Shown here piece after piece: positions 1 to 64,000 of a stretch of 64,000 bases of DNA. The stretch is from Candidatus Eiseniibacteriota bacterium (lineage in GTDB: Bacteria; Eisenbacteria; RBG-16-71-46; JABDJR01). Numbering within the stretch: position 1 is the stretch's first letter; the number at the start of each line of letters is the position of its first letter. The DNA lies in assembly GCA_963768615.1 (NCBI GenBank), contig CAVYIE010000004.1:624406-688405 (forward strand). The letters are read 5' to 3'. The translations under genes were made by a program, and so were the position numbers. The notes beneath the pieces are model-generated. The model was given only the letters and a program-made list of their open reading frames with translations, did not search any database and had not been told where the DNA came from.

Positions 1-407
1 CCGTGGAGCGCCTCCACCGCGTCGGCCAGAGCCGGGGCGTCGTCGGCCGCCGCCGCCTTCTCGTAGGCCTTCAGGTCGGAGCGGAGGTCCTTGACCCCCT
101 TCGTCCACTCGGGCTTCTTGTCCCGGAGGATCCCGGGCAGGTCCGCCTTCTCCACCGCTTCCACGTGCTCCCGGACCTGGGGCAGGAGGTCCTTCATCAT
201 GGCGGTGTTCTTCTCCGCCCAGGCGGTGTGCCAGAGGGGGTAGATCACCTCGTGCATGGCGGTGAGCGCCGGGACCTCGGCCCGGAGCTCCGGATCCTGC
301 TCCGCCGCCGCCTTCCCGGCCGGCTCCTCGTCCCCGGCCCGGGCCGCGGTCGGGCCCGCCCCCAGCATCAGCACCGCGAACATCAACGCCGCCACGCCCA
401 TCTTCAT
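1..407 (-). CDS. Secreted alpha-helical hypothetical protein, 3' end runs off the window
   Basis: Manual translation of the minus strand from ATG 407 (GGAGG upstream): MKMGVAALMFAVLMLGAGPTAARAGDEEP...MHEVIYPLWHTAWAEKN...; signal-peptide-like N-terminus, open to position 1; absent from the ORF track. Confidence 0.75.
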   Translation of the reverse strand, partial: MKMGVAALMFAVLMLGAGPTAARAGDEEPAGKAAAEQDPELRAEVPALTAMHEVIYPLWHTAWAEKNTAMMKDLLPQVREHVEAVEKADLPGILRDKKPEWTKGVKDLRSDLKAYEKAAAADDAPALADAVEALH

Positions 408-558
408 GCCGGATTCCTCCCCTTTCATGCTCCGGCGGGATTTTGCCGGAGCCGGGCCCCAATTGTTGGCGCGGAGCGGCCCGGACTCAAGCCGGGAAGA
501 GCCTGGATAAGCCGCATCCGGTTTTTGAAATTCCTCCGGCCGGCCGCCGGGCGCACCA

Positions 559-574
559 TGGTTCCGGGTTTGCG
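559..574 (+). promoter_or_regulatory. Weak candidate sigma54 promoter for the molybdoenzyme operon
   Basis: TGGTTCCGGGTTTGCG has correct GG-N10-GC spacing and TTGC but lacks the CAC after TGG. Confidence 0.3.
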
Positions 575-805
575 ACAGCGAGCCTGGACAGCCTCCATTG
601 TTGTTCGGGGCGGCCTGCGGGGGCCGCCCCCTCTTCTTGCCTCCCGGTCGTGCGCCGGAGCCTCGGAAGGCCAAACCGGACAAATACGACCCTAAATATT
701 TTCTCGATGGCTCGATTAGCCGTTGTCCCGGCGGTGCGGACCCTCTTAGCGTGACCGCGAACCCCTCCGGTCTTCCCCGGTTCCACCGTCTTCGAGGAGG
801 CGCCC

Positions 806-1430
806 ATGCCCGACCGCGACGACCTCGATCCCCGCCCGGCCCAGGGAGTGAGCCGGCGCACGTTCCTGACCACCATGGGGGTGGGCGCCGCCGCCGCCGC
901 GGTCTCCGGGGCCCTGCCGGGGAGGGCCGGGGCGGATCCCGGGCGAGGAGCCGGCCGCGACCCGGGAGATCACCCTGACCGTGAACGGGGAGCGGCGCCG
1001 GCTCCTGGTCGAGCCGCGCTGGAGCCTCCTCTTCGTGCTCCGCGAGAAGCTGGGGGTGACCGGACCCAAGGCGGGCTGCGAGCGGGGGGAGTGCGGCGCC
1101 TGCACGGTGCTGATCGACGGCCTGCCCCGCTACGCCTGCCTCACCCTGGCCGTGGAGGCGGAGGGCTCCGCCGTCACCACCGTGGAAGGGCTCCTGGAGG
1201 GCGAGGATCCCGGACCGGTGCAGAAGGCCTTCATGGAGAAGGACGCCTTCCAGTGCGGCTACTGCACCTCGGGGCAGGTCACCGCCGCCGAGGGCCTGCT
1301 CCGGAAGCACCCCGATCCGGACCCGGAGACCATCCGCCACGGGATGAGCGGGAACCTCTGCCGCTGCGGCGCCTATCCGCACATCACCGCCGCGGTGGCC
1401 CGGGCCGCCGAACTCAAGAGGGGGAGGTAG
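806..1430 (+). CDS. Tat-exported (2Fe-2S) subunit of a xanthine dehydrogenase/PaoABC-family enzyme; +1 frameshift near 941-943
   Basis: N-terminal SRRTFL twin-arginine motif in frame 806. GCERGECGACTV and QCGYCTSG...NLCRC motifs in frame 981. Removing one G at 941-943 joins them (DPGEEPAATREITLTVNG). Confidence 0.9.
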
Positions 1431-1433
1431 CGG

Positions 1434-3759
1434 ATGAGCGACGAGACGAAGTCCTCCTACTACACCGAGGGAATCCCCGTTCCCGAGACCCCGCCTCCCG
1501 GCCAGGCCCCCGAGCCCTGGGGAAAGACGGCGCTGGTGGGAAGCGCGCGGCCCCGGGTGGACGCCTACGAGCGGGTGACCGGCACCGCCTCCTATCCCTC
1601 GGACCTGGTCCTCCCCGGCATGCTCTACGGGGCCGTCCTGCGCTGCCCCCATCCCCACGCGCGGGTGAAGCGGGTGGACACGGCGCCCGCGCGGAAGCTT
1701 CCCGGGGTGGTCGCGGTCATCGACGGGCTCGACCCCCGAGGCCGGTCTCACCTGGACCTACAGCGAGGAGATCCGCGGGCCGCTCTTCGATCCCCACTGC
1801 CGGTTCGAGGGGGAAGCGGTGGCGGCGGTGGCCGCCGAGACCCCCTACGCCGCCCGGGACGCCCTGCGGGCGATCGCGGTGGAGTACGACGTGCTCCCCT
1901 TCGTGAGCGACCCGGAGGAGGCCCTGGCCGCCGGCGCCGCCGCGGTGCACGAGGGGGGGAACCTGGTCGGTCCCGAGCGGACCTACGAACGCGGGGACCC
2001 GGAGCAGGGCTTCCGGGACGCGGACGTGGTGGTCGAGCGCACCTACCGCACCGCCTGCGAGATCCACACCCCGCTGGAGCGGCACGGCTGCGTGGCCCGC
2101 TGGGACGGGGACGCGCTCACGGTGTGGGAGTCCACCCAGGGGGTCTACGCGGTGCAGTCCCTGCTCGCCGCCGCGCTGCACCTGCCCCTGGCCAAGGTGC
2201 GGGTGATCGGCCACTACATGGGGGGCGGCTTCGGGAGCAAGCTCCGGGGGAGCAAGTACTCGGTGATCGCCGCGCTCCTGGCCCGGCGGACCGCCCGCCC
2301 GGTGAAGCTGTTCCTCACCCGGGAGGAGACCTTCCTCGCGGTGGGGAACCGGCCCCCCTCGGTGATGGCGGTGAAGGCGGGGGCGAAGCGGGACGGGACC
2401 CTGACCGCGCTGGACTTCGACGGGCTGGGGACCGGCGGCGCCTATCCCGCCGGCGGGACCTCGCTCCTGGACTGGCTCTTCCGCGATCTCTACACCTGCG
2501 CCAACGTGCGCACCCGGACCCGGGACGTGTACGTGAACGCGGGGCCGGCCCGGCCCTTCCGGGCCCCGGGGCATCCCCAGGGAGCCTGGGCCCTGGAGCA
2601 GGCCATGGACGCCCTGGCCGCGGAGCTGGGCATGGACCCGGTGGCCCTGCGGCTCCGGAACGTGCCCGCGGTGAGCCAGGGGCGGGGCGGGGTTCCCTAC
2701 AGCGTTACCGGCCTGGCCGAATGCCTGGAGAAGGGGGCCGAGGCCTTCGGCTGGACGGAGGCGCGGAAGCGGGCCGAGGCGGCCTCGGACGGGCCGGTGA
2801 AGCGGGGCGTGGGGGTGGCCGCGGGGCTCTGGGTCGGCGGGGCCGGCGGCCCCCCGTCCACGGTGATCGTGAAGCTCTTCGCCGACGGGAGCGCCAACCT
2901 GAACATGGGGGCCAGCGACATCGGCACCGGGACCAAGACGGTGATGGCGCTGGTGGTGGCCGAGGAGCTGGGGCTGGACCCCTCGGCGATCCAGATCACC
3001 CACGCCGACACCGGCACCACCCAGTACGCCACCCCCAGCGGGGGCAGCAAGACCGTGCCCACCGAGTCGCCGGCGGTGCGCTCGGCCGCGGTGGAGGTGA
3101 AGCGGCAGCTGCTGGACCTGGCCGCGGAGGAGCTGGGGATCCCGGCCGAGGACCTGGACTTCGAGGGGGCGCGGATCGAGGTGCGCCGGGACCGCTCCCG
3201 GGGCATCGCGGTGACCGATCTCCAGGGGCTCCAGCGCCGGGGCGTGGTGGTGGGGGTGGGCACCCGGGGCCCCAACCCCGAGGGCCTGGCCATCTGTCCC
3301 TTCGGGGCCCAGTTCTGCGAGGTGGAGGTGGATACCCGGACCGGGGAGGTGCGGGTCCTGCGCTTCCTGGCCGTGCAGGACAGCGGGCGGGTCATGGACC
3401 GGCTCACCTTCGACAACCAGGTCTTCGGGGGCATGGTCATGGGGCTGGGGCTCGCCCTCACCGAGGACCGCCGCCTGGACCGAGCCGGAACCGGGAAGAT
3501 GGTGAACGCCAACTGGCACGACTACAAGCTCCCGACCATGGAGGACACCGCGCCCGACATGCGCTCCGAGCCCCTGGACCGGCCCGACGACGCGGCCAAC
3601 CTGACCGGGGCCAAGGGCCTCGGGGAGCCGGCCACCATCCCCACCGCGCCCGCGGTGGCCAACGCGATCCATCACGCCACCGGGGTGCGGATCGCCGATA
3701 CCCCCATGAACCCGCCCCGGATGCTGGCCGCCCTGGCCGCGGCGCGGAAGGAGGGCTGA
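1434..3759 (+). CDS. Molybdopterin-binding large subunit (XDH/PaoC family); +1 frameshift near 1733-1737
   Basis: RVDAYERVTG, GGGFGSK, FRAPG and AKGLGEPATIPTAPA motifs; removing one C from the C5 run restores DPEAGLTWTYSEE and joins frames 1434 and 1819. Confidence 0.92.
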
Positions 3760-3762
3760 GCC

Positions 3763-4739
3763 ATGACCACGCCGTTCACCTACGTGCGGCCGAAGAGCGT
3801 GGACGAGGTCATCCGGCATCTTGGGGCCGGGAATGCCCGCGTCCACGCCGGCGGGACCGATCTGCTCGGTTGCCTGCGCGACGGGGTCTTCACCGCGGAC
3901 ACGGTGGTGAGTGTGACCGGGCTGAAGGAGCTGAAGGGACTCGGGGAGACGCCGGAAGGGGGGCTGCGGCTCGGCGCCCTCGTTCCCGTGGCCGAGGTCG
4001 CGGAGAACAAGCTGGTGGCCGGGCGCTGGCCGGCCCTGGCCCAGGCCGCGGGGGCGGTGGCCAGCCCCCAGCTCCGGAACCAGGGAACGATCGGAGGCAA
4101 CCTCTGCCAGAAGCCCCGCTGCTGGTACTACCGGGGGGATTTCCCCTGCCTGCGGAAGGGTGGCGACCTCTGTTACGCCTACCAGGGCGAGAACACCTAT
4201 CACGCCATCCTGGGCGGGGGGCCGTGCTTCATCGTCCATCCCTCCGACACCGCCTCCGCGCTGGTGGCCTACGACGCCGCGGTCACCGTGGCCGGGCCCA
4301 AGGGGACCCGCCGGGTGCCGGTGGCGGAGCTGCACGTTTCTCCGTCGGTGGACCCGCAGCGGGAGACGGTGCTCGCTCCGGATGAGATCCTGACCGAGGT
4401 CCTGGTTCCGCCTCCGCCGCCCGGCACCCGGAGCCGCTACCGCAAGGTGCGCGCGCGCCAAGCCTGGGACTTCGCCCTGGCCGGAGCGGCCCTGGCCGTG
4501 ACCCTGGACGGGGACCGGGTGGCCCGGGCCCGGGTGGTGCTCTCCGGGGTGGCGCCGGTGCCCTGGCGGTCGGCGCCGGCGGAGCAGGCCCTGGTGGGGG
4601 AGCGGCTCACCCCGGAACGGCCGCCCGCGCCGCCGAGGCGGCGGTGGCCGGCGCCGAGCCCCTGGCCCAGAACGCCTACAAGGTGGAGCTGGTGAAGGGG
4701 ATGCTGGCCGCGGAGCTGGAGGCCCTGGCCCGGGGGTAA
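3763..4739 (+). CDS. FAD-binding subunit with PaoB-type 4Fe-4S Cys motif; -1 frameshift near 4619-4620
   Basis: AGGTDLL, QLRNQGTIGGNLCQKPRCWYYR...C...C...HAI...C motifs; adding one G restores ERAARAAEAAVAGAEPLAQNAYKVELVKG to TAA 4737-4739. Confidence 0.9.
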
Positions 4740-4841
4740 ACGGGCGCGGTACGCCCGCGGCACGCCTGCGGCTCGACGGCCGGGCGAGGGGACGGCTATG
4801 CTGGCCGGGCCGGATCTGGGGGGAGTCCGGAGGAGGCCGGC

Positions 4842-5264
4842 ATGAAGAGCTACCGCGAAACCCTGACCATGAACGTCCCCGAGCGCATGGACTTCGTGAA
4901 CATCACCCCCCAGGTCGAGGAGGCGCTCCGGAAGAGCGGCATCCGCGAGGGGATGGTGCTCTGCAACGCCATGCACATCACCGCCAGCGTGTTCATCAAC
5001 GACGACGAGCCCGGCCTGCACCAGGACTACAAGCGCTGGCTGGAGAAGCTCGCCCCCTTCGACCCCAGCCCCGAGCGCTACCACCACAACCGCACCGGCG
5101 AGGACAACGGCGACGCCCACCACAAGCGCCAGGTCATGGGACGGGAGGTGGTGGTGGCGGTGACCGGGGGGAAGCTCGACTTCGGCCCCTGGGAGCAGAT
5201 CTTCTACGGAGAGTTCGACGGCCGCCGCCCCAAGCGGATCCTCATCAAGATCATCGGGGACTGA
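4842..5264 (+). CDS. yjbQ: YjbQ/UPF0047 family protein (secondary thiamine-phosphate synthase family)
   Basis: [23 protein letters not shown] and [13 protein letters not shown] motifs; GGAGG RBS. Confidence 0.9.
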
Positions 5265-5272
5265 CCGCCCGC

Positions 5273-5300
5273 CCTCCCGAGGCTCCTGGGCCTCGGGAGG
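5273..5300. terminator. 11-bp perfect hairpin between convergent genes
   Basis: CCTCCCGAGGC-tcctgg-GCCTCGGGAGG; no U-tract. Confidence 0.45.
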
Positions 5301-5330
5301 ACGGACACCGATCGTGTCCCGGCCGGCGGG

Positions 5331-8300
5331 TCAGTTCTTGAACGACTTGTCCGGGTAGGGCGGATGGCGGAGGGGCTCCACCGGCTCCTCCGCGATCTTC
5401 TTCTTCAGGTAGTCGATGGCCGCGTCGAGCTGGGCGTCCTCTCCTTCGAAGGTGGCGTGGGGGAGGTTGTCCACGGTGATGTCCGGGTCCACCCCGTGCC
5501 CCTCGATCAGCCACTGCCCCTCGGGGCCGTAGACCCCGTACTCGGCCGCGGTAGCAATGCCCTTGTCGACCAGGAAGTTGCTGGAGCTGAGCCAGATCTC
5601 GCCCCCCCAGGTCCGGGTTCCGATCACCGGACCGATCTCCAGGCGGCGGAAGCCCTCGGCGAAGACCTCGCCGTCGGAGGCGGTGTTCTCGTTCACCAGC
5701 ACCACCGCGTGGCCGCGGAAGGCGTACTGCATGTTGTAGACCGGCGGCTCGCCCACCCGCTGGCTCCAGGCCATCCACGCCTTGCGGATCAGCTTCTCCA
5801 GGATCCACGATTCGATGTTCCCCCCGCGGTTGCTGCGCACGTCCACGATGAGGCCGGGGCGGTCGAACACGGGGTAGAAGTTCTCGGCCCAGGAGGTCCA
5901 GTCGGAGCTTCCCATGGCCCGGAGGTGCACGTAGCCGATCTCGTCGTCGCTCTTCCGGTCCGTCTCCAGGCGGCGGGTGTACTCCCACTCGGTGTAGCGG
6001 AGGTCGGCCTCGGCCCGCTGGGATATGGGCTCCACGATCACCTCCCGGGCCTTGCCGCCCCCGGCGGGGGAGACGGCCAGCAGCACCTGCTTCCCGACCT
6101 GGTTCCGGAGCAGCCGGCCCAGGTCCGGGGCGGAGAGGGCGTCGGCCCCGTTCACCGCGGTGATCACGTCCCCCTCGCCCACCTTCACCCCCGGCCGGGC
6201 CAGGGGGGCGGTGTCCGAGGGATGGTCGGGGTCGGTGCGGTAGACGTGGGTCACCCGGTAGCCGCCGCGGGCGGGGTCCCGCACCGTCACCGCGCCCAGG
6301 GCCCCGACCTGGATGTCCTCCTCCGGCTCCCGCATGGCCCCGCCGTAGACGAAGATGTGCAGCGCGGAGAGCTCCGAGACCATCTGGCCCAGGATGTCGG
6401 AGAGCTCCTCCCGGCTGGCCACCCGGTCCACCAGGGGCAGGTACTTCTCGTAGACCGCATTCCAGTCCACGCCCTGCATGTTGGGGTCGTAGAAGTAGTC
6501 CCGCTCCAGCCGCCAGGCCTCGCGGTACATCTGCCGCCATTCCTCCCGGGGGATCACGGTGAGCTTCCACCCCGAGAGATCCACCCCCGCCTTGTCCAGG
6601 TCGGCCTTCTTGGGGGCGGCGTCCACCACGTAGAGCCCGTTCCCCTTGTGGATGAGCAGCTTCTTGCCGTCCAGGGAGAGCTCGTAGGACTTCACGTCCT
6701 CCACCACCGGGTTCACCTCGAAGTCCTCGTTGGTGATCTTGGCCCCCATGAGGTTCCGCTTGTGCTCGCCGGGAGGGGTGGCCAGCCAGTAGAGGGCGTC
6801 GGCGGTGGCACTCAGCCCGCCGTAGTTGCCCGGGGGCACCGGGGTCTTCTCGATCCGGGCCGCGATCCCGTCCAGGTCCACGGTGACCGTGACCCCGCCC
6901 ATCTCCTCGTCCTTCTTGTCCCCGTTCTTCTTGCTGTCCTTCTCTTCGGCTTCGCCGCCGGCGTGCAGCTCGTCGGCGGGGGCGAAGGGGGAACGGAGGC
7001 CGGGGACGAGGGCGATCTGGAACACCTCGGTGGTCTTGTCCAGGTAGGGCTCGGGCTGGTAGCTCCCCCATACCCCGCCCACCGAGGTGGTGAGGTTCCG
7101 GTCCGAGAGGAGGTACAGCCACTTCCCGTCCGCGCTCCAGGCCGGGCTGTAGCTGTCGAAGCGGTCGGTGGTGATCCAGGTGGTGGTGCCGCCGGCCACG
7201 GAATACAGCTTCACCCGGCGGAACATGTTCTCCCCGGGGATCACGTAGGCCAGCCACCGGGAGTCCGGCGACCAGGCCAGGCCGCTGAACTGGTCCACGG
7301 TGCTGGAGTCGATCTTCCGGTCGGTCTTCCCCTCCACGTCGTAGAGCCAGAGGATCTGGTTCTTGTCGTGGTGGGCGATGAGCTTCCCGTCCGGGGAGGG
7401 GACCGCCTCCCAGCGGAGGATGGTTCCGTCGTCGGTGAGCTGGACCGGGGCGCCGACCCCGTTGGCGGGCAGGGTCCAGAGTTCCACCTCCCCGGATTCG
7501 TCGGAGAGGGTGAGGAGCCGCTTGCCGTCGGGCATGAACTTCGCGTCCCGGTAGCGGACGCCGTCGTTGCGTTCGGCGGTGACCAGCCGGCCCTGCTTGG
7601 CCGGGGCCACGAACACCTCGCCCCGGGCGGTCAGGGCCACCCGGTCCCCGTCCGGGCTCAGGTGGGCGGCGGTGAGCCAGTCCATGGGCTTCTCGATCCA
7701 CTGCTCCCGCGTCTGGTCCAGGTCGGTGCTGAGGGTGATGGGGACGGTCACGTCCCGGTCCTGGTCGATGGAGTAGACGTGGATGTCGGCCCCGAGCTGG
7801 TAGGCGATCCGACCCTCGGAGAGGGTGGCGGACTGGGCGTCGAAGCCGGCGTGGGTGGTGTGCTGGCGGAGGTCGGAGCCGTCGGGGAGCATGGACCAGA
7901 GGTTCATGGTTCCGTCCCGGTCGGAGAGGAAGTAGACCCGGCCGTTCCACCACATGGGGTCCTTGCTGGTCCCGGCGTAGTCGGCGGTCAGGGGCACCGC
8001 CTCCTCGGCGCCGGGGGCGTACTTCCACAGGTTCTGCGCCGTGCCCCCCTTATAGCGCTTGGTGTGGCTGCCCTGGAAGGGGAAGCGGGTGAAGTAGAGG
8101 GTGCCTCCGGCCCGGTCGTAGCAACCGCCGGCGGCCTGGGCGAGGGGGACCAGGTTCTCCACGCCGGCCTCGGTGGGGGCGGACACGTCGAGCAGGGCGA
8201 GCTGGGCGCTGGGGAGGGTGGAACGGACGTCGGTGGCCACCATTACCTTGCCGTCCGGGGTCCAGCCGGCCACCCCCAGGCGCCGGCCGCCGCCGTAGGT

Positions 8301-8630
8301 GCGGCGGATGGGCGAGCCCCCGGCCAGGGGCATGGTGTAGACCTCCCGGGGCCCCTCGTAGGTGGCGGTGAAGGCCACGGTGGCGCCGTCGGGGGAGACG
8401 GCGGGCTCGCCCTCCGGGCCGGGGGCGGTGGTGAGCCGCAGGGCCTGGCCGCCGGTGACCGGCACCGTCCACAGGTCCCCCTCGGAGACGAAGACCAGGG
8501 TGCTGCCGTGGATGGCGGGCTGGAGGTAGTAGCCCTCGGGGCCTGCGGCCCGGGCGGGGGCGGCCGGGGCGAGGGCGGTGGCGGAGCAAAGGAGCAGGAG
8601 CAGGGCGGCGGAGGCGGTGATTCGAGGCAT
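5331..8630 (-). CDS. Secreted tricorn protease (S41 family; beta-propellers, PDZ, protease domain), 1099 aa
   Basis: Signal peptide MPRITASAALLLLL; LVFVSEGDLW propeller start; DVRSNRGG, NENTASDGE and GTRTWGG catalytic-domain motifs. Confidence 0.93.
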   Translation of the reverse strand: MPRITASAALLLLLCSATALAPAAPARAAGPEGYYLQPAIHGSTLVFVSEGDLWTVPVTGGQALRLTTAPGPEGEPAVSPDGATVAFTATYEGPREVYTMPLAGGSPIRRTYGGGRRLGVAGWTPDGKVMVATDVRSTLPSAQLALLDVSAPTEAGVENLVPLAQAAGGCYDRAGGTLYFTRFPFQGSHTKRYKGGTAQNLWKYAPGAEEAVPLTADYAGTSKDPMWWNGRVYFLSDRDGTMNLWSMLPDGSDLRQHTTHAGFDAQSATLSEGRIAYQLGADIHVYSIDQDRDVTVPITLSTDLDQTREQWIEKPMDWLTAAHLSPDGDRVALTARGEVFVAPAKQGRLVTAERNDGVRYRDAKFMPDGKRLLTLSDESGEVELWTLPANGVGAPVQLTDDGTILRWEAVPSPDGKLIAHHDKNQILWLYDVEGKTDRKIDSSTVDQFSGLAWSPDSRWLAYVIPGENMFRRVKLYSVAGGTTTWITTDRFDSYSPAWSADGKWLYLLSDRNLTTSVGGVWGSYQPEPYLDKTTEVFQIALVPGLRSPFAPADELHAGGEAEEKDSKKNGDKKDEEMGGVTVTVDLDGIAARIEKTPVPPGNYGGLSATADALYWLATPPGEHKRNLMGAKITNEDFEVNPVVEDVKSYELSLDGKKLLIHKGNGLYVVDAAPKKADLDKAGVDLSGWKLTVIPREEWRQMYREAWRLERDYFYDPNMQGVDWNAVYEKYLPLVDRVASREELSDILGQMVSELSALHIFVYGGAMREPEEDIQVGALGAVTVRDPARGGYRVTHVYRTDPDHPSDTAPLARPGVKVGEGDVITAVNGADALSAPDLGRLLRNQVGKQVLLAVSPAGGGKAREVIVEPISQRAEADLRYTEWEYTRRLETDRKSDDEIGYVHLRAMGSSDWTSWAENFYPVFDRPGLIVDVRSNRGGNIESWILEKLIRKAWMAWSQRVGEPPVYNMQYAFRGHAVVLVNENTASDGEVFAEGFRRLEIGPVIGTRTWGGEIWLSSSNFLVDKGIATAAEYGVYGPEGQWLIEGHGVDPDITVDNLPHATFEGEDAQLDAAIDYLKKKIAEEPVEPLRHPPYPDKSFKN

Positions 8631-8887
8631 GATCGGTCCCCATCGGTGGGGCCGCCGGTGCGAATCCGGGACCGCGGCAGGGGTGGGCCGGGCGCGGGAA
8701 CCGGCGGCGGAGGAAAACACCGGGACGGATTACACCCGATGCCGGGCCGGAGAGCAAGGACGGAAACCGGGGTCGCTTACGGGCGTGCCTGGGGGGCCGG
8801 TTGCCGGGCCGGCGTCCTCTCCGTACCCTTCGGGTCCGGAAACGCGTAGGATGCGGGGGAAGGGAGGCGCACGTGGGCAGACCGGGG

Positions 8888-9304
8888 ATGGTGCGGATCG
8901 CGTTGGCGGTGCTCCTGGTGATGGCGGGGCCGGCCTGCCGCCGGGTGCCTCACTCCACCCTGGGCCGGGACCTGGGGAGCATGGACCTGCGCCGGATGCA
9001 GGTGAACCCCGCCGACGGCCGGGTCCTCTGCATCTACCGGGTCGAGCACGGGGTGGGGAGCCCCAACAAGCTGCTGCGGCTCTACGCCCCGGACAGCGTG
9101 CTGGTGGCCGAGGACTGGTTCGGTGCCCATCCGTTGGAGATCCTCTCCTGGGGGGACACCCTGGTGCTGAAGGTGGAGGTCTTCTCCGCCCACGGCGACT
9201 CCGCCTACCGGACCTGGTACCTGGACGAGTGGATGGAGCGGAACCCGGCCATCGGCGACATCCCCATCCGCTACCTTGCCGACTACCATGATGAGATGCC
9301 GTAG
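8888..9304 (+). CDS. Hypothetical lipoprotein
   Basis: MVRIALAVLLVMAGPAC lipobox-like start; coding-type codon usage. Confidence 0.65.
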   Translation: MVRIALAVLLVMAGPACRRVPHSTLGRDLGSMDLRRMQVNPADGRVLCIYRVEHGVGSPNKLLRLYAPDSVLVAEDWFGAHPLEILSWGDTLVLKVEVFSAHGDSAYRTWYLDEWMERNPAIGDIPIRYLADYHDEMP

Positions 9305-9443
9305 GTGTCGCGGTGACCGGGATCCGAGCGAGTGATGGGAGGGTTTCCTCAGCTACGGACCGCCTGACAGGGGTTCGATCATGAGGGTTGAACCGGGGAG
9401 GCTCGTTTCCAAGGAAGGGGGGCCCTTGACTCTCGATTCCCGG

Positions 9444-9779
9444 ATGGTGCACTCAGAGAGAGCCTGTACCGGCCTGGCGATTGCGCTCGCTCTCGGCATC
9501 GGCTGGGTCGATCTGCACACCACGGAAGTCACGGTCACGGTCGTGGGCCTCCTCACCGCCGGCCTCCTCCTCGGCCTTCTGCGGCCGGCGAGGCCCTGGC
9601 GCTGGGCGGTGCTCCTCGCGGCGGGCCTGCCCGCCGTTGCGATCCTCGGTCGTCTCCTGCGGGTGAGGACCGCCGAACCGATCCATCTGGATCCGAGGGT
9701 GGTCCTCGTGGCCCTGGTCTTCGCCTCCATCGGTTGTTATGGCGGCGCCGCCATTCGCCGATCCCTCGCGCGAGCCTGA
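9444..9779 (+). CDS. Small multi-pass membrane protein
   Basis: Four hydrophobic segments, RPARPWRWA motif; start uncertain (9381 or 9444). Confidence 0.6.
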   Translation: MVHSERACTGLAIALALGIGWVDLHTTEVTVTVVGLLTAGLLLGLLRPARPWRWAVLLAAGLPAVAILGRLLRVRTAEPIHLDPRVVLVALVFASIGCYGGAAIRRSLARA

Positions 9780-9983
9780 AACCCCGCCGCACACGAGGAC
9801 ATTCTCACGACCTCCGGGAAGACCGCGAAGTGGTCGACCCAGGACGGCGCGCCGCCGCCGGCGCCGTCGATTTATGGTTGGATTATTTGTGCTTGAAGTA
9901 GAATAATGTGTACCCGGGTACCCGGGTAACCCGCCCGGCCGCACCCCCCGGCGCCGGAGCGCGGCGGCCGCCCCGCGCGCCCG

Positions 9984-10604
9984 TTACCCCGGCTCCCCCT
10001 CCACCGTGATCCGCGCCTGGCCGGCGGTGCGGTCGCGCAGCTCGCGCACGAAGGCCTCCACCTGCCGGAGCGGCACCGCGAACCGCTGCACCACCTGGGC
10101 CTCGTAGTCGGAGTCCGCCGGGGCCAGCCCCGCTGCGGCCACCGCGCCCTGGACCGCGCCGGAAAGCTCGTAGGGATAGGCCACGGTCACGGTTCGGGTC
10201 ACCACCACCGTCCGCACCGGGGCCCGCGCCAGGGCCTCGGCGGCCGCCCCCCCGTAGGCGCGGATGAGGCCCCCGACCCCGAGCTTCACCCCGCCGAAGT
10301 AGCGCACCACCACCACGGCCACGTCGGTCAACTCGTGCGCCTCGATCTGCTGCAGGATGGGCCGGCCGGCCGAGCCCGAGGGCTCGCCGTCGTCGCCGGA
10401 GCGGAACTCCGCGCCTTCGGGCCCCAGGCGCCAGGCCCAGCAGTGGTGGCGGGCGTCGGGATAGGCGATGCGGGCCTCGGCCACCAACGCCTCCCCCTCG
10501 GCCGCGCTCCCGCACGGGGCCACCCGGGCGATGAACCGCGACCCCTTGATCTTGGGCGGCTCGTGTTCCAGGGACCCGGCCAGGGTCCGGTAGCTCTCGC
10601 GCAT
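9984..10604 (-). CDS. yigZ: YigZ/IMPACT family protein
   Basis: KIKGSRFIA, ARHHCWAW, DDGEPSGSAGRPIL and VVRYFGGVKLGVGGLIRAY motifs. Confidence 0.93.
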   Translation of the reverse strand: MRESYRTLAGSLEHEPPKIKGSRFIARVAPCGSAAEGEALVAEARIAYPDARHHCWAWRLGPEGAEFRSGDDGEPSGSAGRPILQQIEAHELTDVAVVVVRYFGGVKLGVGGLIRAYGGAAAEALARAPVRTVVVTRTVTVAYPYELSGAVQGAVAAAGLAPADSDYEAQVVQRFAVPLRQVEAFVRELRDRTAGQARITVEGEPG

Positions 10605-10641
10605 GGTCTCCCCGCGGGCCGCCGGGCGCTCCCGCGAACGC

Positions 10642-11334
10642 CTACAGCGCCAGGTAGGTCCTCCGGTGGAAGAAGCTGTTCTCGTGCCCGATCAGGAACA
10701 GGGTGATCCAGTCCGCCTCGGTGATCAAGAGCCGGGCCGGCTTCACATCGGCGGGCACGTCGAACACCAGGTTGGTGACCACCGAGGCCCCCGGGACCAG
10801 GGGATGGTCCATCGGCCGGCCGGCCTCCCCGGCCCGGGCCAGGGCGGCGTTTGCGGCCGGGGACGTGCCGTGCCGGTGCCCGTGGGCGTCCACCACCCAC
10901 ACCTTCCGCGGGTTGGCCACCAGGGGCGCCCGGCCGCGTTCCGGCGAGATCGTGGCCGGGTCGAACCGGGTCCGCACCGAAACGACCAGAAAAGCCCCCT
11001 CAGGCTTCAACGGCCCCGCGCGTCCCACCAGCGTGTCGGGCGCGCTCACCGACTCCACCGAGTAGGCCAGGTGGCAGTCCACCTCGCAGAAGTACTTCTC
11101 GCCGCCCCGGGGGACGATCACGGTGCGGCTGGTGAGCGAGAAGGCGAACAGCGTCAGCAGGTAGGCCGCGGCCAGGCCGGCGCCGAAGATGAGCATCCAG
11201 GCGGCCATCCGGTGCCGGCGGGTGACGAAGAAGAAGAGGAAGAGGGCTCCCAGGACGACCAGGACCAGCCCGGCGCCCAGGAAGGCCAGGGCCGAGACCG
11301 CGGCGGGGACGGCCTGGAAGTTGGTGGCGGACAT
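10642..11334 (-). CDS. Membrane-anchored hypothetical protein with an extracytoplasmic Ig-like domain
   Basis: Two N-terminal transmembrane segments, then GEKYFCEVDCHLAYSV and a beta-rich C-terminus; GGAGG RBS before ATG 11334. Confidence 0.7.
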   Translation of the reverse strand: MSATNFQAVPAAVSALAFLGAGLVLVVLGALFLFFFVTRRHRMAAWMLIFGAGLAAAYLLTLFAFSLTSRTVIVPRGGEKYFCEVDCHLAYSVESVSAPDTLVGRAGPLKPEGAFLVVSVRTRFDPATISPERGRAPLVANPRKVWVVDAHGHRHGTSPAANAALARAGEAGRPMDHPLVPGASVVTNLVFDVPADVKPARLLITEADWITLFLIGHENSFFHRRTYLAL

Positions 11335-11571
11335 GGAACCTCCGTTCGGGCGGCGGATGCGCCCGGGGGAGTGTAGCCCGCCGGGGGCGCGGCATCGACC
11401 CGGAGCGGGGAAAAACCCGGTGCGGGGAGAAAGCCGGGGCCGCGCGGCCAGCCGCCGATGCCCACCGCACCGGCGGTTGATTCGCAACGACCCCGGCCGT
11501 GACGTCGATCCGCCGATCGAACGCGCCGCGATCCGCGGGCGGGGCCGGAGCGGCCGGCCCCGCGGCGGAGG

Positions 11572-13137
11572 CTACCGGAGGACGGTGATGCGGGTGGTGG
11601 CCCGCCCCCGGTCGGTGTCCAGGATCACGAAGTAGATTCCGCGGGCCACGCCGGCCGTGTTCCAGGTGGCGGTGTGCTCGCCGGCCGGGGCCGCACCCTC
11701 GGCCAGGATCGCCGTCCGGCGTCCCTGGACGTCGAACACGGTGATCCGGGCGGTGCCCGCCTCGGGCATCACGTAGCCCACCTGCTGCAGGGACTCGCCG
11801 GGCCGGGAAAGGGCGGTGAGCTCCGGCCGGGCCGAAGCGGCCTTGTTCTTCCCCTTGCCCGCGTCGGGCCGGCCCCGCATCCACACCGTGTCCGAGCCGG
11901 TGAGGGCGGTGCCGTCGAACAACGCGCCGGTGAGGGCCAGATCCACCACGTCCCCGGTCCCGGCCTCGCCGATCGCCGCCACCACCTGGTCGGCGGGGAA
12001 CTTGAGCACCAGGTCCTCGATCCCGTCCGGGCCGGAAGCGGCGCAGCGATCCTCACCGGGTCCGGTCACGTCTTCCCAGCTCCAGCGGAGCGCGGGCGCT
12101 CCGGCCAGGGCCAGCGAGGCCGGATCCACGGTGCGGACGTCGAAGTCCGCGGTGCCCACCACCGCCGCCGGCAGCACGCCCTTCTGGGCGAAGCTGAGCG
12201 GGTTGGGGCAGGAGCCGGGGAGCACGTCCAGGGTCACCGGGACCTCGGAGGGGCCCACCGCCTGCACCACCACGCCGTCCGGTTCGTAGGCCACCTCGAA
12301 GGTGAGCCCGGGCTCCTCGGGGAGATCGAGAATGCTGAACTGGCCGGTGTAGGACGCGGCGGTGAACACGGTGAACCGGTCGCCGTCCTGGGGCCGGTAG
12401 CCGTCGGCCAGGCGCACCCGCAGCGTTCCGGCCAGCATCACTCCCAGGGAGCCGTCGGCCACGGTCAGCCGGTCGTAGCCGGTGCCGGGATCGGGTCCGG
12501 CCAGGTCGATCTCCAGCACCCCCGAGGCGCGCTGGTCGTAGCCGGTGGCGCCGGCCGCGCCCAGGGTGAGCACGCCGGGGTCTCCGGCGGCTAGGCCGGG
12601 ACTCACCGTGCCCAGGTTCCGCAGCGTCTGGCCGCTCACCGCGCCGTCGCCGCGCAGCGTCCCGCCCCCCTCCACGGTGAAGCCGTAGCTCCCACCGGCG
12701 GTGCAGAGGAGGCCGGTTCCCGGGAAGAGGGTGAGGGTGCCGGCGGGCCCCACGGTATGGGGGGCGGGGCCGGTCACGGCGCCGCTCCGCAGGGTGAGGG
12801 AGGCGGGATAGCCCTGGGTGCCCACGGCCAGCACCGAGGCCAGCACCGGGGGCGCGTCCAGGTCCACCGCTCCCCGCGCCACCATCACGCCGGCCACCGG
12901 GCCCACCTGGGGCGCGAAGGTGGCGTCCACGGTATAGGACGCGTCGAGACCGAAGATGGCCACGTCCCAGAAGTAGGATGGATAGCCGGGAACGCTCCAG
13001 TTCCCGGACTGGTCCCACCGGCCTCCGGCGGGGTTGGTCCATTGATATCCGGCGGCGAAGGCCGGGGCGGCGGTCACCCATCCCAGCACCCCGACCACCA
13101 CCGCGGTGATGAGTTGTTTCCGGGGCAGCGCTTTCAT
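11572..13137 (-). CDS. Secreted protein: passenger-like beta-rich region, DVLPGSCPNP domain and C-terminal T9SS/FlgD-like sorting domain
   Basis: Signal peptide; GVLEIDLAG...YDRLTV...LAGTLRV motif; C-terminal ITVFDVQGRR...GEHTATWN...GIYFV. Confidence 0.8.
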   Translation of the reverse strand: MKALPRKQLITAVVVGVLGWVTAAPAFAAGYQWTNPAGGRWDQSGNWSVPGYPSYFWDVAIFGLDASYTVDATFAPQVGPVAGVMVARGAVDLDAPPVLASVLAVGTQGYPASLTLRSGAVTGPAPHTVGPAGTLTLFPGTGLLCTAGGSYGFTVEGGGTLRGDGAVSGQTLRNLGTVSPGLAAGDPGVLTLGAAGATGYDQRASGVLEIDLAGPDPGTGYDRLTVADGSLGVMLAGTLRVRLADGYRPQDGDRFTVFTAASYTGQFSILDLPEEPGLTFEVAYEPDGVVVQAVGPSEVPVTLDVLPGSCPNPLSFAQKGVLPAAVVGTADFDVRTVDPASLALAGAPALRWSWEDVTGPGEDRCAASGPDGIEDLVLKFPADQVVAAIGEAGTGDVVDLALTGALFDGTALTGSDTVWMRGRPDAGKGKNKAASARPELTALSRPGESLQQVGYVMPEAGTARITVFDVQGRRTAILAEGAAPAGEHTATWNTAGVARGIYFVILDTDRGRATTRITVLR

Positions 13138-13529
13138 GGCGGACTCCTTGCTCTTGCCGCTGCCGCGGTCCGGCGCCGACGATCGCCCTCGCAGAGCCGG
13201 TCGCGGCTACGGTCACCAGTTCATACTTCGGCATGGCATTCGAGAAATCTTTTCCCGGTGCGGGTTCACCACCCGGCTCGTGGGGTATAACTCCCGGCGT
13301 ATGCGGTACTTCCGGCGCCGCCGGCGTGGCCGGATGCGAACCGCGGTGCAGATTGCGGGAACCCCGGGGGGCGGTCGCGGTCCTGCACGGCTTCCGGCCG
13401 GCCTGGGCCAAACCGCCCGCCCCCCCGAGGCCGGTTTGCCCCCCCGGCCGGTGTCCGGCTACGGTGAAGGGAGCCCGGCGCGCGGCGGCGCCCCGGGGGG
13501 AAGGACCCGAAGCGCGCGGAGGACGGCCG

Positions 13530-14459
13530 GTGGCGGACTCATTCCGGGAACGGGGCGCGGCGGAGTGGCCCGGGGCCGAAGCGGAGCCGCTGGCCTACCC
13601 GGGCGCGCGCCCCGAGGGGAGCTTCCTGGTCCATGGGGGCCGCGTGCTCCTCCCCGCCCCCGGTGAGGAAGCCGGCTTCCTGACCGTCGGCGGACCGGTG
13701 GACCGGCGCCTGGCCGCGGCCGGCGCGGCGCCGCTCGCCGGGCGCATCGCGGTGCTGGCGGTGGGCTCCAACGCCTGCCCGGGGCGGCTGGTGGAGAAGT
13801 TCGGCGACGGCGGCGAGGCCGCCATCCCGGTGGCGGCGGGGCTCATGCCCGGGGTGGCCGCGGTCTACATGGCCGCGCTCGCTTCCTACGGCGCCGTTCC
13901 CGCCACCGCCTGGCCGGCCCCGGGCGGGGCCACCCGGCTCTGGATCACCCTGCTCGACCGCGAACAGCTCGAGCACATGAACGCCACCGAGAGCGTGGGA
14001 ACGAGCTACCGGCTGATCGCCCTGGAGGGCGTGTTCGAAACCGCCGGCGGCGCGCACCTGGCCCCGGTCTACGCCTACCGGGCCCCGGCGGCGCTGGAGC
14101 TGGACGGAGGCCCGGTCCGCCTGGCCGCCTTCGCCGCCGAGGGAAACGTGCCCGCGATCGCGCTCGACCAGCCCGCGGTCCTGGCCCGGGTGCTGGACCG
14201 GCTGGGGATCCTCCCCGGCCTGGAGATCGGGGAGCGGCACCGGCGCCTGGCCGCCGATCCGGATCTGCGGCGGGAGACCGCCGAACGCATGGCCCGGGAA
14301 CTGGGGCGCGCGGCGAACGACGAAAGGGAGGGACCGGCGGTCCCGTCCGCCATTCAACCCGCCCGGTGGACGGTTTCCCCGGGCCCACCCGGCCCGGCCC
14401 GGTCCGGTCCGGCCGCTCCGGACCGGCCCGGCCCGCCCGGAAGGAGTCGATGCACATGA
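13530..14459 (+). CDS. Conserved hypothetical protein, possibly gamma-glutamylcyclotransferase-like fold
   Basis: GGAGGA RBS plus GTG 13530; VLAVGSN, YGAVPAT and QLEHMNATE motifs; stop overlaps the next ATG (ATGA). Confidence 0.65.
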   Translation: MADSFRERGAAEWPGAEAEPLAYPGARPEGSFLVHGGRVLLPAPGEEAGFLTVGGPVDRRLAAAGAAPLAGRIAVLAVGSNACPGRLVEKFGDGGEAAIPVAAGLMPGVAAVYMAALASYGAVPATAWPAPGGATRLWITLLDREQLEHMNATESVGTSYRLIALEGVFETAGGAHLAPVYAYRAPAALELDGGPVRLAAFAAEGNVPAIALDQPAVLARVLDRLGILPGLEIGERHRRLAADPDLRRETAERMARELGRAANDEREGPAVPSAIQPARWTVSPGPPGPARSGPAAPDRPGPPGRSRCT

Positions 14460-15403
14460 GCGAGACCGCACTGGTCCTGGGGGCCACGGGAAGCTTCGGA
14501 GGAGGGGTGGCCGAGGAGCTGGCCTCCCGCGGCTGGCGGGTCCGAGCCCTGGCCCGGAGCCCTGAAAAGGGAAGGCGCCTCCATCCCCGGGCGTCCATCG
14601 ACTGGATCCAGGGCGACGTGCAGGACCCCGACGGGCTGCGGCGCGCGGCCGAGGGGGCCTCGGTGATCGTTCACGGCGTGAACTACCCCTACGACCGATG
14701 GGTGCCGCACATGGAGACGGCCACCGCCAACGTGGGGGCGGCGGCGGAGGAGAACGGGGCCCAGGTGATCTTCCCCGGCAACGTCTACAACCTGGGCGAC
14801 CAGACCGGGGTCCCCCTCACCGAGGAGGCACCGCAGCGGCCCAACACCCGCAAGGGGGCGGTCCGGGCCCGGCTGGAGGACTCGCTGGAGGAGCTTGCGC
14901 GGCGGGGGAAGGCCCGGGTGCTGGTGGTCCGGGCCGGCGACTACTACGGGCCCACGGTGCGGAACGGCCTGGTGGACCCGGTGTTCGGGAACGCGGCCCG
15001 GGGGAAGGCGCTCCAGGTGCTGGGCGACCCCGACATCCCCCACCAGTGGGCCTTCATCCCCGACCTGGCCCGGGCCGCGGTGGACCTCGCCGAGGCGCGG
15101 GAGCGCCCGGCCCCCTTCGAGGTGGTGCACTTCCGGGGCCACGTGGCCGATCCCCAGCGCGCGTTCCTGGAGCAGGTGGCGCGCACCGCGGGCCACCCCG
15201 GGCTCGGAGTTCGCGTCGTGCCCTGGTGGGTGATCCGGGGCATGGGCCTGTTCAACGGAGTGATGCGGGAGCTGATGGAGATGCGCTACCTCTTCGACGG
15301 CAGCGTGATCCTGGACGACGCCAAGCTCCGCCGGCTCCTCCCCGCCTACCGGGATACCCCGCCGGAGGAAACCATCGCCGCCACCGTGGAAAGCTATCGC
15401 TGA
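14456..15403 (+). CDS. NAD-dependent epimerase/dehydratase (extended SDR)
   Basis: VLGATGSFG Rossmann motif; PGNVYN, RKGAVR and RAGDYYGP motifs. Confidence 0.88.
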   Translation: MSETALVLGATGSFGGGVAEELASRGWRVRALARSPEKGRRLHPRASIDWIQGDVQDPDGLRRAAEGASVIVHGVNYPYDRWVPHMETATANVGAAAEENGAQVIFPGNVYNLGDQTGVPLTEEAPQRPNTRKGAVRARLEDSLEELARRGKARVLVVRAGDYYGPTVRNGLVDPVFGNAARGKALQVLGDPDIPHQWAFIPDLARAAVDLAEARERPAPFEVVHFRGHVADPQRAFLEQVARTAGHPGLGVRVVPWWVIRGMGLFNGVMRELMEMRYLFDGSVILDDAKLRRLLPAYRDTPPEETIAATVESYR

Positions 15404-15410
15404 GGACCCC

Positions 15411-16259
15411 GTGGACTTCGCCCTGCTGATCAACTTCGTCGTGGCCATGCTGGCCATCGTGAATCCGGTGAGCAAGGTCCCGGTGTGGCTGGAGATGGCC
15501 GGCGACGAGGACGCCCCGGTCCGCTGGCGCCTGGCGCTCCTGGTCTGCGCCACCTCCGCCGGGGTGCTGATCCTGTTCGCGGTGGGCGGGCGGCACATCC
15601 TGGAGCTCTTCCACGTGGACCTGGCCGCCTTCCGGGTGGCGGGCGGGATCCTCATCTTCATGCTCGCGGTGCAGATGATCCGGGGAGAGATGCGGGGCGG
15701 CATCCCCTCCCGGGAGAAGTCCGCCGACGGCCCCCTGTCCGAGGCCAAGCTCCGCTTCCGGGAGATCCTCACCCCGATGGTGGTGCCGATCCTGGTCGGC
15801 CCGGGGTCGATCACCACGGTGGTGGTCTACGCCAGCCGGGGCCGGGACTGGGGGGACGTGGCGGCCATGACCGCGGTGATCCTGGTGGTGTTCGCGGCCA
15901 TCGCGGTGTCCCTGATCTACGGCGGGGCCGTGCACCGGCTCCTGGGGGACCTGGGGCTGGAGGTCATGACCCGGCTCCTGGGCCTCATCCTGGCCGGCAT
16001 CGCCATGCAGTTCGTGCTGGAGGGGCTGGGCGAGGTCTTCCCGCGCTGGCTGGGGCCGCAGTCGCCCGTCCACCCGGATTCCACCAGGGCGGCGGCGGCC
16101 CTGGTGGCGGCGGCGATCACGATCCGGCCAGGAAGAACACGCTGTTCAGGAACATCCGGTTCAACCCGTACCAGAAGAGCCGGAAGTTCGGATCCTCCAC
16201 GTACATCACCACGTGGCCCCGCCCCCGGGGCTGGTCGACCAGGAAGGGCCGGTCGGTGA
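15411..16259 (+). CDS. marC: MarC family membrane protein (C-terminus may be over-extended)
   Basis: AIVNP, FRVAGGILIF, PMVVPILVGPGSITT and MTRLLGLIL motifs. Confidence 0.85.
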   Translation: MDFALLINFVVAMLAIVNPVSKVPVWLEMAGDEDAPVRWRLALLVCATSAGVLILFAVGGRHILELFHVDLAAFRVAGGILIFMLAVQMIRGEMRGGIPSREKSADGPLSEAKLRFREILTPMVVPILVGPGSITTVVVYASRGRDWGDVAAMTAVILVVFAAIAVSLIYGGAVHRLLGDLGLEVMTRLLGLILAGIAMQFVLEGLGEVFPRWLGPQSPVHPDSTRAAAALVAAAITIRPGRTRCSGTSGSTRTRRAGSSDPPRTSPRGPAPGAGRPGRAGR

Positions 16260-18756
16260 GCCGGTCCGCGGTCTCCGGCGAGGCGTAGCCCGACACCTTG
16301 GGCGAGCGGGTGAACCAGGCCACGTTGGTGCCGGGAGGCCCCAGCTCCAGGGCGCGGTCGGAGATCTTGAGCACCCGGGCCTCGCCGCTGTAGCCGAAGC
16401 CGAGGGGATGCTGGGGATCGACCCGGACCCGGAAGATCGTCCCGGGAAGCTCCTCCGTCCGGCGGCGCCGTTCGCGTTCGGCCGAGGTCTCGAGCTTCCG
16501 CTCCTTCTCCACCTTCTCCTTCTCCTCGTCGCTCATTCCGGCGTCGTCGTCGGGCGAGGGGGCCTCGGCCACGGTGGACAGGCCGGAAACGTCGGCGTCG
16601 GCGAAGAACCCCCCGCCCCCCAGCCCCACGAACACCCCGCCCTTGTCGATCCAGTGCCGGAGGGTGGCCACCCGGGCGCTGTCCAGGGCGGCCGCGTAGG
16701 CCCGGCCCCCCGCCTCGTCGTCGGGAAACACGAGCACGGTGTAGCGGGCCAGGGCGGATTCGGTGAGCTGGTCGAGGGGGATCACCGAGTAGGGGATTCC
16801 GTAGGCGCGGTCGAAGAGATACCAGCACGCCCCCAGGGAGGTGGGGGAGACGGGATCGTCGCCCACCACCGCCACCCGGGGGGGGCGCAGGTACTCCACC
16901 CGGAAGCTTCCCAGGTCCGGGCCCTGGTCGGTGAGACCGGTGTCCACCCCGATGATCTCGGCGCCGCTCTCCTCCGCCACCCCGGCCAGCAGGGTGTCCA
17001 GGTGCGCGGGGTTCCCGGCCCGGAACACGATGAGGGTGCCGGGGCCGTAGTCGCGTCCGGCCAGGGTGAAGGTGCGGGTGGCGTAGTGGAGGCGCACGTC
17101 GCGGTCCAGGAGCCGGGCGGCGGCGCGGGCGGCCCCGTTCCGTTCCCAGGGGATGAGATAGGCGTACCCGGCCTCGGGGTGGACCAGCCGGCCGGCCTGG
17201 GAGGGGGGGCGGGTGAGCCGCTCGCGGCCTCCCTCCACCGGCCCCTCGCTCCAGTAGGCCTCGATGCCGAAGGCGAGGGGGAGGGACCAGGCGCTGACGT
17301 CGTAGAAGAAGGTGTCGGGGAGCGCGGTCTCCGGCTCCAGGATGGCCTGCAGGAACCGGCTCAGGGGCTGGTCCAGCGGCACCACGTAGGTGCCGGTGGG
17401 AAGGGTGGTGGAGATGGGGGTGCCGTCGTAGGCGTGCACCCCCCGCGGGCGCACCGGCCCGGTGGCCCGGTAGACCTCCGCGCCGTGGGTCATCAGGAGC
17501 GAGATCATCTCCGCGGTGCGGGGTGGATCCTCCCCGGGCGGGAACAGGTAAGCCCCGGCCGGTCCGCCGTTTTCCGGCTCGAAGAAGCGGTGGAAGTCCA
17601 GGAGCCGGGACTCCCGGTTCTTCACCGCGGTGTCGAGGGTGGTGAGGGCGGCGGTGTAGTGGTGCTCGGCCCGCTCGGCCAGGGTCAGGGTGTCGCCGTC
17701 CGCGCGCAGCACCGAGGATCCGGCGAAGCCGTGGCCGGCCTGCTCGTAGGTCATCCCCACCGCGCCGTGGAAGGTGGGCCAGGAGTCGCCGTAGCCGGGG
17801 TAGTAGAGATCGAAGGCCTCGCCGGTGTAGTAGGCCCAGCCCCGGGCGTCGAAGGCGGCGGCGTTCCCGCGGCCGAAGATGGTGCTCCACTTCAGGACCT
17901 GGGAGGGGAAGTGGGGGTGGATGGGCCGCTCGGGGGGGAAGAAGAAGTAGGTGTCCCCGGCGTACATCTCGTGGAAGTCCACGTGGACCTGGGGATGCCA
18001 CTCGAGGTAGACCCGGGCCCGGGCCCGGGTCTCGCGCTGGGAGAGCCAGGCCCAGTCGCGGTTGAGATCGAAGAGGTAGTGGTTGTAGCGCCCGCCCGGC
18101 CAGGGCTGGTGGTGCTCCCGGGCCGGGGGAAGGGGATCGGGGGCCTCGCCCTGGACCCCGGTGAGCCAGTTCACGTACCGGTCGCGGCCGTCGGGGTTCA
18201 GGCAGGGATCGAGGAGCACCACCGAGCCGGAGAGAAGCTCCGCGGTCCCGGGATCGCGGGAGGCGGCCAGCCGGTAGGCCACCGCCATCGCCGCCTCGCT
18301 GCTCGAGGCCTCGTCCCCGTGGATGTTGAAGGAGAGCCACACCGCCACCGGGAGGTCCCGGGAGATTCCCCGGGCCTCGTCCTCGGAGGTCTCCCGGGGG
18401 TCGGCGAGGCGGGCGTAGGCGTCGCGAAGATCCTGCTCCCGGGACAGGTTGGCCGGGTCGGAGATGGTGAGGAGGAGGAGCGGGCGCCCCTCGTAGGTCT
18501 CCCCGTAGGTCCGTATCTCCACCCGCGGCGAGGCCCCGGCCAGCGCGGTCAGGTAATCCACCAGGCGATGATGGGGGGTGAACCGGGCGCCCAGGGGGTA
18601 GCCGAGGAAGGCCTCGGGGGAAGGCACGGCCGGATCCAGGTCTCCGCCCCCATAGAAGGGGACGGCGGCCCGGGCCGGGCTCCCGGCCAGGAGAAGGAGG
18701 AGGCAGAGGACGAGCGGGGTCCAGGCCGGCGGCGCGAGGCCGATGGAGCGGTTCAA
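16117..18756 (-). CDS. Secreted M14 zinc carboxypeptidase with C-terminal GATase-like domain
   Basis: Signal peptide; NIHGDE, NPDGR, DLNRDW and HVDFHEM motifs; TTG start after AAAGGA. Confidence 0.9.
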   Translation of the reverse strand: MNRSIGLAPPAWTPLVLCLLLLLAGSPARAAVPFYGGGDLDPAVPSPEAFLGYPLGARFTPHHRLVDYLTALAGASPRVEIRTYGETYEGRPLLLLTISDPANLSREQDLRDAYARLADPRETSEDEARGISRDLPVAVWLSFNIHGDEASSSEAAMAVAYRLAASRDPGTAELLSGSVVLLDPCLNPDGRDRYVNWLTGVQGEAPDPLPPAREHHQPWPGGRYNHYLFDLNRDWAWLSQRETRARARVYLEWHPQVHVDFHEMYAGDTYFFFPPERPIHPHFPSQVLKWSTIFGRGNAAAFDARGWAYYTGEAFDLYYPGYGDSWPTFHGAVGMTYEQAGHGFAGSSVLRADGDTLTLAERAEHHYTAALTTLDTAVKNRESRLLDFHRFFEPENGGPAGAYLFPPGEDPPRTAEMISLLMTHGAEVYRATGPVRPRGVHAYDGTPISTTLPTGTYVVPLDQPLSRFLQAILEPETALPDTFFYDVSAWSLPLAFGIEAYWSEGPVEGGRERLTRPPSQAGRLVHPEAGYAYLIPWERNGAARAAARLLDRDVRLHYATRTFTLAGRDYGPGTLIVFRAGNPAHLDTLLAGVAEESGAEIIGVDTGLTDQGPDLGSFRVEYLRPPRVAVVGDDPVSPTSLGACWYLFDRAYGIPYSVIPLDQLTESALARYTVLVFPDDEAGGRAYAAALDSARVATLRHWIDKGGVFVGLGGGGFFADADVSGLSTVAEAPSPDDDAGMSDEEKEKVEKERKLETSAERERRRRTEELPGTIFRVRVDPQHPLGFGYSGEARVLKISDRALELGPPGTNVAWFTRSPKVSGYASPETADRLTDRPFLVDQPRGRGHVVMYVEDPNFRLFWYGLNRMFLNSVFFLAGS

Positions 18757-19059
18757 GGTCGCGGCTTCCTTTCTCTCGGGGTCGGACCGGTGGGCGGCCA
18801 GAAGATACAGGATTCCCGCCCACCGGTCAGGGGGGAGGAAGCCGGGGCGGGGGTGGCGGAGGGAATCTGGGGACCAGCCCCACTGTCGACCCCCACGGGG
18901 TTTCCGGTGGTCAAGAGTGGCCGGGGTGGATCACTCATATCCTGCAATTACAGATATATCTAATCCTCAAGGGAGCGGGCTCGGTCAAGAAATCGTACCT
19001 GCACGTCCGTTGAGCACCCGGCTGGGGGCCGCTCCCGGGACCCCTTGCGGACGATCTGG

Positions 19060-19078
19060 ACAATCTGTAAAAGATTGT
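19060..19078. promoter_or_regulatory. Perfect inverted repeat, candidate operator upstream of the dcw promoter
   Basis: ACAATCT-gtaaa-AGATTGT in an AT-rich intergenic region. Confidence 0.5.
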
Positions 19079-19133
19079 GTATAAACGAATTGTGCGTTGT
19101 GAACAAGTTTGTCGCCAGCTCCGAGCTTTTGCG

Positions 19134-19162
19134 TTGACTCGCCCTTCCCCATCCGCTAATTT
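19134..19162 (+). promoter_or_regulatory. sigma70-type promoter of the dcw operon
   Basis: TTGACT-N17-TAATTT. Confidence 0.6.
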
Positions 19163-19179
19163 CCCGGTGGGAACGGACC

Positions 19180-19207
19180 CCAAGTTGTACCAAGTTTCAC
19201 CAAGTGG
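19180..19207 (+). promoter_or_regulatory. Three 10-bp-phased direct repeats, candidate MraZ-binding boxes
   Basis: CCAAGTTG (19180), CCAAGTTT (19190), CCAAGTGG (19200), between the promoter and mraZ. Confidence 0.7.
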
Positions 19208-19257
19208 AGGACCCTCCGCTTGGCCGACGGGCACCGGGGCCGTTCGGGGGTGCGACG

Positions 19258-19830
19258 GTGGAGCTGTTCATCGGGAAGCAGGAGTGTTCCGTCGACGACA
19301 AGCGGCGGTTCAGCGTGCCTCCCAAGTACCGGCCGCTCTTCGGTCTCGTCGAGACCCCTTCCGGCTATACCCACAACATGGTCCTCGTCCCCTGGTACGG
19401 GGGATCCCTGGCCCTGATGCCGGAAGCGCGGTGGAACGAGATCCAGGCCCAGCTCCTCCTGTTGAACTATACCACTCCTGATTTTCTGGAAGCGAAACGG
19501 CAATGCCTTTCGCGTATGGAATTCACCCACACCGACCCCGAGGGGCGGCTGATGCTGTCCCCGGAACACCACGCCTGGCTGCGCCTGAACCCCAAGGGGA
19601 AGGACAAGCTGGTCGCGGTGGGTGTGGGACAGCATCTCGAGCTCTGGAACTCCGGGGAGTGGCCCGAGGTGGAGCGCACCGGCAAGAACGGCGCCACCCG
19701 CCCGGCCTCCGACGTGGAGTACGACAAGAAGCTGGAGATCCTGATGCGGGCCGCCCTCGGCGCGGAGCAGGAATCCCGGGCCCGGGCGGCCGGATCCGGG
19801 TCCGGCGGGGACGGCGGCCCGGCGAGCTAG
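19258..19830 (+). CDS. mraZ: Division/cell-wall cluster repressor MraZ
   Basis: (M)ELFIGKQECSVDDKRRFSVP and DPEGRLML AbrB repeats, VGVGQHLELWN; first gene of the dcw cluster. Confidence 0.9.
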   Translation: MELFIGKQECSVDDKRRFSVPPKYRPLFGLVETPSGYTHNMVLVPWYGGSLALMPEARWNEIQAQLLLLNYTTPDFLEAKRQCLSRMEFTHTDPEGRLMLSPEHHAWLRLNPKGKDKLVAVGVGQHLELWNSGEWPEVERTGKNGATRPASDVEYDKKLEILMRAALGAEQESRARAAGSGSGGDGGPAS

Positions 19831-20025
19831 GGCGCCTCGCCTCACGACCCGGCCCCAAGGAGGGCACGGGGCGGGTCGTGAGAGGGGCGCCGGGAACGGT
19901 CCGGCCCTCCGCGGCATCCGCCCGCGCAGGGTGCCGCGGGGCGGCCGGACGAATGGAGATCGCGGGCGGCTTGATGCCGGCGCCGGATTCGCGGCACCGG
20001 CCGAGGCGGGAACGAAGGAGGTTAC

Positions 20026-20415
20026 ATGCTCCGGACCGACCGGTCTGACGAAGGACGCGTCTGCTTGCTGGGGCTGGAGGGCAGCCTCGGCAGTTCCGAT
20101 CTCGTCAACCTCGCGGAGCGGCTTCGCGGGCTGGCGGCCCGGGGCATGTTGCGGGTGGTGGTGGATCTGCGCGGCGTGGACCACTGGGATTTCCGGGGGC
20201 TGAACTGCCTCGCCGACGCGGTGGACTACCGCCGCCGGCTGGGCGGGGTCACCGCGTTCATCTCTCCCAGCCGCTATCTGCACTCCATCGCGGTGGCGGC
20301 GGGGGTGCGGGACCGCCTGGACATCTACGACGACCTGCGGATCGAGTCGGAGGTGGAGACGCTGCCTCTCCGGGTGGTGGAACCCGCCGAGGCCGCCGAG
20401 CTGCGCCGAGCCTAG
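20026..20415 (+). CDS. STAS-domain protein
   Basis: LGLEGSL...RVVVDLRGVDHWDFRGL pattern; AAGGAGG RBS. Confidence 0.8.
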   Translation: MLRTDRSDEGRVCLLGLEGSLGSSDLVNLAERLRGLAARGMLRVVVDLRGVDHWDFRGLNCLADAVDYRRRLGGVTAFISPSRYLHSIAVAAGVRDRLDIYDDLRIESEVETLPLRVVEPAEAAELRRA

Positions 20416-20433
20416 GCGCGAGACGGGGGAAGG

Positions 20434-21360
20434 GTGAGCGGGAGTCCCTACCACGAGCCGGTGCTCGTGGAAGAGGCGCTCACCCACTGGGTCACCGGAC
20501 CCCGGGGACGCTACGTGGACGGGACGATCGGCGGCGGAGGGCACGCCGACGTTCTCCTGTCCCGGCATCCCGAGGCCGAGCTCATCGGCCTCGACCGGGA
20601 CCCGGCCGCGTTGGAAGAGGCGTCCCGGCGGCTGGCGCCGTACGGGACGCGGGTGCGGCTCTTCAGGACGGACTATGCGGACATGGAGGACGTTCTCGCC
20701 GGGCTCGGCGGCCCACCGCCGGCCGGCATCCTCCTGGATCTGGGGGTCTCGAGCCGGCAGCTCGACGACCCCCTCCGCGGCTTTTCGTACCTGACCGAAG
20801 GGCCGTTGCGGCTGGTCCTGGACCGTGACGCGGAGCGCGGAGCGGCGGAGCTGCTGGCCGAGATCGAGGAGGGCGAGTTGAAGCGGATCTTCCGGGAACT
20901 GGGTGAGCTGCCTGCGGCCGGACGCGCGGCCCGGGCGGTGGTCGAGGCCCGCGACCGCGGACCCATCGACACCACCACCCGGTTGGCCGGGATCCTCCGC
21001 CGGGCCGGAGCGGGCAGCCCCCGCCGTCTCTCCCAGGCCTTCCAGGCCCTTCGCCTGGCCGTCAACGACGAGCTGGACTCCCTGCGCCGGGGGCTGGCCG
21101 CGGCGGCCCGGACGCTTCCCCCTGGAGGGACCCTCACCGTCATCTCCTTCGAGAGCCTCATGGACCGGATGGTCAAGCGGACCTTCCGGCCCCTGCGTTT
21201 CGAGCGCCCCGTGCCCGGCGTGCCCGAGCCGGAACCGGTCTGGGAGCCCCTGACCCGGCGGGTGGTGCGCCCCGGGCCCGAGGAATCGGCGCGGAACCCC
21301 CGATCCCGCAGCGCGCGCCTCCGCGCGGCGAGGAGGACCCCTCATGCGATTCCCGCTTGA
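20434..21360 (+). CDS. rsmH: 16S rRNA m4C1402 methyltransferase RsmH
   Basis: HEPVL, VDGTIGGGGHA, DLGVSSRQLD, FQALRLAVNDEL and NPRSRSARLR motifs. Confidence 0.95.
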   Translation: MSGSPYHEPVLVEEALTHWVTGPRGRYVDGTIGGGGHADVLLSRHPEAELIGLDRDPAALEEASRRLAPYGTRVRLFRTDYADMEDVLAGLGGPPPAGILLDLGVSSRQLDDPLRGFSYLTEGPLRLVLDRDAERGAAELLAEIEEGELKRIFRELGELPAAGRAARAVVEARDRGPIDTTTRLAGILRRAGAGSPRRLSQAFQALRLAVNDELDSLRRGLAAAARTLPPGGTLTVISFESLMDRMVKRTFRPLRFERPVPGVPEPEPVWEPLTRRVVRPGPEESARNPRSRSARLRAARRTPHAIPA

Positions 21361-21754
21361 TGCCCGGGTCCGCCGGCCCTGGAATGGCCGCGGACGCCGG
21401 TCGCGCACCCCCTACCAGTCGGTGCTGTGGGTGGCGGCGTTCTGCCTGGTCATGCTCTTCGTGTGGGAGCGGGCCTCGGTGGACCGCCTGGTGGTGAGGC
21501 TGGAGAAGGCGCGCGAGGTCCAGAAGGACCTCCAGACCGACCTGAGCTCCCTGAGCATGGAGGCGGACCGCCTCTCCAACCTGGTGCAGGTGGAGACCCG
21601 GGCCAAGGAGGAGCTGGGGCTCCGCTGCCCCACCCCCAAGGAGATCGTCCTCCTCGACTTCGACGGCGTCCCCGACGACCACCGGCAGTTCGCCATGGGG
21701 GCCCTGGTCCCCGAGGCCTCGGCCGCGGAGCGCGGCAAGACGGGGACCCGGTGA
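21344..21754 (+). CDS. ftsL: Cell division protein FtsL-like
   Basis: Short cytoplasmic part, one TM segment and a coiled coil ending RAKEELGL; position between rsmH and ftsI. Confidence 0.8.
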   Translation: MRFPLDARVRRPWNGRGRRSRTPYQSVLWVAAFCLVMLFVWERASVDRLVVRLEKAREVQKDLQTDLSSLSMEADRLSNLVQVETRAKEELGLRCPTPKEIVLLDFDGVPDDHRQFAMGALVPEASAAERGKTGTR

Positions 21755-23795
21755 ACCGCCGTTCCTCCACCGCCCGCCTCAACCTAGTGGCGGTGCTCTG
21801 CCTGGTGCCCCTCACCGTGGCCCTGGGCCGGGTGGTCTGGCTCCAGGCGGTGCGGTCGGGGGAGCTGCGCGCCGAGGCCGACTCGCAGCACATGCGCCGG
21901 GTGACCCTCCCCCCCACCGCGGGGAGATCCGGGACCGCAACGGGGACCCCCTCGCCTACACCATGTACAACTACTCCATCGTGGCCGACCCGACCCTGGT
22001 CCAAGACCCGGCCCGGACCGCCCGCACCCTGGGCCCGGCCCTGGACGTCCCGCCGGCCCGGATCGAGAAGCTCCTCCGCCTCAAGCGCCGGGAGGTGTAC
22101 CTGGAGAAGAAGATCACCCCGCTCCTGGACCGGCGGGTGGACATCTCCTCCCTGCCCGGGATCATGGAACGGCTGGAGCTGAAGCGGGTCTATCCCCAGG
22201 GCGAGCTGGCCGCCCCGGTGGTCGGCTTCATCGACGACGCCGGGGTGGGGAAGGCGGGGATCGAGAGCGAATTCGAGTCGATCCTGCGCGGGACCCCCGG
22301 CTGGGCCACCGAGCTCCGGGACGGGCGCGGGCGCTCCTACCAGGCCCTGGGCCGGCGGACCAAGCCGGCGGTGTCCGGGCACGACGTGGTCCTGACCCTG
22401 GACGCCACCCTGCAGGACGTGGCCGCCTCCGAGCTTCGCCGCCAGGTGGAGGAGCTGGACGCCCGGGCCGGGGTGTTCGTGGCCGTGGACCCCCGGACCG
22501 GCGAGATCCTGGCCATGGTCTCCTATCCCTTCTACGACCCCCAGCGGGTGAAGGGCGCCTCCGAGAACGCGCTGCGGAACCGCGCCGTCATGTCCCCCTA
22601 CGAGCCGGGATCCACCTTCAAGCTCGTGGCCGCGGCCACCGCCCTGAGCGACCACCTGCTGGAGGCGGGGACCCCGGTCAACTGCGAGAACGGCTCGTAC
22701 AACTTCGGCCGGTTCCGGATCACCGACCACCACCCCTACGGCATCGAGCCCTTCCGTCGCTGCTTCGCGGTGAGCAGCAACATCGCCTTCGCCAAGGTGG
22801 GGGAGCTCTGCGACAAGCGGCTCTACGACTTCGCCCGGGCCTTCGGATTCGGGGCGCCCACCGGGGTCGGCCTTCCCGGCGAGGATGCGGGCGTGCTCCA
22901 CCGCCCCGAGGACTGGTCGGGGCGTTCCGCGGCCACCGTGGCCATCGGCTACGAGGTGATGGTCACCCCGCTCCAGCTGGCCATGGCCTACGCCGCGGTG
23001 GCCAACGACGGGGTGCTGATGCGGCCGCTCCTGGTCCGGGCCATCTCCGATCCCGAGGGCAAGGTGGTGTACCAGGGCCGGCCGGAGGAGGTGCGCCGGG
23101 TGGTGACCCCCGAGGTGGCCCGCACCCTCCGCGGCTTCATGCGGGAGGTGATGACCGACGGGACGGGCAAGGACATCGACATTCCCTGGGTGGAGGTGGG
23201 GGGGAAGACCGGCACCTCGGAGAAGCTGGTCGACGGGCGCTACACCAGCGGCAAGCACTACGCCTCCTTCGTGGGCATGGCCCCCATCGACGATCCCAAG
23301 ATCGTCTGCCTGGTCATGATCGACGAGCCCCACCGCTCCACCTTCGGGTCCTCGGCCGCCGCCCCGGTGTTCCGGGAGGTACTGGAGGCCTGGGGCCGGC
23401 TCCCCGGCGCCGTCCTCTCCCCGGACTACGCCCGGGTCGAGGTAAGCGACCGGGGCGGCGAATCGCTGGCCGACCTGGCCGCGACCCCGGTCATCGCCGG
23501 CGGCCACGATCGGGCGCCGCTTCCCCCCTCGCCGGAGCAGGGGATGCCGGAGCTGGGGAAGATGTCCCTTCGCCAGGCCCTGCTGGTCCTGCGCGCCTAC
23601 GGGGTGGACGCCGAGGTGTCCGGATCCGGGGTGGTGACGGCCCAGTACCCGCCGGCGGGCGCGCCCCTGCCGGAGAAGGCGCGGATCACCTGCGGACGCG
23701 CGGGGACCGGGACCCTGGTCGCCGCCCCCGATCGTCCGGCGGTGCTGCAGCCGGCGGCCAGCCACGGAGGCCGGAAGCCGGCGGAGTTGAACTGA
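21751..23795 (+). CDS. ftsI: PBP3/FtsI transpeptidase with PASTA domain; -1 frameshift in the C7 run at 21909-21915
   Basis: EPGSTFK (SxxK), SSN and KTG motifs; adding one C restores PPHRGEIRDRNGDPLA. Confidence 0.93.
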
Positions 23796-23798
23796 TCG

Positions 23799-25289
23799 AT
23801 GAAGCTCGCGAGCCTACTCCCTGCGCTGCCGGGCTTCGAGCTCATCGGAAGCGGAAACGTGGACATCCGGTCCATCGAACTGGATTCACGGCGGGTCGGC
23901 GGCGGAGCGTTGTTTGTCTGTCTGGACGGGCTGGCCAGGAACGGGCATGACTTCGCCGCCGCCGCCGTGAACCAGGGTGCGGTCGCGCTGGTGGTCGATC
24001 ACCGGGTGGAGGGAGCGGGAGAGGCGACCCAGGTCGTGGTCCCGGACACCCGGGAGGCGATGGCCCGGCTGTCCGCCGCCTTCTACGGCCATCCCTCGCG
24101 GTCCCTGACCGTGATCGGGGTCACCGGCACCAACGGCAAGACCACCGTCACCCATCTCCTGGAAGGCATCGCCGAGGAGTCGGGCCACACCCCAGAGGTC
24201 CTGGGCACCCTGGGCAGCCGGACCCGGGGGAGCTACCGGCCCACCGGCTTCACCACCCCCGAATCCCCCGGGTTGCAGCGCATCCTCCGGGAGGCCGCCG
24301 ACCGGGGGGCGGGATGGGTGGCCATGGAGGTGTCCAGCCACGCCTTGGCCCAGAAGCGCACCTTCGGCACCGACTTCGCGGCGGTGGTGTTCACCAACCT
24401 CACCCGCGACCACCTGGATTACCACCGGACCATGGACGCCTACCTGGAGGCCAAGCTCCGGCTCTTCACCCGGGCCGGCCGGGGAAGCGAACGCGACGCG
24501 GTGGCGGTGGTGAACCTGGAGGACCCCGCCGGCCCGCAGGTGTCGGCCCGGGCCGACGGCCGGGTGGCCACCTACGGTTTCGGCGGCGGGGTCGACTACC
24601 GGGCCCGCCGGGTGCGGACCGGCCCCCGCGGGACCCGCTACGAGCTGATCACCCCCCGCGGCCGGGAGGCGGTGGAGTTCCCGCTCCTGGGCCGGTTCAA
24701 CGTGCTCAACGCCCTGGCCGCCCAGGCCGCGGCCATGGAGCTGGGGGCGGACCTGGGCCAGGCCGTCCGCGGGGTGCGGCGGGTGCACCGGGTGCGCGGA
24801 CGCATGGAGCCGGTGCCCGGAAGCCATCCCTTCCTGGTCCTGATCGACTACGCCCACACCCCGGACGGCCTCGCCCACGCCCTGCGGGCGGCGCGGGCCA
24901 TCACCTCCCGGGACCTGATCGTGGTCTTCGGCTGCGGCGGGGACCGGGACCCGGGCAAGCGCGCGGAGATGGGCCGGATCGCCGCCGGGCTGGGCGACCG
25001 GGTGATCGCCACCTCGGACAACCCGCGCCACGAGGATCCGGAGGCGATCCTGGATGCGATCCTGGAGGGCGCGGCCGGGGGACCGGCGCGGGTGACCCGG
25101 ATCGCCGACCGGGCCGCGGCCATCACCGCCGCCCTCGGCTCCGCCCGCCCCGGCGACACGGTGCTGGTGGCGGGGAAGGGGCACGAGACGGTTCAGATCG
25201 TGGGGGACGAGGAGCGTCCCTTCGACGACCGCGAGGTCGTGACGCGTACCCTCACCGAGCTTGGATTCCATGTCGATGACCGCGGCTAG
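23799..25289 (+). CDS. murE: MurE ligase (meso-DAP-type DNPR motif)
   Basis: VTGTNGKTT, MEVSSH, DYAHTPDG, SDNPRHE and AGKGHE motifs. Confidence 0.96.
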   Translation: MKLASLLPALPGFELIGSGNVDIRSIELDSRRVGGGALFVCLDGLARNGHDFAAAAVNQGAVALVVDHRVEGAGEATQVVVPDTREAMARLSAAFYGHPSRSLTVIGVTGTNGKTTVTHLLEGIAEESGHTPEVLGTLGSRTRGSYRPTGFTTPESPGLQRILREAADRGAGWVAMEVSSHALAQKRTFGTDFAAVVFTNLTRDHLDYHRTMDAYLEAKLRLFTRAGRGSERDAVAVVNLEDPAGPQVSARADGRVATYGFGGGVDYRARRVRTGPRGTRYELITPRGREAVEFPLLGRFNVLNALAAQAAAMELGADLGQAVRGVRRVHRVRGRMEPVPGSHPFLVLIDYAHTPDGLAHALRAARAITSRDLIVVFGCGGDRDPGKRAEMGRIAAGLGDRVIATSDNPRHEDPEAILDAILEGAAGGPARVTRIADRAAAITAALGSARPGDTVLVAGKGHETVQIVGDEERPFDDREVVTRTLTELGFHVDDRG

Positions 25290-26664
25290 GACCTTCGACC
25301 TCTCCTTCCTGACCGGCGCCACCCGGGGGATCCCGGTGGGCGATCCCGGGGGCGAACGCGTGGTCACCGATTCCCGGGCCGACGTGGCCGGGGCCCTGTT
25401 CGTGGCCCTCACCGGCCCCAACTTCGACGGCCACGACTTCGTGGCCCCGGTCCTGGCCGCGGGGGCGGCGGGAGCGGTGGTCTCGGCCTCGTGGTGGGGG
25501 CGCGCCGGCCGGGGCCGGGTCACCGACGTGCTGGTGGTCCCGGACACCCTCCTCGCCCTCCAGGACCTGGCCCGGGCCCACCGGGTGCGCCATCCCGTCC
25601 CCCTGGCCGCGGTCACCGGGTCCAACGGCAAGACCACCACCAAGGAACTCCTGGCCGCGGCCCTGGCTCCCCTGGGGCCGGTGCTCAAGACCGCGGGCAA
25701 CCTCAACAACCACATCGGGGTCCCCCTGACCCTGCTCGGGCTCCGGGGGAGCCACCGCGCGGCCGCGGTGGAGATCGGGCTCAACCGCCCCGGCGAGCTG
25801 TCCCTGCTCTCCGGGCTGGCCCGGCCCCGGGCCGCGATCATCACCAACGTGGCCGCCGCGCACCTGGAGGGCCTGGGCTCGGTGGACGGCGTGGCCCGGG
25901 CCAAGTCGGAGATCGTGGACGGGCTCGAACCGGGCGGGGTGCTGGTCGTGCCCCACGGCGACCCCCACCTGGAGCGGGCGCTGGCCGGATACGCCGGGCC
26001 CCGGGTCACCTTCGGGCTGGACCCCGCCGCCGACCTCCATCCCGAGCGCCTGGAACCGGCGCCCGGGGGGGGCACCCGGGTGGTCCTGCCCGGAGGGACG
26101 GCCGTGGACCTGCGCCTGGCCGGCGCGCACAACGTGCGGAACCTCCTGGCCGCGGTGGCCGCCGCGCGAGGCCTCGGCGTGGCCCCCGCCGACGCCGCCC
26201 CCCACCTGGCCGGGGTGGAGCCGGTGGCCGGACGCCTCCAGCCCCGCGCCGCGGCCGGGGTCACGGTGATCGACGACAGCTACAACGCCAACCCGGGAAG
26301 CCTGGCCGCCTCGCTGGCCGTGCTCCGCGAGCGCCCCGAGCGCGGCCGCCGGTTCGCCATCCTGGCCGACATGCTGGAGCTGGGCCCGGACACCGCCGCC
26401 CTCCACCGCGAGGCGGGGCGGAACGCGGCCTTCCTGGACGGCCTGGTCACGGTGGGGGAGATGGGGCGGGAGCTGGCCGCGGGGGCGGTGGAGGCCGGAC
26501 TGGAGGCGGGGAAGGCCCGGGAGGCCGCCGACGGCGAGGCCGCGGGCGCGCTCCTCCTTCCCGACCTGGCCCCCGGGGACGTGGTCCTGGTCAAGGGGAG
26601 CCGCGGCATGCACCTGGAGTCGGCGGTGGCCGGGCTCCTGGCCGGACTGGAGGGGAGAGGCTGA
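25270..26664 (+). CDS. murF: MurF ligase
   Basis: TGSNGKTTTKE, GNLNNHIGVP, DDSYNANP and VKGSRGM motifs. Confidence 0.95.
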   Translation: MSMTAARTFDLSFLTGATRGIPVGDPGGERVVTDSRADVAGALFVALTGPNFDGHDFVAPVLAAGAAGAVVSASWWGRAGRGRVTDVLVVPDTLLALQDLARAHRVRHPVPLAAVTGSNGKTTTKELLAAALAPLGPVLKTAGNLNNHIGVPLTLLGLRGSHRAAAVEIGLNRPGELSLLSGLARPRAAIITNVAAAHLEGLGSVDGVARAKSEIVDGLEPGGVLVVPHGDPHLERALAGYAGPRVTFGLDPAADLHPERLEPAPGGGTRVVLPGGTAVDLRLAGAHNVRNLLAAVAAARGLGVAPADAAPHLAGVEPVAGRLQPRAAAGVTVIDDSYNANPGSLAASLAVLRERPERGRRFAILADMLELGPDTAALHREAGRNAAFLDGLVTVGEMGRELAAGAVEAGLEAGKAREAADGEAAGALLLPDLAPGDVVLVKGSRGMHLESAVAGLLAGLEGRG

Positions 26665-27749
26665 TGCTCTACCACCTCCTCTATCCCCTCCACGAGATCT
26701 TCTCGCCGCTGAACGTCTTCCGGTACATCACCTTCCGCGCCGCCTACGCCACGGTGACCGCGCTCCTCCTCTGCTTCATCTTCGGGCCGCCGCTGGTGCG
26801 CCGGCTCCGGCAGTTCAAGATCCGGCAGATCATCCGCCAGGAAGGGCCGAGTTCCCACAAGACCAAGGCCGGCACCCCGACCATGGGCGGGATCCTCATC
26901 GTGGCGGCCATCGTGGTTCCCACCCTCCTCTGGGCGTCGCTGGTCAACCGCTACGTGCTGGTGGCGGTGGGGGTCACCCTCGTCCTGGGCGGGCTGGGCT
27001 TCCTCGACGACTATCTCCACGTGGTCCGGCGCACCCCCAAGGGGCTCCTCGGCCGCTACAAGCTGGTGGTCCAGGTCGCGGTGGGCCTGGCGGTGGGCGC
27101 CTTCCTCTACCTGTTCCCGGTGGACCCCAACTTCGGCACCGCCACCACCGTTCCCTTCCTCAAGAACCACCTCCTGGACCTCGGGCTCTGGTACATCCCC
27201 TTCGTGGCCCTGGTCATCACCGCCACCTCCAACGCGGTGAACCTGACCGACGGGCTGGACGGCCTGGCCTCGGGGCTCATGGCCCTGGCCGCCGCCGCCT
27301 ACGCCGGGCTGGCCTACGTGAGCGGGAACGTCCGCCTCGCCGGCTACCTCAACATCCCCTACTTCGCGGGGAGCGGCGAGCTGGCCATCTTCTGCACCGC
27401 CATGTTCGGGGCCGCCCTGGGCTTCCTCTGGTTCAACTCCCATCCCGCCGACGTGTTCATGGGGGACACCGGGTCCCTGGCCCTGGGAGGCGCCCTGGGC
27501 ACGGTGGCGGTGATGCTGAAGAAGGAGCTGCTGCTGTTCCTGATCGGGGGGATCTTCGTGGCCGAGGCCCTCTCGGTGATCATCCAGGTGGTCTCCTACA
27601 AGCTGCGCCACAAGCGGGTCTTCCGCATGGCGCCCATCCACCATCACTTCGAGCTCAAGGGGTGGCCGGAGTCGCGGGTGGTGGTGCGTTTCTGGATCAT
27701 GGGGGTGCTGCTGGCCCTCCTCAGCCTGTCCACCCTCAAGCTGCAGTGA
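26664..27749 (+). CDS. mraY: Phospho-MurNAc-pentapeptide transferase MraY
   Basis: GTPTMGG, LDDY, NAVNLTDGLDGLA, VFMGDTGSL and MAPIHHHFE motifs. Confidence 0.96.
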   Translation: MLYHLLYPLHEIFSPLNVFRYITFRAAYATVTALLLCFIFGPPLVRRLRQFKIRQIIRQEGPSSHKTKAGTPTMGGILIVAAIVVPTLLWASLVNRYVLVAVGVTLVLGGLGFLDDYLHVVRRTPKGLLGRYKLVVQVAVGLAVGAFLYLFPVDPNFGTATTVPFLKNHLLDLGLWYIPFVALVITATSNAVNLTDGLDGLASGLMALAAAAYAGLAYVSGNVRLAGYLNIPYFAGSGELAIFCTAMFGAALGFLWFNSHPADVFMGDTGSLALGGALGTVAVMLKKELLLFLIGGIFVAEALSVIIQVVSYKLRHKRVFRMAPIHHHFELKGWPESRVVVRFWIMGVLLALLSLSTLKLQ

Positions 27750-27769
27750 CCGGGGAAGGAGCGACGGCG

Positions 27770-29164
27770 ATGGCGGAACGCGGCGACCGGACGGCCTCCT
27801 GGCGGGGGCGGAGCGTGGTCGTGCTCGGCCTGGCCCGGAGCGGCCGGGGCGCGGCCCGGCTTCTGGCCCGCCACGGGGCCCGGGTGGTGGCCGCCGATCT
27901 CAAGCCCGCCGCGGACCTGGGGCTGGACCCGGAGGCCTTCGCCGCCGCCGGGGTGGACCTCCGCCTGGGCGGTTTCGATCCCGCCCTCTTCGAGGGCATG
28001 GACCTGGCCGTGGTGAGCCCGGGAATCCCCAAGGATGCGCCCATGGTGGCCGAGGCCCTCCGGCGCGGCATCCCGCTCCGGAGCGAGCTGGACGTGGCCG
28101 CGGAGTTCGCCGCCGCCCCCCTGGCCGTGGTCACCGGGACCAACGGCAAGAGCACCACGGTGACGGTGCTGGGGGCGCTCATCGACTCCCTGGGGGTGCC
28201 GGTGGCGGTGGCCGGAAACGTGGGCACGGCCCTCTCGGAGGTGGTGGAGTCGGTGCCCGCCCACGGGGCCCTGGTGGTGGAGGCGAGCTCCTTCCAGCTC
28301 GAGGACGTGGAGGCGCTCCACCCCCGGGCGGGGGCGATCCTGAACCTGACCCCCGACCACATGGACCGCTACCGCTCCCTGGAGGAGTACCTGGCCGCCA
28401 AGCTCCGCCTCTTCGAGCGCATGGGGCTCGGGGATACCGCCGTCCTTCCCGCCGACGACCGCCGGCTCCTGGCCGCCGCCCCCGCCGGCGCCCGGCTCCT
28501 CACCTTCGGCACCGGGGAGACGGTCTCGGACGGGGTGGCGCTCCGGGACGGGGTCCTGGCCCGGGTCACCGGGGGGAAGGCCTACCCGGTGCTGCCCGCC
28601 GCCGACCTCTCCCTCAAGGGCCCCCACAACGTGGCCAACGCCGCCGCCGCCCTCTGCCTCCTGGACGGGCTCGGCTTCGACCTCTTCGATCCCCGGGTGG
28701 CCGGATGCCTGCGAGCGGTGCGGGGGCTTCCCCACCGGCTGGAGCCGGTGGGGGAGGTGGACGGCGTCCCCTTCTTCAACGACTCCAAGGCCACCAACCC
28801 CGAGTCCCTGGAGGTCGGCCTCCAGGCCTTCCCGGGGCGGGTGGTGCTGATCGCCGGCGGGCATCCCAAGGGCGGGGACTACGCCCGGCTGGCCCCCCTG
28901 GTCGGGCGGTACGTGGCCGAGGCGGTGCTGATCGGGGAGGCCGCCCCGCTCCTGGAGACGGCCTGGGCCGGGGCCAACGTGCCCCTCCATCCGGCCGGGA
29001 CCGACTTCGAGGCCGCGGTGCGCCTGGCCCTGGACCGGGCGCGGGAACGGGGGGTGCCGGTGCTCCTCTCCCCGGGGTGCGCCTCCTTCGACATGTTCCG
29101 CGACTACGAGGACCGGGGGGACCGGTTCCGGGCCCTGGTCCGCGCCTGGGAGAAGGCATCGTGA
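27770..29164 (+). CDS. murD: MurD ligase
   Basis: GLARSG, VTGTNGKSTT, SSFQL, NDSKATN and SPGCASFDMF motifs. Confidence 0.95.
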   Translation: MAERGDRTASWRGRSVVVLGLARSGRGAARLLARHGARVVAADLKPAADLGLDPEAFAAAGVDLRLGGFDPALFEGMDLAVVSPGIPKDAPMVAEALRRGIPLRSELDVAAEFAAAPLAVVTGTNGKSTTVTVLGALIDSLGVPVAVAGNVGTALSEVVESVPAHGALVVEASSFQLEDVEALHPRAGAILNLTPDHMDRYRSLEEYLAAKLRLFERMGLGDTAVLPADDRRLLAAAPAGARLLTFGTGETVSDGVALRDGVLARVTGGKAYPVLPAADLSLKGPHNVANAAAALCLLDGLGFDLFDPRVAGCLRAVRGLPHRLEPVGEVDGVPFFNDSKATNPESLEVGLQAFPGRVVLIAGGHPKGGDYARLAPLVGRYVAEAVLIGEAAPLLETAWAGANVPLHPAGTDFEAAVRLALDRARERGVPVLLSPGCASFDMFRDYEDRGDRFRALVRAWEKAS

Positions 29165-30356
29165 AGCGACTTCAGCAGTTCCGCCGGCTGGCGGCCTCCG
29201 TGCTCCGGGGTGAGATCGAGCCCCCGACCCTGCTCCCCCCGAGCTCCGGGGGCGGGGCTGGGACAAATGGCTGGTGATCGCCACCCTGGTCCTGACCGGC
29301 TTCGGCCTGATCATGGTCTACTCGGCCACCACGGTGACCGCCTCCCGCCCCAGCGCCTACGTGGAAAACCAGGCGTTCAAGGTGCTTCTGGGCATCGTCG
29401 CCTTCGCCATCGGGCTCCGGATCGATTATCATCGTTGGGGTCGGTGGGCCCCCTGGTTCTACCTGGGCGGCCTCGTCCTCCTGTTCCTGGTCTACGTGCC
29501 GGGGTTGGGACATTCCGCGGGACATGCCCGCCGATGGATCAACATCGGCGGCTTCACCGTTCAGCCGGCGGATTTCGCCAGGCTCGGCCTCGTGGTCTAC
29601 CTGGCCTACCTGCTGTCGAAGCCGAGGGCGCGGCTTCAGCGTTTCACCACCGGGGTGCTCCCGTGCGTGGTGGCGCTGGTCCTCATGGCCCTCCCGGTGG
29701 CGAAGCAGCCCAACCTGAGCACCACCCTGGCCCTGGCCGCGATCACCGGGATGATGCTGATCGCGGGACGGATTCCGTTCCGGCATCTGGCCGTCCTGAT
29801 GTCGCCGGCGGCGATCGTGCCGTTCTTCCTGCACGGGTACCAGTGGAACCGGCTCCAGTACTGGCTGTCCTACTGGCGGGGGCACGAGCTGCTCCGGGAG
29901 GGGAACTATCAGATGCACCAGTCCATCCTGGCCATCGGGTCGGGGGGACTGCTGGGACGGGGGCTGGGCGAGAGCCGGCAGAAATGGTTCTTCCTGCCCG
30001 ACGCCCACACCGACTTCATATTCGCGATCGTAGGAGAAGAGCTTGGACTTCTGGGAGCGGTCTTATTGATCGGACTGATCGTGGTCCTTCTGTGGCGCGC
30101 CTATGACGCCGCCCGTCGGGCCCCGGATCGATTCGGATCCCTGTTGGCCGTCGGCATCGGGGCCACGGTGGCGGTCTACGCCGGAGTGAACCTCCTGGTG
30201 GCCACGGGCATGTTCCCGACCACCGGCCTCCCGCTGCCCCTGGTGTCCTACGGCGGTTCCGCCGTCCTGGTCATGCTCTTTTCCCTGGGAATTCTCGGCA
30301 ACGTTTCCAGCCAGGGCGATTCCTCGCTGCTGGCCGGAATTGGAGAGCAAGACTAA
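29161..30356 (+). CDS. ftsW: FtsW (SEDS family); -1 frameshift in the C6 run at 29235-29240
   Basis: GLIMVYSA, ARRWI, QPADFA, LPDAHTDFIF and LPLVSYGGS motifs; adding one C joins GTG 29161 to the main frame. Confidence 0.92.
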
Positions 30357-32627
30357 ATGTCCGAAGAACGCAACCAAGAGCCGGGAGCGGGATCCGGCGG
30401 ATCCGAGAACGCTTCCGAAGACCGGCCCCGGGGAACCCGGCGGCGCCGGCGCCGCGGACGCCGCGGCTACGAAGGACGACCGGAATGGCAGGGGGGAGAG
30501 GGCGGGGGATCCGAAGCCTCGGGCGGCGGACGGGAGAGCCGGAGAGAGAGCGCATCCGGAGGGGGCGGCGAGCCGGCCCCGGACCGCGGTGACCGTCCCT
30601 CCCGGGCTTCCGGCCGCGGGTCGGGCGGCGGCGGCTCCGAGGCCCCGGCGCGGGAGGCGACGCGCTCCGCCGGGGAGCGGGCCCCCCGGTCCGAGGATCG
30701 GGACCGGAACCGGGGCGAGGAGCCGGCCGGGGCCGGCGGCCGTTCCCGGGAAGGCGGCGAGGAGGCCCGCGAGGGCCGCCGTCCCCGCCGCCGGGGCGTG
30801 CGCCGCCGGCGCGGAGCTTCGAGCGAAGGTGAGCCGGGCGCGGCCGGGGCCGCGGCCGGGGCGTCCCCGGCGGAGACCGGCGGGGAGCGGCCGGAGGAAG
30901 GAGCCGGGGACCGGCGCGGCGAGCGCCGGGACCGGGAGGAGCGCCCGGCGGCGGAGGCCGCGGGCGAAGCCGGGAAGGGGGCTCCCGGGAGCGAGGGCGA
31001 GCGGGGCGAGTCCGGCGGGCGAGAGCGCCGGCGCCGTTCCCGCCGGCGGCGCTCCCGGGACCGGAGCGGGTCCGAAGGCGGAGAGAGCCGGGGCGGCGAC
31101 GAGGATCGCCCCGCAGAGGGGGGCCGGTCCTCGACGGCGGCGGCCCCTGCCGCCTCGGGCGAGGAGCCGGCCGACCGGAGCCGGCGGCGCCGGTCCGGCG
31201 AGCCGTCCCGGGATCGCGATCGCGGCCGGGACCGGGACCGGGACCGGGACCGGGACCGCGGCCGGGAGCGGAGCGGCTCCGGCCGCGACAGCGCCTCCCG
31301 CGGCGGTTCCCGGGACGCCCGCAGCCGGAGCGGGGGACGGAGTGACCGCGGTGAGCGCGGCGGGGGACGCCGGCCCTACGGCGGCCGGCAGGGGGCCTCG
31401 CGGCCCCAGCCCCTGCGGCCCACCGCCGCCCTCACCCTCCCCCCCCAGCCGGTGCGGGTGATGATCGCCGGCGGCGGGACCGGGGGGCACATCATCCCCG
31501 CGCTCTCCATCGGCGAGGCCCTCAAGCAGCGGAACCCCGCGACCGAGCTGCTCTTCCTGGGCAGCGACCGGGGCATCGAGCGGGAGATGATCGGGGAGGC
31601 CGGACACCGGCTGGAGGAGTTCCCGGTCCGCGGGCTGCCGCGGCGTCCGGACGCGGACTCCTTCCGCAACGCGTTGGCCATGTTCCGGGCCTATCGCCGC
31701 ATCCGCCGGCTGATCGACGAGTTCAAGCCGGGGGTGCTGGTGGGCACCGGCGGCTACGTGATCGTCCCCGCGGTGATCGCGGCCTGGCGGGCCAAGGTTC
31801 CGGTGGTGCTCCAGGAGCAGAACAGCGTGCCCGGCCGGGCCAACCGGTTCCTGGCCCGCTTCGCCCGGGAGATCCACATCCACTTCGCCGAGTCCCGCCG
31901 GTACTTCAAGGGCCGGGGACGGCTGCGGCTCTCCGGGAACCCGGTGCGGGTCAAGATCTCCGAGGGCCGGGCGCTCAAGACCCTGAGCCGGCTGCGGCTC
32001 TTCTCCGACCGGCGCACGGTGCTGATCCTGGGCGGATCCCAGGGGGCCCACAGCCTGAACGTGGCCTTCATGGACATGCTCCCCCGGTTCCGGGGCGACC
32101 GCACGGTGCAGTTCGTGATCCAGACCGGCAAGGAGGATTACGAGGCGGTGCAGGAGGCGGTGCGAGCCTCGGGAGTGCGCGCGGTGGTACGCCCCTTCTT
32201 CAACGAGATGGAGGAGCTCTACGGCATCGCCAACCTGGTGGTGGGCCGGGCGGGGGCGATGACCATCTCCGAGATCTCGGCCTGCGGCCTGGCCAGCATC
32301 CTGGTTCCCTATCCCCACGCCATGGACGACCACCAGACCGCCAACGCCGAGGCCCTGGCCGGCAAGGACGCGGCGGTGATCCTCCGCGACGCCGAACTCA
32401 CCGCGGACCGTCTGGCCGAGGAGATCCGCAAGCTCCTGGCCGACCCGGCCCGCCTCCGGGGCATGGCCCGGAACGCCTTCGCCCTGAGCCGTCCCGACGC
32501 GGCCAAGCGGATCGCGGAGGCGGTGGAGAAGCTGGGGGGCGGCGCTCCCCAGTCCATGCTCCACCTGCCCGAGGAATACGACACCGAGGACGAAGAGGCC
32601 GAGACCGAGGAAGCGGGGGTGCGCTAG
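30357..32627 (+). CDS. murG: MurG with a 365-aa low-complexity N-terminal extension and acidic C-terminal tail
   Basis: MurG core from about 31452 (IAGGGTGGH, EQNSVPGRAN, GGSQGA, RAGAMT, VPYP...HQ); ATG directly follows the ftsW TAA with GGAGAG upstream. Confidence 0.92.
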   Translation: MSEERNQEPGAGSGGSENASEDRPRGTRRRRRRGRRGYEGRPEWQGGEGGGSEASGGGRESRRESASGGGGEPAPDRGDRPSRASGRGSGGGGSEAPAREATRSAGERAPRSEDRDRNRGEEPAGAGGRSREGGEEAREGRRPRRRGVRRRRGASSEGEPGAAGAAAGASPAETGGERPEEGAGDRRGERRDREERPAAEAAGEAGKGAPGSEGERGESGGRERRRRSRRRRSRDRSGSEGGESRGGDEDRPAEGGRSSTAAAPAASGEEPADRSRRRRSGEPSRDRDRGRDRDRDRDRDRGRERSGSGRDSASRGGSRDARSRSGGRSDRGERGGGRRPYGGRQGASRPQPLRPTAALTLPPQPVRVMIAGGGTGGHIIPALSIGEALKQRNPATELLFLGSDRGIEREMIGEAGHRLEEFPVRGLPRRPDADSFRNALAMFRAYRRIRRLIDEFKPGVLVGTGGYVIVPAVIAAWRAKVPVVLQEQNSVPGRANRFLARFAREIHIHFAESRRYFKGRGRLRLSGNPVRVKISEGRALKTLSRLRLFSDRRTVLILGGSQGAHSLNVAFMDMLPRFRGDRTVQFVIQTGKEDYEAVQEAVRASGVRAVVRPFFNEMEELYGIANLVVGRAGAMTISEISACGLASILVPYPHAMDDHQTANAEALAGKDAAVILRDAELTADRLAEEIRKLLADPARLRGMARNAFALSRPDAAKRIAEAVEKLGGGAPQSMLHLPEEYDTEDEEAETEEAGVR
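31227..31256 (+). repeat. (CGGGAC)x5 in-frame tandem repeat encoding (Arg-Asp)5
   Basis: Read directly from the sequence. Confidence 0.9.
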
Positions 32628-34025
32628 GTGTACGGGAAGATCGGACGCATCCACATGATCGGGATCGGGGGCTCGGGGATGAGCGGCATCGCCGAGGTCC
32701 TCCTGAACCTGAACTACGAGGTCAGCGGGTCCGACCTCCACCGCACCCCGGTCACCGACCACCTGGTCGGCCTGGGGGCCCGGGTGGCCGAGGGGCACCG
32801 GGCGGAGCTGGTCCGGGGGGCGGCGGTGGTGGTGGCCTCCACCGCGGTCCGGGACACCAACCCCGAGGTGGCCGAGGCCCGCCGGCTGGGCATCCCGGTC
32901 ATCGCCCGGGCGGAGATGCTGGCCGAGCTCATGCGCATGAAGCACGGGGTGGCGGTGGCCGGGGCCCACGGCAAGACCACCACCACCTCCCTGGTGGCCG
33001 CGGTCCTGGCCGGGGGCGGGTTCGACCCCACCGTGGTGGTGGGGGGGCGGGTCCGGGCCCTCGGCACCAGCGCCCGCCTGGGCACCGGCGAGTTCCTGGT
33101 CGCCGAGGCCGACGAGAGCGACGGCTCTTTCCTCCGTCTGAATCCCACCCTCGCCGTGATCACCAACATCGACCGGGAGCACCTCGACCACTGGAAGGGG
33201 GGGATCGAGGAGATCCAGGACGCCTTCGTGGACTTCGCCAACAAGGTCCCCTTCTACGGGGCGGACGTGGTCTGCCTGGAGGACCCCCGGGTGCGGGAGG
33301 TGTTCCCCCGGCTGGAGCGGCGGGTCATCACCTACGCCGCGGCCGAGGAGGCCGACTACCGGCTGGCCGACCTCCGCGGCCACGACGACTTCAGCACCTC
33401 CTTCGACGTGCTCGAGAAGGGCTTCCTCCTCGGCCGGGCCCGGCTCCGCATGCCCGGCCGGCACAACGCGCTCAACGCCCTGGCCGCGGTGGCGGTGGGC
33501 CGGGAGCTGGGGATGGAGACGCGGGCCATCTTCGAGGCCCTGGAGGCCTTCGAGGGGGTCTCCCGGCGCTTCGAGGTCAAGGGCGAGGAGGCGGGGGTGC
33601 TGGTGGTGGACGATTACGGCCACCACCCCAACGAGATCCGGGCCGTGCTGCGGGCGGCCCGGGAGCACGGCGGGCGGCGGGTGGTGGCGCTGTTCCAGCC
33701 CCACCGGTTCACCCGCACCCGGGACCTGGGGGAGGAGTTCGCCGGCTGCTTCGCCGACGCCGACCTCGTCTTCCTGACCGCCATCTACGCCGCCGGCGAG
33801 GATCCCATCGAGGGGGTGTCGGCGGAGGCGGTGGCCGAGGCGGTCCGCTCCGGCGGGCACCGGGCCTGCCGCTACGTGCCCGGCCTGGAGGACCTGCCGG
33901 AGGCGGTCCGGGGCGAGCTCCGGTCCGGAGACGTGGTCATCACCCTCGGGGCGGGGGACATCCACAAGGCGGGAGAGGCCCTGCTCTCCCTGCTGGCCGC
34001 CCACGGCGTGGGAGTGGAGGCGTGA
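32628..34025 (+). CDS. murC: MurC ligase
   Basis: [34 protein letters not shown] and FQPHRFTRT motifs. Confidence 0.96.
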
Positions 34026-34951
34026 CGACCGCCCCCGGCGTGGCCGCGGCCCTGGAGGCCGCCGCTCCGGGAGCGGTGCGCCGGAAGGTGTCCCTGGCCC
34101 CGTTCTGCTCCTACAAGACCGGGGGCGCGGCCGACTGGCTGGTGGAACCGTCCACCGAGGCCCAGGTCGCCGCGGTCCTGGCCGCGGTCCGGGAGCTGGA
34201 GCTGCCGCTCTTCGTGCTCGGGGGGGGGACCAACCTCCTGGTGCGGGACGGCGGGGTGCGGGGGGTGACCCTGCGCCTGGGCCGGACCTTCCGCACCGCC
34301 GAGGTCCGGGGCACGGAGCTCCACGCGGGGGCCGTGGCCCCCATGTCCCTGGCCGGGGCGGCGGCGGAGCGGGCCGGGCTCACCGGCTTCGAGTTCGCCT
34401 TCGACATCCCCGGCACCGTGGGCGGGGCCCTGCGCATGAACGCGGGCGCCCACGGGGGGGAGATCCGCGACGTGCTGGCCCGGGTGGAGGGTTGCGACCT
34501 GGCCGGGAAGCCGGTCCGGGTGGAGGCCTCGGAGATACGCTTTTCCTACCGCCGGGCGGTCTACCCGGCGGACATGGTCTTCCTGCGCGGCGTGTTCGCC
34601 CTCGCCCCCGGCGACCCCGCCGAGGTGGCCGGGCGCCGCCGCCGCTACCACGAGTACCGGCTGGCCACCCAGCCCAAGGGGCTGAGCGTGGGCTCCACCT
34701 TCATCAACCCCGAGGGGGACAAGGCGGGGAGGCTGATCGAGGCCGCCGGGCTCAAGGGCTTCCGGGTCGGGGACGCGGTGGTCTCCATCAAGCACGCCAA
34801 CTGGATCCTGAACGAGGGGAAGGCCAGCGCGGCCGAGATCGAGGCGGTGATCGACGCCGTGCGCGAGCGGGTGCGGGAGCGGTTCGGGGTGGACCTGGAG
34901 CCGGAGGTCCGGATCGTGGGCGAGCCCGCGGGCCGGGAGGCGCTCCGGTGA
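34022..34951 (+). CDS. murB: MurB reductase
   Basis: [30 protein letters not shown] and KHANW motifs. Confidence 0.95.
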
Positions 34952-35817
34952 CCGGCCGCACCCCGGGAACGACGCACTTCGATCCCGACGGCGCCCGGCG
35001 GGCACTCCGGCGCCGCCGGCGCCGCCGCCGCGTGCGCCGGGGGCTGGCCTGGATGGTGGTGAGCGCGATCGCGGTGGTGGCCGGGATGGGGGTCGCCCTG
35101 GGCTGGAACGCGGGGCTGACCTGGGTCCGCACCCACACCCGGATCTTCGAGGTCCAGGCCCTGGAGGTGTCGGACACCGACTGGGTCCCGCCCTGGGAGC
35201 TGGCCGAGCTGTGCGGGGTGCACCCCGGTGACGACATCCTGGCCGTGGACCCGGACTCGGTGGCGGTCCGGCTGGCCGAGCACCCGAGGGTGGACCACGC
35301 CCGGGTGACCCGGACCTGGCATCGCACGGTGCGGCTCACGGTGACCGAGAAGGCTCCGGTGGCGCTGCTGGTCTCCGGCCGCACCTTCGAGATCGCGGCG
35401 GACGGGACCGTGCTCGGTCCGCCCCCGCTGAGAGCGGAATGGCCGGTGCCGGTCACCGGTTCCGACGAGCCCCGGGGGGTGGAGCTTCCGCTCCTCACCG
35501 GGGTGGACGGCTCCCGGCTGCGGCCGGGCAACGTGCTGGAGGGTCCGGGGGTCCGGCGGGCGCTGACCTTCCTGACCCGTCTGCGCACCTACGGGTGCCC
35601 CGGATCGGGGTGGCTGTCCGAGGTCTGGGTGGACCGCCCGGAAGGGCTGGTGGCGGTCACCCTGGACGGCACCGCGGTCCGGATCGGGGACGGGAGGCTG
35701 AGCGCCCGCAAGGTCGAGGCCCTGATGACGGTCCTGAAGCGGATGCGCGACGACGGGCGCCAGGTCGAGTACGTGGACGCCCGGTTCCGCAATCAGGTCA
35801 TCGTCAAGGAAGGCTGA
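34948..35817 (+). CDS. ftsQ: FtsQ/DivIB
   Basis: Arg-rich cytoplasmic N-terminus, one TM segment, POTRA domain, C-terminal YVDARF; position before ftsA. Confidence 0.85.
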   Translation: MTGRTPGTTHFDPDGARRALRRRRRRRRVRRGLAWMVVSAIAVVAGMGVALGWNAGLTWVRTHTRIFEVQALEVSDTDWVPPWELAELCGVHPGDDILAVDPDSVAVRLAEHPRVDHARVTRTWHRTVRLTVTEKAPVALLVSGRTFEIAADGTVLGPPPLRAEWPVPVTGSDEPRGVELPLLTGVDGSRLRPGNVLEGPGVRRALTFLTRLRTYGCPGSGWLSEVWVDRPEGLVAVTLDGTAVRIGDGRLSARKVEALMTVLKRMRDDGRQVEYVDARFRNQVIVKEG

Positions 35818-35839
35818 GGAAAGGCAGGTGAGGGTCCCC

Positions 35840-37057
35840 ATGCGAACCTACGTCGGACTGGACATCGGCACCACCAAGACCGCGGCGGTGATCGCGGAGC
35901 CGGACGAGCGGGGGACGCTGAAGGTGATCGGGGTGGGGCACGCCCCCTCGGCGGGCATCCGCCGGGGGGTGGTGGTCGACCTCGAGAGCACGGTCCGGTC
36001 CATCCGGACCGCGGTGGCCGAGGCCGAGCGCATGTCCGGGGAGCCGGTCCGCCAGGTCACCGCCGGCATCGCCGGGGAGCACGTCCGCTCCATCAACAGC
36101 CGGGGGGTGATCGCGGTGAGCCGGGGGGGGACCGAGATCGGCCCCGACGACGTGAGCCGGGTGGTGGAGGCGGCCCGGGCAGTGGCCATCCCCGGGGACC
36201 GGCAGGTCCTCCACGTCATCCCCCAGGAGTACGTGGTGGACGAGCAGGCCGGGATCAAGAACCCGGTGGGCATGAGCGGGGTCCGGCTGGAGGCCGAGGT
36301 CCACATCGTGACCGGGGCGGTGACCAGCGCCCGCAACGTGGAGAAGGCGGTCCAGCGGTCCGGCCTCCGGGCCGGGTCCCTGGTCCTGGAGCCCCTGGCT
36401 TCCTCCTACGCCGTCCTGGCCCCGGACGAGAAGGAGCTGGGGTGCCTGCTCATCGACCTCGGGGGAGGGACCACCGACCTGGCCCTGTTCTACGAGGGGG
36501 CGGTCCGCCATACCGCGGTGATCGGGCTGGGGGGAAACAACGTCACCCACGACCTGGCCGTGGGTCTTCGGACTCCCACCGAGGCCGCGGAGGAGATTAA
36601 GATACGGCACGGGTCCGCCACCGCGGACCGGGTGGGGGCGGAGGAGACGGTCGAGGTGCCGGGGGTGGGGGGGCGGGACGCCAAGCCCATCCCGCGGCAG
36701 GTTCTGGCCTCCATGATCGAACCGCGTATGGAAGAGATCTTCACCATGGTTTATCGTGAGGTGAAGAAGAATCTCTTCAGCGAGCTATTGGCCGGGGGCG
36801 TGGTCCTGACCGGCGGCGGCGCGTGCCTGGAGGGGGTGGAGGACCTCGCCGAGCGCATCTTCGAGATGCCGGTGCGGCGGGGGGTGCCCCGGGGGGTAAC
36901 CGGGATCCGCGAGGCGGTGGAGGATCCACGCTACGCCACCGCGGTGGGCCTGGTCATCTACGCGCGGGAGAAGGACGGGGAGGAAAGGCCGGAGGATCCC
37001 CGGCTCCTGAATCGGATCTCGGCGCCGGTCCGGCGCTGGCTGGGGGAGTTTTTCTAG
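35840..37057 (+). CDS. ftsA: Cell division protein FtsA
   Basis: GLDIGTTK, DLGGGTTD and VVLTGGG motifs; C-terminal amphipathic VRRWLGEFF. Confidence 0.96.
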   Translation: MRTYVGLDIGTTKTAAVIAEPDERGTLKVIGVGHAPSAGIRRGVVVDLESTVRSIRTAVAEAERMSGEPVRQVTAGIAGEHVRSINSRGVIAVSRGGTEIGPDDVSRVVEAARAVAIPGDRQVLHVIPQEYVVDEQAGIKNPVGMSGVRLEAEVHIVTGAVTSARNVEKAVQRSGLRAGSLVLEPLASSYAVLAPDEKELGCLLIDLGGGTTDLALFYEGAVRHTAVIGLGGNNVTHDLAVGLRTPTEAAEEIKIRHGSATADRVGAEETVEVPGVGGRDAKPIPRQVLASMIEPRMEEIFTMVYREVKKNLFSELLAGGVVLTGGGACLEGVEDLAERIFEMPVRRGVPRGVTGIREAVEDPRYATAVGLVIYAREKDGEERPEDPRLLNRISAPVRRWLGEFF

Positions 37058-37135
37058 ACGGAAGCAGGTGATGGCTTCCCGGGCCGGTGATGGCCCGAAG
37101 GCAGGACCGCCCCGCGGGGCGCAAAGGAGGGAAAC

Positions 37136-38314
37136 ATGATGCTGGAACTGGTGGAGCCCAAGACGCACGCCATCCTCAAGGTCATCGGCGTGGGCGGCGC
37201 CGGCGGCAACGCGGTCAACGGCATGGTCCAGGGGGGCCTCAGCGGGGTCGAGTTCGTGGCCATGAACTCGGACGCCCAGGTGCTGGAGCAGAGCCTGGCC
37301 GGGCTGAAGGTGCAGCTCGGGGACACCGTGACCCAGGGCCTGGGTTGCGGGGGCAAGCCCGAGGTGGGGCGCCAGGCCGCCGAGGAATCGGTGGAGTACA
37401 TCCGCGACTCGGTGCGGGGCGCGGACATGGTGTTCATCACCGCGGGCATGGGCGGCGGTACCGGCACCGGCGCCTCGGCGGTGGTGGCCCGGGTGGCCCG
37501 GGAAGAGGGCGCGCTCACGGTGGCCGTGGTCACCAAGCCCTTCATCTTCGAGGGACGCCAGCGGGGCCGGCAGGCCGAGGAGGGCCTGGCCGCCCTCCGG
37601 GACGAGGTGGACACCCTCATCGTCATCCCCAACCAGCGCCTGCTCACCGTGACCGACGCCAAGACCACCCTCCTGGACGCCTTCAAGCGGGCGGACGAGG
37701 TGCTGTTCCACGCCACCCGCGGCATCAGCGACCTCATCACCGTGCCCGGCCTCATCAACCTGGACTTCGCCGACGTGAAGGCGGTGATGAGCTCCCGCGG
37801 GAACGCGCTCATGGGCACCGGCTACGCCTCGGGCGACGGCAGCGCCGAGGACGCGGCCCGCATGGCCATCTCCAGCCCCCTCCTGGAGGACGTGAGCATC
37901 TCCGGGGCGGAGGCGGTGCTGGTCAACATCTGCGGCGGTCCCGACCTGGGCATCCACACCGTGAGCGAGTCCATGAACATCGTGAACGAGGCGGTGGGAG
38001 GCGACGCCAACGTGATCTTCGGCGCGGTCATCGATCCCGAGATGGGCGACGGGGTGCGGATCACCGTAATCGCCACCGGCTTCGGCCAGGTCGCGGTGGA
38101 GGAGAAGCGGGAGGAGGCCCGCCGGCCCCGGTCCAAGGGCGAGGCGGCCCTGGAGCGGCTCATCGGGCGGACCCCGGCCGAGCCGGCCCCGGCCCCGGCC
38201 CGCGAGGCCAAGGAGTCCACGCCCGGCCCCGGGTTCAGCAACGAACGGTGGGCCCGGGTCTACGGCAAGGAGAGCCTGGAGGTCCCGACCTTCATTCGCA
38301 AGCAGATGGACTGA
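37136..38314 (+). CDS. ftsZ: Cell division protein FtsZ
   Basis: VIGVGGAGGN, GMGGGTGTG, GLINLDFADV and C-terminal LEVPTFIRKQMD motifs. Confidence 0.98.
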   Translation: MMLELVEPKTHAILKVIGVGGAGGNAVNGMVQGGLSGVEFVAMNSDAQVLEQSLAGLKVQLGDTVTQGLGCGGKPEVGRQAAEESVEYIRDSVRGADMVFITAGMGGGTGTGASAVVARVAREEGALTVAVVTKPFIFEGRQRGRQAEEGLAALRDEVDTLIVIPNQRLLTVTDAKTTLLDAFKRADEVLFHATRGISDLITVPGLINLDFADVKAVMSSRGNALMGTGYASGDGSAEDAARMAISSPLLEDVSISGAEAVLVNICGGPDLGIHTVSESMNIVNEAVGGDANVIFGAVIDPEMGDGVRITVIATGFGQVAVEEKREEARRPRSKGEAALERLIGRTPAEPAPAPAREAKESTPGPGFSNERWARVYGKESLEVPTFIRKQMD

Positions 38315-38362
38315 TCGGGCCCGGCCCGAACACCAGCGGTCAAACCCGGACGGAGGGCGAAG

Positions 38363-40009
38363 GTGTCGTTCCTGAGCCGCGTATTCGGGCGGTGGGGGAA
38401 CCCCCATTACGCCCGGGGGATCATGCACTTCAACCGCCGCGAGTACGCGGAGGCGGTGGCCGAGTTCGAGGCGCTCCTGGCCGAGAGCCGGGATCCCTCG
38501 AACCCGGACGTGGAGCTGGCCCGGTTCTACTCCGCCGAGGCCCACACCAAGCTGGGCCTGGCCCTGTACCGCAAGGGGGACTACGAGCGGGCGGAGGAGC
38601 AATTCCGCGCCGCCCTGGAGGTGGAGGACAGCTACCCCGACCTCCACTACTACCTGGCCGTGCTGGCCGAGCGCCGGGGGCTTCCCGCCGAGGCGCGGCC
38701 CCACCTGGACCGGGCCCTGGAGCTCAATCCCCGCTACGTGGAGGCCCTGGCCTACCGGGCCATCGTGCACGAGGCGCTGGGGAACTCCGAGGCCGCCGGG
38801 GCGGATCTCCGGGCGCTGTCCGCCCTGGAATTCCAGCTTCCCCCCTCCATCAATCTCCAGTCCCGGGCCCCCCTCCCCACCCACGCCCTGGAGGACCTGC
38901 GGCGGGCGGTGGAGGACCGGAGCCGGGACGACGACCACCTGACCCGGGCCCTGGAGGCCTACGACCGCGGCGACCTCGATGCGGCCCGGGAGGCCCTGGA
39001 GACGGCGGTGGAGGAGAAGCCCGCCTACGCCGACCTGCGCTGCCGCTACGGGCAGGTCCTGGCCGAGCTGGGCCGCCACCAGGCCGCGGTGGCCGCCTTC
39101 GACGCCGCCCTGGAGCGGAATCCCGACTACATGGAGGCCCTGCTCTCCCGGGGACGGTCGCTGCTGGTCCTGGACCGCCCCACCGAGGCCCTGGGCTCCT
39201 TCCGCCACGCCGCGGGGCTCCGGCCCGGCTATGCCGACGTGGCCTGCTACGAGGGGGAGGCGGCGCTCCGGGCCGGCCGCCCGGGGGAAGGCGCCGAGGC
39301 CCTGACCCGGGCCCTCGACCTCAACCCGGGCTTCGCCCGGGCCCGGTTCGTCCTCGGCCAGGTGAAGCTGGCCCTGGGTGACCGTGAGGGGGCCCTGGTG
39401 GAGCTGCGCCGGGCCCTGGAGGCGGACCGGAAGCTCAGCCCCGCCTACCTGGGAGCGATCCACCTGGACCGGGGGGAGTTCTCCGACGCGGTGGAACTCC
39501 TGGCCGCGGCGGTGGAGGTCCATCCCGACTACGCCGATCTCCGGGTGCAGCTGGGGCTGGCCCACCTGGGCTCGGGGCGGGTGGACGAGGCCCGGGAGCA
39601 GTTCGCGGCCGCGGCCGGGATCCACCCCGGCTACGTGATGGCCCACGTGAACCTGGGAAAGACCGAGGTCCGGGCCGGACGCCCCGCGGAGGCGGTTCCC
39701 CACCTGGAGCGGGCCCTGGCCCTGGAGCCCAAGCTGGCCGACGTCCACCGCCTCCTGGGGGAGGTGCGGATGGCGTTGGGGAACGACGGCGGGGCCGAGG
39801 AGTCGTTCGTGGACGCCCTGGCCCTGAACCCCAACTACGCCGACGCGCTGCTCGGCTTGGGCATGCTCCGCCGCCGCCAGGGGCGGGACGCGGAGGGCCG
39901 CAAGCTCATCGAACGGGTCTTGGAGCTGGCCCCGGGGAACCCGGTGGCGCTGGCTCTCCTGGGACGGATCGAGGGGGGAGGGGGAGCGGAGGCGTCGGAG
40001 GCGGGTTGA
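38363..40009 (+). CDS. TPR-repeat protein
   Basis: More than ten TPR-like units with recurrent P-x-Y-A-D-L turns; GGAGG RBS; 48 bp after ftsZ. Confidence 0.85.
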   Translation: MSFLSRVFGRWGNPHYARGIMHFNRREYAEAVAEFEALLAESRDPSNPDVELARFYSAEAHTKLGLALYRKGDYERAEEQFRAALEVEDSYPDLHYYLAVLAERRGLPAEARPHLDRALELNPRYVEALAYRAIVHEALGNSEAAGADLRALSALEFQLPPSINLQSRAPLPTHALEDLRRAVEDRSRDDDHLTRALEAYDRGDLDAAREALETAVEEKPAYADLRCRYGQVLAELGRHQAAVAAFDAALERNPDYMEALLSRGRSLLVLDRPTEALGSFRHAAGLRPGYADVACYEGEAALRAGRPGEGAEALTRALDLNPGFARARFVLGQVKLALGDREGALVELRRALEADRKLSPAYLGAIHLDRGEFSDAVELLAAAVEVHPDYADLRVQLGLAHLGSGRVDEAREQFAAAAGIHPGYVMAHVNLGKTEVRAGRPAEAVPHLERALALEPKLADVHRLLGEVRMALGNDGGAEESFVDALALNPNYADALLGLGMLRRRQGRDAEGRKLIERVLELAPGNPVALALLGRIEGGGGAEASEAG

Positions 40010-40024
40010 GGCGGGCCGCCGGGA

Positions 40025-40243
40025 CTACGCTTCGGCGGCCGCCCGCGGGGTCCGCACGTTCTTCTGGACCTTCCCCGAACGCAGGCAGCGGGTGCAGACC
40101 CGGATCTTCTTGGGGGTCCCGTCCACGATCGCCCGCACCGCCTGGAGATTGGGCTCCCACCGGCGGCGCGAGGTGTTGTGGGCGTGACTGACCTTGTTGC
40201 CGTAAACCGGTCCCTTGCCGCAGATGTCGCAAGCCTTGGCCAT
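40025..40243 (-). CDS. rpmB: 50S ribosomal protein L28 (form with two CxxC motifs)
   Basis: MAKACDICGKGPVYGNKVSHAHN..RRRWEPNLQ...VCTRCLRSG. Confidence 0.96.
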   Translation of the reverse strand: MAKACDICGKGPVYGNKVSHAHNTSRRRWEPNLQAVRAIVDGTPKKIRVCTRCLRSGKVQKNVRTPRAAAEA

Positions 40244-40381
40244 GATCGAACTCCTTTTCCGGACCGGGCCCCGACCTGGACCCGGCGCAAAGCCGGAAGA
40301 GCGTAGCACACCCCGGGTCCGCACTCAACCGGCGGATGGCGGCCGTTGTCAGCGCCCCGGCCCCGCCCGTACCCTGTCTCC

Positions 40382-42532
40382 ATGATCCCCACCGCCCCCC
40401 CTCCCGGCCCTCCCGAGACCGCCCCGGTGACCGTCCTGGCCGGGGTGGGGAAGACCGCGGCCGAGGCCCTGGAGCGCCTGGACGTCCGGACCCTGGAGGA
40501 CCTCCTCCGCCACTATCCGGTCCGGTGGGTGGACCGGCGCGAGATCCGCCCCCTGGGCGGGTTCACCCGGGCCGACGCCGCCGCCATGGAGCAGGGAGAG
40601 GACGGCCGGGTCCGGAAGGCGGTGTTCACCACCCTGGGCACGGTGGCCCGGGTGGAGAAGAAGGGGTTCAAGAAGTCCGAGCGCCTGGTGGTCACCCTCA
40701 CCGACGGCACGGGATCGGTGCCGATGGTCTTCTTCGGCGGGGTTTGGCGCCGCTCCCAGTTCCAGCCGGGGGACAAGGTCCTGGTCTCGGGCCCGGTCGG
40801 CTGGTACCGGGGCGGCGCCCAGTTCACCTCCCCCGAGTACGAGCTCCTGACCGACCTCGAGGAGAGCGAGATCCACACCGGCCGGCTGTACCCGGTGTAT
40901 CCGTCCACCCGGGGGGTCTCCCAGCGGAACCTCCGGACCTGGGTGCGGGCGGCCCTGGAGCGCACCCTCCCCACCCTGGCCGACCCGCTGCCGGAGGAGA
41001 TCCGCCTCCGCTACAAGCTGCTCCCCCTGGGCCCCGCCCTGGAGGGGATCCACTTTCCCGCCTCGCCGGAGGCGCGGGACGCCGCCCGCCGCCGGCTGGC
41101 CTTCGAGGAGATCTTCCTCGACCAGCTCTTCGTCCACGCGGTGCGGCTGCGGCGGGACCACGGCAAGGTGGCGGAGCGGATCCCCGGCCACGGCCCGCTC
41201 TTCCGGCGGATTCGGGCCTCGCTTCCCTTCCGGCTCACCCCCGACCAGGACCGGGTCCTGGACGAGATCCTCGAGGACCTGGACTCGGGACGGCCCATGA
41301 ACCGGCTGCTCCAGGGGGACGTGGGCTCGGGGAAGACGGTGGTGGCCTTCCTGGCCGCGGTGGCCGCCGCCGACGCGGGCATCCAGACCGCGTTCATGGT
41401 GCCGACCGAGATCCTGGCCGAGCAGCACCTGCGCAACCTCCGGGAGCTGGGCGCCCCCTTCGGGCTCGAGCCCAGGCTCCTGACCGGGAGCCTGAGCGGC
41501 CCCGCCCGGCGCGAGGTGCTGCGGGGGCTGGCCGACGGGAGCACCCCCCTCGTGGTGGGAACCCACGCCCTGTTCCAGGACGAGGTGCGCTTCCACCGCC
41601 TGGGCCTGGTGGTGGTGGACGAACAGCACCGCTTCGGGGTCATGCAGCGGGTGGCGCTCCTGGAGAAGGGCTCCGCCCCCCACGTGCTGGTCATGTCGGC
41701 CACTCCCATCCCCCGCAGCCTGGCCCTGGTCCGCTACGCGGACCTGGAGCTCTCGGTGATCCGCCACCGCCCCGCCGGCCGCGGCCGGGTGATCACCCGG
41801 GTCACCCCGGAGCACAAACGGCCCGCGGTCTACGAGTTCCTGGCCGAACGATTGCAGGAGGGACGCCAGGCTTTTATCGTTTATCCTCTGGTCGAGGAGT
41901 CGGAGAAGTCGGATCTCAAGGCGGCCGCGGTCATGGCCAAGCGCCTGGCCGCCCGCCCGGAGTTCCGGGGGTTCGGGGTGGCCCTGCTCCACGGCCAGAT
42001 GAAGCCGGAGGAGAAGGAGGCGGCCATGGCCCGGTTCGTCTCCGGCGAGATGCGGGTGCTGGTGGCGACCACGGTGGTGGAGGTGGGCATCGACGTGCCC
42101 AACGCCTCCTTCCTGATCATCGAGCACCCGGAGCGCTACGGGCTGAGCCAGCTCCACCAGCTCCGGGGCCGGGTGGGCCGGGGGAGCCACACGTCCTATT
42201 GCGTCCTCATGCTGGGCGAGAAGCTGGACCCCGGGACCCGGGAACGCCTGGAGCGGTTCGCGGCCATCGAGGACGGGTTCGCCCTGGCCGAGCTCGACCT
42301 GTCCCTCCGTGGCCAGGGCGACGTGGCCGGAGTGCGGCAGAGCGGCCGGCCGGGCTACAAGCTGGTCGATCCGCGCCGCGACGTGAAGATGATCGAGGTG
42401 GCGCGCACCGAGGCGCGCCGGGCGCTGGAAGGGGATGCCTTCTCCGGCGGGTGGGGTCCGGACTGGGAACCGCTCCGGAGACGCCTGCGGGCGCTGCTCG
42501 AGGCGGCGGGCCCCCTGGTGGACGCGGGTTGA
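40382..42532 (+). CDS. recG: ATP-dependent DNA helicase RecG
   Basis: RRLAFEE, LQGDVGSGKT, VDEQHRFGV, MSATPIPR and SQLHQLRGRVGRG motifs. Confidence 0.96.
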   Translation: MIPTAPPPGPPETAPVTVLAGVGKTAAEALERLDVRTLEDLLRHYPVRWVDRREIRPLGGFTRADAAAMEQGEDGRVRKAVFTTLGTVARVEKKGFKKSERLVVTLTDGTGSVPMVFFGGVWRRSQFQPGDKVLVSGPVGWYRGGAQFTSPEYELLTDLEESEIHTGRLYPVYPSTRGVSQRNLRTWVRAALERTLPTLADPLPEEIRLRYKLLPLGPALEGIHFPASPEARDAARRRLAFEEIFLDQLFVHAVRLRRDHGKVAERIPGHGPLFRRIRASLPFRLTPDQDRVLDEILEDLDSGRPMNRLLQGDVGSGKTVVAFLAAVAAADAGIQTAFMVPTEILAEQHLRNLRELGAPFGLEPRLLTGSLSGPARREVLRGLADGSTPLVVGTHALFQDEVRFHRLGLVVVDEQHRFGVMQRVALLEKGSAPHVLVMSATPIPRSLALVRYADLELSVIRHRPAGRGRVITRVTPEHKRPAVYEFLAERLQEGRQAFIVYPLVEESEKSDLKAAAVMAKRLAARPEFRGFGVALLHGQMKPEEKEAAMARFVSGEMRVLVATTVVEVGIDVPNASFLIIEHPERYGLSQLHQLRGRVGRGSHTSYCVLMLGEKLDPGTRERLERFAAIEDGFALAELDLSLRGQGDVAGVRQSGRPGYKLVDPRRDVKMIEVARTEARRALEGDAFSGGWGPDWEPLRRRLRALLEAAGPLVDAG

Positions 42533-42546
42533 ATGGAGGGCCGATC

Positions 42547-43053
42547 ATGATCCTTCGCTGTCCGGACTGCCGCTCGACCTACGAGGTGGCCGGCGACCGG
42601 GTGCCGGAGCCGGGGCAGAAGCTCCGCTGTCCCCGCTGCAAGGCGGTGTTCCCGGTGGCCTCGGCGGTGCAGGCGGACGCCGGGGCGACGTCGCCGGGGG
42701 GCCCCGTCCCGGCGCTCCCGCCCGGTCCCGGGGCCCGTAGCGCCTCGGAGCCCTCCCCCGATCCCCAGCCCCGGCCCGAGGCCCCGGCGCCCGCCCCGCC
42801 CCGGCCCCGGATCGTGGATCCCGCCCTGGCCCGGCGCATGGCCCGGGCCATGATCTCCGAGATGGTCCTGAACCGCCGCAGCGAACGGGACGAGGCCCTG
42901 CGCCGGGAGGAACTCCTCCTGCGTTTCGGGCCCGCCATCGCCGGCGCCTTCGACGTCTACCGGGGGAAGGTGTCCCCGGATCTCGACGCGGGCCCCCGGC
43001 TCTTCCGGGAGGCGGTCAACGAGATCCTGGGCGAGGGGCAGCCGATCCTTTGA
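42547..43053 (+). CDS. Zinc-ribbon (MJ0042-type) protein with Pro-rich linker and helical C-terminal domain
   Basis: CPDC...CPRC; GGAGG RBS; C-terminal ARRMARAMISEMVL...AVNEILGEG. Confidence 0.8.
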   Translation: MILRCPDCRSTYEVAGDRVPEPGQKLRCPRCKAVFPVASAVQADAGATSPGGPVPALPPGPGARSASEPSPDPQPRPEAPAPAPPRPRIVDPALARRMARAMISEMVLNRRSERDEALRREELLLRFGPAIAGAFDVYRGKVSPDLDAGPRLFREAVNEILGEGQPIL

Positions 43054-43960
43054 AGTCCGGCAGGGGAATCTCGCAGGCCGGCCCGTAGGCCCCCACCTGC
43101 CCGCACTCCCCCGCGTTCTCCGCCGAGCACCGGGAGTCCCGGCGCAGGGTGTAGACGTGGTGTTCCAGGTCGCAGAAGAGCGGGTCGTCGCTGAAGTCGC
43201 TCTCCGGGGCGGTGCAGTCAAGGTAGCCGCCGTTGGCGTTGTCGACCACGTCGTTGCACCCGCTGCTGTCGGCCAGGCTCGCCCCCTCCATGCAGGCCAG
43301 CCCGTAGTTGGCCGACCGGTAGACGATGGAGTTCCGGACGTCGGCCGCGGCGCCGCCGCGGGCCCGGATGCCGCAGTCCCCGGCCTGATCGATGGTGGTG
43401 CGGCGGCAGAGGAGGGCTGTCTTCCCGGTCACGTCCAGGGAGAAGGTGCCCGCCCCCCGCATGAGGTTGTCCTCGGCGGTGATCCGGACGCCCGATCCCG
43501 ACCCCATCCCCAGCACCTGGACCCCGCCTCCCACGAAGGCGCAGTCGCGCAGGGTGATCGCCCCCGATCCCGCGACCACCACGCCGGTGTCGGCGCCGGC
43601 CAGGGTCACGCCCTCCACCCGGGTGCCGGCCCGGGGGCTCTCGAACCGGAGGAGGGCCCGGAACAGCGGCCCCTGGAGGGTGGGATGGTTCTTGGAGCCC
43701 CGGATGACCAGGGGGGTCTGGGCGGATCGGAAGGTGACCGTCCCCGAGGCCGGCGCGGCCGGCCCGATGATGAGCAGGGTGTCGCCCGCGGCCATCGAAT
43801 CCGGGGCCTGGTCCAGGCTCAGGTCGGTGGGAACCAGGAAGACCCGGCCGGTGGCCGGGATCCGGGGCCGGGTGGTCCCGTCATCGTTGCACCCGGTCGC
43901 GAGCAGGAGGCCCAGACCGGCGAAGGCGAGGGCGATTCCGAAAGCGATGCGTCCGATCAT
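43016..43960 (-). CDS. Right-handed beta-helix lipoprotein
   Basis: LATGC lipobox; short beta repeats; C-terminal DPLFCD...YTL..DSRC...GAYGPAC. Confidence 0.75.
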   Translation of the reverse strand: MIGRIAFGIALAFAGLGLLLATGCNDDGTTRPRIPATGRVFLVPTDLSLDQAPDSMAAGDTLLIIGPAAPASGTVTFRSAQTPLVIRGSKNHPTLQGPLFRALLRFESPRAGTRVEGVTLAGADTGVVVAGSGAITLRDCAFVGGGVQVLGMGSGSGVRITAEDNLMRGAGTFSLDVTGKTALLCRRTTIDQAGDCGIRARGGAAADVRNSIVYRSANYGLACMEGASLADSSGCNDVVDNANGGYLDCTAPESDFSDDPLFCDLEHHVYTLRRDSRCSAENAGECGQVGAYGPACEIPLPDFKGSAAPRPGSR

Positions 43961-44190
43961 GAGGATCCTCCGCCAAGCCCAGGGGATAGACGCTGCCCCC
44001 GGGGGCGGCCCCGGGGCCGCCCTTCACGGGGGGGAGGGCGGCCGTGCGCCCGGAAGGAGCCCGAGCAGTATAGCCGACGGGCCGGGGGAGCAAAAGGAAC
44101 CGGCCCCGTGGGGGGGGCCGGTTCGAGGTCTGCCGCGGGGGGCGCCGGGCCGATCGGGGGGCGGAGGGAGGTTCGGAGCCTCCGCCGGGA

Positions 44191-44808
44191 TCAGTCCTTG
44201 ACGCTGCTGGCGAGCAGGGAACGCACCTCGGGGGCGACCATCTCGGAGCGGGTCACCAGGAGCAGGCGCAGCTCGTCGGCGCCGACGTTCCGGATGACCT
44301 GGTCCTTCTGGGCCTTCACGAAGATGGAATCTCCCGGATCCACCACGTAGTTGTCGCCCTGGATCTGGACCTCGCACTTCCCGCGCAGCACGTAGAGGAA
44401 GTACTCGTCCGGCACGCTCGGCCGGGGGTTCAGCCGCAGCTCGCCCGAGGCCAGCTCCAGGAACAGTACGTTGAAGGCGCCGGAGTTGGAGCGCGCGGTC
44501 AGGACCTCGACCGAGACGTTCTCCTGGGTGTTGAGGACCTTGCGCCCCTTGCCCTTGCGGACCAGCTCGACCTCCTTCATGCGCTCGTCCTCGAAGAACT
44601 CGGTCATGGGGACGTTGAGGGCCTGGGCGATCCGGTGCAGGGTGGCCAGGGAGGGGGACGAAACCCCGCGCTCGATGGTCGAGATCTGGCCGTTGGTGAT
44701 GCCGACCTGCTGGGCCAGCTCCAACTGGGTCAGGTTCTGCTCCTTGCGCAGTTTGCGGAGCTTCTGGCCCAGATACATCATGTGAACTCTCTCGTCATTC
44801 GTGTACAT
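44191..44808 (-). CDS. XRE-family HTH plus cupin transcriptional regulator
   Basis: LRKLRKEQNLTQLELA...ISTIERGVSSPSLATL; cupin EYFLYVLRG; start may be 44781-44808. Confidence 0.9.
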   Translation of the reverse strand: MYTNDERVHMMYLGQKLRKLRKEQNLTQLELAQQVGITNGQISTIERGVSSPSLATLHRIAQALNVPMTEFFEDERMKEVELVRKGKGRKVLNTQENVSVEVLTARSNSGAFNVLFLELASGELRLNPRPSVPDEYFLYVLRGKCEVQIQGDNYVVDPGDSIFVKAQKDQVIRNVGADELRLLLVTRSEMVAPEVRSLLASSVKD

Positions 44809-44898
44809 CGCGTTTCTCCGTAGCAGCCCGTTGCCAAGTCCGGGGGAAAAGGGCCCGACCGACCCTTGCTCCTACATGTAGAACCATCCCTCCTATAT

Positions 44899-44913
44899 TC
44901 ATATTCCGTGCCA
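44899..44913 (-). promoter_or_regulatory. Candidate variant sigma54 promoter for the XRE regulator
   Basis: TGGCACG-GAAT-ATGA: perfect -24 element, -12 GC replaced by GA. Confidence 0.4.
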
Positions 44914-45018
44914 ACTTCGGAGGGGGTCTGCAAGAAACAGTAACCAGCTTTGAGACAAAGAATTACAAAAGACGAGGATCGAGTGGACTATGAACCTGGA
45001 CAATCGAGATTGAAAGAT

Positions 45019-46374
45019 TCATGAGGAAGGCGAGGAAGTTTCTTTCAAGCCGTATTCCCGGATCTTCTTGCGCAGGGTGGGGCGCGAGACCCCCAGCACC
45101 TCGCAGGCGCGCCCCTGGTGCCACCCCACCGCGTCCAGAACCCGGTGCACGTGTTCGGCCTCCACCTCCTGCAGGCTCCGGAGCGGCGAGGGATGGGGCG
45201 ACTCGGTGAGGAGGGCTTCCTCCAGGCTCTTGGAGGGGAGTTCCAGCACCTCCCCCTTGCTCAGCACCACCGCCCGGGTGAGGACGTTCTCCAGTTCCCG
45301 GACGTTTCCCCGCCAGTCGTAGCGGACCAGCTGGGCCATGGTGTCGTCGGGGATCTTGTAGACCTCCTTGTGCACCTCGGTGTTGATCTTCTGGAGGAAG
45401 TGCTCGACCAGGAGGGGTATGTCCTCCCTCCGTTCCCGCAGCGGCGGCACGTGCACGGTGATGACCTTGAGGCGGTAGTAGAGGTCCTCGCGGAAGTTCC
45501 CGGCCGCGACCAGCGCCTCCAGGTTCCGGTTGGTGGCGGTCACCACCCGGGCATCGGTGTGCAGCACGTCGCTCCCCCCCACCCGGGTGAACTCCCGCTC
45601 CTGGAGTACCCGCAGGACCTTGGTCTGGAGGTTGGGCGACATGTCGCCGATCTCGTCCAGGAACATGGTGCCCTTGCCGGCCAGCTCGAACTTCCCCGGC
45701 TTGCGGTAGCTGGCCCCGGTGAAGGCCCCCTTCTCGTGGCCGAAGAGCTCGCTCTCCAGCAGGGTGTCCACGATGGCCGAGCAGTTGACCGAGATGAAGG
45801 GCTCGGCGGGGGAGGCGTTGGCGTGGATGGCGTGGGCCACCAGCTCCTTGCCGGTTCCGCTCTCGCCGGTGATGAGGACGGTGGTGTTGCTGGAGGAGAC
45901 CACCCCGATGGTCTTGTAGATCTCCAGCATCGGCTTGCTCTTGCCCACCAGCACGTGCTGCTTCACCGGCTCGCTGCGTTCGGCCTGGAGCCGGGACACG
46001 GCCTGGGTGAGCCGGCGGTTCTCCCGGGCCTTGTTGACCACGATCTCCAGCTTCTCGGGATCGAAGGGCTTGTCGATGTAGTCGAAGGCCCCGTGCTGCA
46101 TGGCCGCCACCGTGGTTTCCATGTCCTGGTAGGCGGTGATCATGATCACGTAGGCGTCGGCGTCCATGCGCCGGATCTCGCTCAGGACCTCGAGGCCGGT
46201 CCCGTCGGGAAGCCGCACGTCGCAGATCACGTAGTTCGGTTTGACCTCCTGGAACAACCGCAGACCCTCGGCCTTGGAGAGGGCGGTGTGGGTCTCGAAG
46301 TTCTTGCTCCGGAAGAACAGGGAGAGCTCCCGGCAGAGGTTGGTCTCGTCGTCGATGATCAGCAGGCGTTCCAT
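45019..46374 (-). CDS. NtrC-family sigma54-dependent response regulator
   Basis: Receiver domain (IDDE, CDVRLP), [14 protein letters not shown], Fis-type HTH. Confidence 0.95.
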
Positions 46375-46375
46375 G

Positions 46376-47527
46376 TCAGGCCTCATCGATCGGGGTCTCG
46401 GGCAGCCGGAGCGTCACCGTGGTTCCCCGTCCGGGAGTGGACTCCAGGTTCACCGTACCCCCGTGGAGGATCATGATCCTCTGCACGTTGGACAATCCCA
46501 GGCCGAGCTGCTGGGACGTGGTCGAGAAGAAGGGCTCGAAGACCCGGGCCTGGAGGTGGGGGGCGACGCCCGGCCCGTTGTCCCGCACCTCGACCAGCCA
46601 GTGGGTGCCCGCGGGGGCCGGCTGTCGCTTGACCACCACGTGCACCTCCCCCTTGTTCTCCATGGCCTCGGAGGCGTTCTGGACCACCTGGCTCACCGCC
46701 TGGGCGAACTGGCCGGGGTCGAGACGCAGCCGGGGCCCCGTCCGGGGGAACTGGCGGAAGAGGGCCACCGACTTCAGGGCCAGGGTGGGGCGCACGTCCT
46801 CGAGGCCCCGGTTGATGACCTCGATCAGGTTCAGGTTCTCGAAGCGCGGCTTGGGGGGGCGGGCGTAGTTGACCAGGGTGCGCAGGAAGAGCTCGATGCG
46901 GTTGGTCTCCTCCCGGGCGATGGAGAAATGGAGCGCCTCGTCCCCGACCGGGTCCCGTCCGTCCTCGAGCATGTAGAGGCTCATCTTGATCGCGGACAGG
47001 TGGTTCCGGATCTCGTGGGCCATGTTGTGGGCGATGAGGCCGAGGGTTCCGAGCTTCTCCTCGGCCACCAGCCGCTGCTGGAAGGCCCGCTGCTCGGTGA
47101 TGTCCCGGGCCACCCACACCAGCATGGGCGGCCCCCCCGACCGGCTCTGGAGGAGGGTGGTCTCCAGGAAGACCGGGAAGCTCGAGCCGTCCTTGCGGAA
47201 CCCGGTGCTCTCCCCCTTCCACCCTCCCCGCCCCGCTTCCCGGAGCAGGGCCTTGAATTCCCGGGGCTCCAGGGTGGGGCCGTTCAGGATCTCGATGCTC
47301 TGCCCGATGAGTTCCCCCAGTTCGTAGCCGAGGGCGTTGATGATGCGCCGGTTGACGTAGAGCAGCCGGCCCTCCAGGTCGGTGGCGGCGATGCCGACCG
47401 GGACCCCCTCCATGATCAGGAAGAGGTCCTCCACCTCCCGAGAGAGGGGGGCGTCCGGGCGGACTCTGGACCGGGAAAGTTGTTTTCCAATGGCCGGCCT
47501 TTCGGGCTCCGATGGAGCGAATTCCAA
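46376..47527 (-). CDS. Cytoplasmic PAS sensor histidine kinase (start uncertain)
   Basis: PAS domain (LLYVN), H-box AHEIRN, DNGPG, FEPFFST and GLGLS motifs; no TM segment seen. Confidence 0.9.
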   Translation of the reverse strand: MEFAPSEPERPAIGKQLSRSRVRPDAPLSREVEDLFLIMEGVPVGIAATDLEGRLLYVNRRIINALGYELGELIGQSIEILNGPTLEPREFKALLREAGRGGWKGESTGFRKDGSSFPVFLETTLLQSRSGGPPMLVWVARDITEQRAFQQRLVAEEKLGTLGLIAHNMAHEIRNHLSAIKMSLYMLEDGRDPVGDEALHFSIAREETNRIELFLRTLVNYARPPKPRFENLNLIEVINRGLEDVRPTLALKSVALFRQFPRTGPRLRLDPGQFAQAVSQVVQNASEAMENKGEVHVVVKRQPAPAGTHWLVEVRDNGPGVAPHLQARVFEPFFSTTSQQLGLGLSNVQRIMILHGGTVNLESTPGRGTTVTLRLPETPIDEA

Positions 47528-47612
47528 TATCGTCCTAAAGATAGAGGGGCGAAGTTGGATTCTTCAAGGCAAAGCGTGACCGGCGAGGGGGGGAGCCGGG
47601 AGGCGGGGGGGG

Positions 47613-47804
47613 TCAGCTCTGGGGCGGGGTGGGGTCGGCCACCACCGGCGCCGGGGCGTAGCCCGCATAGGCGGGGCAGTTCCGACGGATCGGGCAGCTG
47701 GGCGGACCCTGGGTCATGGGACAGGACCCCACCACCCGGTTGTGATGGCGGCAGTAGAAGGAATGAACCGGGGTGTCGGCGCCGCTCCGCTTGAACTTGA
47801 ACAT
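47613..47804 (-). CDS. 63-aa Cys/His-rich small protein
   Basis: MFKFKRSGADTPVHSFYCRHHNRVVGSCPMTQGPPSCPIRRNCPAYAGYAPAPVVADPTPPQS; GGAGG RBS; high GC3; lies just downstream of a sigma54 site. Confidence 0.7.
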   Translation of the reverse strand: MFKFKRSGADTPVHSFYCRHHNRVVGSCPMTQGPPSCPIRRNCPAYAGYAPAPVVADPTPPQS

Positions 47805-47852
47805 GCCCGTCGTGCCTCCGCCTGGATGCTGGTGGGTGATGCCCCCCTTCAA

Positions 47853-47868
47853 TGCAACTTGCGTGCCG
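47853..47868 (-). promoter_or_regulatory. sigma54 promoter
   Basis: CGGCACG-CAAG-TTGCA on the minus strand. Confidence 0.85.
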
Positions 47869-48095
47869 ACGCCGGGTTGAGGGATCGAGGCCGGGGCCGG
47901 CCGCCGTGCGGGATCGGGTAAGCGGCCGTGTCCAAAAGGGTTGTGTCCTGGGGGGCGTTCTCCGGGGCCTCGGGGGGACGGTCGGTGAGGCCGCAGTTCG
48001 CCCGGGCGGGCCGGGCAGGAATCCACCGCGGCGGCGCGAAACCACCCGATCGGGCCGGGAACGGCCCCGCCGGCGAGATTCCTCCCCGCCCCGCT

Positions 48096-48122
48096 TCAAG
48101 TCCGCCTCCGCCCCGCCGATAG
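48096..48122 (+). promoter_or_regulatory. sigma28 (FliA) promoter upstream of the MglA-like gene
   Basis: TCAAG-N14-GCCGATAG, 74 bp before ATG 48197. Confidence 0.8.
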
Positions 48123-48196
48123 ATGCACCAGAGGCGGATCCCGCCACGCGTGGATCCAGGTGAAGAGGGCTCCAGGGAACCAAGGGGGTTCGTCCC

Positions 48197-49627
48197 ATGG
48201 TCGTCGTGTCTTACTCGGGGAAAGAGATCAACGCCAAGCTGGTCTATTACGGTCCCGGACTCAGCGGGAAGACCACCAACCTCGAGTACATCTACCAGAG
48301 CGTGCCCAACAGCAACCGGGGCAAGATGGTCTCCATGAAGACCCGGACCGAGCGCACGCTCTTCTTCGACTTCCTGCCCGTGGACCTCGGGGAGATGGGC
48401 GGGTTCAAGACCCGGTTCCTTCTCTACACCGTGCCCGGCCAGGTCTATTACAACGCCACCCGGAAGCTGGTGCTCCGGGGGGTGGATGCGATCATCTTCG
48501 TGGCCGACTCCGCCCGGGGGAAGATGGACGAGAACCTCGAGTCCCTCCGGAACCTCCACGACAACCTCAAGGAGTACGGCCTTTCCCTCGACGAGATCCC
48601 CTTCGTGGTCCAGTACAACAAGCGGGACATCGAAGACGTGTACAGCGTCGAGGAACTGGAGCAGGCCCTGAACCCCACCGGGGCGCCCTACTACGAGGCG
48701 GTGGCCACCACCGGTCAGGGCGTATTCGAGACCTTCCGCGGCATCGCGCGGGTCCTGCTCCAGAAGCTCAGCAAGGAGATCAAGGTGGGCGAGGGACGCA
48801 GCCTGGAGGCGAAGTCGGCCGCGTTGGCGAGCCCGGCCGAGCCTGCGGCCCCGGGACGGAAGACGGAGGCGCCGGCCCCCGTTCCCCCCGCTCCGGCCCC
48901 CGTCGCCGAGACTCCTTCCTTTACCAAGCCGCCGCGGCCGGAGTTGGTCCGGGCCTCGGAGCCCGTTCCCGTGCCGGAGACCCAGGCGGGCCCGGTCCGG
49001 GGCGCGGAACCGGATCCGGAACCCCGGCCCGAGGCGGAAACCGAGCCCCTGGGGGCCGGGGACGGGGCCCAGGAAACCCCGGCCGAGACCCCCGCTCCGG
49101 CTCGCCGGTCCCCCTACGGACCGCCCCGCCGGCCCGCCTCGCCGCCCGCGCCGGAGCCCCGGGCTCCGGAGCCGGTCGCGGAGGAGCATGCGGAACCCGG
49201 GAAGCCCGCCCCGGCGCCGGAGGCGGTGGAGGCCCGGCCGGAACCGGCCCTCCCCAGCCCGCCCGAACCGGTGCGGGAGCCCGAGACCGTCACCGCGCAG
49301 CAAAGGACCGCCATGGCCGCACGCCCCCGACCCGACTCCGCCGCCGACCCCGAGGAGCGCCCCGGCTTCTGGGGCCGTCTCTTCGGCCGCGGGAACAAGG
49401 AAGAGCAGGGAGCCGGCGCCTCGCCGGCGACCCGGGAAGCCCGCCTGGCCCCGGTGGAGCTGCCCGCGGTGGGCGGCTCCGGGGACGCCTCCCCGGTGTT
49501 CATCGAGCGCCGGATCCAGGTCCCGATCACCCTCGGGCCCGAGGAGATGGTGCGGGGAGCGCGGCTCCGGCTGGTGCTGGAGATCCAGGTGGAGGCATCC
49601 GGCGAGTCCGGGAGCAAGGTGGCCTGA
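48197..49627 (+). CDS. mglA: MglA-family small GTPase with a long Pro/Glu/Ala-rich C-terminal extension
   Basis: EINAKLVYYGPGLSGKTTNL, RTLFFDFLP, LYTVPGQVYY and NKRD motifs; about 280-aa tail containing GFWGRLFGR. Confidence 0.9.
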   Translation: MVVVSYSGKEINAKLVYYGPGLSGKTTNLEYIYQSVPNSNRGKMVSMKTRTERTLFFDFLPVDLGEMGGFKTRFLLYTVPGQVYYNATRKLVLRGVDAIIFVADSARGKMDENLESLRNLHDNLKEYGLSLDEIPFVVQYNKRDIEDVYSVEELEQALNPTGAPYYEAVATTGQGVFETFRGIARVLLQKLSKEIKVGEGRSLEAKSAALASPAEPAAPGRKTEAPAPVPPAPAPVAETPSFTKPPRPELVRASEPVPVPETQAGPVRGAEPDPEPRPEAETEPLGAGDGAQETPAETPAPARRSPYGPPRRPASPPAPEPRAPEPVAEEHAEPGKPAPAPEAVEARPEPALPSPPEPVREPETVTAQQRTAMAARPRPDSAADPEERPGFWGRLFGRGNKEEQGAGASPATREARLAPVELPAVGGSGDASPVFIERRIQVPITLGPEEMVRGARLRLVLEIQVEASGESGSKVA

Positions 49628-49803
49628 CCGACCGCTTTCGGGACCGAAATCCCGGAGTTCGAGCCCGCCGACGGGGACCCAACCGGTCCCCGTCGGTGTA
49701 TAGAGGGACGGAACGGGGGCCGGCGCCGGTGTCCGGTTGACGGAGCCGGGACCCTCCACTACTCTTGATCCAGGTTCCGTCCAAGGCGTTCCGGAGGCCC
49801 GTC

Positions 49804-50316
49804 ATGCGCAAGTTCCAACCCCCCATCCTGGTCCTGATCGTATTCATCCTGGCCGCGGCCGGAGCGGGTCCGGTTTCGGCAGGGGTGCCCGCCTCCAATC
49901 CGCGGGCCATGGCCGGCATCTCCAGCGCCCCCTCGGTGGGGCTCCTGAACTCGGGCCTCCTGAACCTGTCCCGCTTCGACATCCACAACAGCCTGAGCTA
50001 TTCGGTGTCGTCCTCCTCCTTCGGCACCCGGTCGGCGGGACTCTGGCTCACCGAGATCGGCTACCGCGTCTCCGACCCGCTCCGGGTCTCCGTGGACGTG
50101 GGCGCCACCCTGAACCCGGCCTCGGACCAGCTCTTCAGCGAGAAGAACGTGTTCCTGCACCGGTTCGACCTCGACTACCGCCCCAGCGACAAGTTCCAGC
50201 TCAACCTCTCCTACGTGAACATGCCGCCCGACGCGGCCACCGCTCTCGGCTATCACAACTGGGGCTACTTCCCCGGCAGCCGTCCCTGGGGGTCGCCCCT
50301 GAGCGCGGGCCATTGA
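49804..50316 (+). CDS. Secreted, beta-strand-rich hypothetical protein
   Basis: Signal peptide; alternating-pattern beta strands (LSRFDIHNSLSYS...FDLDYRPSDKFQLNLSY). Confidence 0.7.
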   Translation: MRKFQPPILVLIVFILAAAGAGPVSAGVPASNPRAMAGISSAPSVGLLNSGLLNLSRFDIHNSLSYSVSSSSFGTRSAGLWLTEIGYRVSDPLRVSVDVGATLNPASDQLFSEKNVFLHRFDLDYRPSDKFQLNLSYVNMPPDAATALGYHNWGYFPGSRPWGSPLSAGH

Positions 50317-51464
50317 AGTTTCGTCCACCCGCCCCCCCTTCCCCCCCCAACGCCTCCTCCCCCTCGCACCGTGAGCTTCGCGGGCGGGCCGAGGACGCCG
50401 CCCGGCGCCTGAAGTCCGAGCCGGGGCGGCTGGACCTGGCCCTGGAGCTGGCCCAGACCCTGGAGCGGCTGGGGGAGCACCGCGACGCCCTCAGGGTGCT
50501 GGAGCGCATGAGCAAGCGCGGCGCGGCCACCCCGGAGCTGGTGCGGATGCGGGCGGAGTGCCTGCGGCAGGTGGGACGGGCCGAGGAGGGGGTGGGCGTC
50601 CTCGACGAGGCGGGGGAGATGCTGGCCGGGAGCGTGGCCGCCTGGATGACCCGGGCCCGCTGCCTGAGCGCGGCGGGGCGGATCGACGAGGCCATCGAGG
50701 CCGCCCAGGAGGCGGCCAAGCTGGATCCGCGGTCCGCCGACGCCCACTACGTCCAGGGCCTGGTCCTGGCCCGGGCGGACCGGGCCTTCGAGGCCGAGCA
50801 GGCCTACCACCGGGCGATCCGCCTGGATCCGGATCTGGCCAAGGCCCACATCAACCTGGGCATCCTCTACGACCGGCTCGGCCGCAAGGACGAGGCGGTG
50901 GGCGCGCTCCGCCGGGCCACGGTGTGCGATCCGGAGTGCGCGGCCGGGCACGCCAACCTGGGCGCCCTCTACGGCGAGCAGGGACGGCGGGAAGAGGCCT
51001 ACGCCGAGCTGAAGCGGGCGCTGGAGATCGATCCCCGCTCGGCCGAGGCCCACTTCAACCTGGCCATCCTCTACCTGGACGACGGACGGCTGGAGCAGGC
51101 GGACGAGGCCCTGGCCGAGGCCCGGCGCCTGGCTCCCACCGACGGCCGCATCCTCTACTACTCGGGGGTGCTGTCCCTCCGCCAGGGCCGGTACGGCGCC
51201 ACCGTTTCCCTCTTCCGCGAGTACACCCGCCTTCTCCCCGAGGACGCCCGTGGCCACTATCATCTCGGGGTGGGGCAGCTCCGCCTCGGCAAGTCGGACG
51301 ACGCGATCCGGAGCCTGCAGCAGGCGGTCAAGATCGACCCCGCCCACCAGCGCGCCCACTACTACCTGGGGGTGGCCTTCGACCAGAAGGGCATGAAGCA
51401 CGAGGCGCGCCTGGCCTACCACTCCGCCGACCGTCTGGACCGGGGCGGTCCCCCGCTCGGATAG
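50313..51464 (+). CDS. TPR-repeat protein
   Basis: TTG overlapping the upstream TGA; repeated A..NLG...DP..A.AH.NL units. Confidence 0.85.
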   Translation: MKFRPPAPPSPPNASSPSHRELRGRAEDAARRLKSEPGRLDLALELAQTLERLGEHRDALRVLERMSKRGAATPELVRMRAECLRQVGRAEEGVGVLDEAGEMLAGSVAAWMTRARCLSAAGRIDEAIEAAQEAAKLDPRSADAHYVQGLVLARADRAFEAEQAYHRAIRLDPDLAKAHINLGILYDRLGRKDEAVGALRRATVCDPECAAGHANLGALYGEQGRREEAYAELKRALEIDPRSAEAHFNLAILYLDDGRLEQADEALAEARRLAPTDGRILYYSGVLSLRQGRYGATVSLFREYTRLLPEDARGHYHLGVGQLRLGKSDDAIRSLQQAVKIDPAHQRAHYYLGVAFDQKGMKHEARLAYHSADRLDRGGPPLG

Positions 51465-51467
51465 CCG

Positions 51468-52265
51468 GTGTCCTTCCTCGACGCCGTGCTCCTGGGACTG
51501 GTCCAGGGGCTCACCGAATTCCTGCCCGTGTCCTCCTCCGGGCACCTGGTGCTGGCCGGGCGCCTGCTGAACCTGACCATGAACGGGGTGGCCTTCGAGA
51601 TCTGGCTGCACCTGGCCACCCTGGTCGCGGTGCTGGTGGCCCTGCGCTCGGACGTCTGGACCATGTTCCGGAGCCTGTCCCCGCGGGCCCCGGCGCCCAC
51701 CGCCCGGCGGGGCCGCACCCTGATCGCGGCCATGGTGATCGGCACCCTCCCCGCGGTGGTGATCGGACTGACCGCCAAGGACGCGGTGGAGGCGGCCTTC
51801 ACCAGCGTCCGGCTGGTGGGGGTGGACCTCCTCTTGACCGCGTTCATCCTCGCCCTCTCCCGCCTCTTCCCGGGGCGGGGCATGCCCCTCACCCCGCTCA
51901 AGGGACTGGGGATCGGGATCGCCCAGTGCATCGCCATCCTCCCCGGGGTGAGCCGCTCCGGGTCCACCCTCACCGCCGGGCTCATGTTCGGGCTCTCCGG
52001 CGAGGAGGCGGCCCGGTTCTCATTCCTCCTCTCGGTGCCGGCGATCCTGGGCGCGGTGGTGCTGGACGCCGGCGAGCTGGCCGCTCTCGGGCGCACCGAA
52101 CCCCTGCTCCTGGCCGCCAGCTTCCTGGTCGCCTCGGTGAGCGGGTACGTGGCCATCCGAATGGTCTGGCGGGTGATGGAACGGGGGAAGCTCATCGCCT
52201 TCGCGCCCTACTGCCTGCTCGTCGGCCTGGCCGCGCTCCTCATCGGCGGCAGCGTTCCGCGCTAG
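51468..52265 (+). CDS. uppP: Undecaprenyl-diphosphate phosphatase
   Basis: GLVQGLTEFLPVSSSGHL and PGVSRSGST motifs. Confidence 0.96.
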   Translation: MSFLDAVLLGLVQGLTEFLPVSSSGHLVLAGRLLNLTMNGVAFEIWLHLATLVAVLVALRSDVWTMFRSLSPRAPAPTARRGRTLIAAMVIGTLPAVVIGLTAKDAVEAAFTSVRLVGVDLLLTAFILALSRLFPGRGMPLTPLKGLGIGIAQCIAILPGVSRSGSTLTAGLMFGLSGEEAARFSFLLSVPAILGAVVLDAGELAALGRTEPLLLAASFLVASVSGYVAIRMVWRVMERGKLIAFAPYCLLVGLAALLIGGSVPR

Positions 52266-52352
52266 CCCTCGCGCCCGTTCCGGTCCGCGGCTTCCCGGCA
52301 GCGCTCGCGGGGCGGGGTCGCCCACTGCCGCCGGGCGGTCTATACTCCGCGG

Positions 52353-53795
52353 ATGCCGTGCCCCCGCGACTCATCCCGCCCCCGCGCCGTGCGGGTCGCG
52401 GGCCTCTTCGCCGCCCTGCCTGCCCTGGCCCTCCTGCTGTTCCTGGCCTCGCCGGGCCTCGCCGCGCCCTATTCCCCGGCCCAGGGGCTGGCGTCCTTCG
52501 ACCAGGTGGACCGGGTCATCGCCGAGCACTACTACGATCCCACCTTCGGCGGAGTGGACTGGGATGCCTGGTGCGCCGAGCTTCGCCCGCGGGCGGCGGC
52601 GGCCGGGGACATCCAGCACCTGCGGGGGGTGCTCTGGGATCTTCTTCTCCGGCTGCCCAGCTCCCACGTGGGCCTCCTTCCCGCCGCCGCGGACACCTCG
52701 CTGCTCCCTCTGCCGCCGGGAGCGGAGGCGGACCGGCGCCTGGCCTGGACCCTGCTCGCCGCGGTGCCACGGTACCTGGGCCGCGCCGACCCCGGCATCG
52801 ACGCCCGGATCCTGGACGGGGAGGCGGTGGTCTGGCGGATCCGGCCGGGAAGCCCGGCCGACCGCGCCGGCGTCCGGCCGGGTTGGATCGTGCGAGCGGT
52901 GGCCGGGCGTCCGCTGGAGGCTTCCTACCGGACGGTGCTGGACGAGCTGGGGACCCAGATCGGCAAGGAATCCCTGAGGAAGGTGGAAAGGCGGCTCCGC
53001 CTGGTCCTCCTCCGGGAGAAGCTGAGCGGGCGGGCGGAGAGCCGGGTGCCGGTGACCTTCGAGGACGGCGGTGGAGAGCGGCGCGCGATGGTCCTGACCC
53101 GGGAGGATCCCCCGGGGGCGGCGGTGAAGATCGGCGGCCTTCCCGCCCTCCACCCGGAGGTGGAGGCGCGCCGGATTCCGGTCGCCGGGGGCACGGTGGG
53201 CCTGCTCACCGTGAACGTGTGGGTCCCCTCGGTGCTGGAGCCGGTGCGGGCGGCCATGGACACCCTGCGCGACGCCGCCGGGCTGGTGCTGGACCTGCGG
53301 GGCAACCCGGGCGGCGACCATCGCCTGGCCGGACTCATGGCCGGCTACTTCCTCGACCGCGACGCCGACCTCGGCACCTTCCGCTCCCGGGAGGCCTCCT
53401 TCGCGGTGAAGGCGGTGCCGGGCTGGGTGGGAGGGGGCGAAGGGGCGTTCGTGCCCTTCGAGGGGCCGGTGGCCATCCTCACCGACGGGCTCACCGCCAG
53501 CACCTCGGAGATCCTCACCGCGGGGCTCAAGGACCTGGACCGGGCCCGCCAGTTCGGGGAGCCGACGGCGGGGGCCCTGCTGCTGGCCACGGTGGAGAGC
53601 CTGCCCGACGGCGACGGCCTCCTCTATCCCACCCACGCCTACCGCCGCCCCGACGGCGAGGCGGTGGAGGGGAAGCCCCTGAAGCCGGACGACGAGGAGA
53701 AGCTCCGGCGCAAGGACCTCCTGGAAGGGCGCGACCGGGCCCTGGAGGCGGCGGTGAAGTGGATCGTGGCCGAGCGCCGCTCGGACCGCCGCTGA
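52353..53795 (+). CDS. S41 family C-terminal processing peptidase with PDZ domain
   Basis: Signal peptide; GSPADRAG, LDLRGNPGG, TASTSE and GEPTAG motifs. Confidence 0.88.
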   Translation: MPCPRDSSRPRAVRVAGLFAALPALALLLFLASPGLAAPYSPAQGLASFDQVDRVIAEHYYDPTFGGVDWDAWCAELRPRAAAAGDIQHLRGVLWDLLLRLPSSHVGLLPAAADTSLLPLPPGAEADRRLAWTLLAAVPRYLGRADPGIDARILDGEAVVWRIRPGSPADRAGVRPGWIVRAVAGRPLEASYRTVLDELGTQIGKESLRKVERRLRLVLLREKLSGRAESRVPVTFEDGGGERRAMVLTREDPPGAAVKIGGLPALHPEVEARRIPVAGGTVGLLTVNVWVPSVLEPVRAAMDTLRDAAGLVLDLRGNPGGDHRLAGLMAGYFLDRDADLGTFRSREASFAVKAVPGWVGGGEGAFVPFEGPVAILTDGLTASTSEILTAGLKDLDRARQFGEPTAGALLLATVESLPDGDGLLYPTHAYRRPDGEAVEGKPLKPDDEEKLRRKDLLEGRDRALEAAVKWIVAERRSDRR

Positions 53796-53815
53796 ACCGG
53801 CCGGGAGGAACCCCC

Positions 53816-54694
53816 TTGAACGTCCTCATCCTCGGCTGCGGCTACCTGGGACGCCGCCTGGGCCGCCGGCTGGCCGGAAGCGGGGCCTCGGTGACCGGGA
53901 CCACGCGATCCGGAGCCTCCGACGCCGCCCTCCGGGCCGCGGGCATCCGGCCCGAACGCTGGGACGCGGCCGCGCCCGGCGCCGGGGAGCGCCTTCGCCG
54001 CCTTTCCGCCGAGGCGGGGTGGGTGGTCTGCGCCGCCGCCCCCTCGGGCGGCGCGGGCTACGAGGACGTCTATGTTCGCGCGGCCGAGGCCATGGCCACC
54101 GCCCTCGACCCGGACCGGACGCGGAGCGCGCTCTTCGTCTCCAGCACCTCGGTGTACGGGGTGAGCGACGGCTCCTGGGTGGACGAGAGCACCCCGGCGC
54201 GGCCCTCCCGCCCCGCCGGCCGGATCCTCCTGCGCGCCGAGGAGGCCGTCCGGGCCGGGGAAGGGCGGGGACTCCGGGTGTCGGTGGTGCGGGCGGCGGG
54301 GATCTACGGTCCGGGACGGACCCCGGCCGCCCGCCTGGCCCCGGGCGCCCAGCCCGGGGGGACGGGCCAGGAGTGGCTGAACCTGGTCCACGTGGACGAC
54401 CTGGCCGGGATCCTGGTCCGGACCGCGGAGCGCGGGCCGGCGACGGTCCTGGCCTCCGACGGGACCCCCGTCCGCCGCCGGGACTACTACGCCGAGGCGG
54501 CCCGGCTCTACGGGCTACCCGCGCCCCGCTTCGGCGGCGGCGACGCCGGGCCCCACGTGCAGGGGGCGGGGAAGCGGCTGCGGAGCGCGGTGCTGGGCCC
54601 CGACCTGGAATACCGGTTCATCCACCCCGACTACCGGGCCGGCCTGGCCGCCTCCCGGCGCGAGGAGGCCGGCCCCGGAGAACCTTCGCCATGA
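53816..54694 (+). CDS. SDR/NAD-dependent epimerase (YeeZ-like)
   Basis: TTG after GGAGGA; ILGCGYLG, SSTSVYG, AGIYGPGR and NLVHVDDL motifs. Confidence 0.88.
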   Translation: MNVLILGCGYLGRRLGRRLAGSGASVTGTTRSGASDAALRAAGIRPERWDAAAPGAGERLRRLSAEAGWVVCAAAPSGGAGYEDVYVRAAEAMATALDPDRTRSALFVSSTSVYGVSDGSWVDESTPARPSRPAGRILLRAEEAVRAGEGRGLRVSVVRAAGIYGPGRTPAARLAPGAQPGGTGQEWLNLVHVDDLAGILVRTAERGPATVLASDGTPVRRRDYYAEAARLYGLPAPRFGGGDAGPHVQGAGKRLRSAVLGPDLEYRFIHPDYRAGLAASRREEAGPGEPSP

Positions 54695-56124
54695 CCGCCT
54701 TTCCGGACGAGCCCAACTCCTTCCCCATGGACCCCGAGACCATGCGCCGCATCGGGTACGCGGCGGTGGACCGGGCGGTGGATCACCTGAGCCGCCTGGA
54801 GGAGCAGCCGGCCTGGACCATGCTCACCCGGAGCGAGGCCGAGGCGCGAATCCGGGAACCGGTCCCGGAGGCCGGGCGCCCCCTGGAAGCACTGATGGAG
54901 CGGGCGGAGCGGGACGTGCTGGCCCACGGGGTCCGGCTGGGACACCCGCGGTTCCTGGCCTTCGTACCCTCGGCGGCGACCTTTCCCGGCGTGGTGGCCG
55001 AGATCCTGGCCGCGGCCCACAACCCCTTTGTCGGCACCTGGGTCGGAGGCTCCGGCCCGACCATGGTCGAGCTCACGGTGCTGGACTGGATCCGGGAGAT
55101 GACCGGGCTTCCCGAGGGGGCGGGAGGGCTCCTCACCAGCGGCGGCTCCGCGGCCAACCTGATGGCCCTGGTCGCCGCCCGGCACGCCCGCCTCGAGGAC
55201 CGCACCGCGGGGGCGGTGATCTACGCCTCGGACCGGACGCACACCGCGATCACCCGGGCGGCGTGGATCGCCGGGTTCGCCCCGGACGCGGTCCGGCTCC
55301 TCCCCGCGGACTCCGGGGACCGGCTGGATCCGGGCCGGGTGGCCGAGGCGGTGGGCGCCGACCGGGCCGCCGGGCGCCGGCCCTTCCTGGTCGTGGCCAA
55401 CGCCGGGACCACCAGCACCGGGGCGGTGGATCCGATGGGGGACCTGGCCGCGCTCTGCCGCCGGGAGGACCTGTGGTTCCACGTGGACGCGGCCTACGGC
55501 GGATTCGCGGCGGTGACCGACCGGGGGCGGAAGCTCCTGGCCGGGATGGAGGAGGCGGACTCCTGGGTCTTCGATCCCCACAAGTGGCTCTACCAGGGCC
55601 TGGAGTGCGGGTCGGTGCTGCTGCGGCGGCCGGAGGAACTCGCCCGGGCCTTCGATCTCCACGCCGACTACCTCCAGGACGTGAAGCTGGACGAGGAGCG
55701 GCCGAATCTGGCCGACCGCGGGCTCCAGCTCTCGCGGTCCTTCCGCGCCCTGAAGGTGTGGCTCACCGTGGGGCACTTCGGGCTGGCCGCGATCCGGCGG
55801 GAGGTCGACCGCACCCTGGACCTGGCCCGGTTCCTGGAGGCCCGGGTGCGGGAGGATCCCGCCTTCGAGCTGCTCAGTCCGGCCCGGCTGGGTGTGGTCT
55901 GCTTCCGCCTGGCCCCCGCCGCCGGCGAGGACGACGCCGCGGTCGAGGCGCGGAACCGGGCCGCCCTGGAGGCATTGAACGCCGGGGGCTACGCCTTCCT
56001 CTCCTCCACCCGGGCCGGGGGGCGCTTCGCGCTCCGGGTGTGCATCCTCTCCTACCGGACCCGGGAGGAGGATCTGGCCGGGGTCCTGGACCGGCTCCGT
56101 GCCGGCGGGGGGTCCCCGGGCTGA
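54691..56124 (+). CDS. Group II PLP-dependent amino-acid decarboxylase
   Basis: TSGGSAAN, GTTSTGAVDP, HVDAAYGG and DPHKWL motifs. Confidence 0.92.
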   Translation: MTAFPDEPNSFPMDPETMRRIGYAAVDRAVDHLSRLEEQPAWTMLTRSEAEARIREPVPEAGRPLEALMERAERDVLAHGVRLGHPRFLAFVPSAATFPGVVAEILAAAHNPFVGTWVGGSGPTMVELTVLDWIREMTGLPEGAGGLLTSGGSAANLMALVAARHARLEDRTAGAVIYASDRTHTAITRAAWIAGFAPDAVRLLPADSGDRLDPGRVAEAVGADRAAGRRPFLVVANAGTTSTGAVDPMGDLAALCRREDLWFHVDAAYGGFAAVTDRGRKLLAGMEEADSWVFDPHKWLYQGLECGSVLLRRPEELARAFDLHADYLQDVKLDEERPNLADRGLQLSRSFRALKVWLTVGHFGLAAIRREVDRTLDLARFLEARVREDPAFELLSPARLGVVCFRLAPAAGEDDAAVEARNRAALEALNAGGYAFLSSTRAGGRFALRVCILSYRTREEDLAGVLDRLRAGGGSPG

Positions 56125-56146
56125 TCCCGGGCCCCCCGTTCTTGGC

Positions 56147-56175
56147 TTGAAGCTCGGACCGGAACGGGTTACAAC
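56147..56175 (+). promoter_or_regulatory. sigma70-type promoter
   Basis: TTGAAG-N17-TACAAC upstream of the lipoprotein gene at 56252. Confidence 0.55.
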
Positions 56176-56251
56176 CGGGGCGGGCGGGTCCTTCGGAACC
56201 CCAACCCGGGGCTTCCCGCCGGACCGCACGGCCATGCGAAGGAGGCAGGTC

Positions 56252-56590
56252 ATGAAGGGTTCAGTGGGCCTGGTGCTGGTGCTCGCCGCCGCCGGACTCT
56301 GGATCGGTTGCGGAGGGGGGACCCCCGCCGACCGGGCCGGGGACGACGCCGCCGGATCCGCGGGCTCGGCCCCGGTGGAGGCGGACGGAATGGTGGTTCG
56401 GGTGGACCTCGAGGGGGGGTTCTTCGGCATCGTCGCCGACGACGGCACCCGGTACGACCCGGTCAAGCTCTCTCCCGAGTTCGAGGTGGACAGCCTCCGG
56501 GTCCACTTCGCCGGCACCACCCTGGACAGCCTCATGACCAGCCACATGTGGGGCACGCCGGTCCGGATCGACACCATCGCCCGCCGGTGA
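56252..56590 (+). CDS. Lipoprotein with small beta-barrel domain
   Basis: LWIGC lipobox; LEGGFFGI..DDG..Y.P and MWG motifs; GGAGG RBS. Confidence 0.75.
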   Translation: MKGSVGLVLVLAAAGLWIGCGGGTPADRAGDDAAGSAGSAPVEADGMVVRVDLEGGFFGIVADDGTRYDPVKLSPEFEVDSLRVHFAGTTLDSLMTSHMWGTPVRIDTIARR

Positions 56591-56702
56591 CCGCTCCCGG
56601 GACGGGTCCGGGGAGGAGGGGGCCCCGCTTTCGGAGCGGGAGCGGGTCGGGTACAATGCGGTCCTTCGCGCTTTGAACCCGGCTTGGGAGGGGGAACAAT
56701 CA

Positions 56703-57128
56703 GTGACGAGCAAGACTTGGCTGAGATGGGCCGCGGCCGCGGGGGCGGCGGTGCTGATCACCGCCTGCGGGGGGCCCCTGAAGGGACTTCCCCGGCAGGC
56801 CGAGTGGAACGTCCACGGCACGGTGAAGGGGCAGGACGGCAAGGCCCTGAGCTATGCCAGCGTGGCCCTCTCCGGGAGCCCCCGGGGGGACGTGACCGAT
56901 GATCAGGGGCGGTTCGACCTCAGCGCGATCCGGCGGGGGACCTACGGCCTGACCGTGATCTATCTGGGTTTCCGCTCCGACGAGGTCCGCTTCACCCTCC
57001 CCGGCGCCGACGACAGCACCGCCACCCTGGAGATGGTCCGCGATCCCGAGCTGGGCCCCGCCCTGGCCGACAGCCTGGATCCGGTGACGGTGACCTACGG
57101 GTTCACCCTGGCCCAGGAAACGCCCTGA
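56703..57128 (+). CDS. Lipoprotein with carboxypeptidase-regulatory-like domain
   Basis: LITAC lipobox; GTVKG..GKALSYASV, TDDQGRF and GTYGLTVIYLGF motifs. Confidence 0.78.
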   Translation: MTSKTWLRWAAAAGAAVLITACGGPLKGLPRQAEWNVHGTVKGQDGKALSYASVALSGSPRGDVTDDQGRFDLSAIRRGTYGLTVIYLGFRSDEVRFTLPGADDSTATLEMVRDPELGPALADSLDPVTVTYGFTLAQETP

Positions 57129-57226
57129 CCGCGGCGGGCCGGCCGCCGGACGCCGGATGGGGACCGTCCCCGTCCGCCGGTACCGGACCCACCGCCCTCC
57201 CGCGCGGGTGAGCGCGACGGAGCCCG

Positions 57227-58420
57227 ATGTCCGACACCCCGACGCCCGTTCCGGGCCTGGCCAAGTCCACCCTCATCCGGGAGCTGGTGGACCTCTCCCG
57301 GTTCACCGAGGGCATCCTCCGCACCATGGGCTCGGCGGTGGTGGCCATGGACGCCGCGGGCCGGGTGGCCTACGTGAACCCGGCCGCGGAGTCCCTGCTC
57401 GACCGCCCCGCCTCCGCCCTGCTCAACCGCCCCGCCGACGAGGTCCTGGTCACCCGGAGCGGGAGCAGCCTGGTCGGGGACGCTCCCGAGGAGGCGGCGG
57501 GGGAGGTGGACCTGAAGCTCCACGACGGGCGGCTGGTCACCGTGGAGGCCCGCATCTCCCATCACCAGGGGAAGAACGGCGAGGAGGAGGGGGTGGTGGC
57601 CATCCTCACCGACCGCACCGACGTGAAGCGGGCGGAGGAGGAATCCCGGCGGAAGGAGCGGCTGGCCTCCCTGGGCGAGCTCTCGGCCGGGGTGGCCCAC
57701 GAGATCCGCAACCCGCTGGCCGGCATCGCCGCCGGGGCCCAGCTTCTCCGCTCCCGGCTGGGGGAGGGGGACGAGCGGACCCGGCTCACCGACATGATCC
57801 TGGAGGAGTCGGCCCGCCTGGAGCGGATCGTGGAGAGCCTGCTCCAGTTCGCCCGGCCTCCCCAGCCCCGGCTCCAGGAGTCCGACCTGGCCTCGGCGGT
57901 GGCCCGCTCCCTGGACCTGGTGGCCGAGGACGCGGCCCGGCGGGGCGTGGAGGTGCGCCGCGAGCTGGCCTCCGGACTCCCCCGGCTGTGGATCGATCCC
58001 GAGCAGATGGTGCAGGTGCTCCTGAACCTGCTCCGCAACGCCGTCCAGGCCATGGACGGGGGAGGGACCCTCACCGTGGCCCTGCGCCGCGTCTCCCGGA
58101 GGGCCTACATCCGCCGGCGGGCGGGACGGCGGGACGAGGACCCCGAGCGGCTGCCCGGACGCCAGGGTCCGCTCCAGGACTGGCTGGAGATCGAGGTCAC
58201 CGACACCGGCCAGGGCATCGAGCCGGAGGCCCTGGAGCGGGTCTTCAATCCCTTCTACACCACCCGGCGGAGCGGCACCGGCCTCGGGCTCTCCATCACC
58301 CAGGCCATCGTCCAGGAACACTGTGGCATGATCTCCTGCAGCAGCGAGCCCGGCCGCGGCACCACCTTCCTGGTGGATCTGCCGGTGGAGAAGCGCCAGC
58401 GGCGCCGGCGCGGAGCCTAA
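57227..58420 (+). CDS. PAS sensor histidine kinase (NtrB/PilS-like)
   Basis: YVNPAAE PAS domain, GELSAGVAHEIRNPL, NLLRNA, DTGQG and GTGLGL motifs. Confidence 0.93.
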   Translation: MSDTPTPVPGLAKSTLIRELVDLSRFTEGILRTMGSAVVAMDAAGRVAYVNPAAESLLDRPASALLNRPADEVLVTRSGSSLVGDAPEEAAGEVDLKLHDGRLVTVEARISHHQGKNGEEEGVVAILTDRTDVKRAEEESRRKERLASLGELSAGVAHEIRNPLAGIAAGAQLLRSRLGEGDERTRLTDMILEESARLERIVESLLQFARPPQPRLQESDLASAVARSLDLVAEDAARRGVEVRRELASGLPRLWIDPEQMVQVLLNLLRNAVQAMDGGGTLTVALRRVSRRAYIRRRAGRRDEDPERLPGRQGPLQDWLEIEVTDTGQGIEPEALERVFNPFYTTRRSGTGLGLSITQAIVQEHCGMISCSSEPGRGTTFLVDLPVEKRQRRRRGA

Positions 58421-58435
58421 CCCGATGAGGATTCG

Positions 58436-59857
58436 ATGAGCGGCCCCGAACGATCCCCGGAAAGCCGTCCCTACGGCGTCCTGGTGGTGGACGACGAACG
58501 CACCCTGCGCTTCACCCTGGCCGAGAGCCTGCGCGACGAGGGCTACCGGGCCTGGGAGGCGGCGGACGGGAGCGAGGCCTTCGCCGCCCTGCGGGAGCAG
58601 AGCGTGGACGTGGTGCTCCTGGACATGCGCCTGCAGGAATCGGGGGAGAACGGCCTCGTCATCCTGAAGAGCATCAAGAAGGACTACCCCGAGGTCGAGG
58701 TGGTGATGATGACCGCCTACGGCCAGTTCGACCACGCGGTGGAGGCGACCAAGTCCGGCTGCTTCCAGTTCGTGGGCAAGCCCTTCCAGCTCGACCAGAT
58801 CAAGCTGGTGGTGCGGGGGGCGCTGGAGAACGCGTCCCTGCGCCGCGAGGTGGAGGTGCTGCGCCGGGGGAGCCGGGGCCGGTTCCCGTTGGACCAGGTG
58901 GTGGTGGACAGCCGGGCCATGGCCGATGTGCTGGCCACGGTGGAGAAGGTGGCCCGGAGCCGGGCCACCGTCCTCCTCACCGGGGAGACGGGGAGCGGCA
59001 AGGAGGTGGTGGCGCGCGCGGTGCACCGGGCCTCGGACGTGGCCGGGGGCCCCTTCGTGGCCGTCAACTGCAGCGCGGTGCCCGAGAACCTCCTGGAGTC
59101 CGAGCTCTTCGGCTACGAGAAGGGCGCCTTCACCGACGCCAAGAACCGCAAGAAGGGGATGTTCGAGCTCGCCGACCACGGCACCCTGTTCCTGGACGAG
59201 ATCGGGGACATGGCGGCGGGGGTCCAGGCCAAGCTCCTCCGGGTGCTGGAGACCGGCACCTTCAAGCGCCTGGGCGGCACCGGGGACATCCAGGTCGAGG
59301 TGCGGGTGGTGGCCGCCACCAACAAGGACCTCAAGGCCGAGGTGGCCGGGAACCGCTTCCGCGAGGATCTCTACTACCGGCTGGCCGTGGTGCCCATCCG
59401 CATTCCTCCCCTGCGGGAACGGACCGAGGCCGTGCTCCCCCTGGCCCGGTTCTTCCTGGACCACCTGAACCGGGAGATGGGCCGGAGCGTGGAGGGGTTC
59501 ACCCCCGAGGCGGAGCGGGCCCTGACCGCCTACGCCTGGCCGGGCAACGTGCGCGAGCTCCGGAACGTGGTCGAGCGCGCGCTCCTTCTCTCCTCCGGGA
59601 ACCGGATCGAACCCTCGGCCCTCTCCCTGGAGGTGCTGGGAACGGATCCCGCCCCGGACCGGAGCGGCGGGGAACTCCCCCCCGACTCCGGGGCCTGGTC
59701 CCTGGCCGACGCCGAGCGCTACGCCATCCGCATGGCCCTGCGCCGCTTCGAGGGGAACAAGACCCGGGCCGCCGAGGCCCTGGGCGTCTCCCGGCAGACC
59801 CTGCGGGCCAAGGTCAAGGACTACGGCCTGGACGAGGGGGCCGGCGCCGGGGACTAG
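58436..59857 (+). CDS. NtrC-family sigma54-dependent response regulator
   Basis: Receiver domain, GETGSGKE, GAFTDA, WPGNVREL, Fis HTH. Confidence 0.95.
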   Translation: MSGPERSPESRPYGVLVVDDERTLRFTLAESLRDEGYRAWEAADGSEAFAALREQSVDVVLLDMRLQESGENGLVILKSIKKDYPEVEVVMMTAYGQFDHAVEATKSGCFQFVGKPFQLDQIKLVVRGALENASLRREVEVLRRGSRGRFPLDQVVVDSRAMADVLATVEKVARSRATVLLTGETGSGKEVVARAVHRASDVAGGPFVAVNCSAVPENLLESELFGYEKGAFTDAKNRKKGMFELADHGTLFLDEIGDMAAGVQAKLLRVLETGTFKRLGGTGDIQVEVRVVAATNKDLKAEVAGNRFREDLYYRLAVVPIRIPPLRERTEAVLPLARFFLDHLNREMGRSVEGFTPEAERALTAYAWPGNVRELRNVVERALLLSSGNRIEPSALSLEVLGTDPAPDRSGGELPPDSGAWSLADAERYAIRMALRRFEGNKTRAAEALGVSRQTLRAKVKDYGLDEGAGAGD

Positions 59858-60110
59858 CCCGGCCGGGTCCGGCGCGGGCCGGGCGGCCCCGCCCCCCCGG
59901 GCGGGTTCGGGCCGGCCCGGATGATTTCCGACCACCTCCGCCCCCGGTCCGGGCCTTCGGTGTCCGCCCCCCGAGGCCCCGGCGCGGAGCCTCGGACCGG
60001 CGGTCGCCGTCCCCGGAGCAGGGATCCCGCCTTCCAACTCCCGCAATTCCAGAGTGTTGCTCCCCCGATCGTGCCGTTCGCACGCCCCCGGGGCGGGATC
60101 GGGGCCGGGC

Positions 60111-60126
60111 TGGCCCCGCTCTTGCA
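60111..60126 (+). promoter_or_regulatory. sigma54 promoter for flhG-fliA
   Basis: TGGCCCC-GCTC-TTGCA, correct GG-N10-GC spacing. Confidence 0.8.
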
Positions 60127-60231
60127 AAAGTGATTCCCCGCGGTCCGAGCCCGGGCTCACCCGGCTTCCGGACCGGACGGACGGATTCCCCGCCGGCCCG
60201 GCGAGCGCCGCCGGACCCGCGGGGGAAGCGC

Positions 60232-61218
60232 GTGGGGGACGCACCGGTGAACGGACGGGACGGATTCGGAACGCGGGACGGGATCGCGGTGGGGCCCAGG
60301 CCGCGGCTCAAGCTGGTGCCGGGGGGACGGCCCGGCCTCGAGACGCCCCGCCCCCGGAGCCTGGCTCCGCTGCGCACCCTGGCCCTGGCCAGCGGCAAGG
60401 GCGGCGTGGGCAAGACCAGCCTCGCCGTGAACCTGGCCCTGGCCCTGGCCGATCTCCGCCAGCGGGTGCTGGTGGTGGACGGCGACCTGGGCCTGGGGAA
60501 GCTGGACCTGCTCATCGGGGCCACCCCGACGCTGCATCTCGGCCACGTCCTGGCCGGGGAGTGCGACATCCTGGATGCGGTGATCACCGGCCCCCGCGGG
60601 GTCCGGTTCCTGCCCGGCGCCTGCGGCGAGGGTTCCCTGGCCGTGCTGGATCCTCTTCGGCGCCGCCGGCTCCTCGAGAGCCTGGATCGCTTCCGGGGCG
60701 CGGTGGACCTGGTCATCCTGGACCTGGCCACCGGGATCGGACCCAACGCCCTGGAGCTCGCCCGCGGCGCGGACGAGGTGGGCGTGGTCACCACCCCCGA
60801 GCCCACCGCCTACGCCGACGCCTACGCCCTGATCAAGCTTCTCTCCGGACGCGGTTCGCTGCCGCCCCGGATCGTGGTCAACCGGACCCGCGACGAGGAG
60901 GAGGGCCGCGAGACCTTCCTCCGCATCTCCACCACCGCCAAGCGGCACCTCGGGGTGTCCCCGACCTTCTGGGGCGCCATTCCCGAGGACGCGGCGGTGC
61001 AGGACGCGGTCCGCGGCCAGCTTCCCTTCACCCTGAGCGCGCCGGACGCCCCGGCCAGCCGCCACGTGCGGGAGCTGGCCTGGCGGATCGTGCGGGGCCG
61101 GCACCCCGACGGGGGGAACCGTGTTCCCGCGGCGGGGTTCGCCCCGTCCCCGGCCGCTCCCGGATCGCTCCGGCGGAGTGCCGCCGCCGGTGGACCGCCG
61201 CTGCCCGAGGCGGCCTGA
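60232..61218 (+). CDS. flhG: FlhG/FleN-type MinD-like ATPase (start 60232 or 60247)
   Basis: ASGKGGVGKT deviant Walker A, DGDLGLGKLD and TTPEPTAYADAYALIK motifs; adjacent to fliA. Confidence 0.88.
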   Translation: MGDAPVNGRDGFGTRDGIAVGPRPRLKLVPGGRPGLETPRPRSLAPLRTLALASGKGGVGKTSLAVNLALALADLRQRVLVVDGDLGLGKLDLLIGATPTLHLGHVLAGECDILDAVITGPRGVRFLPGACGEGSLAVLDPLRRRRLLESLDRFRGAVDLVILDLATGIGPNALELARGADEVGVVTTPEPTAYADAYALIKLLSGRGSLPPRIVVNRTRDEEEGRETFLRISTTAKRHLGVSPTFWGAIPEDAAVQDAVRGQLPFTLSAPDAPASRHVRELAWRIVRGRHPDGGNRVPAAGFAPSPAAPGSLRRSAAAGGPPLPEAA

Positions 61219-61258
61219 ACCCGTGACCTCACCGACTACCCGAAGGAGACCCACCGAC

Positions 61259-62032
61259 ATGGCCACGCAGCGCATCGCCACCCGCACCACGCCCGATCTT
61301 CCCGCCAAGCCGGGAAGCTGGAGCAAGCCGTCCAAGGACGAGGCCTACCGCCGCTATGCCCCGCTCATGAAGTACGTGGTGGACCGCGTGGCCTCCAACG
61401 TGCCCAAGTACGTGGAACGGGACGACCTGCTCAACGCCGCCGCCCTGGGGCTGTTCGATGCCCTGGAGAAGTACGACAGCGGCAAGGGAACCAAGTTCGA
61501 AACCTACGCGGTGTGGCGGATCCGGGGCGCGGTGCTGGACGAGCTGCGGGCCATGGACTGGGCCAGCCGTTCGGTGCGGCGCAAGGCGCGCCACGTGGAC
61601 ACCCTCACCCGGGACCTGGACCAGCGTCTGGGCCGGGCGGCCAGCGACGACGAGCTGGCCGAGGCCATGGAGATCTCCTCCACCGAGATGGCCCGGGTGC
61701 TGGAGGAGGTGCGCGGAGTGGTGCTCCTCTCCCTCAACCAGTCCCCCAACGACACCGAGGAAGGCCATTCGGGCGGCCTGGCCGAGGTGATCGAGGATCC
61801 CAACACCGAGGACGCCCTGGACGAGATCGAGAAGCAGCAGCTCTCCGAGGTGCTGGTGGACGTGATCAGCGATCTCTCCGAGCAGGAGAAGCTGGTGCTC
61901 GCCCTCTACTACTACGAGGAGATGACCTTGAAGGAGATCGGCCAGACCCTGGGCATCTCCGAGAGCCGGGTCTCCCAGATCCACACCAAGGCGATCTCCC
62001 GCCTCCGGGGGCGGATGCGGCGCGCCGCCTGA
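61259..62032 (+). CDS. fliA: FliA/WhiG-family sigma factor (sigma28)
   Basis: DDLLNAAALGL, KFETYAVWRIRGAVLDELRAMDWASRSVR and LKEIGQTLGISESRVSQIH motifs. Confidence 0.95.
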   Translation: MATQRIATRTTPDLPAKPGSWSKPSKDEAYRRYAPLMKYVVDRVASNVPKYVERDDLLNAAALGLFDALEKYDSGKGTKFETYAVWRIRGAVLDELRAMDWASRSVRRKARHVDTLTRDLDQRLGRAASDDELAEAMEISSTEMARVLEEVRGVVLLSLNQSPNDTEEGHSGGLAEVIEDPNTEDALDEIEKQQLSEVLVDVISDLSEQEKLVLALYYYEEMTLKEIGQTLGISESRVSQIHTKAISRLRGRMRRAA

Positions 62033-62056
62033 TCCCCGGGCGCCGGCCGTGAACGG

Positions 62057-62072
62057 CGGCACGGCCCTTGCA
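62057..62072 (+). promoter_or_regulatory. sigma54 promoter for the GAF/GGDEF-like gene
   Basis: CGGCACG-GCCC-TTGCA, 24 bp after the fliA stop. Confidence 0.85.
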
Positions 62073-62378
62073 ATTTGCATGACCGGCGGGGCGATCCGCC
62101 CGGCCGGAGATCACATCGAACGGGGGGGAAGACTTGGACGCAGCCGACCGAACCGCCGGCGAACGACCCGAAACGGCCCTGGAGGGGTCTTTCGGGGGTG
62201 CCGCCGGCCCGGTCGGGGGCCCGCCGGACCCGGGGGGGACCGGCGGCCCGGACCGGCCTCGCATTGCGCGACGGCCGATTCCTGACCGGTGGAACGGACG
62301 ATTCCCGACCACCGGCTCCCGGTCCAGCCTCCGCCCCGGACGCACCCTGACCCGACACCCAGACGGAGGGACCCTCGC

Positions 62379-63671
62379 GTGAAGACGACCCGCAAGCGCA
62401 CCTCGGCCAAGACCGCCGCCGGCAAGACCGCCGCCGGCAAGACCGATCGCAAGACCGCCAGGAGCCGTCCCACCGCCGCCAAGGCGGCCCGGGAGAAGGT
62501 GGCCCTGGTGGAGAGCCTCCAGGGCATGGGCCTGCTGGAGCAGACCGAGGCCGAACGCCTGGAGAAGAAGGCCGAAACCCTGGGGGCGGAGAAGAGTTCC
62601 GAGGGTCTGAACCGGGCCGCGGGCTGGGACCGGAACCTGCGGACCAGCCTGGAAGGATTCTCGGTGTCCGGCGGGGACAAGAACGCCGCCCACGCCCTCC
62701 AGGCCCTGATGCTCTGGCAGGGTGGGCTGGCCGGGCTCTCCGCCGATCCCGAGGGCATCGGCGAGGCCATCGGCGCTCTGAGGAAGGTGGTTCCGTACTC
62801 GGGGGCCACGCTCTTCCTCCGCGATCCCGACCGGCAGACGGTGAGGCCGGTGGTGTCCCTGGGCATCCCGGTCGACCTGATCAGCCGGATCCGGTTCAGC
62901 GAGGGGATGGGTTTCTCCTCCTGGGTGGCCGGGCGCCGGAAGCCGGTGCTCTACGCCTCCCTGCACCGCAACGAGGCCCCGGGGGAAGACCGGGTGCGGT
63001 CCTTCATCTCCGTGCCCCTGGTGGTGGGGGAGGCCTGCGTGGGGGTGCTGAACCTGGGCCATCACGAGGACGGATTCTACGGCCCGGCCCACCTCCGGAC
63101 CCTGATCCTGGCCGCGGCGGTGCTGGCGTCGCTGGTCCAGCGCCACGTGGCCCTGAACCAGATCGCGGAGCGGGAGATCCGCGACCCGAAGACCGGGCTG
63201 GCCACCGCCGGGTACCTGCGCTCCCGGCTGGAGGAGGAGGTGGTCCGCTGCCGCGAGCTGGGCCACTCCATGAGCCTCCTCGTGTTCCGCCTCAACGAGC
63301 TGGAAGAGCACGTGGAGCGGTTCGGACCCGAGTATCGCGGGCGCTGCCGGTCGGAGCTGGCCGAGCTGGTCTCGGCCTGGCGGGAGCCCTCCGAGCTGGT
63401 GGGCCACGGGACCGACGACCGGGTGGTGGTGATCCTCCCCTCGGCGCGCCGGGAGAAGGCGGAAGCCCGGGCGGCCGCTCTCCGCGAGGCCCTCGAGAAG
63501 CACAACTTCCCCCGGCGCAAGCGGATGACCGTCGGCCTGGGCCTGGCCACCTATCCCGCCGACGCAGAAGCGGCTCAAGATCTATACGATGCCGCCGATA
63601 AGGCGTTGTATGACACGGCGCGAACCCGGCCCGGAGAACCGGCCGGGATCCAGCCTATGGCCCTGTCCTGA
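62379..63671 (+). CDS. GAF plus degenerate GGDEF-domain protein with a Lys/Ala-rich N-terminus
   Basis: GAF domain (GEGMGF-like ..WVA...SFISVPL...VGVLNL); DPKTGL, GTDDR in place of GG(D/E)EF, and ADKALY motifs; GGAGG RBS. Confidence 0.85.
   Translation: MKTTRKRTSAKTAAGKTAAGKTDRKTARSRPTAAKAAREKVALVESLQGMGLLEQTEAERLEKKAETLGAEKSSEGLNRAAGWDRNLRTSLEGFSVSGGDKNAAHALQALMLWQGGLAGLSADPEGIGEAIGALRKVVPYSGATLFLRDPDRQTVRPVVSLGIPVDLISRIRFSEGMGFSSWVAGRRKPVLYASLHRNEAPGEDRVRSFISVPLVVGEACVGVLNLGHHEDGFYGPAHLRTLILAAAVLASLVQRHVALNQIAEREIRDPKTGLATAGYLRSRLEEEVVRCRELGHSMSLLVFRLNELEEHVERFGPEYRGRCRSELAELVSAWREPSELVGHGTDDRVVVILPSARREKAEARAAALREALEKHNFPRRKRMTVGLGLATYPADAEAAQDLYDAADKALYDTARTRPGEPAGIQPMALS
63575..63601 (+). 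promoter_or_regulatory. sigma28 promoter embedded in the 3' end of the GGDEF-like gene
   Basis: TCAAG-N14-GCCGATAA, 94 bp before ATG 63696; built from codons rare in this genome (GCT CAA GAT CTA). Confidence 0.7.
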
Positions 63672-63695
63672 TCCAGGAGGGCGGTGCGGACCCAC

Positions 63696-64000
63696 ATGAC
63701 CGAACACCAAGACGTTCCGTTCAACCCCGAGATCCGGCCCCGGCTCCTGGTCGTGGACGACGAGGAGAACGTGGTCCAGATCCTCCAGGATCTGTTCAGC
63801 GAGCGCCCCTACGACGTGGACACGGTCACCTCGGGGGAGGAGGCGCTGGAACGGCTGGAGGCCAACCGGTACGACCTGCTCCTCACCGACATCAACCTTC
63901 CCGGAGTGAACGGGCTGAAGGTGGTGGAGGCGGCCAAGAACGCCGATCCCGACATCGTGATGATCGTCATCACCGGTTACGCCTCCACCGGGACCGCCAT
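63696..64000 (+). CDS. Response-regulator receiver-domain protein (partial)
   Basis: LLVVDDEE...LLLTDINLPGVNG...ITGYAS; AGGAGG upstream; truncated by the window end. Confidence 0.9.
   Translation, partial: MTEHQDVPFNPEIRPRLLVVDDEENVVQILQDLFSERPYDVDTVTSGEEALERLEANRYDLLLTDINLPGVNGLKVVEAAKNADPDIVMIVITGYASTGTA

Follow-up and report, generated by a model that had tools for sequence, protein, structure and literature searches.

In polar flagellates, flagellar regulators are arranged in hierarchies such as FleQ/FleSR/FleN/FliA of Pseudomonas, FlrA/FlrBC/FlhG/FliA of Vibrio, and FlgSR of Campylobacter, while sigma factors of the FliA family have also been repurposed, namely WhiG of Streptomyces and sigma28 of Chlamydia, which serve developmental cycles with partners of their own (RsiG/c-di-GMP in the case of WhiG). 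The closest precedent for the locus described here is non-flagellated Legionella longbeachae, whose subclade retains FliA, FleN, FleS/FleR, and FlgD, whereas L. oakridgensis retains FliA and FlgM; Legionella FliA has non-flagellar targets, too, including a GGDEF/EAL protein (PMC5655016).

The host analysed in this work is an uncultured soil bacterium of Candidatus Eisenbacteria, from which a stretch of 64 kb (64,000 nucleotides; in the following, the window) was studied. In public sequencing runs, 9–28% of the window's sequence words were represented in two runs and none in a third, a share too small to support conclusions on the genome. Annotation with Pfam and NCBIfam revealed the following block at the 3' end of the window:

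57227..58420, + strand, HK2, a cytoplasmic kinase with PAS, HisKA, and HATPase_c domains (Pfam/NCBIfam)
58436..59857, + strand, NtrC2, an AAA+ sigma54 activator with REC, Sigma54_activat, and HTH_8 domains (Pfam/NCBIfam)
60247..61218, + strand, ParA/MinD ATPase of the FlhG/FleN type (Pfam ParA/CbiA; the ORF spans 60130-61218)
61259..62032, + strand, FliA (sigma28; TIGR02479 FliA_WhiG, 256.9 bits)
62379..63671, + strand, protein with a GAF and a degenerate GGDEF domain (Pfam and alignment)
63696..64000 (window end), + strand, REC domain, the N-terminus of a hybrid kinase continuing past the window

Full-length orthologues of the last gene in relatives have the architecture REC-GAF-HisKA-HATPase and a length of about 588 aa. 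About 10 kb upstream of the block, we identified a second kinase/activator pair together with a microprotein and a small GTPase:

44191..44808, - strand, regulator with HTH_3 and cupin domains (Pfam), final gene of the HK1-NtrC1 operon
45019..46386, - strand, NtrC1, a REC-AAA+ sigma54 activator with HTH_8 (Pfam) and GAFTGA at residue 220
46376..47527, - strand, HK1, a cytoplasmic PAS-HisKA-HATPase kinase (Pfam)
47613..47804, - strand, Cys-rich microprotein of 63 aa, first ORF downstream of the sigma54 site at 47853, with no Pfam family match
48197..49627, + strand, MglA/Ras-like GTPase (Pfam Ras/Arf/Gtr1) with a GTPase part of about 190 aa and an Ala/Pro-rich tail of about 280 aa

An earlier reading made from the letters alone (the sequence-only reading) had named a PAS kinase, an NtrC activator, flhG-fliA, a GAF/GGDEF gene, and a response regulator, with a second kinase/NtrC pair, a sigma54 microprotein, and sigma28-mglA 10 kb upstream, and all of these are present. 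Its further statement that the 64-kb window holds no flagellar structural, flhF, flgM, or che genes was borne out by Pfam/NCBIfam as well. The remainder of the window comprises the dcw division cluster, recG, proteases, and similar genes, and an Rfam scan of 44–64 kb revealed no riboswitch or known RNA, but only one spurious sub-threshold miRNA match. The tailed MglA-like GTPase is conserved across Eisenbacteria, and in several relatives it is named MglA in the source annotation.

The FliA assignment scored well above the TIGR02479 cut-off of 189.6 bits, and the Pfam sigma70 regions r2, r3, and r4 are present, while no gene for its partner, the anti-sigma factor FlgM, was found within the window. 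The FlhG-like ATPase carries the deviant Walker A motif GKGGVGKTS (family form KGGxGK[ST]), shares 41–50% identity with FlhG of flagellated loci, and is invariably encoded immediately 5' of fliA. Though its exact start is uncertain, GTG 60247 is the likely one, since it fits the 322-aa gene call of the related locus L001 and the promoter leaves too little room for the ORF start at 60130. The protein shows neither the N-terminal DQAxxLR motif for activation of FlhF, which is also missing from FlhG of the flagellated sister L084, nor the C-terminal amphipathic membrane helix; a C-terminus of the GFFxKxA type is present in L004, L007, L009, L011, L082, and L084. For the partner FlhF itself, no SRP54-type gene was detected in the window or in L001–L003.

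Judged by sequence identity, HK2 and NtrC2 are the orthologues of HKa and EBPa, the first kinase/activator pair of the flagellar locus, as HK2 shares 41% identity with HKa of L390 versus 29% with HKb, and NtrC2 55% with EBPa versus 43% with EBPb. In flagellated genomes, HKa/EBPa are encoded between fliS/fliD and flgB, so that HK2/NtrC2 combine the features of a FleS/FleR-type pair, namely a cytoplasmic PAS-HisKA-HATPase kinase, a REC-AAA+-HTH_8 regulator, and flagellar linkage. The sigma54-contact loop of NtrC2 reads GAFTDA, as in its flagellated-genome orthologue EBPa, and that of NtrC1 GAFTGA. In the GGDEF protein, the domain is still recognised by Pfam, but alignment revealed GTDDR in place of the GGEEF active site, which is intact in all flagellated orthologues, and the I-site and a C-terminal GRNR motif are lost. 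The window protein therefore does not show the combination of GG(D/E)EF site and metal-binding GD motif that defines a diguanylate cyclase.

The promoters discussed in the following are predicted sites, each defined by a sequence motif plus conservation:

47853..47868, - strand, sigma54-type promoter CGGCACGCAAGTTGCA, divergent to the GTPase promoter
48096..48121, + strand, sigma28-type promoter TCAAG-N14-GCCGATAG, 74 nt upstream of the GTPase start
60111..60126, + strand, sigma54-type promoter TGGCCCCGCTCTTGCA, 5' of flhG-fliA
62057..62072, + strand, sigma54-type promoter CGGCACGGCCCTTGCA, 5' of the GAF/pseudo-GGDEF gene
63575..63600, + strand, sigma28-type promoter TCAAG-N14-GCCGATAA, within the 3' end of the GGDEF gene and facing the REC gene

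The motif TCAAG-N14-GCCGATA was found exactly twice in the window (48096 and 63575), both times on the + strand and shortly 5' of genes, compared to an expectation of 0.04 from shuffles, none of 100 of which gave two matches; the cognate FliA-type promoter form (TAAA-N15-GCCGATAA-type) is thereby represented in front of both putative target genes. The sigma54-type sites are not enriched as a class at a loose score (4 observed versus 4.8 expected), while a stricter score gave 2 versus 0.35. All three (47853, 60111, and 62057) are intergenic and correctly oriented. The two that the sequence-only reading had placed in front of flhG-fliA and of the GAF/GGDEF gene were recovered as motifs and are conserved, the former (60111) in L001 and L003 and the latter (62057) in L001 and L002, in each case within spacers that are otherwise unalignable. 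In L003, a matching divergent sigma54 site was also detected at 270(-), beside the sigma28 site of the GTPase. The sigma28 promoter proposed 5' of the response regulator turned out to lie inside the GGDEF gene, where it is kept in L001, L002, and L003 as well as in flagellated L084, and its -35 element preserves rare codons (GCT CAA GAT). A sigma28 motif also precedes the GTPase orthologue in L003, L392, and L393. No convincing activator site or palindrome common to the regions 5' of the three sigma54 promoters could be found; one candidate, the repeat GCAA-N10-TTGC, was rejected, as neither L001 nor L003 conserves it.

Comparison with flagellated Eisenbacteria by Pfam and gene tables revealed a superoperon flgB-flgC-fliE...fliR-flhB-flhA-flhF-flhG-fliA-(small ORFs)-HDOD-GGDEF-REC/HK, with two kinase/sigma54-activator pairs directly 5' of it, preceded by flagellin, hook-associated, and csrA genes. 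Sigma54 sites are located 5' of flgB and flhB in these loci, and sigma28-type promoters were found 5' of flagellin (L390, L391), of REC-HK and fliL (L084), and of the GTPase (L392, L393). From this super-locus, the window retains only the first pair (HK2/NtrC2), flhG, fliA, the GGDEF gene, and REC-HK. In flagellated members, flhG-fliA form the tail of the superoperon, and the 25–30 kb preceding them there are missing in the window. In L016, a REC gene after the first kinase/activator pair is still kept (45% identity). While the order flhG-fliA-GGDEF-REC/HK is maintained in 27 of 27 Eisenbacteria loci, the HDOD gene, the small ORFs around fliA, the GFFxKxA helix of FlhG, and the GGEEF site were lost in the window clade only. 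Given this layout, with orthologues of HK2/NtrC2 just upstream of the superoperon, we consider it probable that the block descends from the ancestral flagellar super-locus of Eisenbacteria, of which it would be the regulatory skeleton, and that the structural genes have been lost from this lineage. The FliA tree places the regulators-only layout in four or more separate lineages of Eisenbacteria. Left-flank synteny with flagellated L082 via an S41 peptidase was rejected, and since this peptidase is not orthologous and the layout of sister L084 is split, a single in-place deletion is not demonstrated for the window clade.

The gene set and promoter logic of the block match those of polar flagellates exactly, and many Eisenbacteria are flagellated, so that the window could belong to an ordinary split regulon of a flagellated host, with structural genes elsewhere and HK2/NtrC2, FlhG, and FliA acting like FleS/FleR, FleN, and FliA of Pseudomonas. 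FlhA, as the marker of a complete flagellar regulon, was searched for with a lineage-specific DNA probe of 28 codons, which matches 54 of 56 Eisenbacteria-clade FlhAs (53 of 56 by leave-one-out estimate) and 0 of 275 others. The motif RT[FY]TLLT[IV]GDGL gave at least 120 matches, with Proteobacteria filling those listed, and proved variable within the phylum, and a related-locus search with a single FlhA protein (8-mers) missed known Eisenbacteria FlhAs and was therefore unusable for showing absence. The probe scan of the contigs of species-representative genomes was run to completion with 100 matches and detected FlhA of the Eisenbacteria type in 24 species of the phylum, with all 10 positive controls among them, the recovery of which is partly circular since these controls contributed to the probe design. 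None of the 16 assemblies with flhG-fliA only gave a match, including those of the window's nearest relatives (CAWANH01, CAYRIJ01, and CAVXKA01), and a protein search revealed no Eisenbacteria-type FlhA on the window's own contig of 908,267 bp. Seven further window-clade contigs (2,040,326, 1,723,983, 2,386,780, 2,067,058, 1,382,335, 419,481, and 299,757 bp) were also without a match, amounting to eight large contigs of about 11 Mb in total; the contigs were recognised by their lengths, and assemblies of this kind are represented in the database. These numbers refer to close relatives and the window's own contig, within incomplete MAGs, and both the probe and the protein ranking detect only FlhA of the Eisenbacteria type, so that a flagellar system of foreign origin or strong divergence would go unnoticed. 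A flagellar gene set elsewhere, which the sequence-only reading had named as the finding that would overturn it, was thus not encountered in any close relative that could be tested, and our literature search found no statement on flagella of this clade. Together with the missing 25–30 kb and with the dead partner cyclase and the HDOD and membrane-helix losses confined to the window clade, this renders an ordinary split regulon unlikely.

In the window, the genes behind the sigma28 sites are not flagellar but encode a signalling kinase and a GTPase of the polarity type, which would fit a genuine rewiring, in which FliA gained new promoters after flagellar loss and now runs a new programme such as polarity or gliding. 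However, both sigma28 links are older than the loss, as they are seen in flagellated L392, L393, and L084, and no new sigma28 target was found in the 64 kb or in the loci of relatives, so that we regard this explanation as quite improbable. Of the flagellar-type circuit rewired to another output that had been proposed before, the flagellar type and descent are upheld by the orthology to the superoperon, while the rewiring is not, given that the links pre-exist.

The retained regulatory genes revealed dN/dS values of 0.13–0.34 (FliA 0.14, GAF-GGDEF 0.34), compared to 0.38 for the neighbouring BacA and 0.30 for a decarboxylase. By this measure, the regulators are under purifying selection, with dN/dS no higher than in neighbouring housekeeping genes, and the low values together with promoters conserved inside unalignable spacers suggest that the circuit is still in use. 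That the block is a dying remnant, with a recently lost flagellum and regulators drifting to loss without present function, is very unlikely, for although FlhG and the GGDEF protein are its fastest-evolving genes (71% and 65% identity to L001 versus 89% for FliA) and decay has affected the C-terminal helix of FlhG and the catalytic motifs of the GGDEF protein, no reading frame is disrupted in any of four species, selection and promoters are maintained, and the regulators-only layout has persisted in several separate lineages.

Returning to the regulatory skeleton as the preferred explanation, the block would represent a regulators-only flagellar remnant of the L. longbeachae type, with FliA, FleN, and FleS/FleR counterparts retained and the absence of structural genes read from the relatives and the own contig. 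From the promoter motifs and established family functions, we infer the following mechanism. The PAS domain of HK2 would sense a cytoplasmic signal, upon which HK2 would phosphorylate NtrC2, and NtrC2, or NtrC1, would switch on the sigma54 promoters of flhG-fliA and of the pseudo-GGDEF gene. From TCAAG-N14/15-GCCGATA promoters, FliA would then transcribe two genes, encoding the REC-GAF-HK hybrid kinase and the MglA-like GTPase with its tail. For FlhG, which now lacks both FlhF as a partner and the membrane helix, the most likely role is to restrain the activator, as FleN does with FleQ. The sigma28 targets would already have belonged to the regulon of flagellated ancestors, and since the same links occur in flagellated L392, L393, and L084, the outputs can be understood as long-standing members of the flagellar regulon that remained when the flagellum was lost. 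We propose that the cascade survived the loss because its control had at all times extended beyond the flagellum; at present, only the former side targets, the polarity GTPase and the signalling kinase, seem to be left under its control. A role in polarity, surface motility, or development is suggested only by the link to MglA. More speculatively, the Eisenbacteria cascade may never have been only flagellar, with sigma28 ancestrally co-regulating tailed MglA and REC-GAF-HK with the flagellum; after repeated loss, sigma54-FlhG-FliA could have remained as a free-standing switch for cell polarity or surface behaviour. In this switch, FlhG would be tied neither to FlhF nor to the membrane and would serve solely to brake transcription, and the dead GGDEF protein would serve as a scaffold or as a sensor through its GAF domain. 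We consider this extended proposal possible, but rather doubtful.

Compared to polar flagellates, the window, like flagellated Eisenbacteria, shares the order of a cytoplasmic PAS kinase and an NtrC-type activator, sigma54 promoters, flhG-fliA, and sigma28 promoters, but it differs in the absence of structural genes and FlhF from the block, in an FlhG without DQAxxLR and C-terminal membrane helix, and in GAFTDA instead of GAFTGA. As with WhiG and Chlamydia sigma28, a sigma factor of the FliA/WhiG family appears to act without flagella, while in contrast to these the upstream sigma54 tier and FlhG are also kept and sister lineages directly reveal the descent from a flagellar operon. The predicted sigma28 target is an MglA/Ras-like small GTPase as in Myxococcus and Thermus, though with an Ala/Pro-rich tail, without an adjacent mglB, and with a sigma28-type promoter in flagellated and non-flagellated species. 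With Legionella, the locus shares that the same four regulators outlast the flagellar regulon, namely sigma28, the FlhG/FleN ATPase, a PAS kinase, and a sigma54-dependent response regulator. Differences are the other phylum, the independent and repeated losses, the absence of a visible FleQ-type master regulator, and the surviving targets, namely a REC-GAF-HK kinase and an MglA GTPase with a tail; in addition, the linked cyclase has lost its active site.

Besides Legionella, the locus would be a second natural case, independent and from an uncultured phylum, in which a flagellar transcription hierarchy has persisted after loss of the flagellum. Within this one phylum, the flagellum appears to have been lost at least four times with the same regulators retained each time, which argues for a flagellum-independent job of these regulators. 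For trait prediction from metagenomes, it follows as a caution that genes annotated as fliA, flhG, or fleSR-like do not imply motility. Finally, the occurrence of a GTPase of the MglA type, predicted to be sigma28-dependent, in both flagellated and non-flagellated members may point to a so far unrecognised coupling of cell polarity to the timing of flagellar gene expression.

Searches against Pfam and NCBIfam upheld every gene named in the sequence-only reading, and no flagellar or chemotaxis genes were found in the 64-kb window, in line with its statement that structural and che genes are missing there. The window (G+C content of 72%) belongs to Candidatus Eisenbacteria. Among public sequences, those closest to its FliA come from Eisenbacteria MAGs, namely L001 and L002 (89% identity) and L003 (85%), which together with the window belong to what is here called the window clade. 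The genes and putative promoters of interest are:

47613-47804, minus strand: 63-aa Cys/His-rich ORF beginning MFKFKRSGADTPVHSFYCRHHNRVVGSCPMTQGPPSCPIRRNCP, without Pfam match; first gene after a sigma54-type site in the operon 10 kb upstream of the HK2 block
following in the same operon, minus strand: kinase HK1, activator NtrC1, HTH-cupin regulator
48197-49627, divergent from this operon: Ras/MglA-like GTPase, extended by a long tail rich in Ala and Pro
57227-58420: HK2, cytoplasmic PAS-HisKA-HATPase kinase
58436-59857: NtrC2, REC-AAA+-HTH_8 sigma54 activator
ORF from 60130, likely start 60247, to 61218: ParA/MinD-type ATPase (FlhG)
61259-62032: FliA/WhiG sigma factor (TIGR02479, 256.9 bits, cut-off 189.6)
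62379-63671: GAF-GGDEF protein
3' of the GAF-GGDEF gene, continuing past the window end: receiver domain (REC)
47853 (minus), 60111 (plus), 62057 (plus): sigma54-type sites, intergenic and correctly oriented

In relatives, the full-length form of the receiver-domain gene encodes a hybrid protein with the domains REC-GAF-HisKA-HATPase and a length of about 588 aa (REC-HK). The N-terminus of the pseudo-GGDEF protein (62379-62500) is Lys/Ala/Thr-rich (KTAAGKTAAGKTDRKTA...) and resembles a histone-like or DNA-binding tail. The GTPase tail (Ala/Pro/Glu-rich, about 280 aa) has a short conserved stretch at its C-terminus; the gene has no mglB neighbour and is followed by an ORF of 183 aa (49765-50316) with a signal-peptide-like N-terminus, conserved in L001 and L003 and without family match. 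Elsewhere the window carries recG, protease genes and the like, and the dcw division cluster. At the start of this cluster, a STAS-domain ORF (19975-20415; anti-sigma-antagonist domain type) is found between mraZ and rsmH (mraW), where such a gene would be unusual.

The sigma54- and sigma28-type sites of the putative promoters were confirmed along with the genes, based on motif statistics, placement, and conservation in relatives. TCAAG-N14-GCCGATA occurs twice in 64 kb (0.04 expected; none of 100 shuffles had two), both times on the coding strand and immediately 5' of the GTPase and REC-HK genes. The second copy lies within the final codons of the GGDEF gene, where it uses the genome-rare codons GCT CAA GAT and is kept in L001, L002, and L003, though the codons between its halves vary. 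Sigma54-type sites as a class showed no enrichment (4 found versus 4.8 expected at a loose score); those at 60111 and 62057 are kept in relatives inside spacers that are otherwise not alignable, and L003 has a matching divergent site next to the GTPase promoter. The leader from the sigma54-type site to the pseudo-GGDEF start codon measures about 300 nt in the window versus about 150 nt in L001.

Conservation of the block across the lineage was evident, since the string flhG-fliA-...-GGDEF-REC/HK was found in each of the 27 Eisenbacteria loci analysed, in 11 of them as the tail of a classical flagellar superoperon. According to the gene tables, the order in flagellated L082 is flgB flgC fliE fliF fliG fliH fliI fliJ fliK flgD flgE fliL fliM fliN fliO fliP fliQ fliR flhB flhA flhF flhG (90-aa ORF) fliA (82 aa) (527 aa) HDOD GGDEF REC-HK. 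Upstream of flgB, flagellated L390 carries flgA flgH flgI flgJ-like flgN flgK flgL fliW csrA fliC fliS, followed by two kinase/activator pairs, first HKa/EBPa and then HKb/EBPb, with a REC gene and an unknown gene between them; L391 is arranged similarly. HK2 is 41% identical to HKa versus 29% to the second-pair kinase, and NtrC2 is 55% identical to EBPa versus 43% to the second-pair activator, which identifies HK2/NtrC2 as the orthologues of HKa/EBPa. NtrC2 and EBPa have an unusual GAFTDA loop in common. The REC gene after EBPa is retained in L016, a locus without structural genes, as a receiver-domain gene (6003-7619) between the NtrC2 orthologue and flhG; in L008, a receiver-domain gene with a weak CheB methylesterase match (7685-8845) has this position. 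Flagellated loci display sigma54-type sites 5' of flgB and flhB, and sigma28-type sites 5' of fliL (L084) and of flagellin (L390, L391). The shared string, the HKa/EBPa orthology, and these sites together indicate that the window circuit is probably the ancestral flagellar hierarchy, now lacking the structural genes to either side of HK2/NtrC2.

The sigma54-type site TGGCA(T/C)(G/A)TAG(C/G)TTGC (L286 8799, L285 8862, L004 4429, L007 4033) is conserved between fliR and flhB within the superoperon of flagellated Eisenbacteria, which suggests an internal promoter for flhBAFG-fliA. Near some loci, large secreted-type proteins contain an Ig-like FlgD_ig domain (L281 20553-20774, minus strand; L391 11667-14399), which does not indicate a flagellum and could lead trait predictions astray.

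The sequence-only reading had proposed a flagellar-type cascade rewired to a polarity, surface-motility or developmental output. Its first half stands by orthology, but the rewiring does not fit, because neither sigma28 target visible in the window is new: both are already linked to sigma28 in flagellated genomes. Across the phylum, the tailed GTPase is conserved; a flagellated genome carries it in the same recG...bacA setting, and TCAAG-N15-GCCGATAG or TCAAG-N15-GCCGATGA lies 5' of it in L003 and in two genomes of flagellated members. A sigma28-type promoter 5' of REC-HK is present in the flagellated sister L084. The cascade thus appears to have retained its non-structural targets once the structural ones were deleted.

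Whether flagellar genes lie elsewhere was addressed with a 28-codon FlhA DNA probe, which at the protein level matched 54 of 56 Eisenbacteria-clade FlhAs (53 by leave-one-out) and none of 275 from other phyla. A complete scan of the species-representative genome collection gave 100 matches. Eisenbacteria-type FlhA was detected in 24 species, among them all ten assemblies already known to encode it, and in none of the 16 whose flhG-fliA has no adjoining flhF. The latter include the window's three nearest relatives (CAWANH01, CAYRIJ01, CAVXKA01), two of them long-read MAGs with contigs of 1.7-2.0 Mb. A protein search with FlhA of the flagellated sister lineage, in a database containing window-clade assemblies, placed none of its 120 best matches on the window's own 908,267-bp contig, recognised by its NtrC2 entry, or on window-clade contigs of 2.39, 2.07, 2.04, 1.72, 1.38, 0.42, and 0.30 Mb. 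Collateral decay was also seen: the linked cyclase, whose active site is an intact GGEEF in every flagellated orthologue, has this site destroyed and changed to GTDDR, DNDDR, DKGDR, or ASGKI in the window clade only, which has also lost the HDOD gene, the small ORFs flanking fliA, and the C-terminal GFFxKxA helix of FlhG, a membrane anchor in studied homologues. Together, the scan, the search, and this decay make it likely, in our estimate with good confidence, that the window clade has no flagellum, though a foreign or highly divergent system would go undetected by both probe and search.

Six loci without flhF 5' of flhG (L012, L015, L018, L019, L022, L023), also FlhA-negative by probe, retain the HDOD gene, show cyclase motifs that are in part degenerate (SGEEF, GADEF, AGDEF), and have a CGGCAC-N5-ATTGCA site 5' of flhG. 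Since the probe also matched scattered Yersinia, Cupriavidus, Mycoavidus/Glomeribacter, Opitutaceae, Syntrophomonas, and some Vibrio and Shewanella (among the matched loci L290-L389), its 28-residue signature recurs in distant FlhA lineages, possibly in secondary flagellar systems.

In four species, every reading frame of the block is intact. When the window was compared with L001, dN/dS rose from 0.13 (receiver) and 0.14 (FliA) through 0.27-0.28 (HK2/NtrC2) and 0.32 (FlhG) to 0.34 (dead GGDEF protein), and housekeeping neighbours gave 0.30-0.38. The FliA tree places flagellated L084 as the sister of the window clade (support 98/99), and in it layouts without structural genes have at least four separate origins, being found in the window clade, L016, L006 together with L008, L014, and a large group without flhF. 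The repeated loss with retention of the same regulators argues for a flagellum-independent function.

In such a circuit, the HK2/NtrC2 pair, perhaps together with HK1/NtrC1, would act on the sigma54 promoters of flhG-fliA, the pseudo-GGDEF gene, and the microprotein-HK1-NtrC1 operon, and FliA would direct transcription of the GTPase and hybrid kinase genes. In the absence of FlhF, FlhG probably keeps the activator in check, by analogy with FleN, which restrains FleQ.

The closest precedent comes from Legionella, where the L. longbeachae subclade has no flagellar regulon and keeps FliA, FleN, FleS/FleR, and FlgD, and other Legionella species keep FliA together with FlgM (PMC5655016). WhiG and chlamydial sigma28 resemble the window's circuit more loosely. 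That flagellar regulators can outlast the flagellum is thus known in kind; new here are the recurrence of the loss inside one phylum and the ancestral link of sigma28 to an MglA-type GTPase.

Follow-up and report, generated by a model that had tools for sequence, protein, structure and literature searches.

Can a few codons near the end of a bacterial gene also serve as the promoter of the gene that follows? A 64,000-nucleotide stretch of Candidatus Eiseniibacteriota DNA (the window) raises this question, because an earlier note had read a sigma28 promoter, TCAAG-N14-GCCGATAA, in the coding sequence of a gene for a GGDEF-like protein. An exact search of the window and the reading frame of the host gene confirmed that the motif occupies 63575-63601 (+) over the residues A-Q-D-L-Y-D-A-A-D-K, within the final ~100 bases of the gene. 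The organism, a soil bacterium, belongs to a candidate phylum without a cultured member, in which nothing is known, to our knowledge, of how genes are regulated, and a search of the literature on Eisenbacteria motility found nothing specific. From comparisons of DNA and protein sequences, we consider it very likely that the motif is a working, dual-coding sigma-28 (FliA) promoter in the 3' end of a GAF/degenerate-GGDEF gene. Its elements are as follows.

62379..63671, + strand: host gene, encoding a Lys/Ala-rich N-terminus, a GAF domain and a degenerate GGDEF domain (GTDDR for GGDEF)
63575..63579, + strand: -35 element TCAAG, formed by the third base of the Ala codon GCT, the Gln codon CAA and the first base of an Asp codon; all 16 non-redundant orthologues read CTCAAG here
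63580..63593, + strand: spacer of 14 nt over the codons for D-L-Y-D-A; constant in length and free in its letters among orthologues
63594..63601, + strand: -10 element GCCGATAA, over the codons GCC GAT AA-, the Ala-Asp-Lys of the AD.AL motif of GGDEF domains
63608..63610, + strand: predicted transcription start, ~7 nt past the -10, placed by the spacing usual in FliA promoters
63696..64000, + strand: downstream gene, truncated where the window ends; a Response_reg match, with only the receiver domain visible

The host open reading frame is 430-460 amino acids long (430 in the form recorded in databases) and ends at 63671. Its product matches Pfam GAF_2 and GGDEF (PF00990); in an alignment of 45 orthologues the GG(D/E)EF active-site motif was absent, its position reading GTDDR or similar, and we therefore speak of a degenerate GGDEF domain and not of a cyclase. 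The N-terminus (62379-62470) is a Lys/Thr/Ala-rich, histone-tail-like repeat whose length varies widely among orthologues. In the host frame, the codons overlapped by the motif are GCT CAA GAT CTA TAC GAT GCC GCC GAT AAG, and the register of the two elements equals that of the FliA consensus TAAAGTTT-N11-GCCGATAA, which is the enterobacterial form, as quoted in PMC7286023. Against this consensus the -10 agrees at 8/8 and the -35 at 4/5 positions, 12/13 fixed positions in total; the spacer measures exactly 14 nt, and the sole mismatch is C in place of A at the second base of the -35. Three sequence features of a FliA promoter, namely the -10, a correctly spaced -35 and a gene for a FliA-family sigma factor in the same organism, are found here.

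Short motifs can arise by accident, and this one might do so if it were simply what results from encoding AD(K)AL, a motif of GGDEF domains, together with AQ(D/E)L close by. GCC GAT AAG legitimately encodes the widespread A-D-K of GGDEF domains, and 0.45 copies of GCCGATAA alone are expected per window (G+C content 72%). The full TCAAG-N14-GCCGATAA motif, however, was matched exactly once in the window and never in 100 shuffles of it, and a total of 245 kb of Eisenbacterial sequence contained 27 copies (22 at the intragenic site, 4 ahead of mglA and 1 at another place) against 0.015 predicted by shuffling.

Gln, Ala and Asp at this site are conserved also for reasons of the protein, so the argument rests on codon choice and not on residues. 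We collected the orthologue family by protein search (45 proteins, 43-65% amino-acid identity), retrieved the DNA of 21 loci from collections of genomes and metagenomes with peptide patterns that leave codon choice free, and added 2 further loci by exact-protein look-up. We aligned the codons of 15 non-redundant orthologues on the basis of their protein sequences; of the 355 codon columns, only 8 had an invariant third base: 3 were Trp/Met columns, 1 was ACC and the other 4 were motif codons (NNT, CAA, GNC and GAT). The description of the A/T-ending codons as atypical held, because outside the motif CAA makes up 13.7% of Gln codons and GAT 30.6% of Asp codons in this gene family, GCT, CCT and TCT make up 5.4% of Ala, 8.1% of Pro and 1.3% of Ser codons, respectively, and other invariant Gln and Asp columns use both codons. 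Third-position A/T reached 43-51% over 63561-63620 across the clade versus a gene mean of 16%, and the 12 A/T-richest third-position windows of the whole gene all fell within those 60 bases. Mean identity between lineages at four-fold sites was only 46%, indicating that silent sites are near saturation and that the lineages are nearly independent; for CAA alone to be kept by accident in 10 independent lineages the probability is ~1e-9 (0.137^10). Among 10 lineage representatives, the only columns in which the third base was always A or always T were 63573, 63576 and 63597, all of them in the motif.

The same bases were retained where the residues changed. The full motif was present in 23/24 sequences, with the -35 reading NNT CAA GNN in all orthologues and the -10 taking the form G[C/T]C GAT A[A/T]N, its Asp always GAT; a base table of the 16 non-redundant orthologues showed G.CGATA to be as fixed as CTCAAG. 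The first residue over the -35 is Ala, Pro or Ser, always encoded by NCT (GCT/CCT/TCT), and the third is Asp, Glu or Gly, always beginning with G (GA./GG.), while the residue after the Asp of the -10 is Lys, Asn or Ile, encoded by AAG, AAT, AAC, AAA or ATA so that A[A/T] is retained. In the spacer, variation affects the third positions and also many of the first and second ones, and the length is constant. Half of the clade carries the -10 variant G-T-CGATAA, which is plausible as a FliA element because E. coli FliA is reported to be bound at a GTCGATAA -10, the holA site (PMC4183435). The sole exception was the relative L027, a single case in which a one-base change turns the Asp into Glu and the -10 into GCCGAAAA with TCAAG kept (L027:5158-5184); this genome is lower in GC (57%), and its 67-nt intergenic region held no replacement motif.

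The same residues (SQDL...KKAD) also occur in L022, an outgroup paralogue, which encodes them by ordinary codons (AGC CAG GAC ... GCC GAC), leaving it without the motif. Conservation in the orthologues goes beyond what the protein needs, in rare codons that are invariant and in bases that stay fixed under changing residues. The synonymous-conservation check attached to the proposal of dual coding accordingly came out strongly in its favour: the motif's rare codons were invariant in all 15-16 non-redundant orthologues, and spacer third positions were free. On these sequence comparisons, chance resemblance is effectively refuted, and we regard it as scarcely credible.

Synonymous constraint alone does not name the factor that reads the bases. 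They could serve some other nucleic-acid function, as an mRNA element (a site for an RNase or sRNA, or a structure), as the site of another protein or as rare codons that slow translation for the folding of the GGDEF C-terminus, and a run of rare codons could in principle cause ribosome pausing. The pattern of conservation speaks against this, as it consists of two short blocks at a fixed distance around a free spacer, in register with the sigma-28 consensus; bases kept under amino-acid change are not what rare-codon pausing requires. RNAalifold found no shared structure (0 pairs) over the motif and leader, and the blocks are neither repeats nor palindromes. As sources of constraint, conserved RNA structure was rejected on the same RNAalifold result, and an overlapping open reading frame in another frame was rejected because conservation is limited to the two blocks with their free spacer. 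Both blocks also recur in non-coding DNA, where codon effects cannot apply, at a second site that had been described as having the same motif and spacing:

48096-48122, + strand: second motif, TCAAG-N14-GCCGATAG, between genes and 74 nt ahead of the ATG of mglA (48197)

A relaxed scan of both strands of the 64 kb (T[ACT]AA-N14-16-NCGA[TA]A) returned only this site and the one at 63575, and a search of the window for weaker copies, with 2 mismatches allowed, added one further site, which is at chance level. Four relatives were checked for the mglA-upstream motif, which was kept in L023, L024 and L026 and present with a one-base -35 variant in L025. In the window and the relatives it lies ~74-100 nt upstream of the gene, in intergenic DNA that is otherwise divergent, and TCAAG is the -35 common to the mglA promoters and the intragenic site. 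With these observations, we judge a function other than that of a promoter to be improbable. MglA itself (window 48197-49627) has a Pro/Ala/Glu-rich C-terminal extension of ~280 residues with a short conserved segment at its end; the extensions differ in length among relatives, in which the protein totals 417-600 aa.

If the motif is a sigma-28 promoter, its presumed sigma factor is encoded close at hand. The locus upstream of the host gene contains the following elements.

61256..62032, + strand: fliA, gene for a FliA/WhiG-family sigma factor (TIGR02479, 257.7 bits vs a cut-off of 189.6)
62058..62072, + strand: sigma54-type site GGCACG-N4-TTGCA, upstream of the host gene; found only in the window, L001, L003, L004 and L008
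60110..60126, + strand: sigma54-type site CTGGCC-N7-TTGCA, upstream of flhG-fliA and just past the gene for an NtrC-type activator

The fliA product passed the cut-off of the PRK06986 FliA subfamily (237 vs 201) and stayed below that of the NCBIfam WhiG equivalog (253.5 bits vs 343); its closest solved structures are those of Streptomyces WhiG (6pfv, 6pfj) and E. coli FliA (6pmi). In all loci a FliA-family sigma gene lies directly upstream of the host gene, and among relatives the sigma is 77-91% identical versus 51-66% for the adjoining host gene, a far better conservation that fits a stable promoter specificity. The order upstream in the window is PAS histidine kinase, NtrC-type sigma54 activator, MinD/FlhG-like ATPase and sigma, and synteny is kept throughout as kinase, NtrC, (FlhG), FliA, GGDEF-like protein and hybrid kinase. 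Past the hybrid kinase, the next gene is convergent in L003 and on the same strand in L027. The downstream gene had been taken for a response regulator; the receiver domain is there, but it belongs to a REC-GAF-HisKA-HATPase hybrid kinase, which is 572-588 aa long in the relatives that have it at full length. As separate observations, the matching WhiG structures 6pfv and 6pfj come from entries of the RsiG/c-di-GMP complex, and a degenerate GGDEF gene directly follows the sigma gene in every relative; nucleotide-linked control of the sigma is a candidate idea.

The suggestion that the sigma28 input comes on top of sigma54 read-through stands in part. Read-through is plausible from the GGCACG-N4-TTGCA site and from the lack of a terminator, but only a subclade has that site; the sigma28 motif, by contrast, occurs in almost every sequence. 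The other sigma54-type site, CTGGCC-N7-TTGCA, has counterparts in the corresponding position of L002-L007, L009 and L017, before flhG-fliA or before fliA alone, and a conserved site of this type after the NtrC gene and before fliA suggests a sigma54-to-sigma28 cascade. Relatives without flhG carry an extra sigma-28-like motif between ntrC and fliA (L017, L006 and L007). Two of these are on the minus strand (L017:2883-2909 and L006:2850-2876; TCAAG-N14-GTCGATAA or TAAAG-N14-GCCGATAT) with no convincing open reading frame downstream, so that an sRNA or antisense transcript is possible; the third, L007:2831-2858 (+), reads TAAAG-N15-GCCGATAT upstream of fliA, where autoregulation could be meant.

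The position of the intragenic motif suits a promoter of the kinase gene. It is oriented in sense, in the 3' part of the open reading frame, with its -10 ending at 63601, 95 nt 5' of the start of the next gene, from which the host stop is separated by a gap of 24 nt. In all loci the end of the -10 lies 64-79 nt from the host stop and ~90-130 nt from the downstream start codon, and a search of 62000-64000 found neither a terminator nor an alternative sigma70 promoter, so that nothing of the kind intervenes before the same-strand gene. FliA holoenzyme might nevertheless bind here without yielding productive kinase mRNA, because the RNA is unstable, the site is a decoy or collision modulates read-through; most intragenic FliA promoters of E. 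coli are reported to make unstable RNAs and to be functionally unimportant (bioRxiv 10.1101/188474). Non-functional sites of that kind are reported not to be conserved between species (bioRxiv 10.1101/188474), however, and the Eisenbacterial motif is conserved in all but one of the sequences against a background of saturated silent sites, in a geometry before a conserved gene that is the same as that of the functional motA promoter inside flhC. Unproductive binding seems to us about as unlikely as the other functions considered above.

None of the RNA runs searched contained the window. Transcript data for one relative, L013, point weakly in the direction expected for a promoter. Each of 7 runs catalogued as RNA, the majority of them soil metatranscriptomes and one labelled as a 'GENOMIC' library, gave one near-exact contig within 5110-5554, from the -10 onward. 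The same 7 runs had no contig in the ~570 nt before the -10, in a set of runs chosen with a 4900-5500 query and with a depth of ~2-3. The contigs carry no 5'-end information, and the leftmost (5110-5347) starts 12 nt upstream of the predicted +1, so that at least that molecule represents read-through RNA or DNA.

We propose that RNA polymerase carrying the neighbouring FliA-family sigma would recognize TCAAG as the -35 and GCCGATAA as the -10 of the intragenic promoter. Sigma54 promoters ahead of flhG-fliA and, in the subclade, also ahead of the host gene would bring up FliA, and read-through from sigma54 may also partly transcribe the host gene and the kinase. FliA holoenzyme would then initiate inside the host gene at ~63608-63610, producing an mRNA leader of ~87 nt made up of the last 20 host codons, the stop codon and the 24-nt spacer, and this sigma-28 transcript would encode the REC-GAF-histidine-kinase hybrid alone. 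Because transcription would start within the host gene, the kinase gene would receive a sigma-28 input separate from the source of host-gene transcription; the kinase would join mglA in one regulon, and its level would be uncoupled from that of the GGDEF-like protein. The promoter appears to be built on residues that the protein requires in any case (Q-[D/E]-L and the A-D of the GGDEF fold), with rare A/T-ending codons spelling it and selection holding those codons fixed across the clade. Overall, the sequence comparisons support the interpretation offered in the earlier note.

A wider reading of the locus, which we put forward tentatively and would not yet favour, is that a FliA/WhiG-family sigma detached from flagellar assembly heads a small polarity/signalling regulon of mglA and the REC-GAF hybrid kinase. 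A sigma54/NtrC module might switch the sigma on, the intragenic promoter might close a loop in which sigma-28 raises a kinase that feeds back on the cascade, and the GGDEF-like protein might sense nucleotides as a partner of the sigma, in analogy to WhiG-RsiG.

If the intragenic promoter is real, the same bases are selected as codons and as promoter, an unusually clean natural bacterial 'duon' whose signal can be read from codon choice alone across a whole candidate phylum. It would provide mglA and the hybrid kinase as two targets of high confidence for the FliA-type sigma, together with a clade-specific promoter consensus, TCAAG-N14-G[C/T]CGATA, usable for reading the remaining regulon from genomes alone. 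Silent sites in the host gene would not be neutral, which matters for codon-based evolutionary analyses.

Several known systems share features with this site. Like canonical class III flagellar promoters (PMC7286023; FliA ChIP-seq motif in PMC4183435), it has an identical -10, the register TAAAG/TCAAG-N14-GCCGATAA and a cognate FliA-family sigma. It differs from them in the C at the second -35 base and in its intragenic position, and the two target genes recognized in the clade so far, mglA and the hybrid kinase, are not flagellar structural genes. Streptomyces Sigma-WhiG reads TAAA/GCCGATAA-type promoters and is linked to c-di-GMP signalling through the anti-sigma RsiG. The Eisenbacterial sigma resembles it as a FliA-family sigma putatively working outside flagellar assembly; unlike Sigma-WhiG, it misses the WhiG equivalog cut-off and reaches that of the FliA subfamily, and the GGDEF-like protein next to it is degenerate.

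Among described systems, the nearest analogue lies within flhC of E. coli and other gamma-proteobacteria: the motA promoter, which depends on FliA (Fitzgerald, Smith, Lapierre, Wade; bioRxiv 10.1101/188474) and in which the architecture of the Eisenbacterial site is already known. Each is a sense sigma-28 promoter, in Eisenbacteria a probable one, in the 3' part of an upstream open reading frame and drives, or would drive, the next gene. In both, the GCCGAT of the -10 coincides with codons for Ala-Asp, and the promoter is kept from species to species and places a constraint on the coding sequence that it overlaps. The Eisenbacterial site differs in belonging to an uncultured phylum of the FCB group, in having a hybrid sensor kinase and not a flagellar motor operon as its target and in being known from sequence alone. 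In FlhC, the Ala-Asp pair is apparently kept only for the promoter, and D178A is functional (bioRxiv 10.1101/188474). The Eisenbacterial Ala-Asp and Gln, unlike those of FlhC, belong to a conserved motif of the protein family itself; because the protein also needs these residues, the footprint of the promoter lies mainly at silent sites and in the substitutions that it allows (A/P/S, D/E/G and K/N/I).
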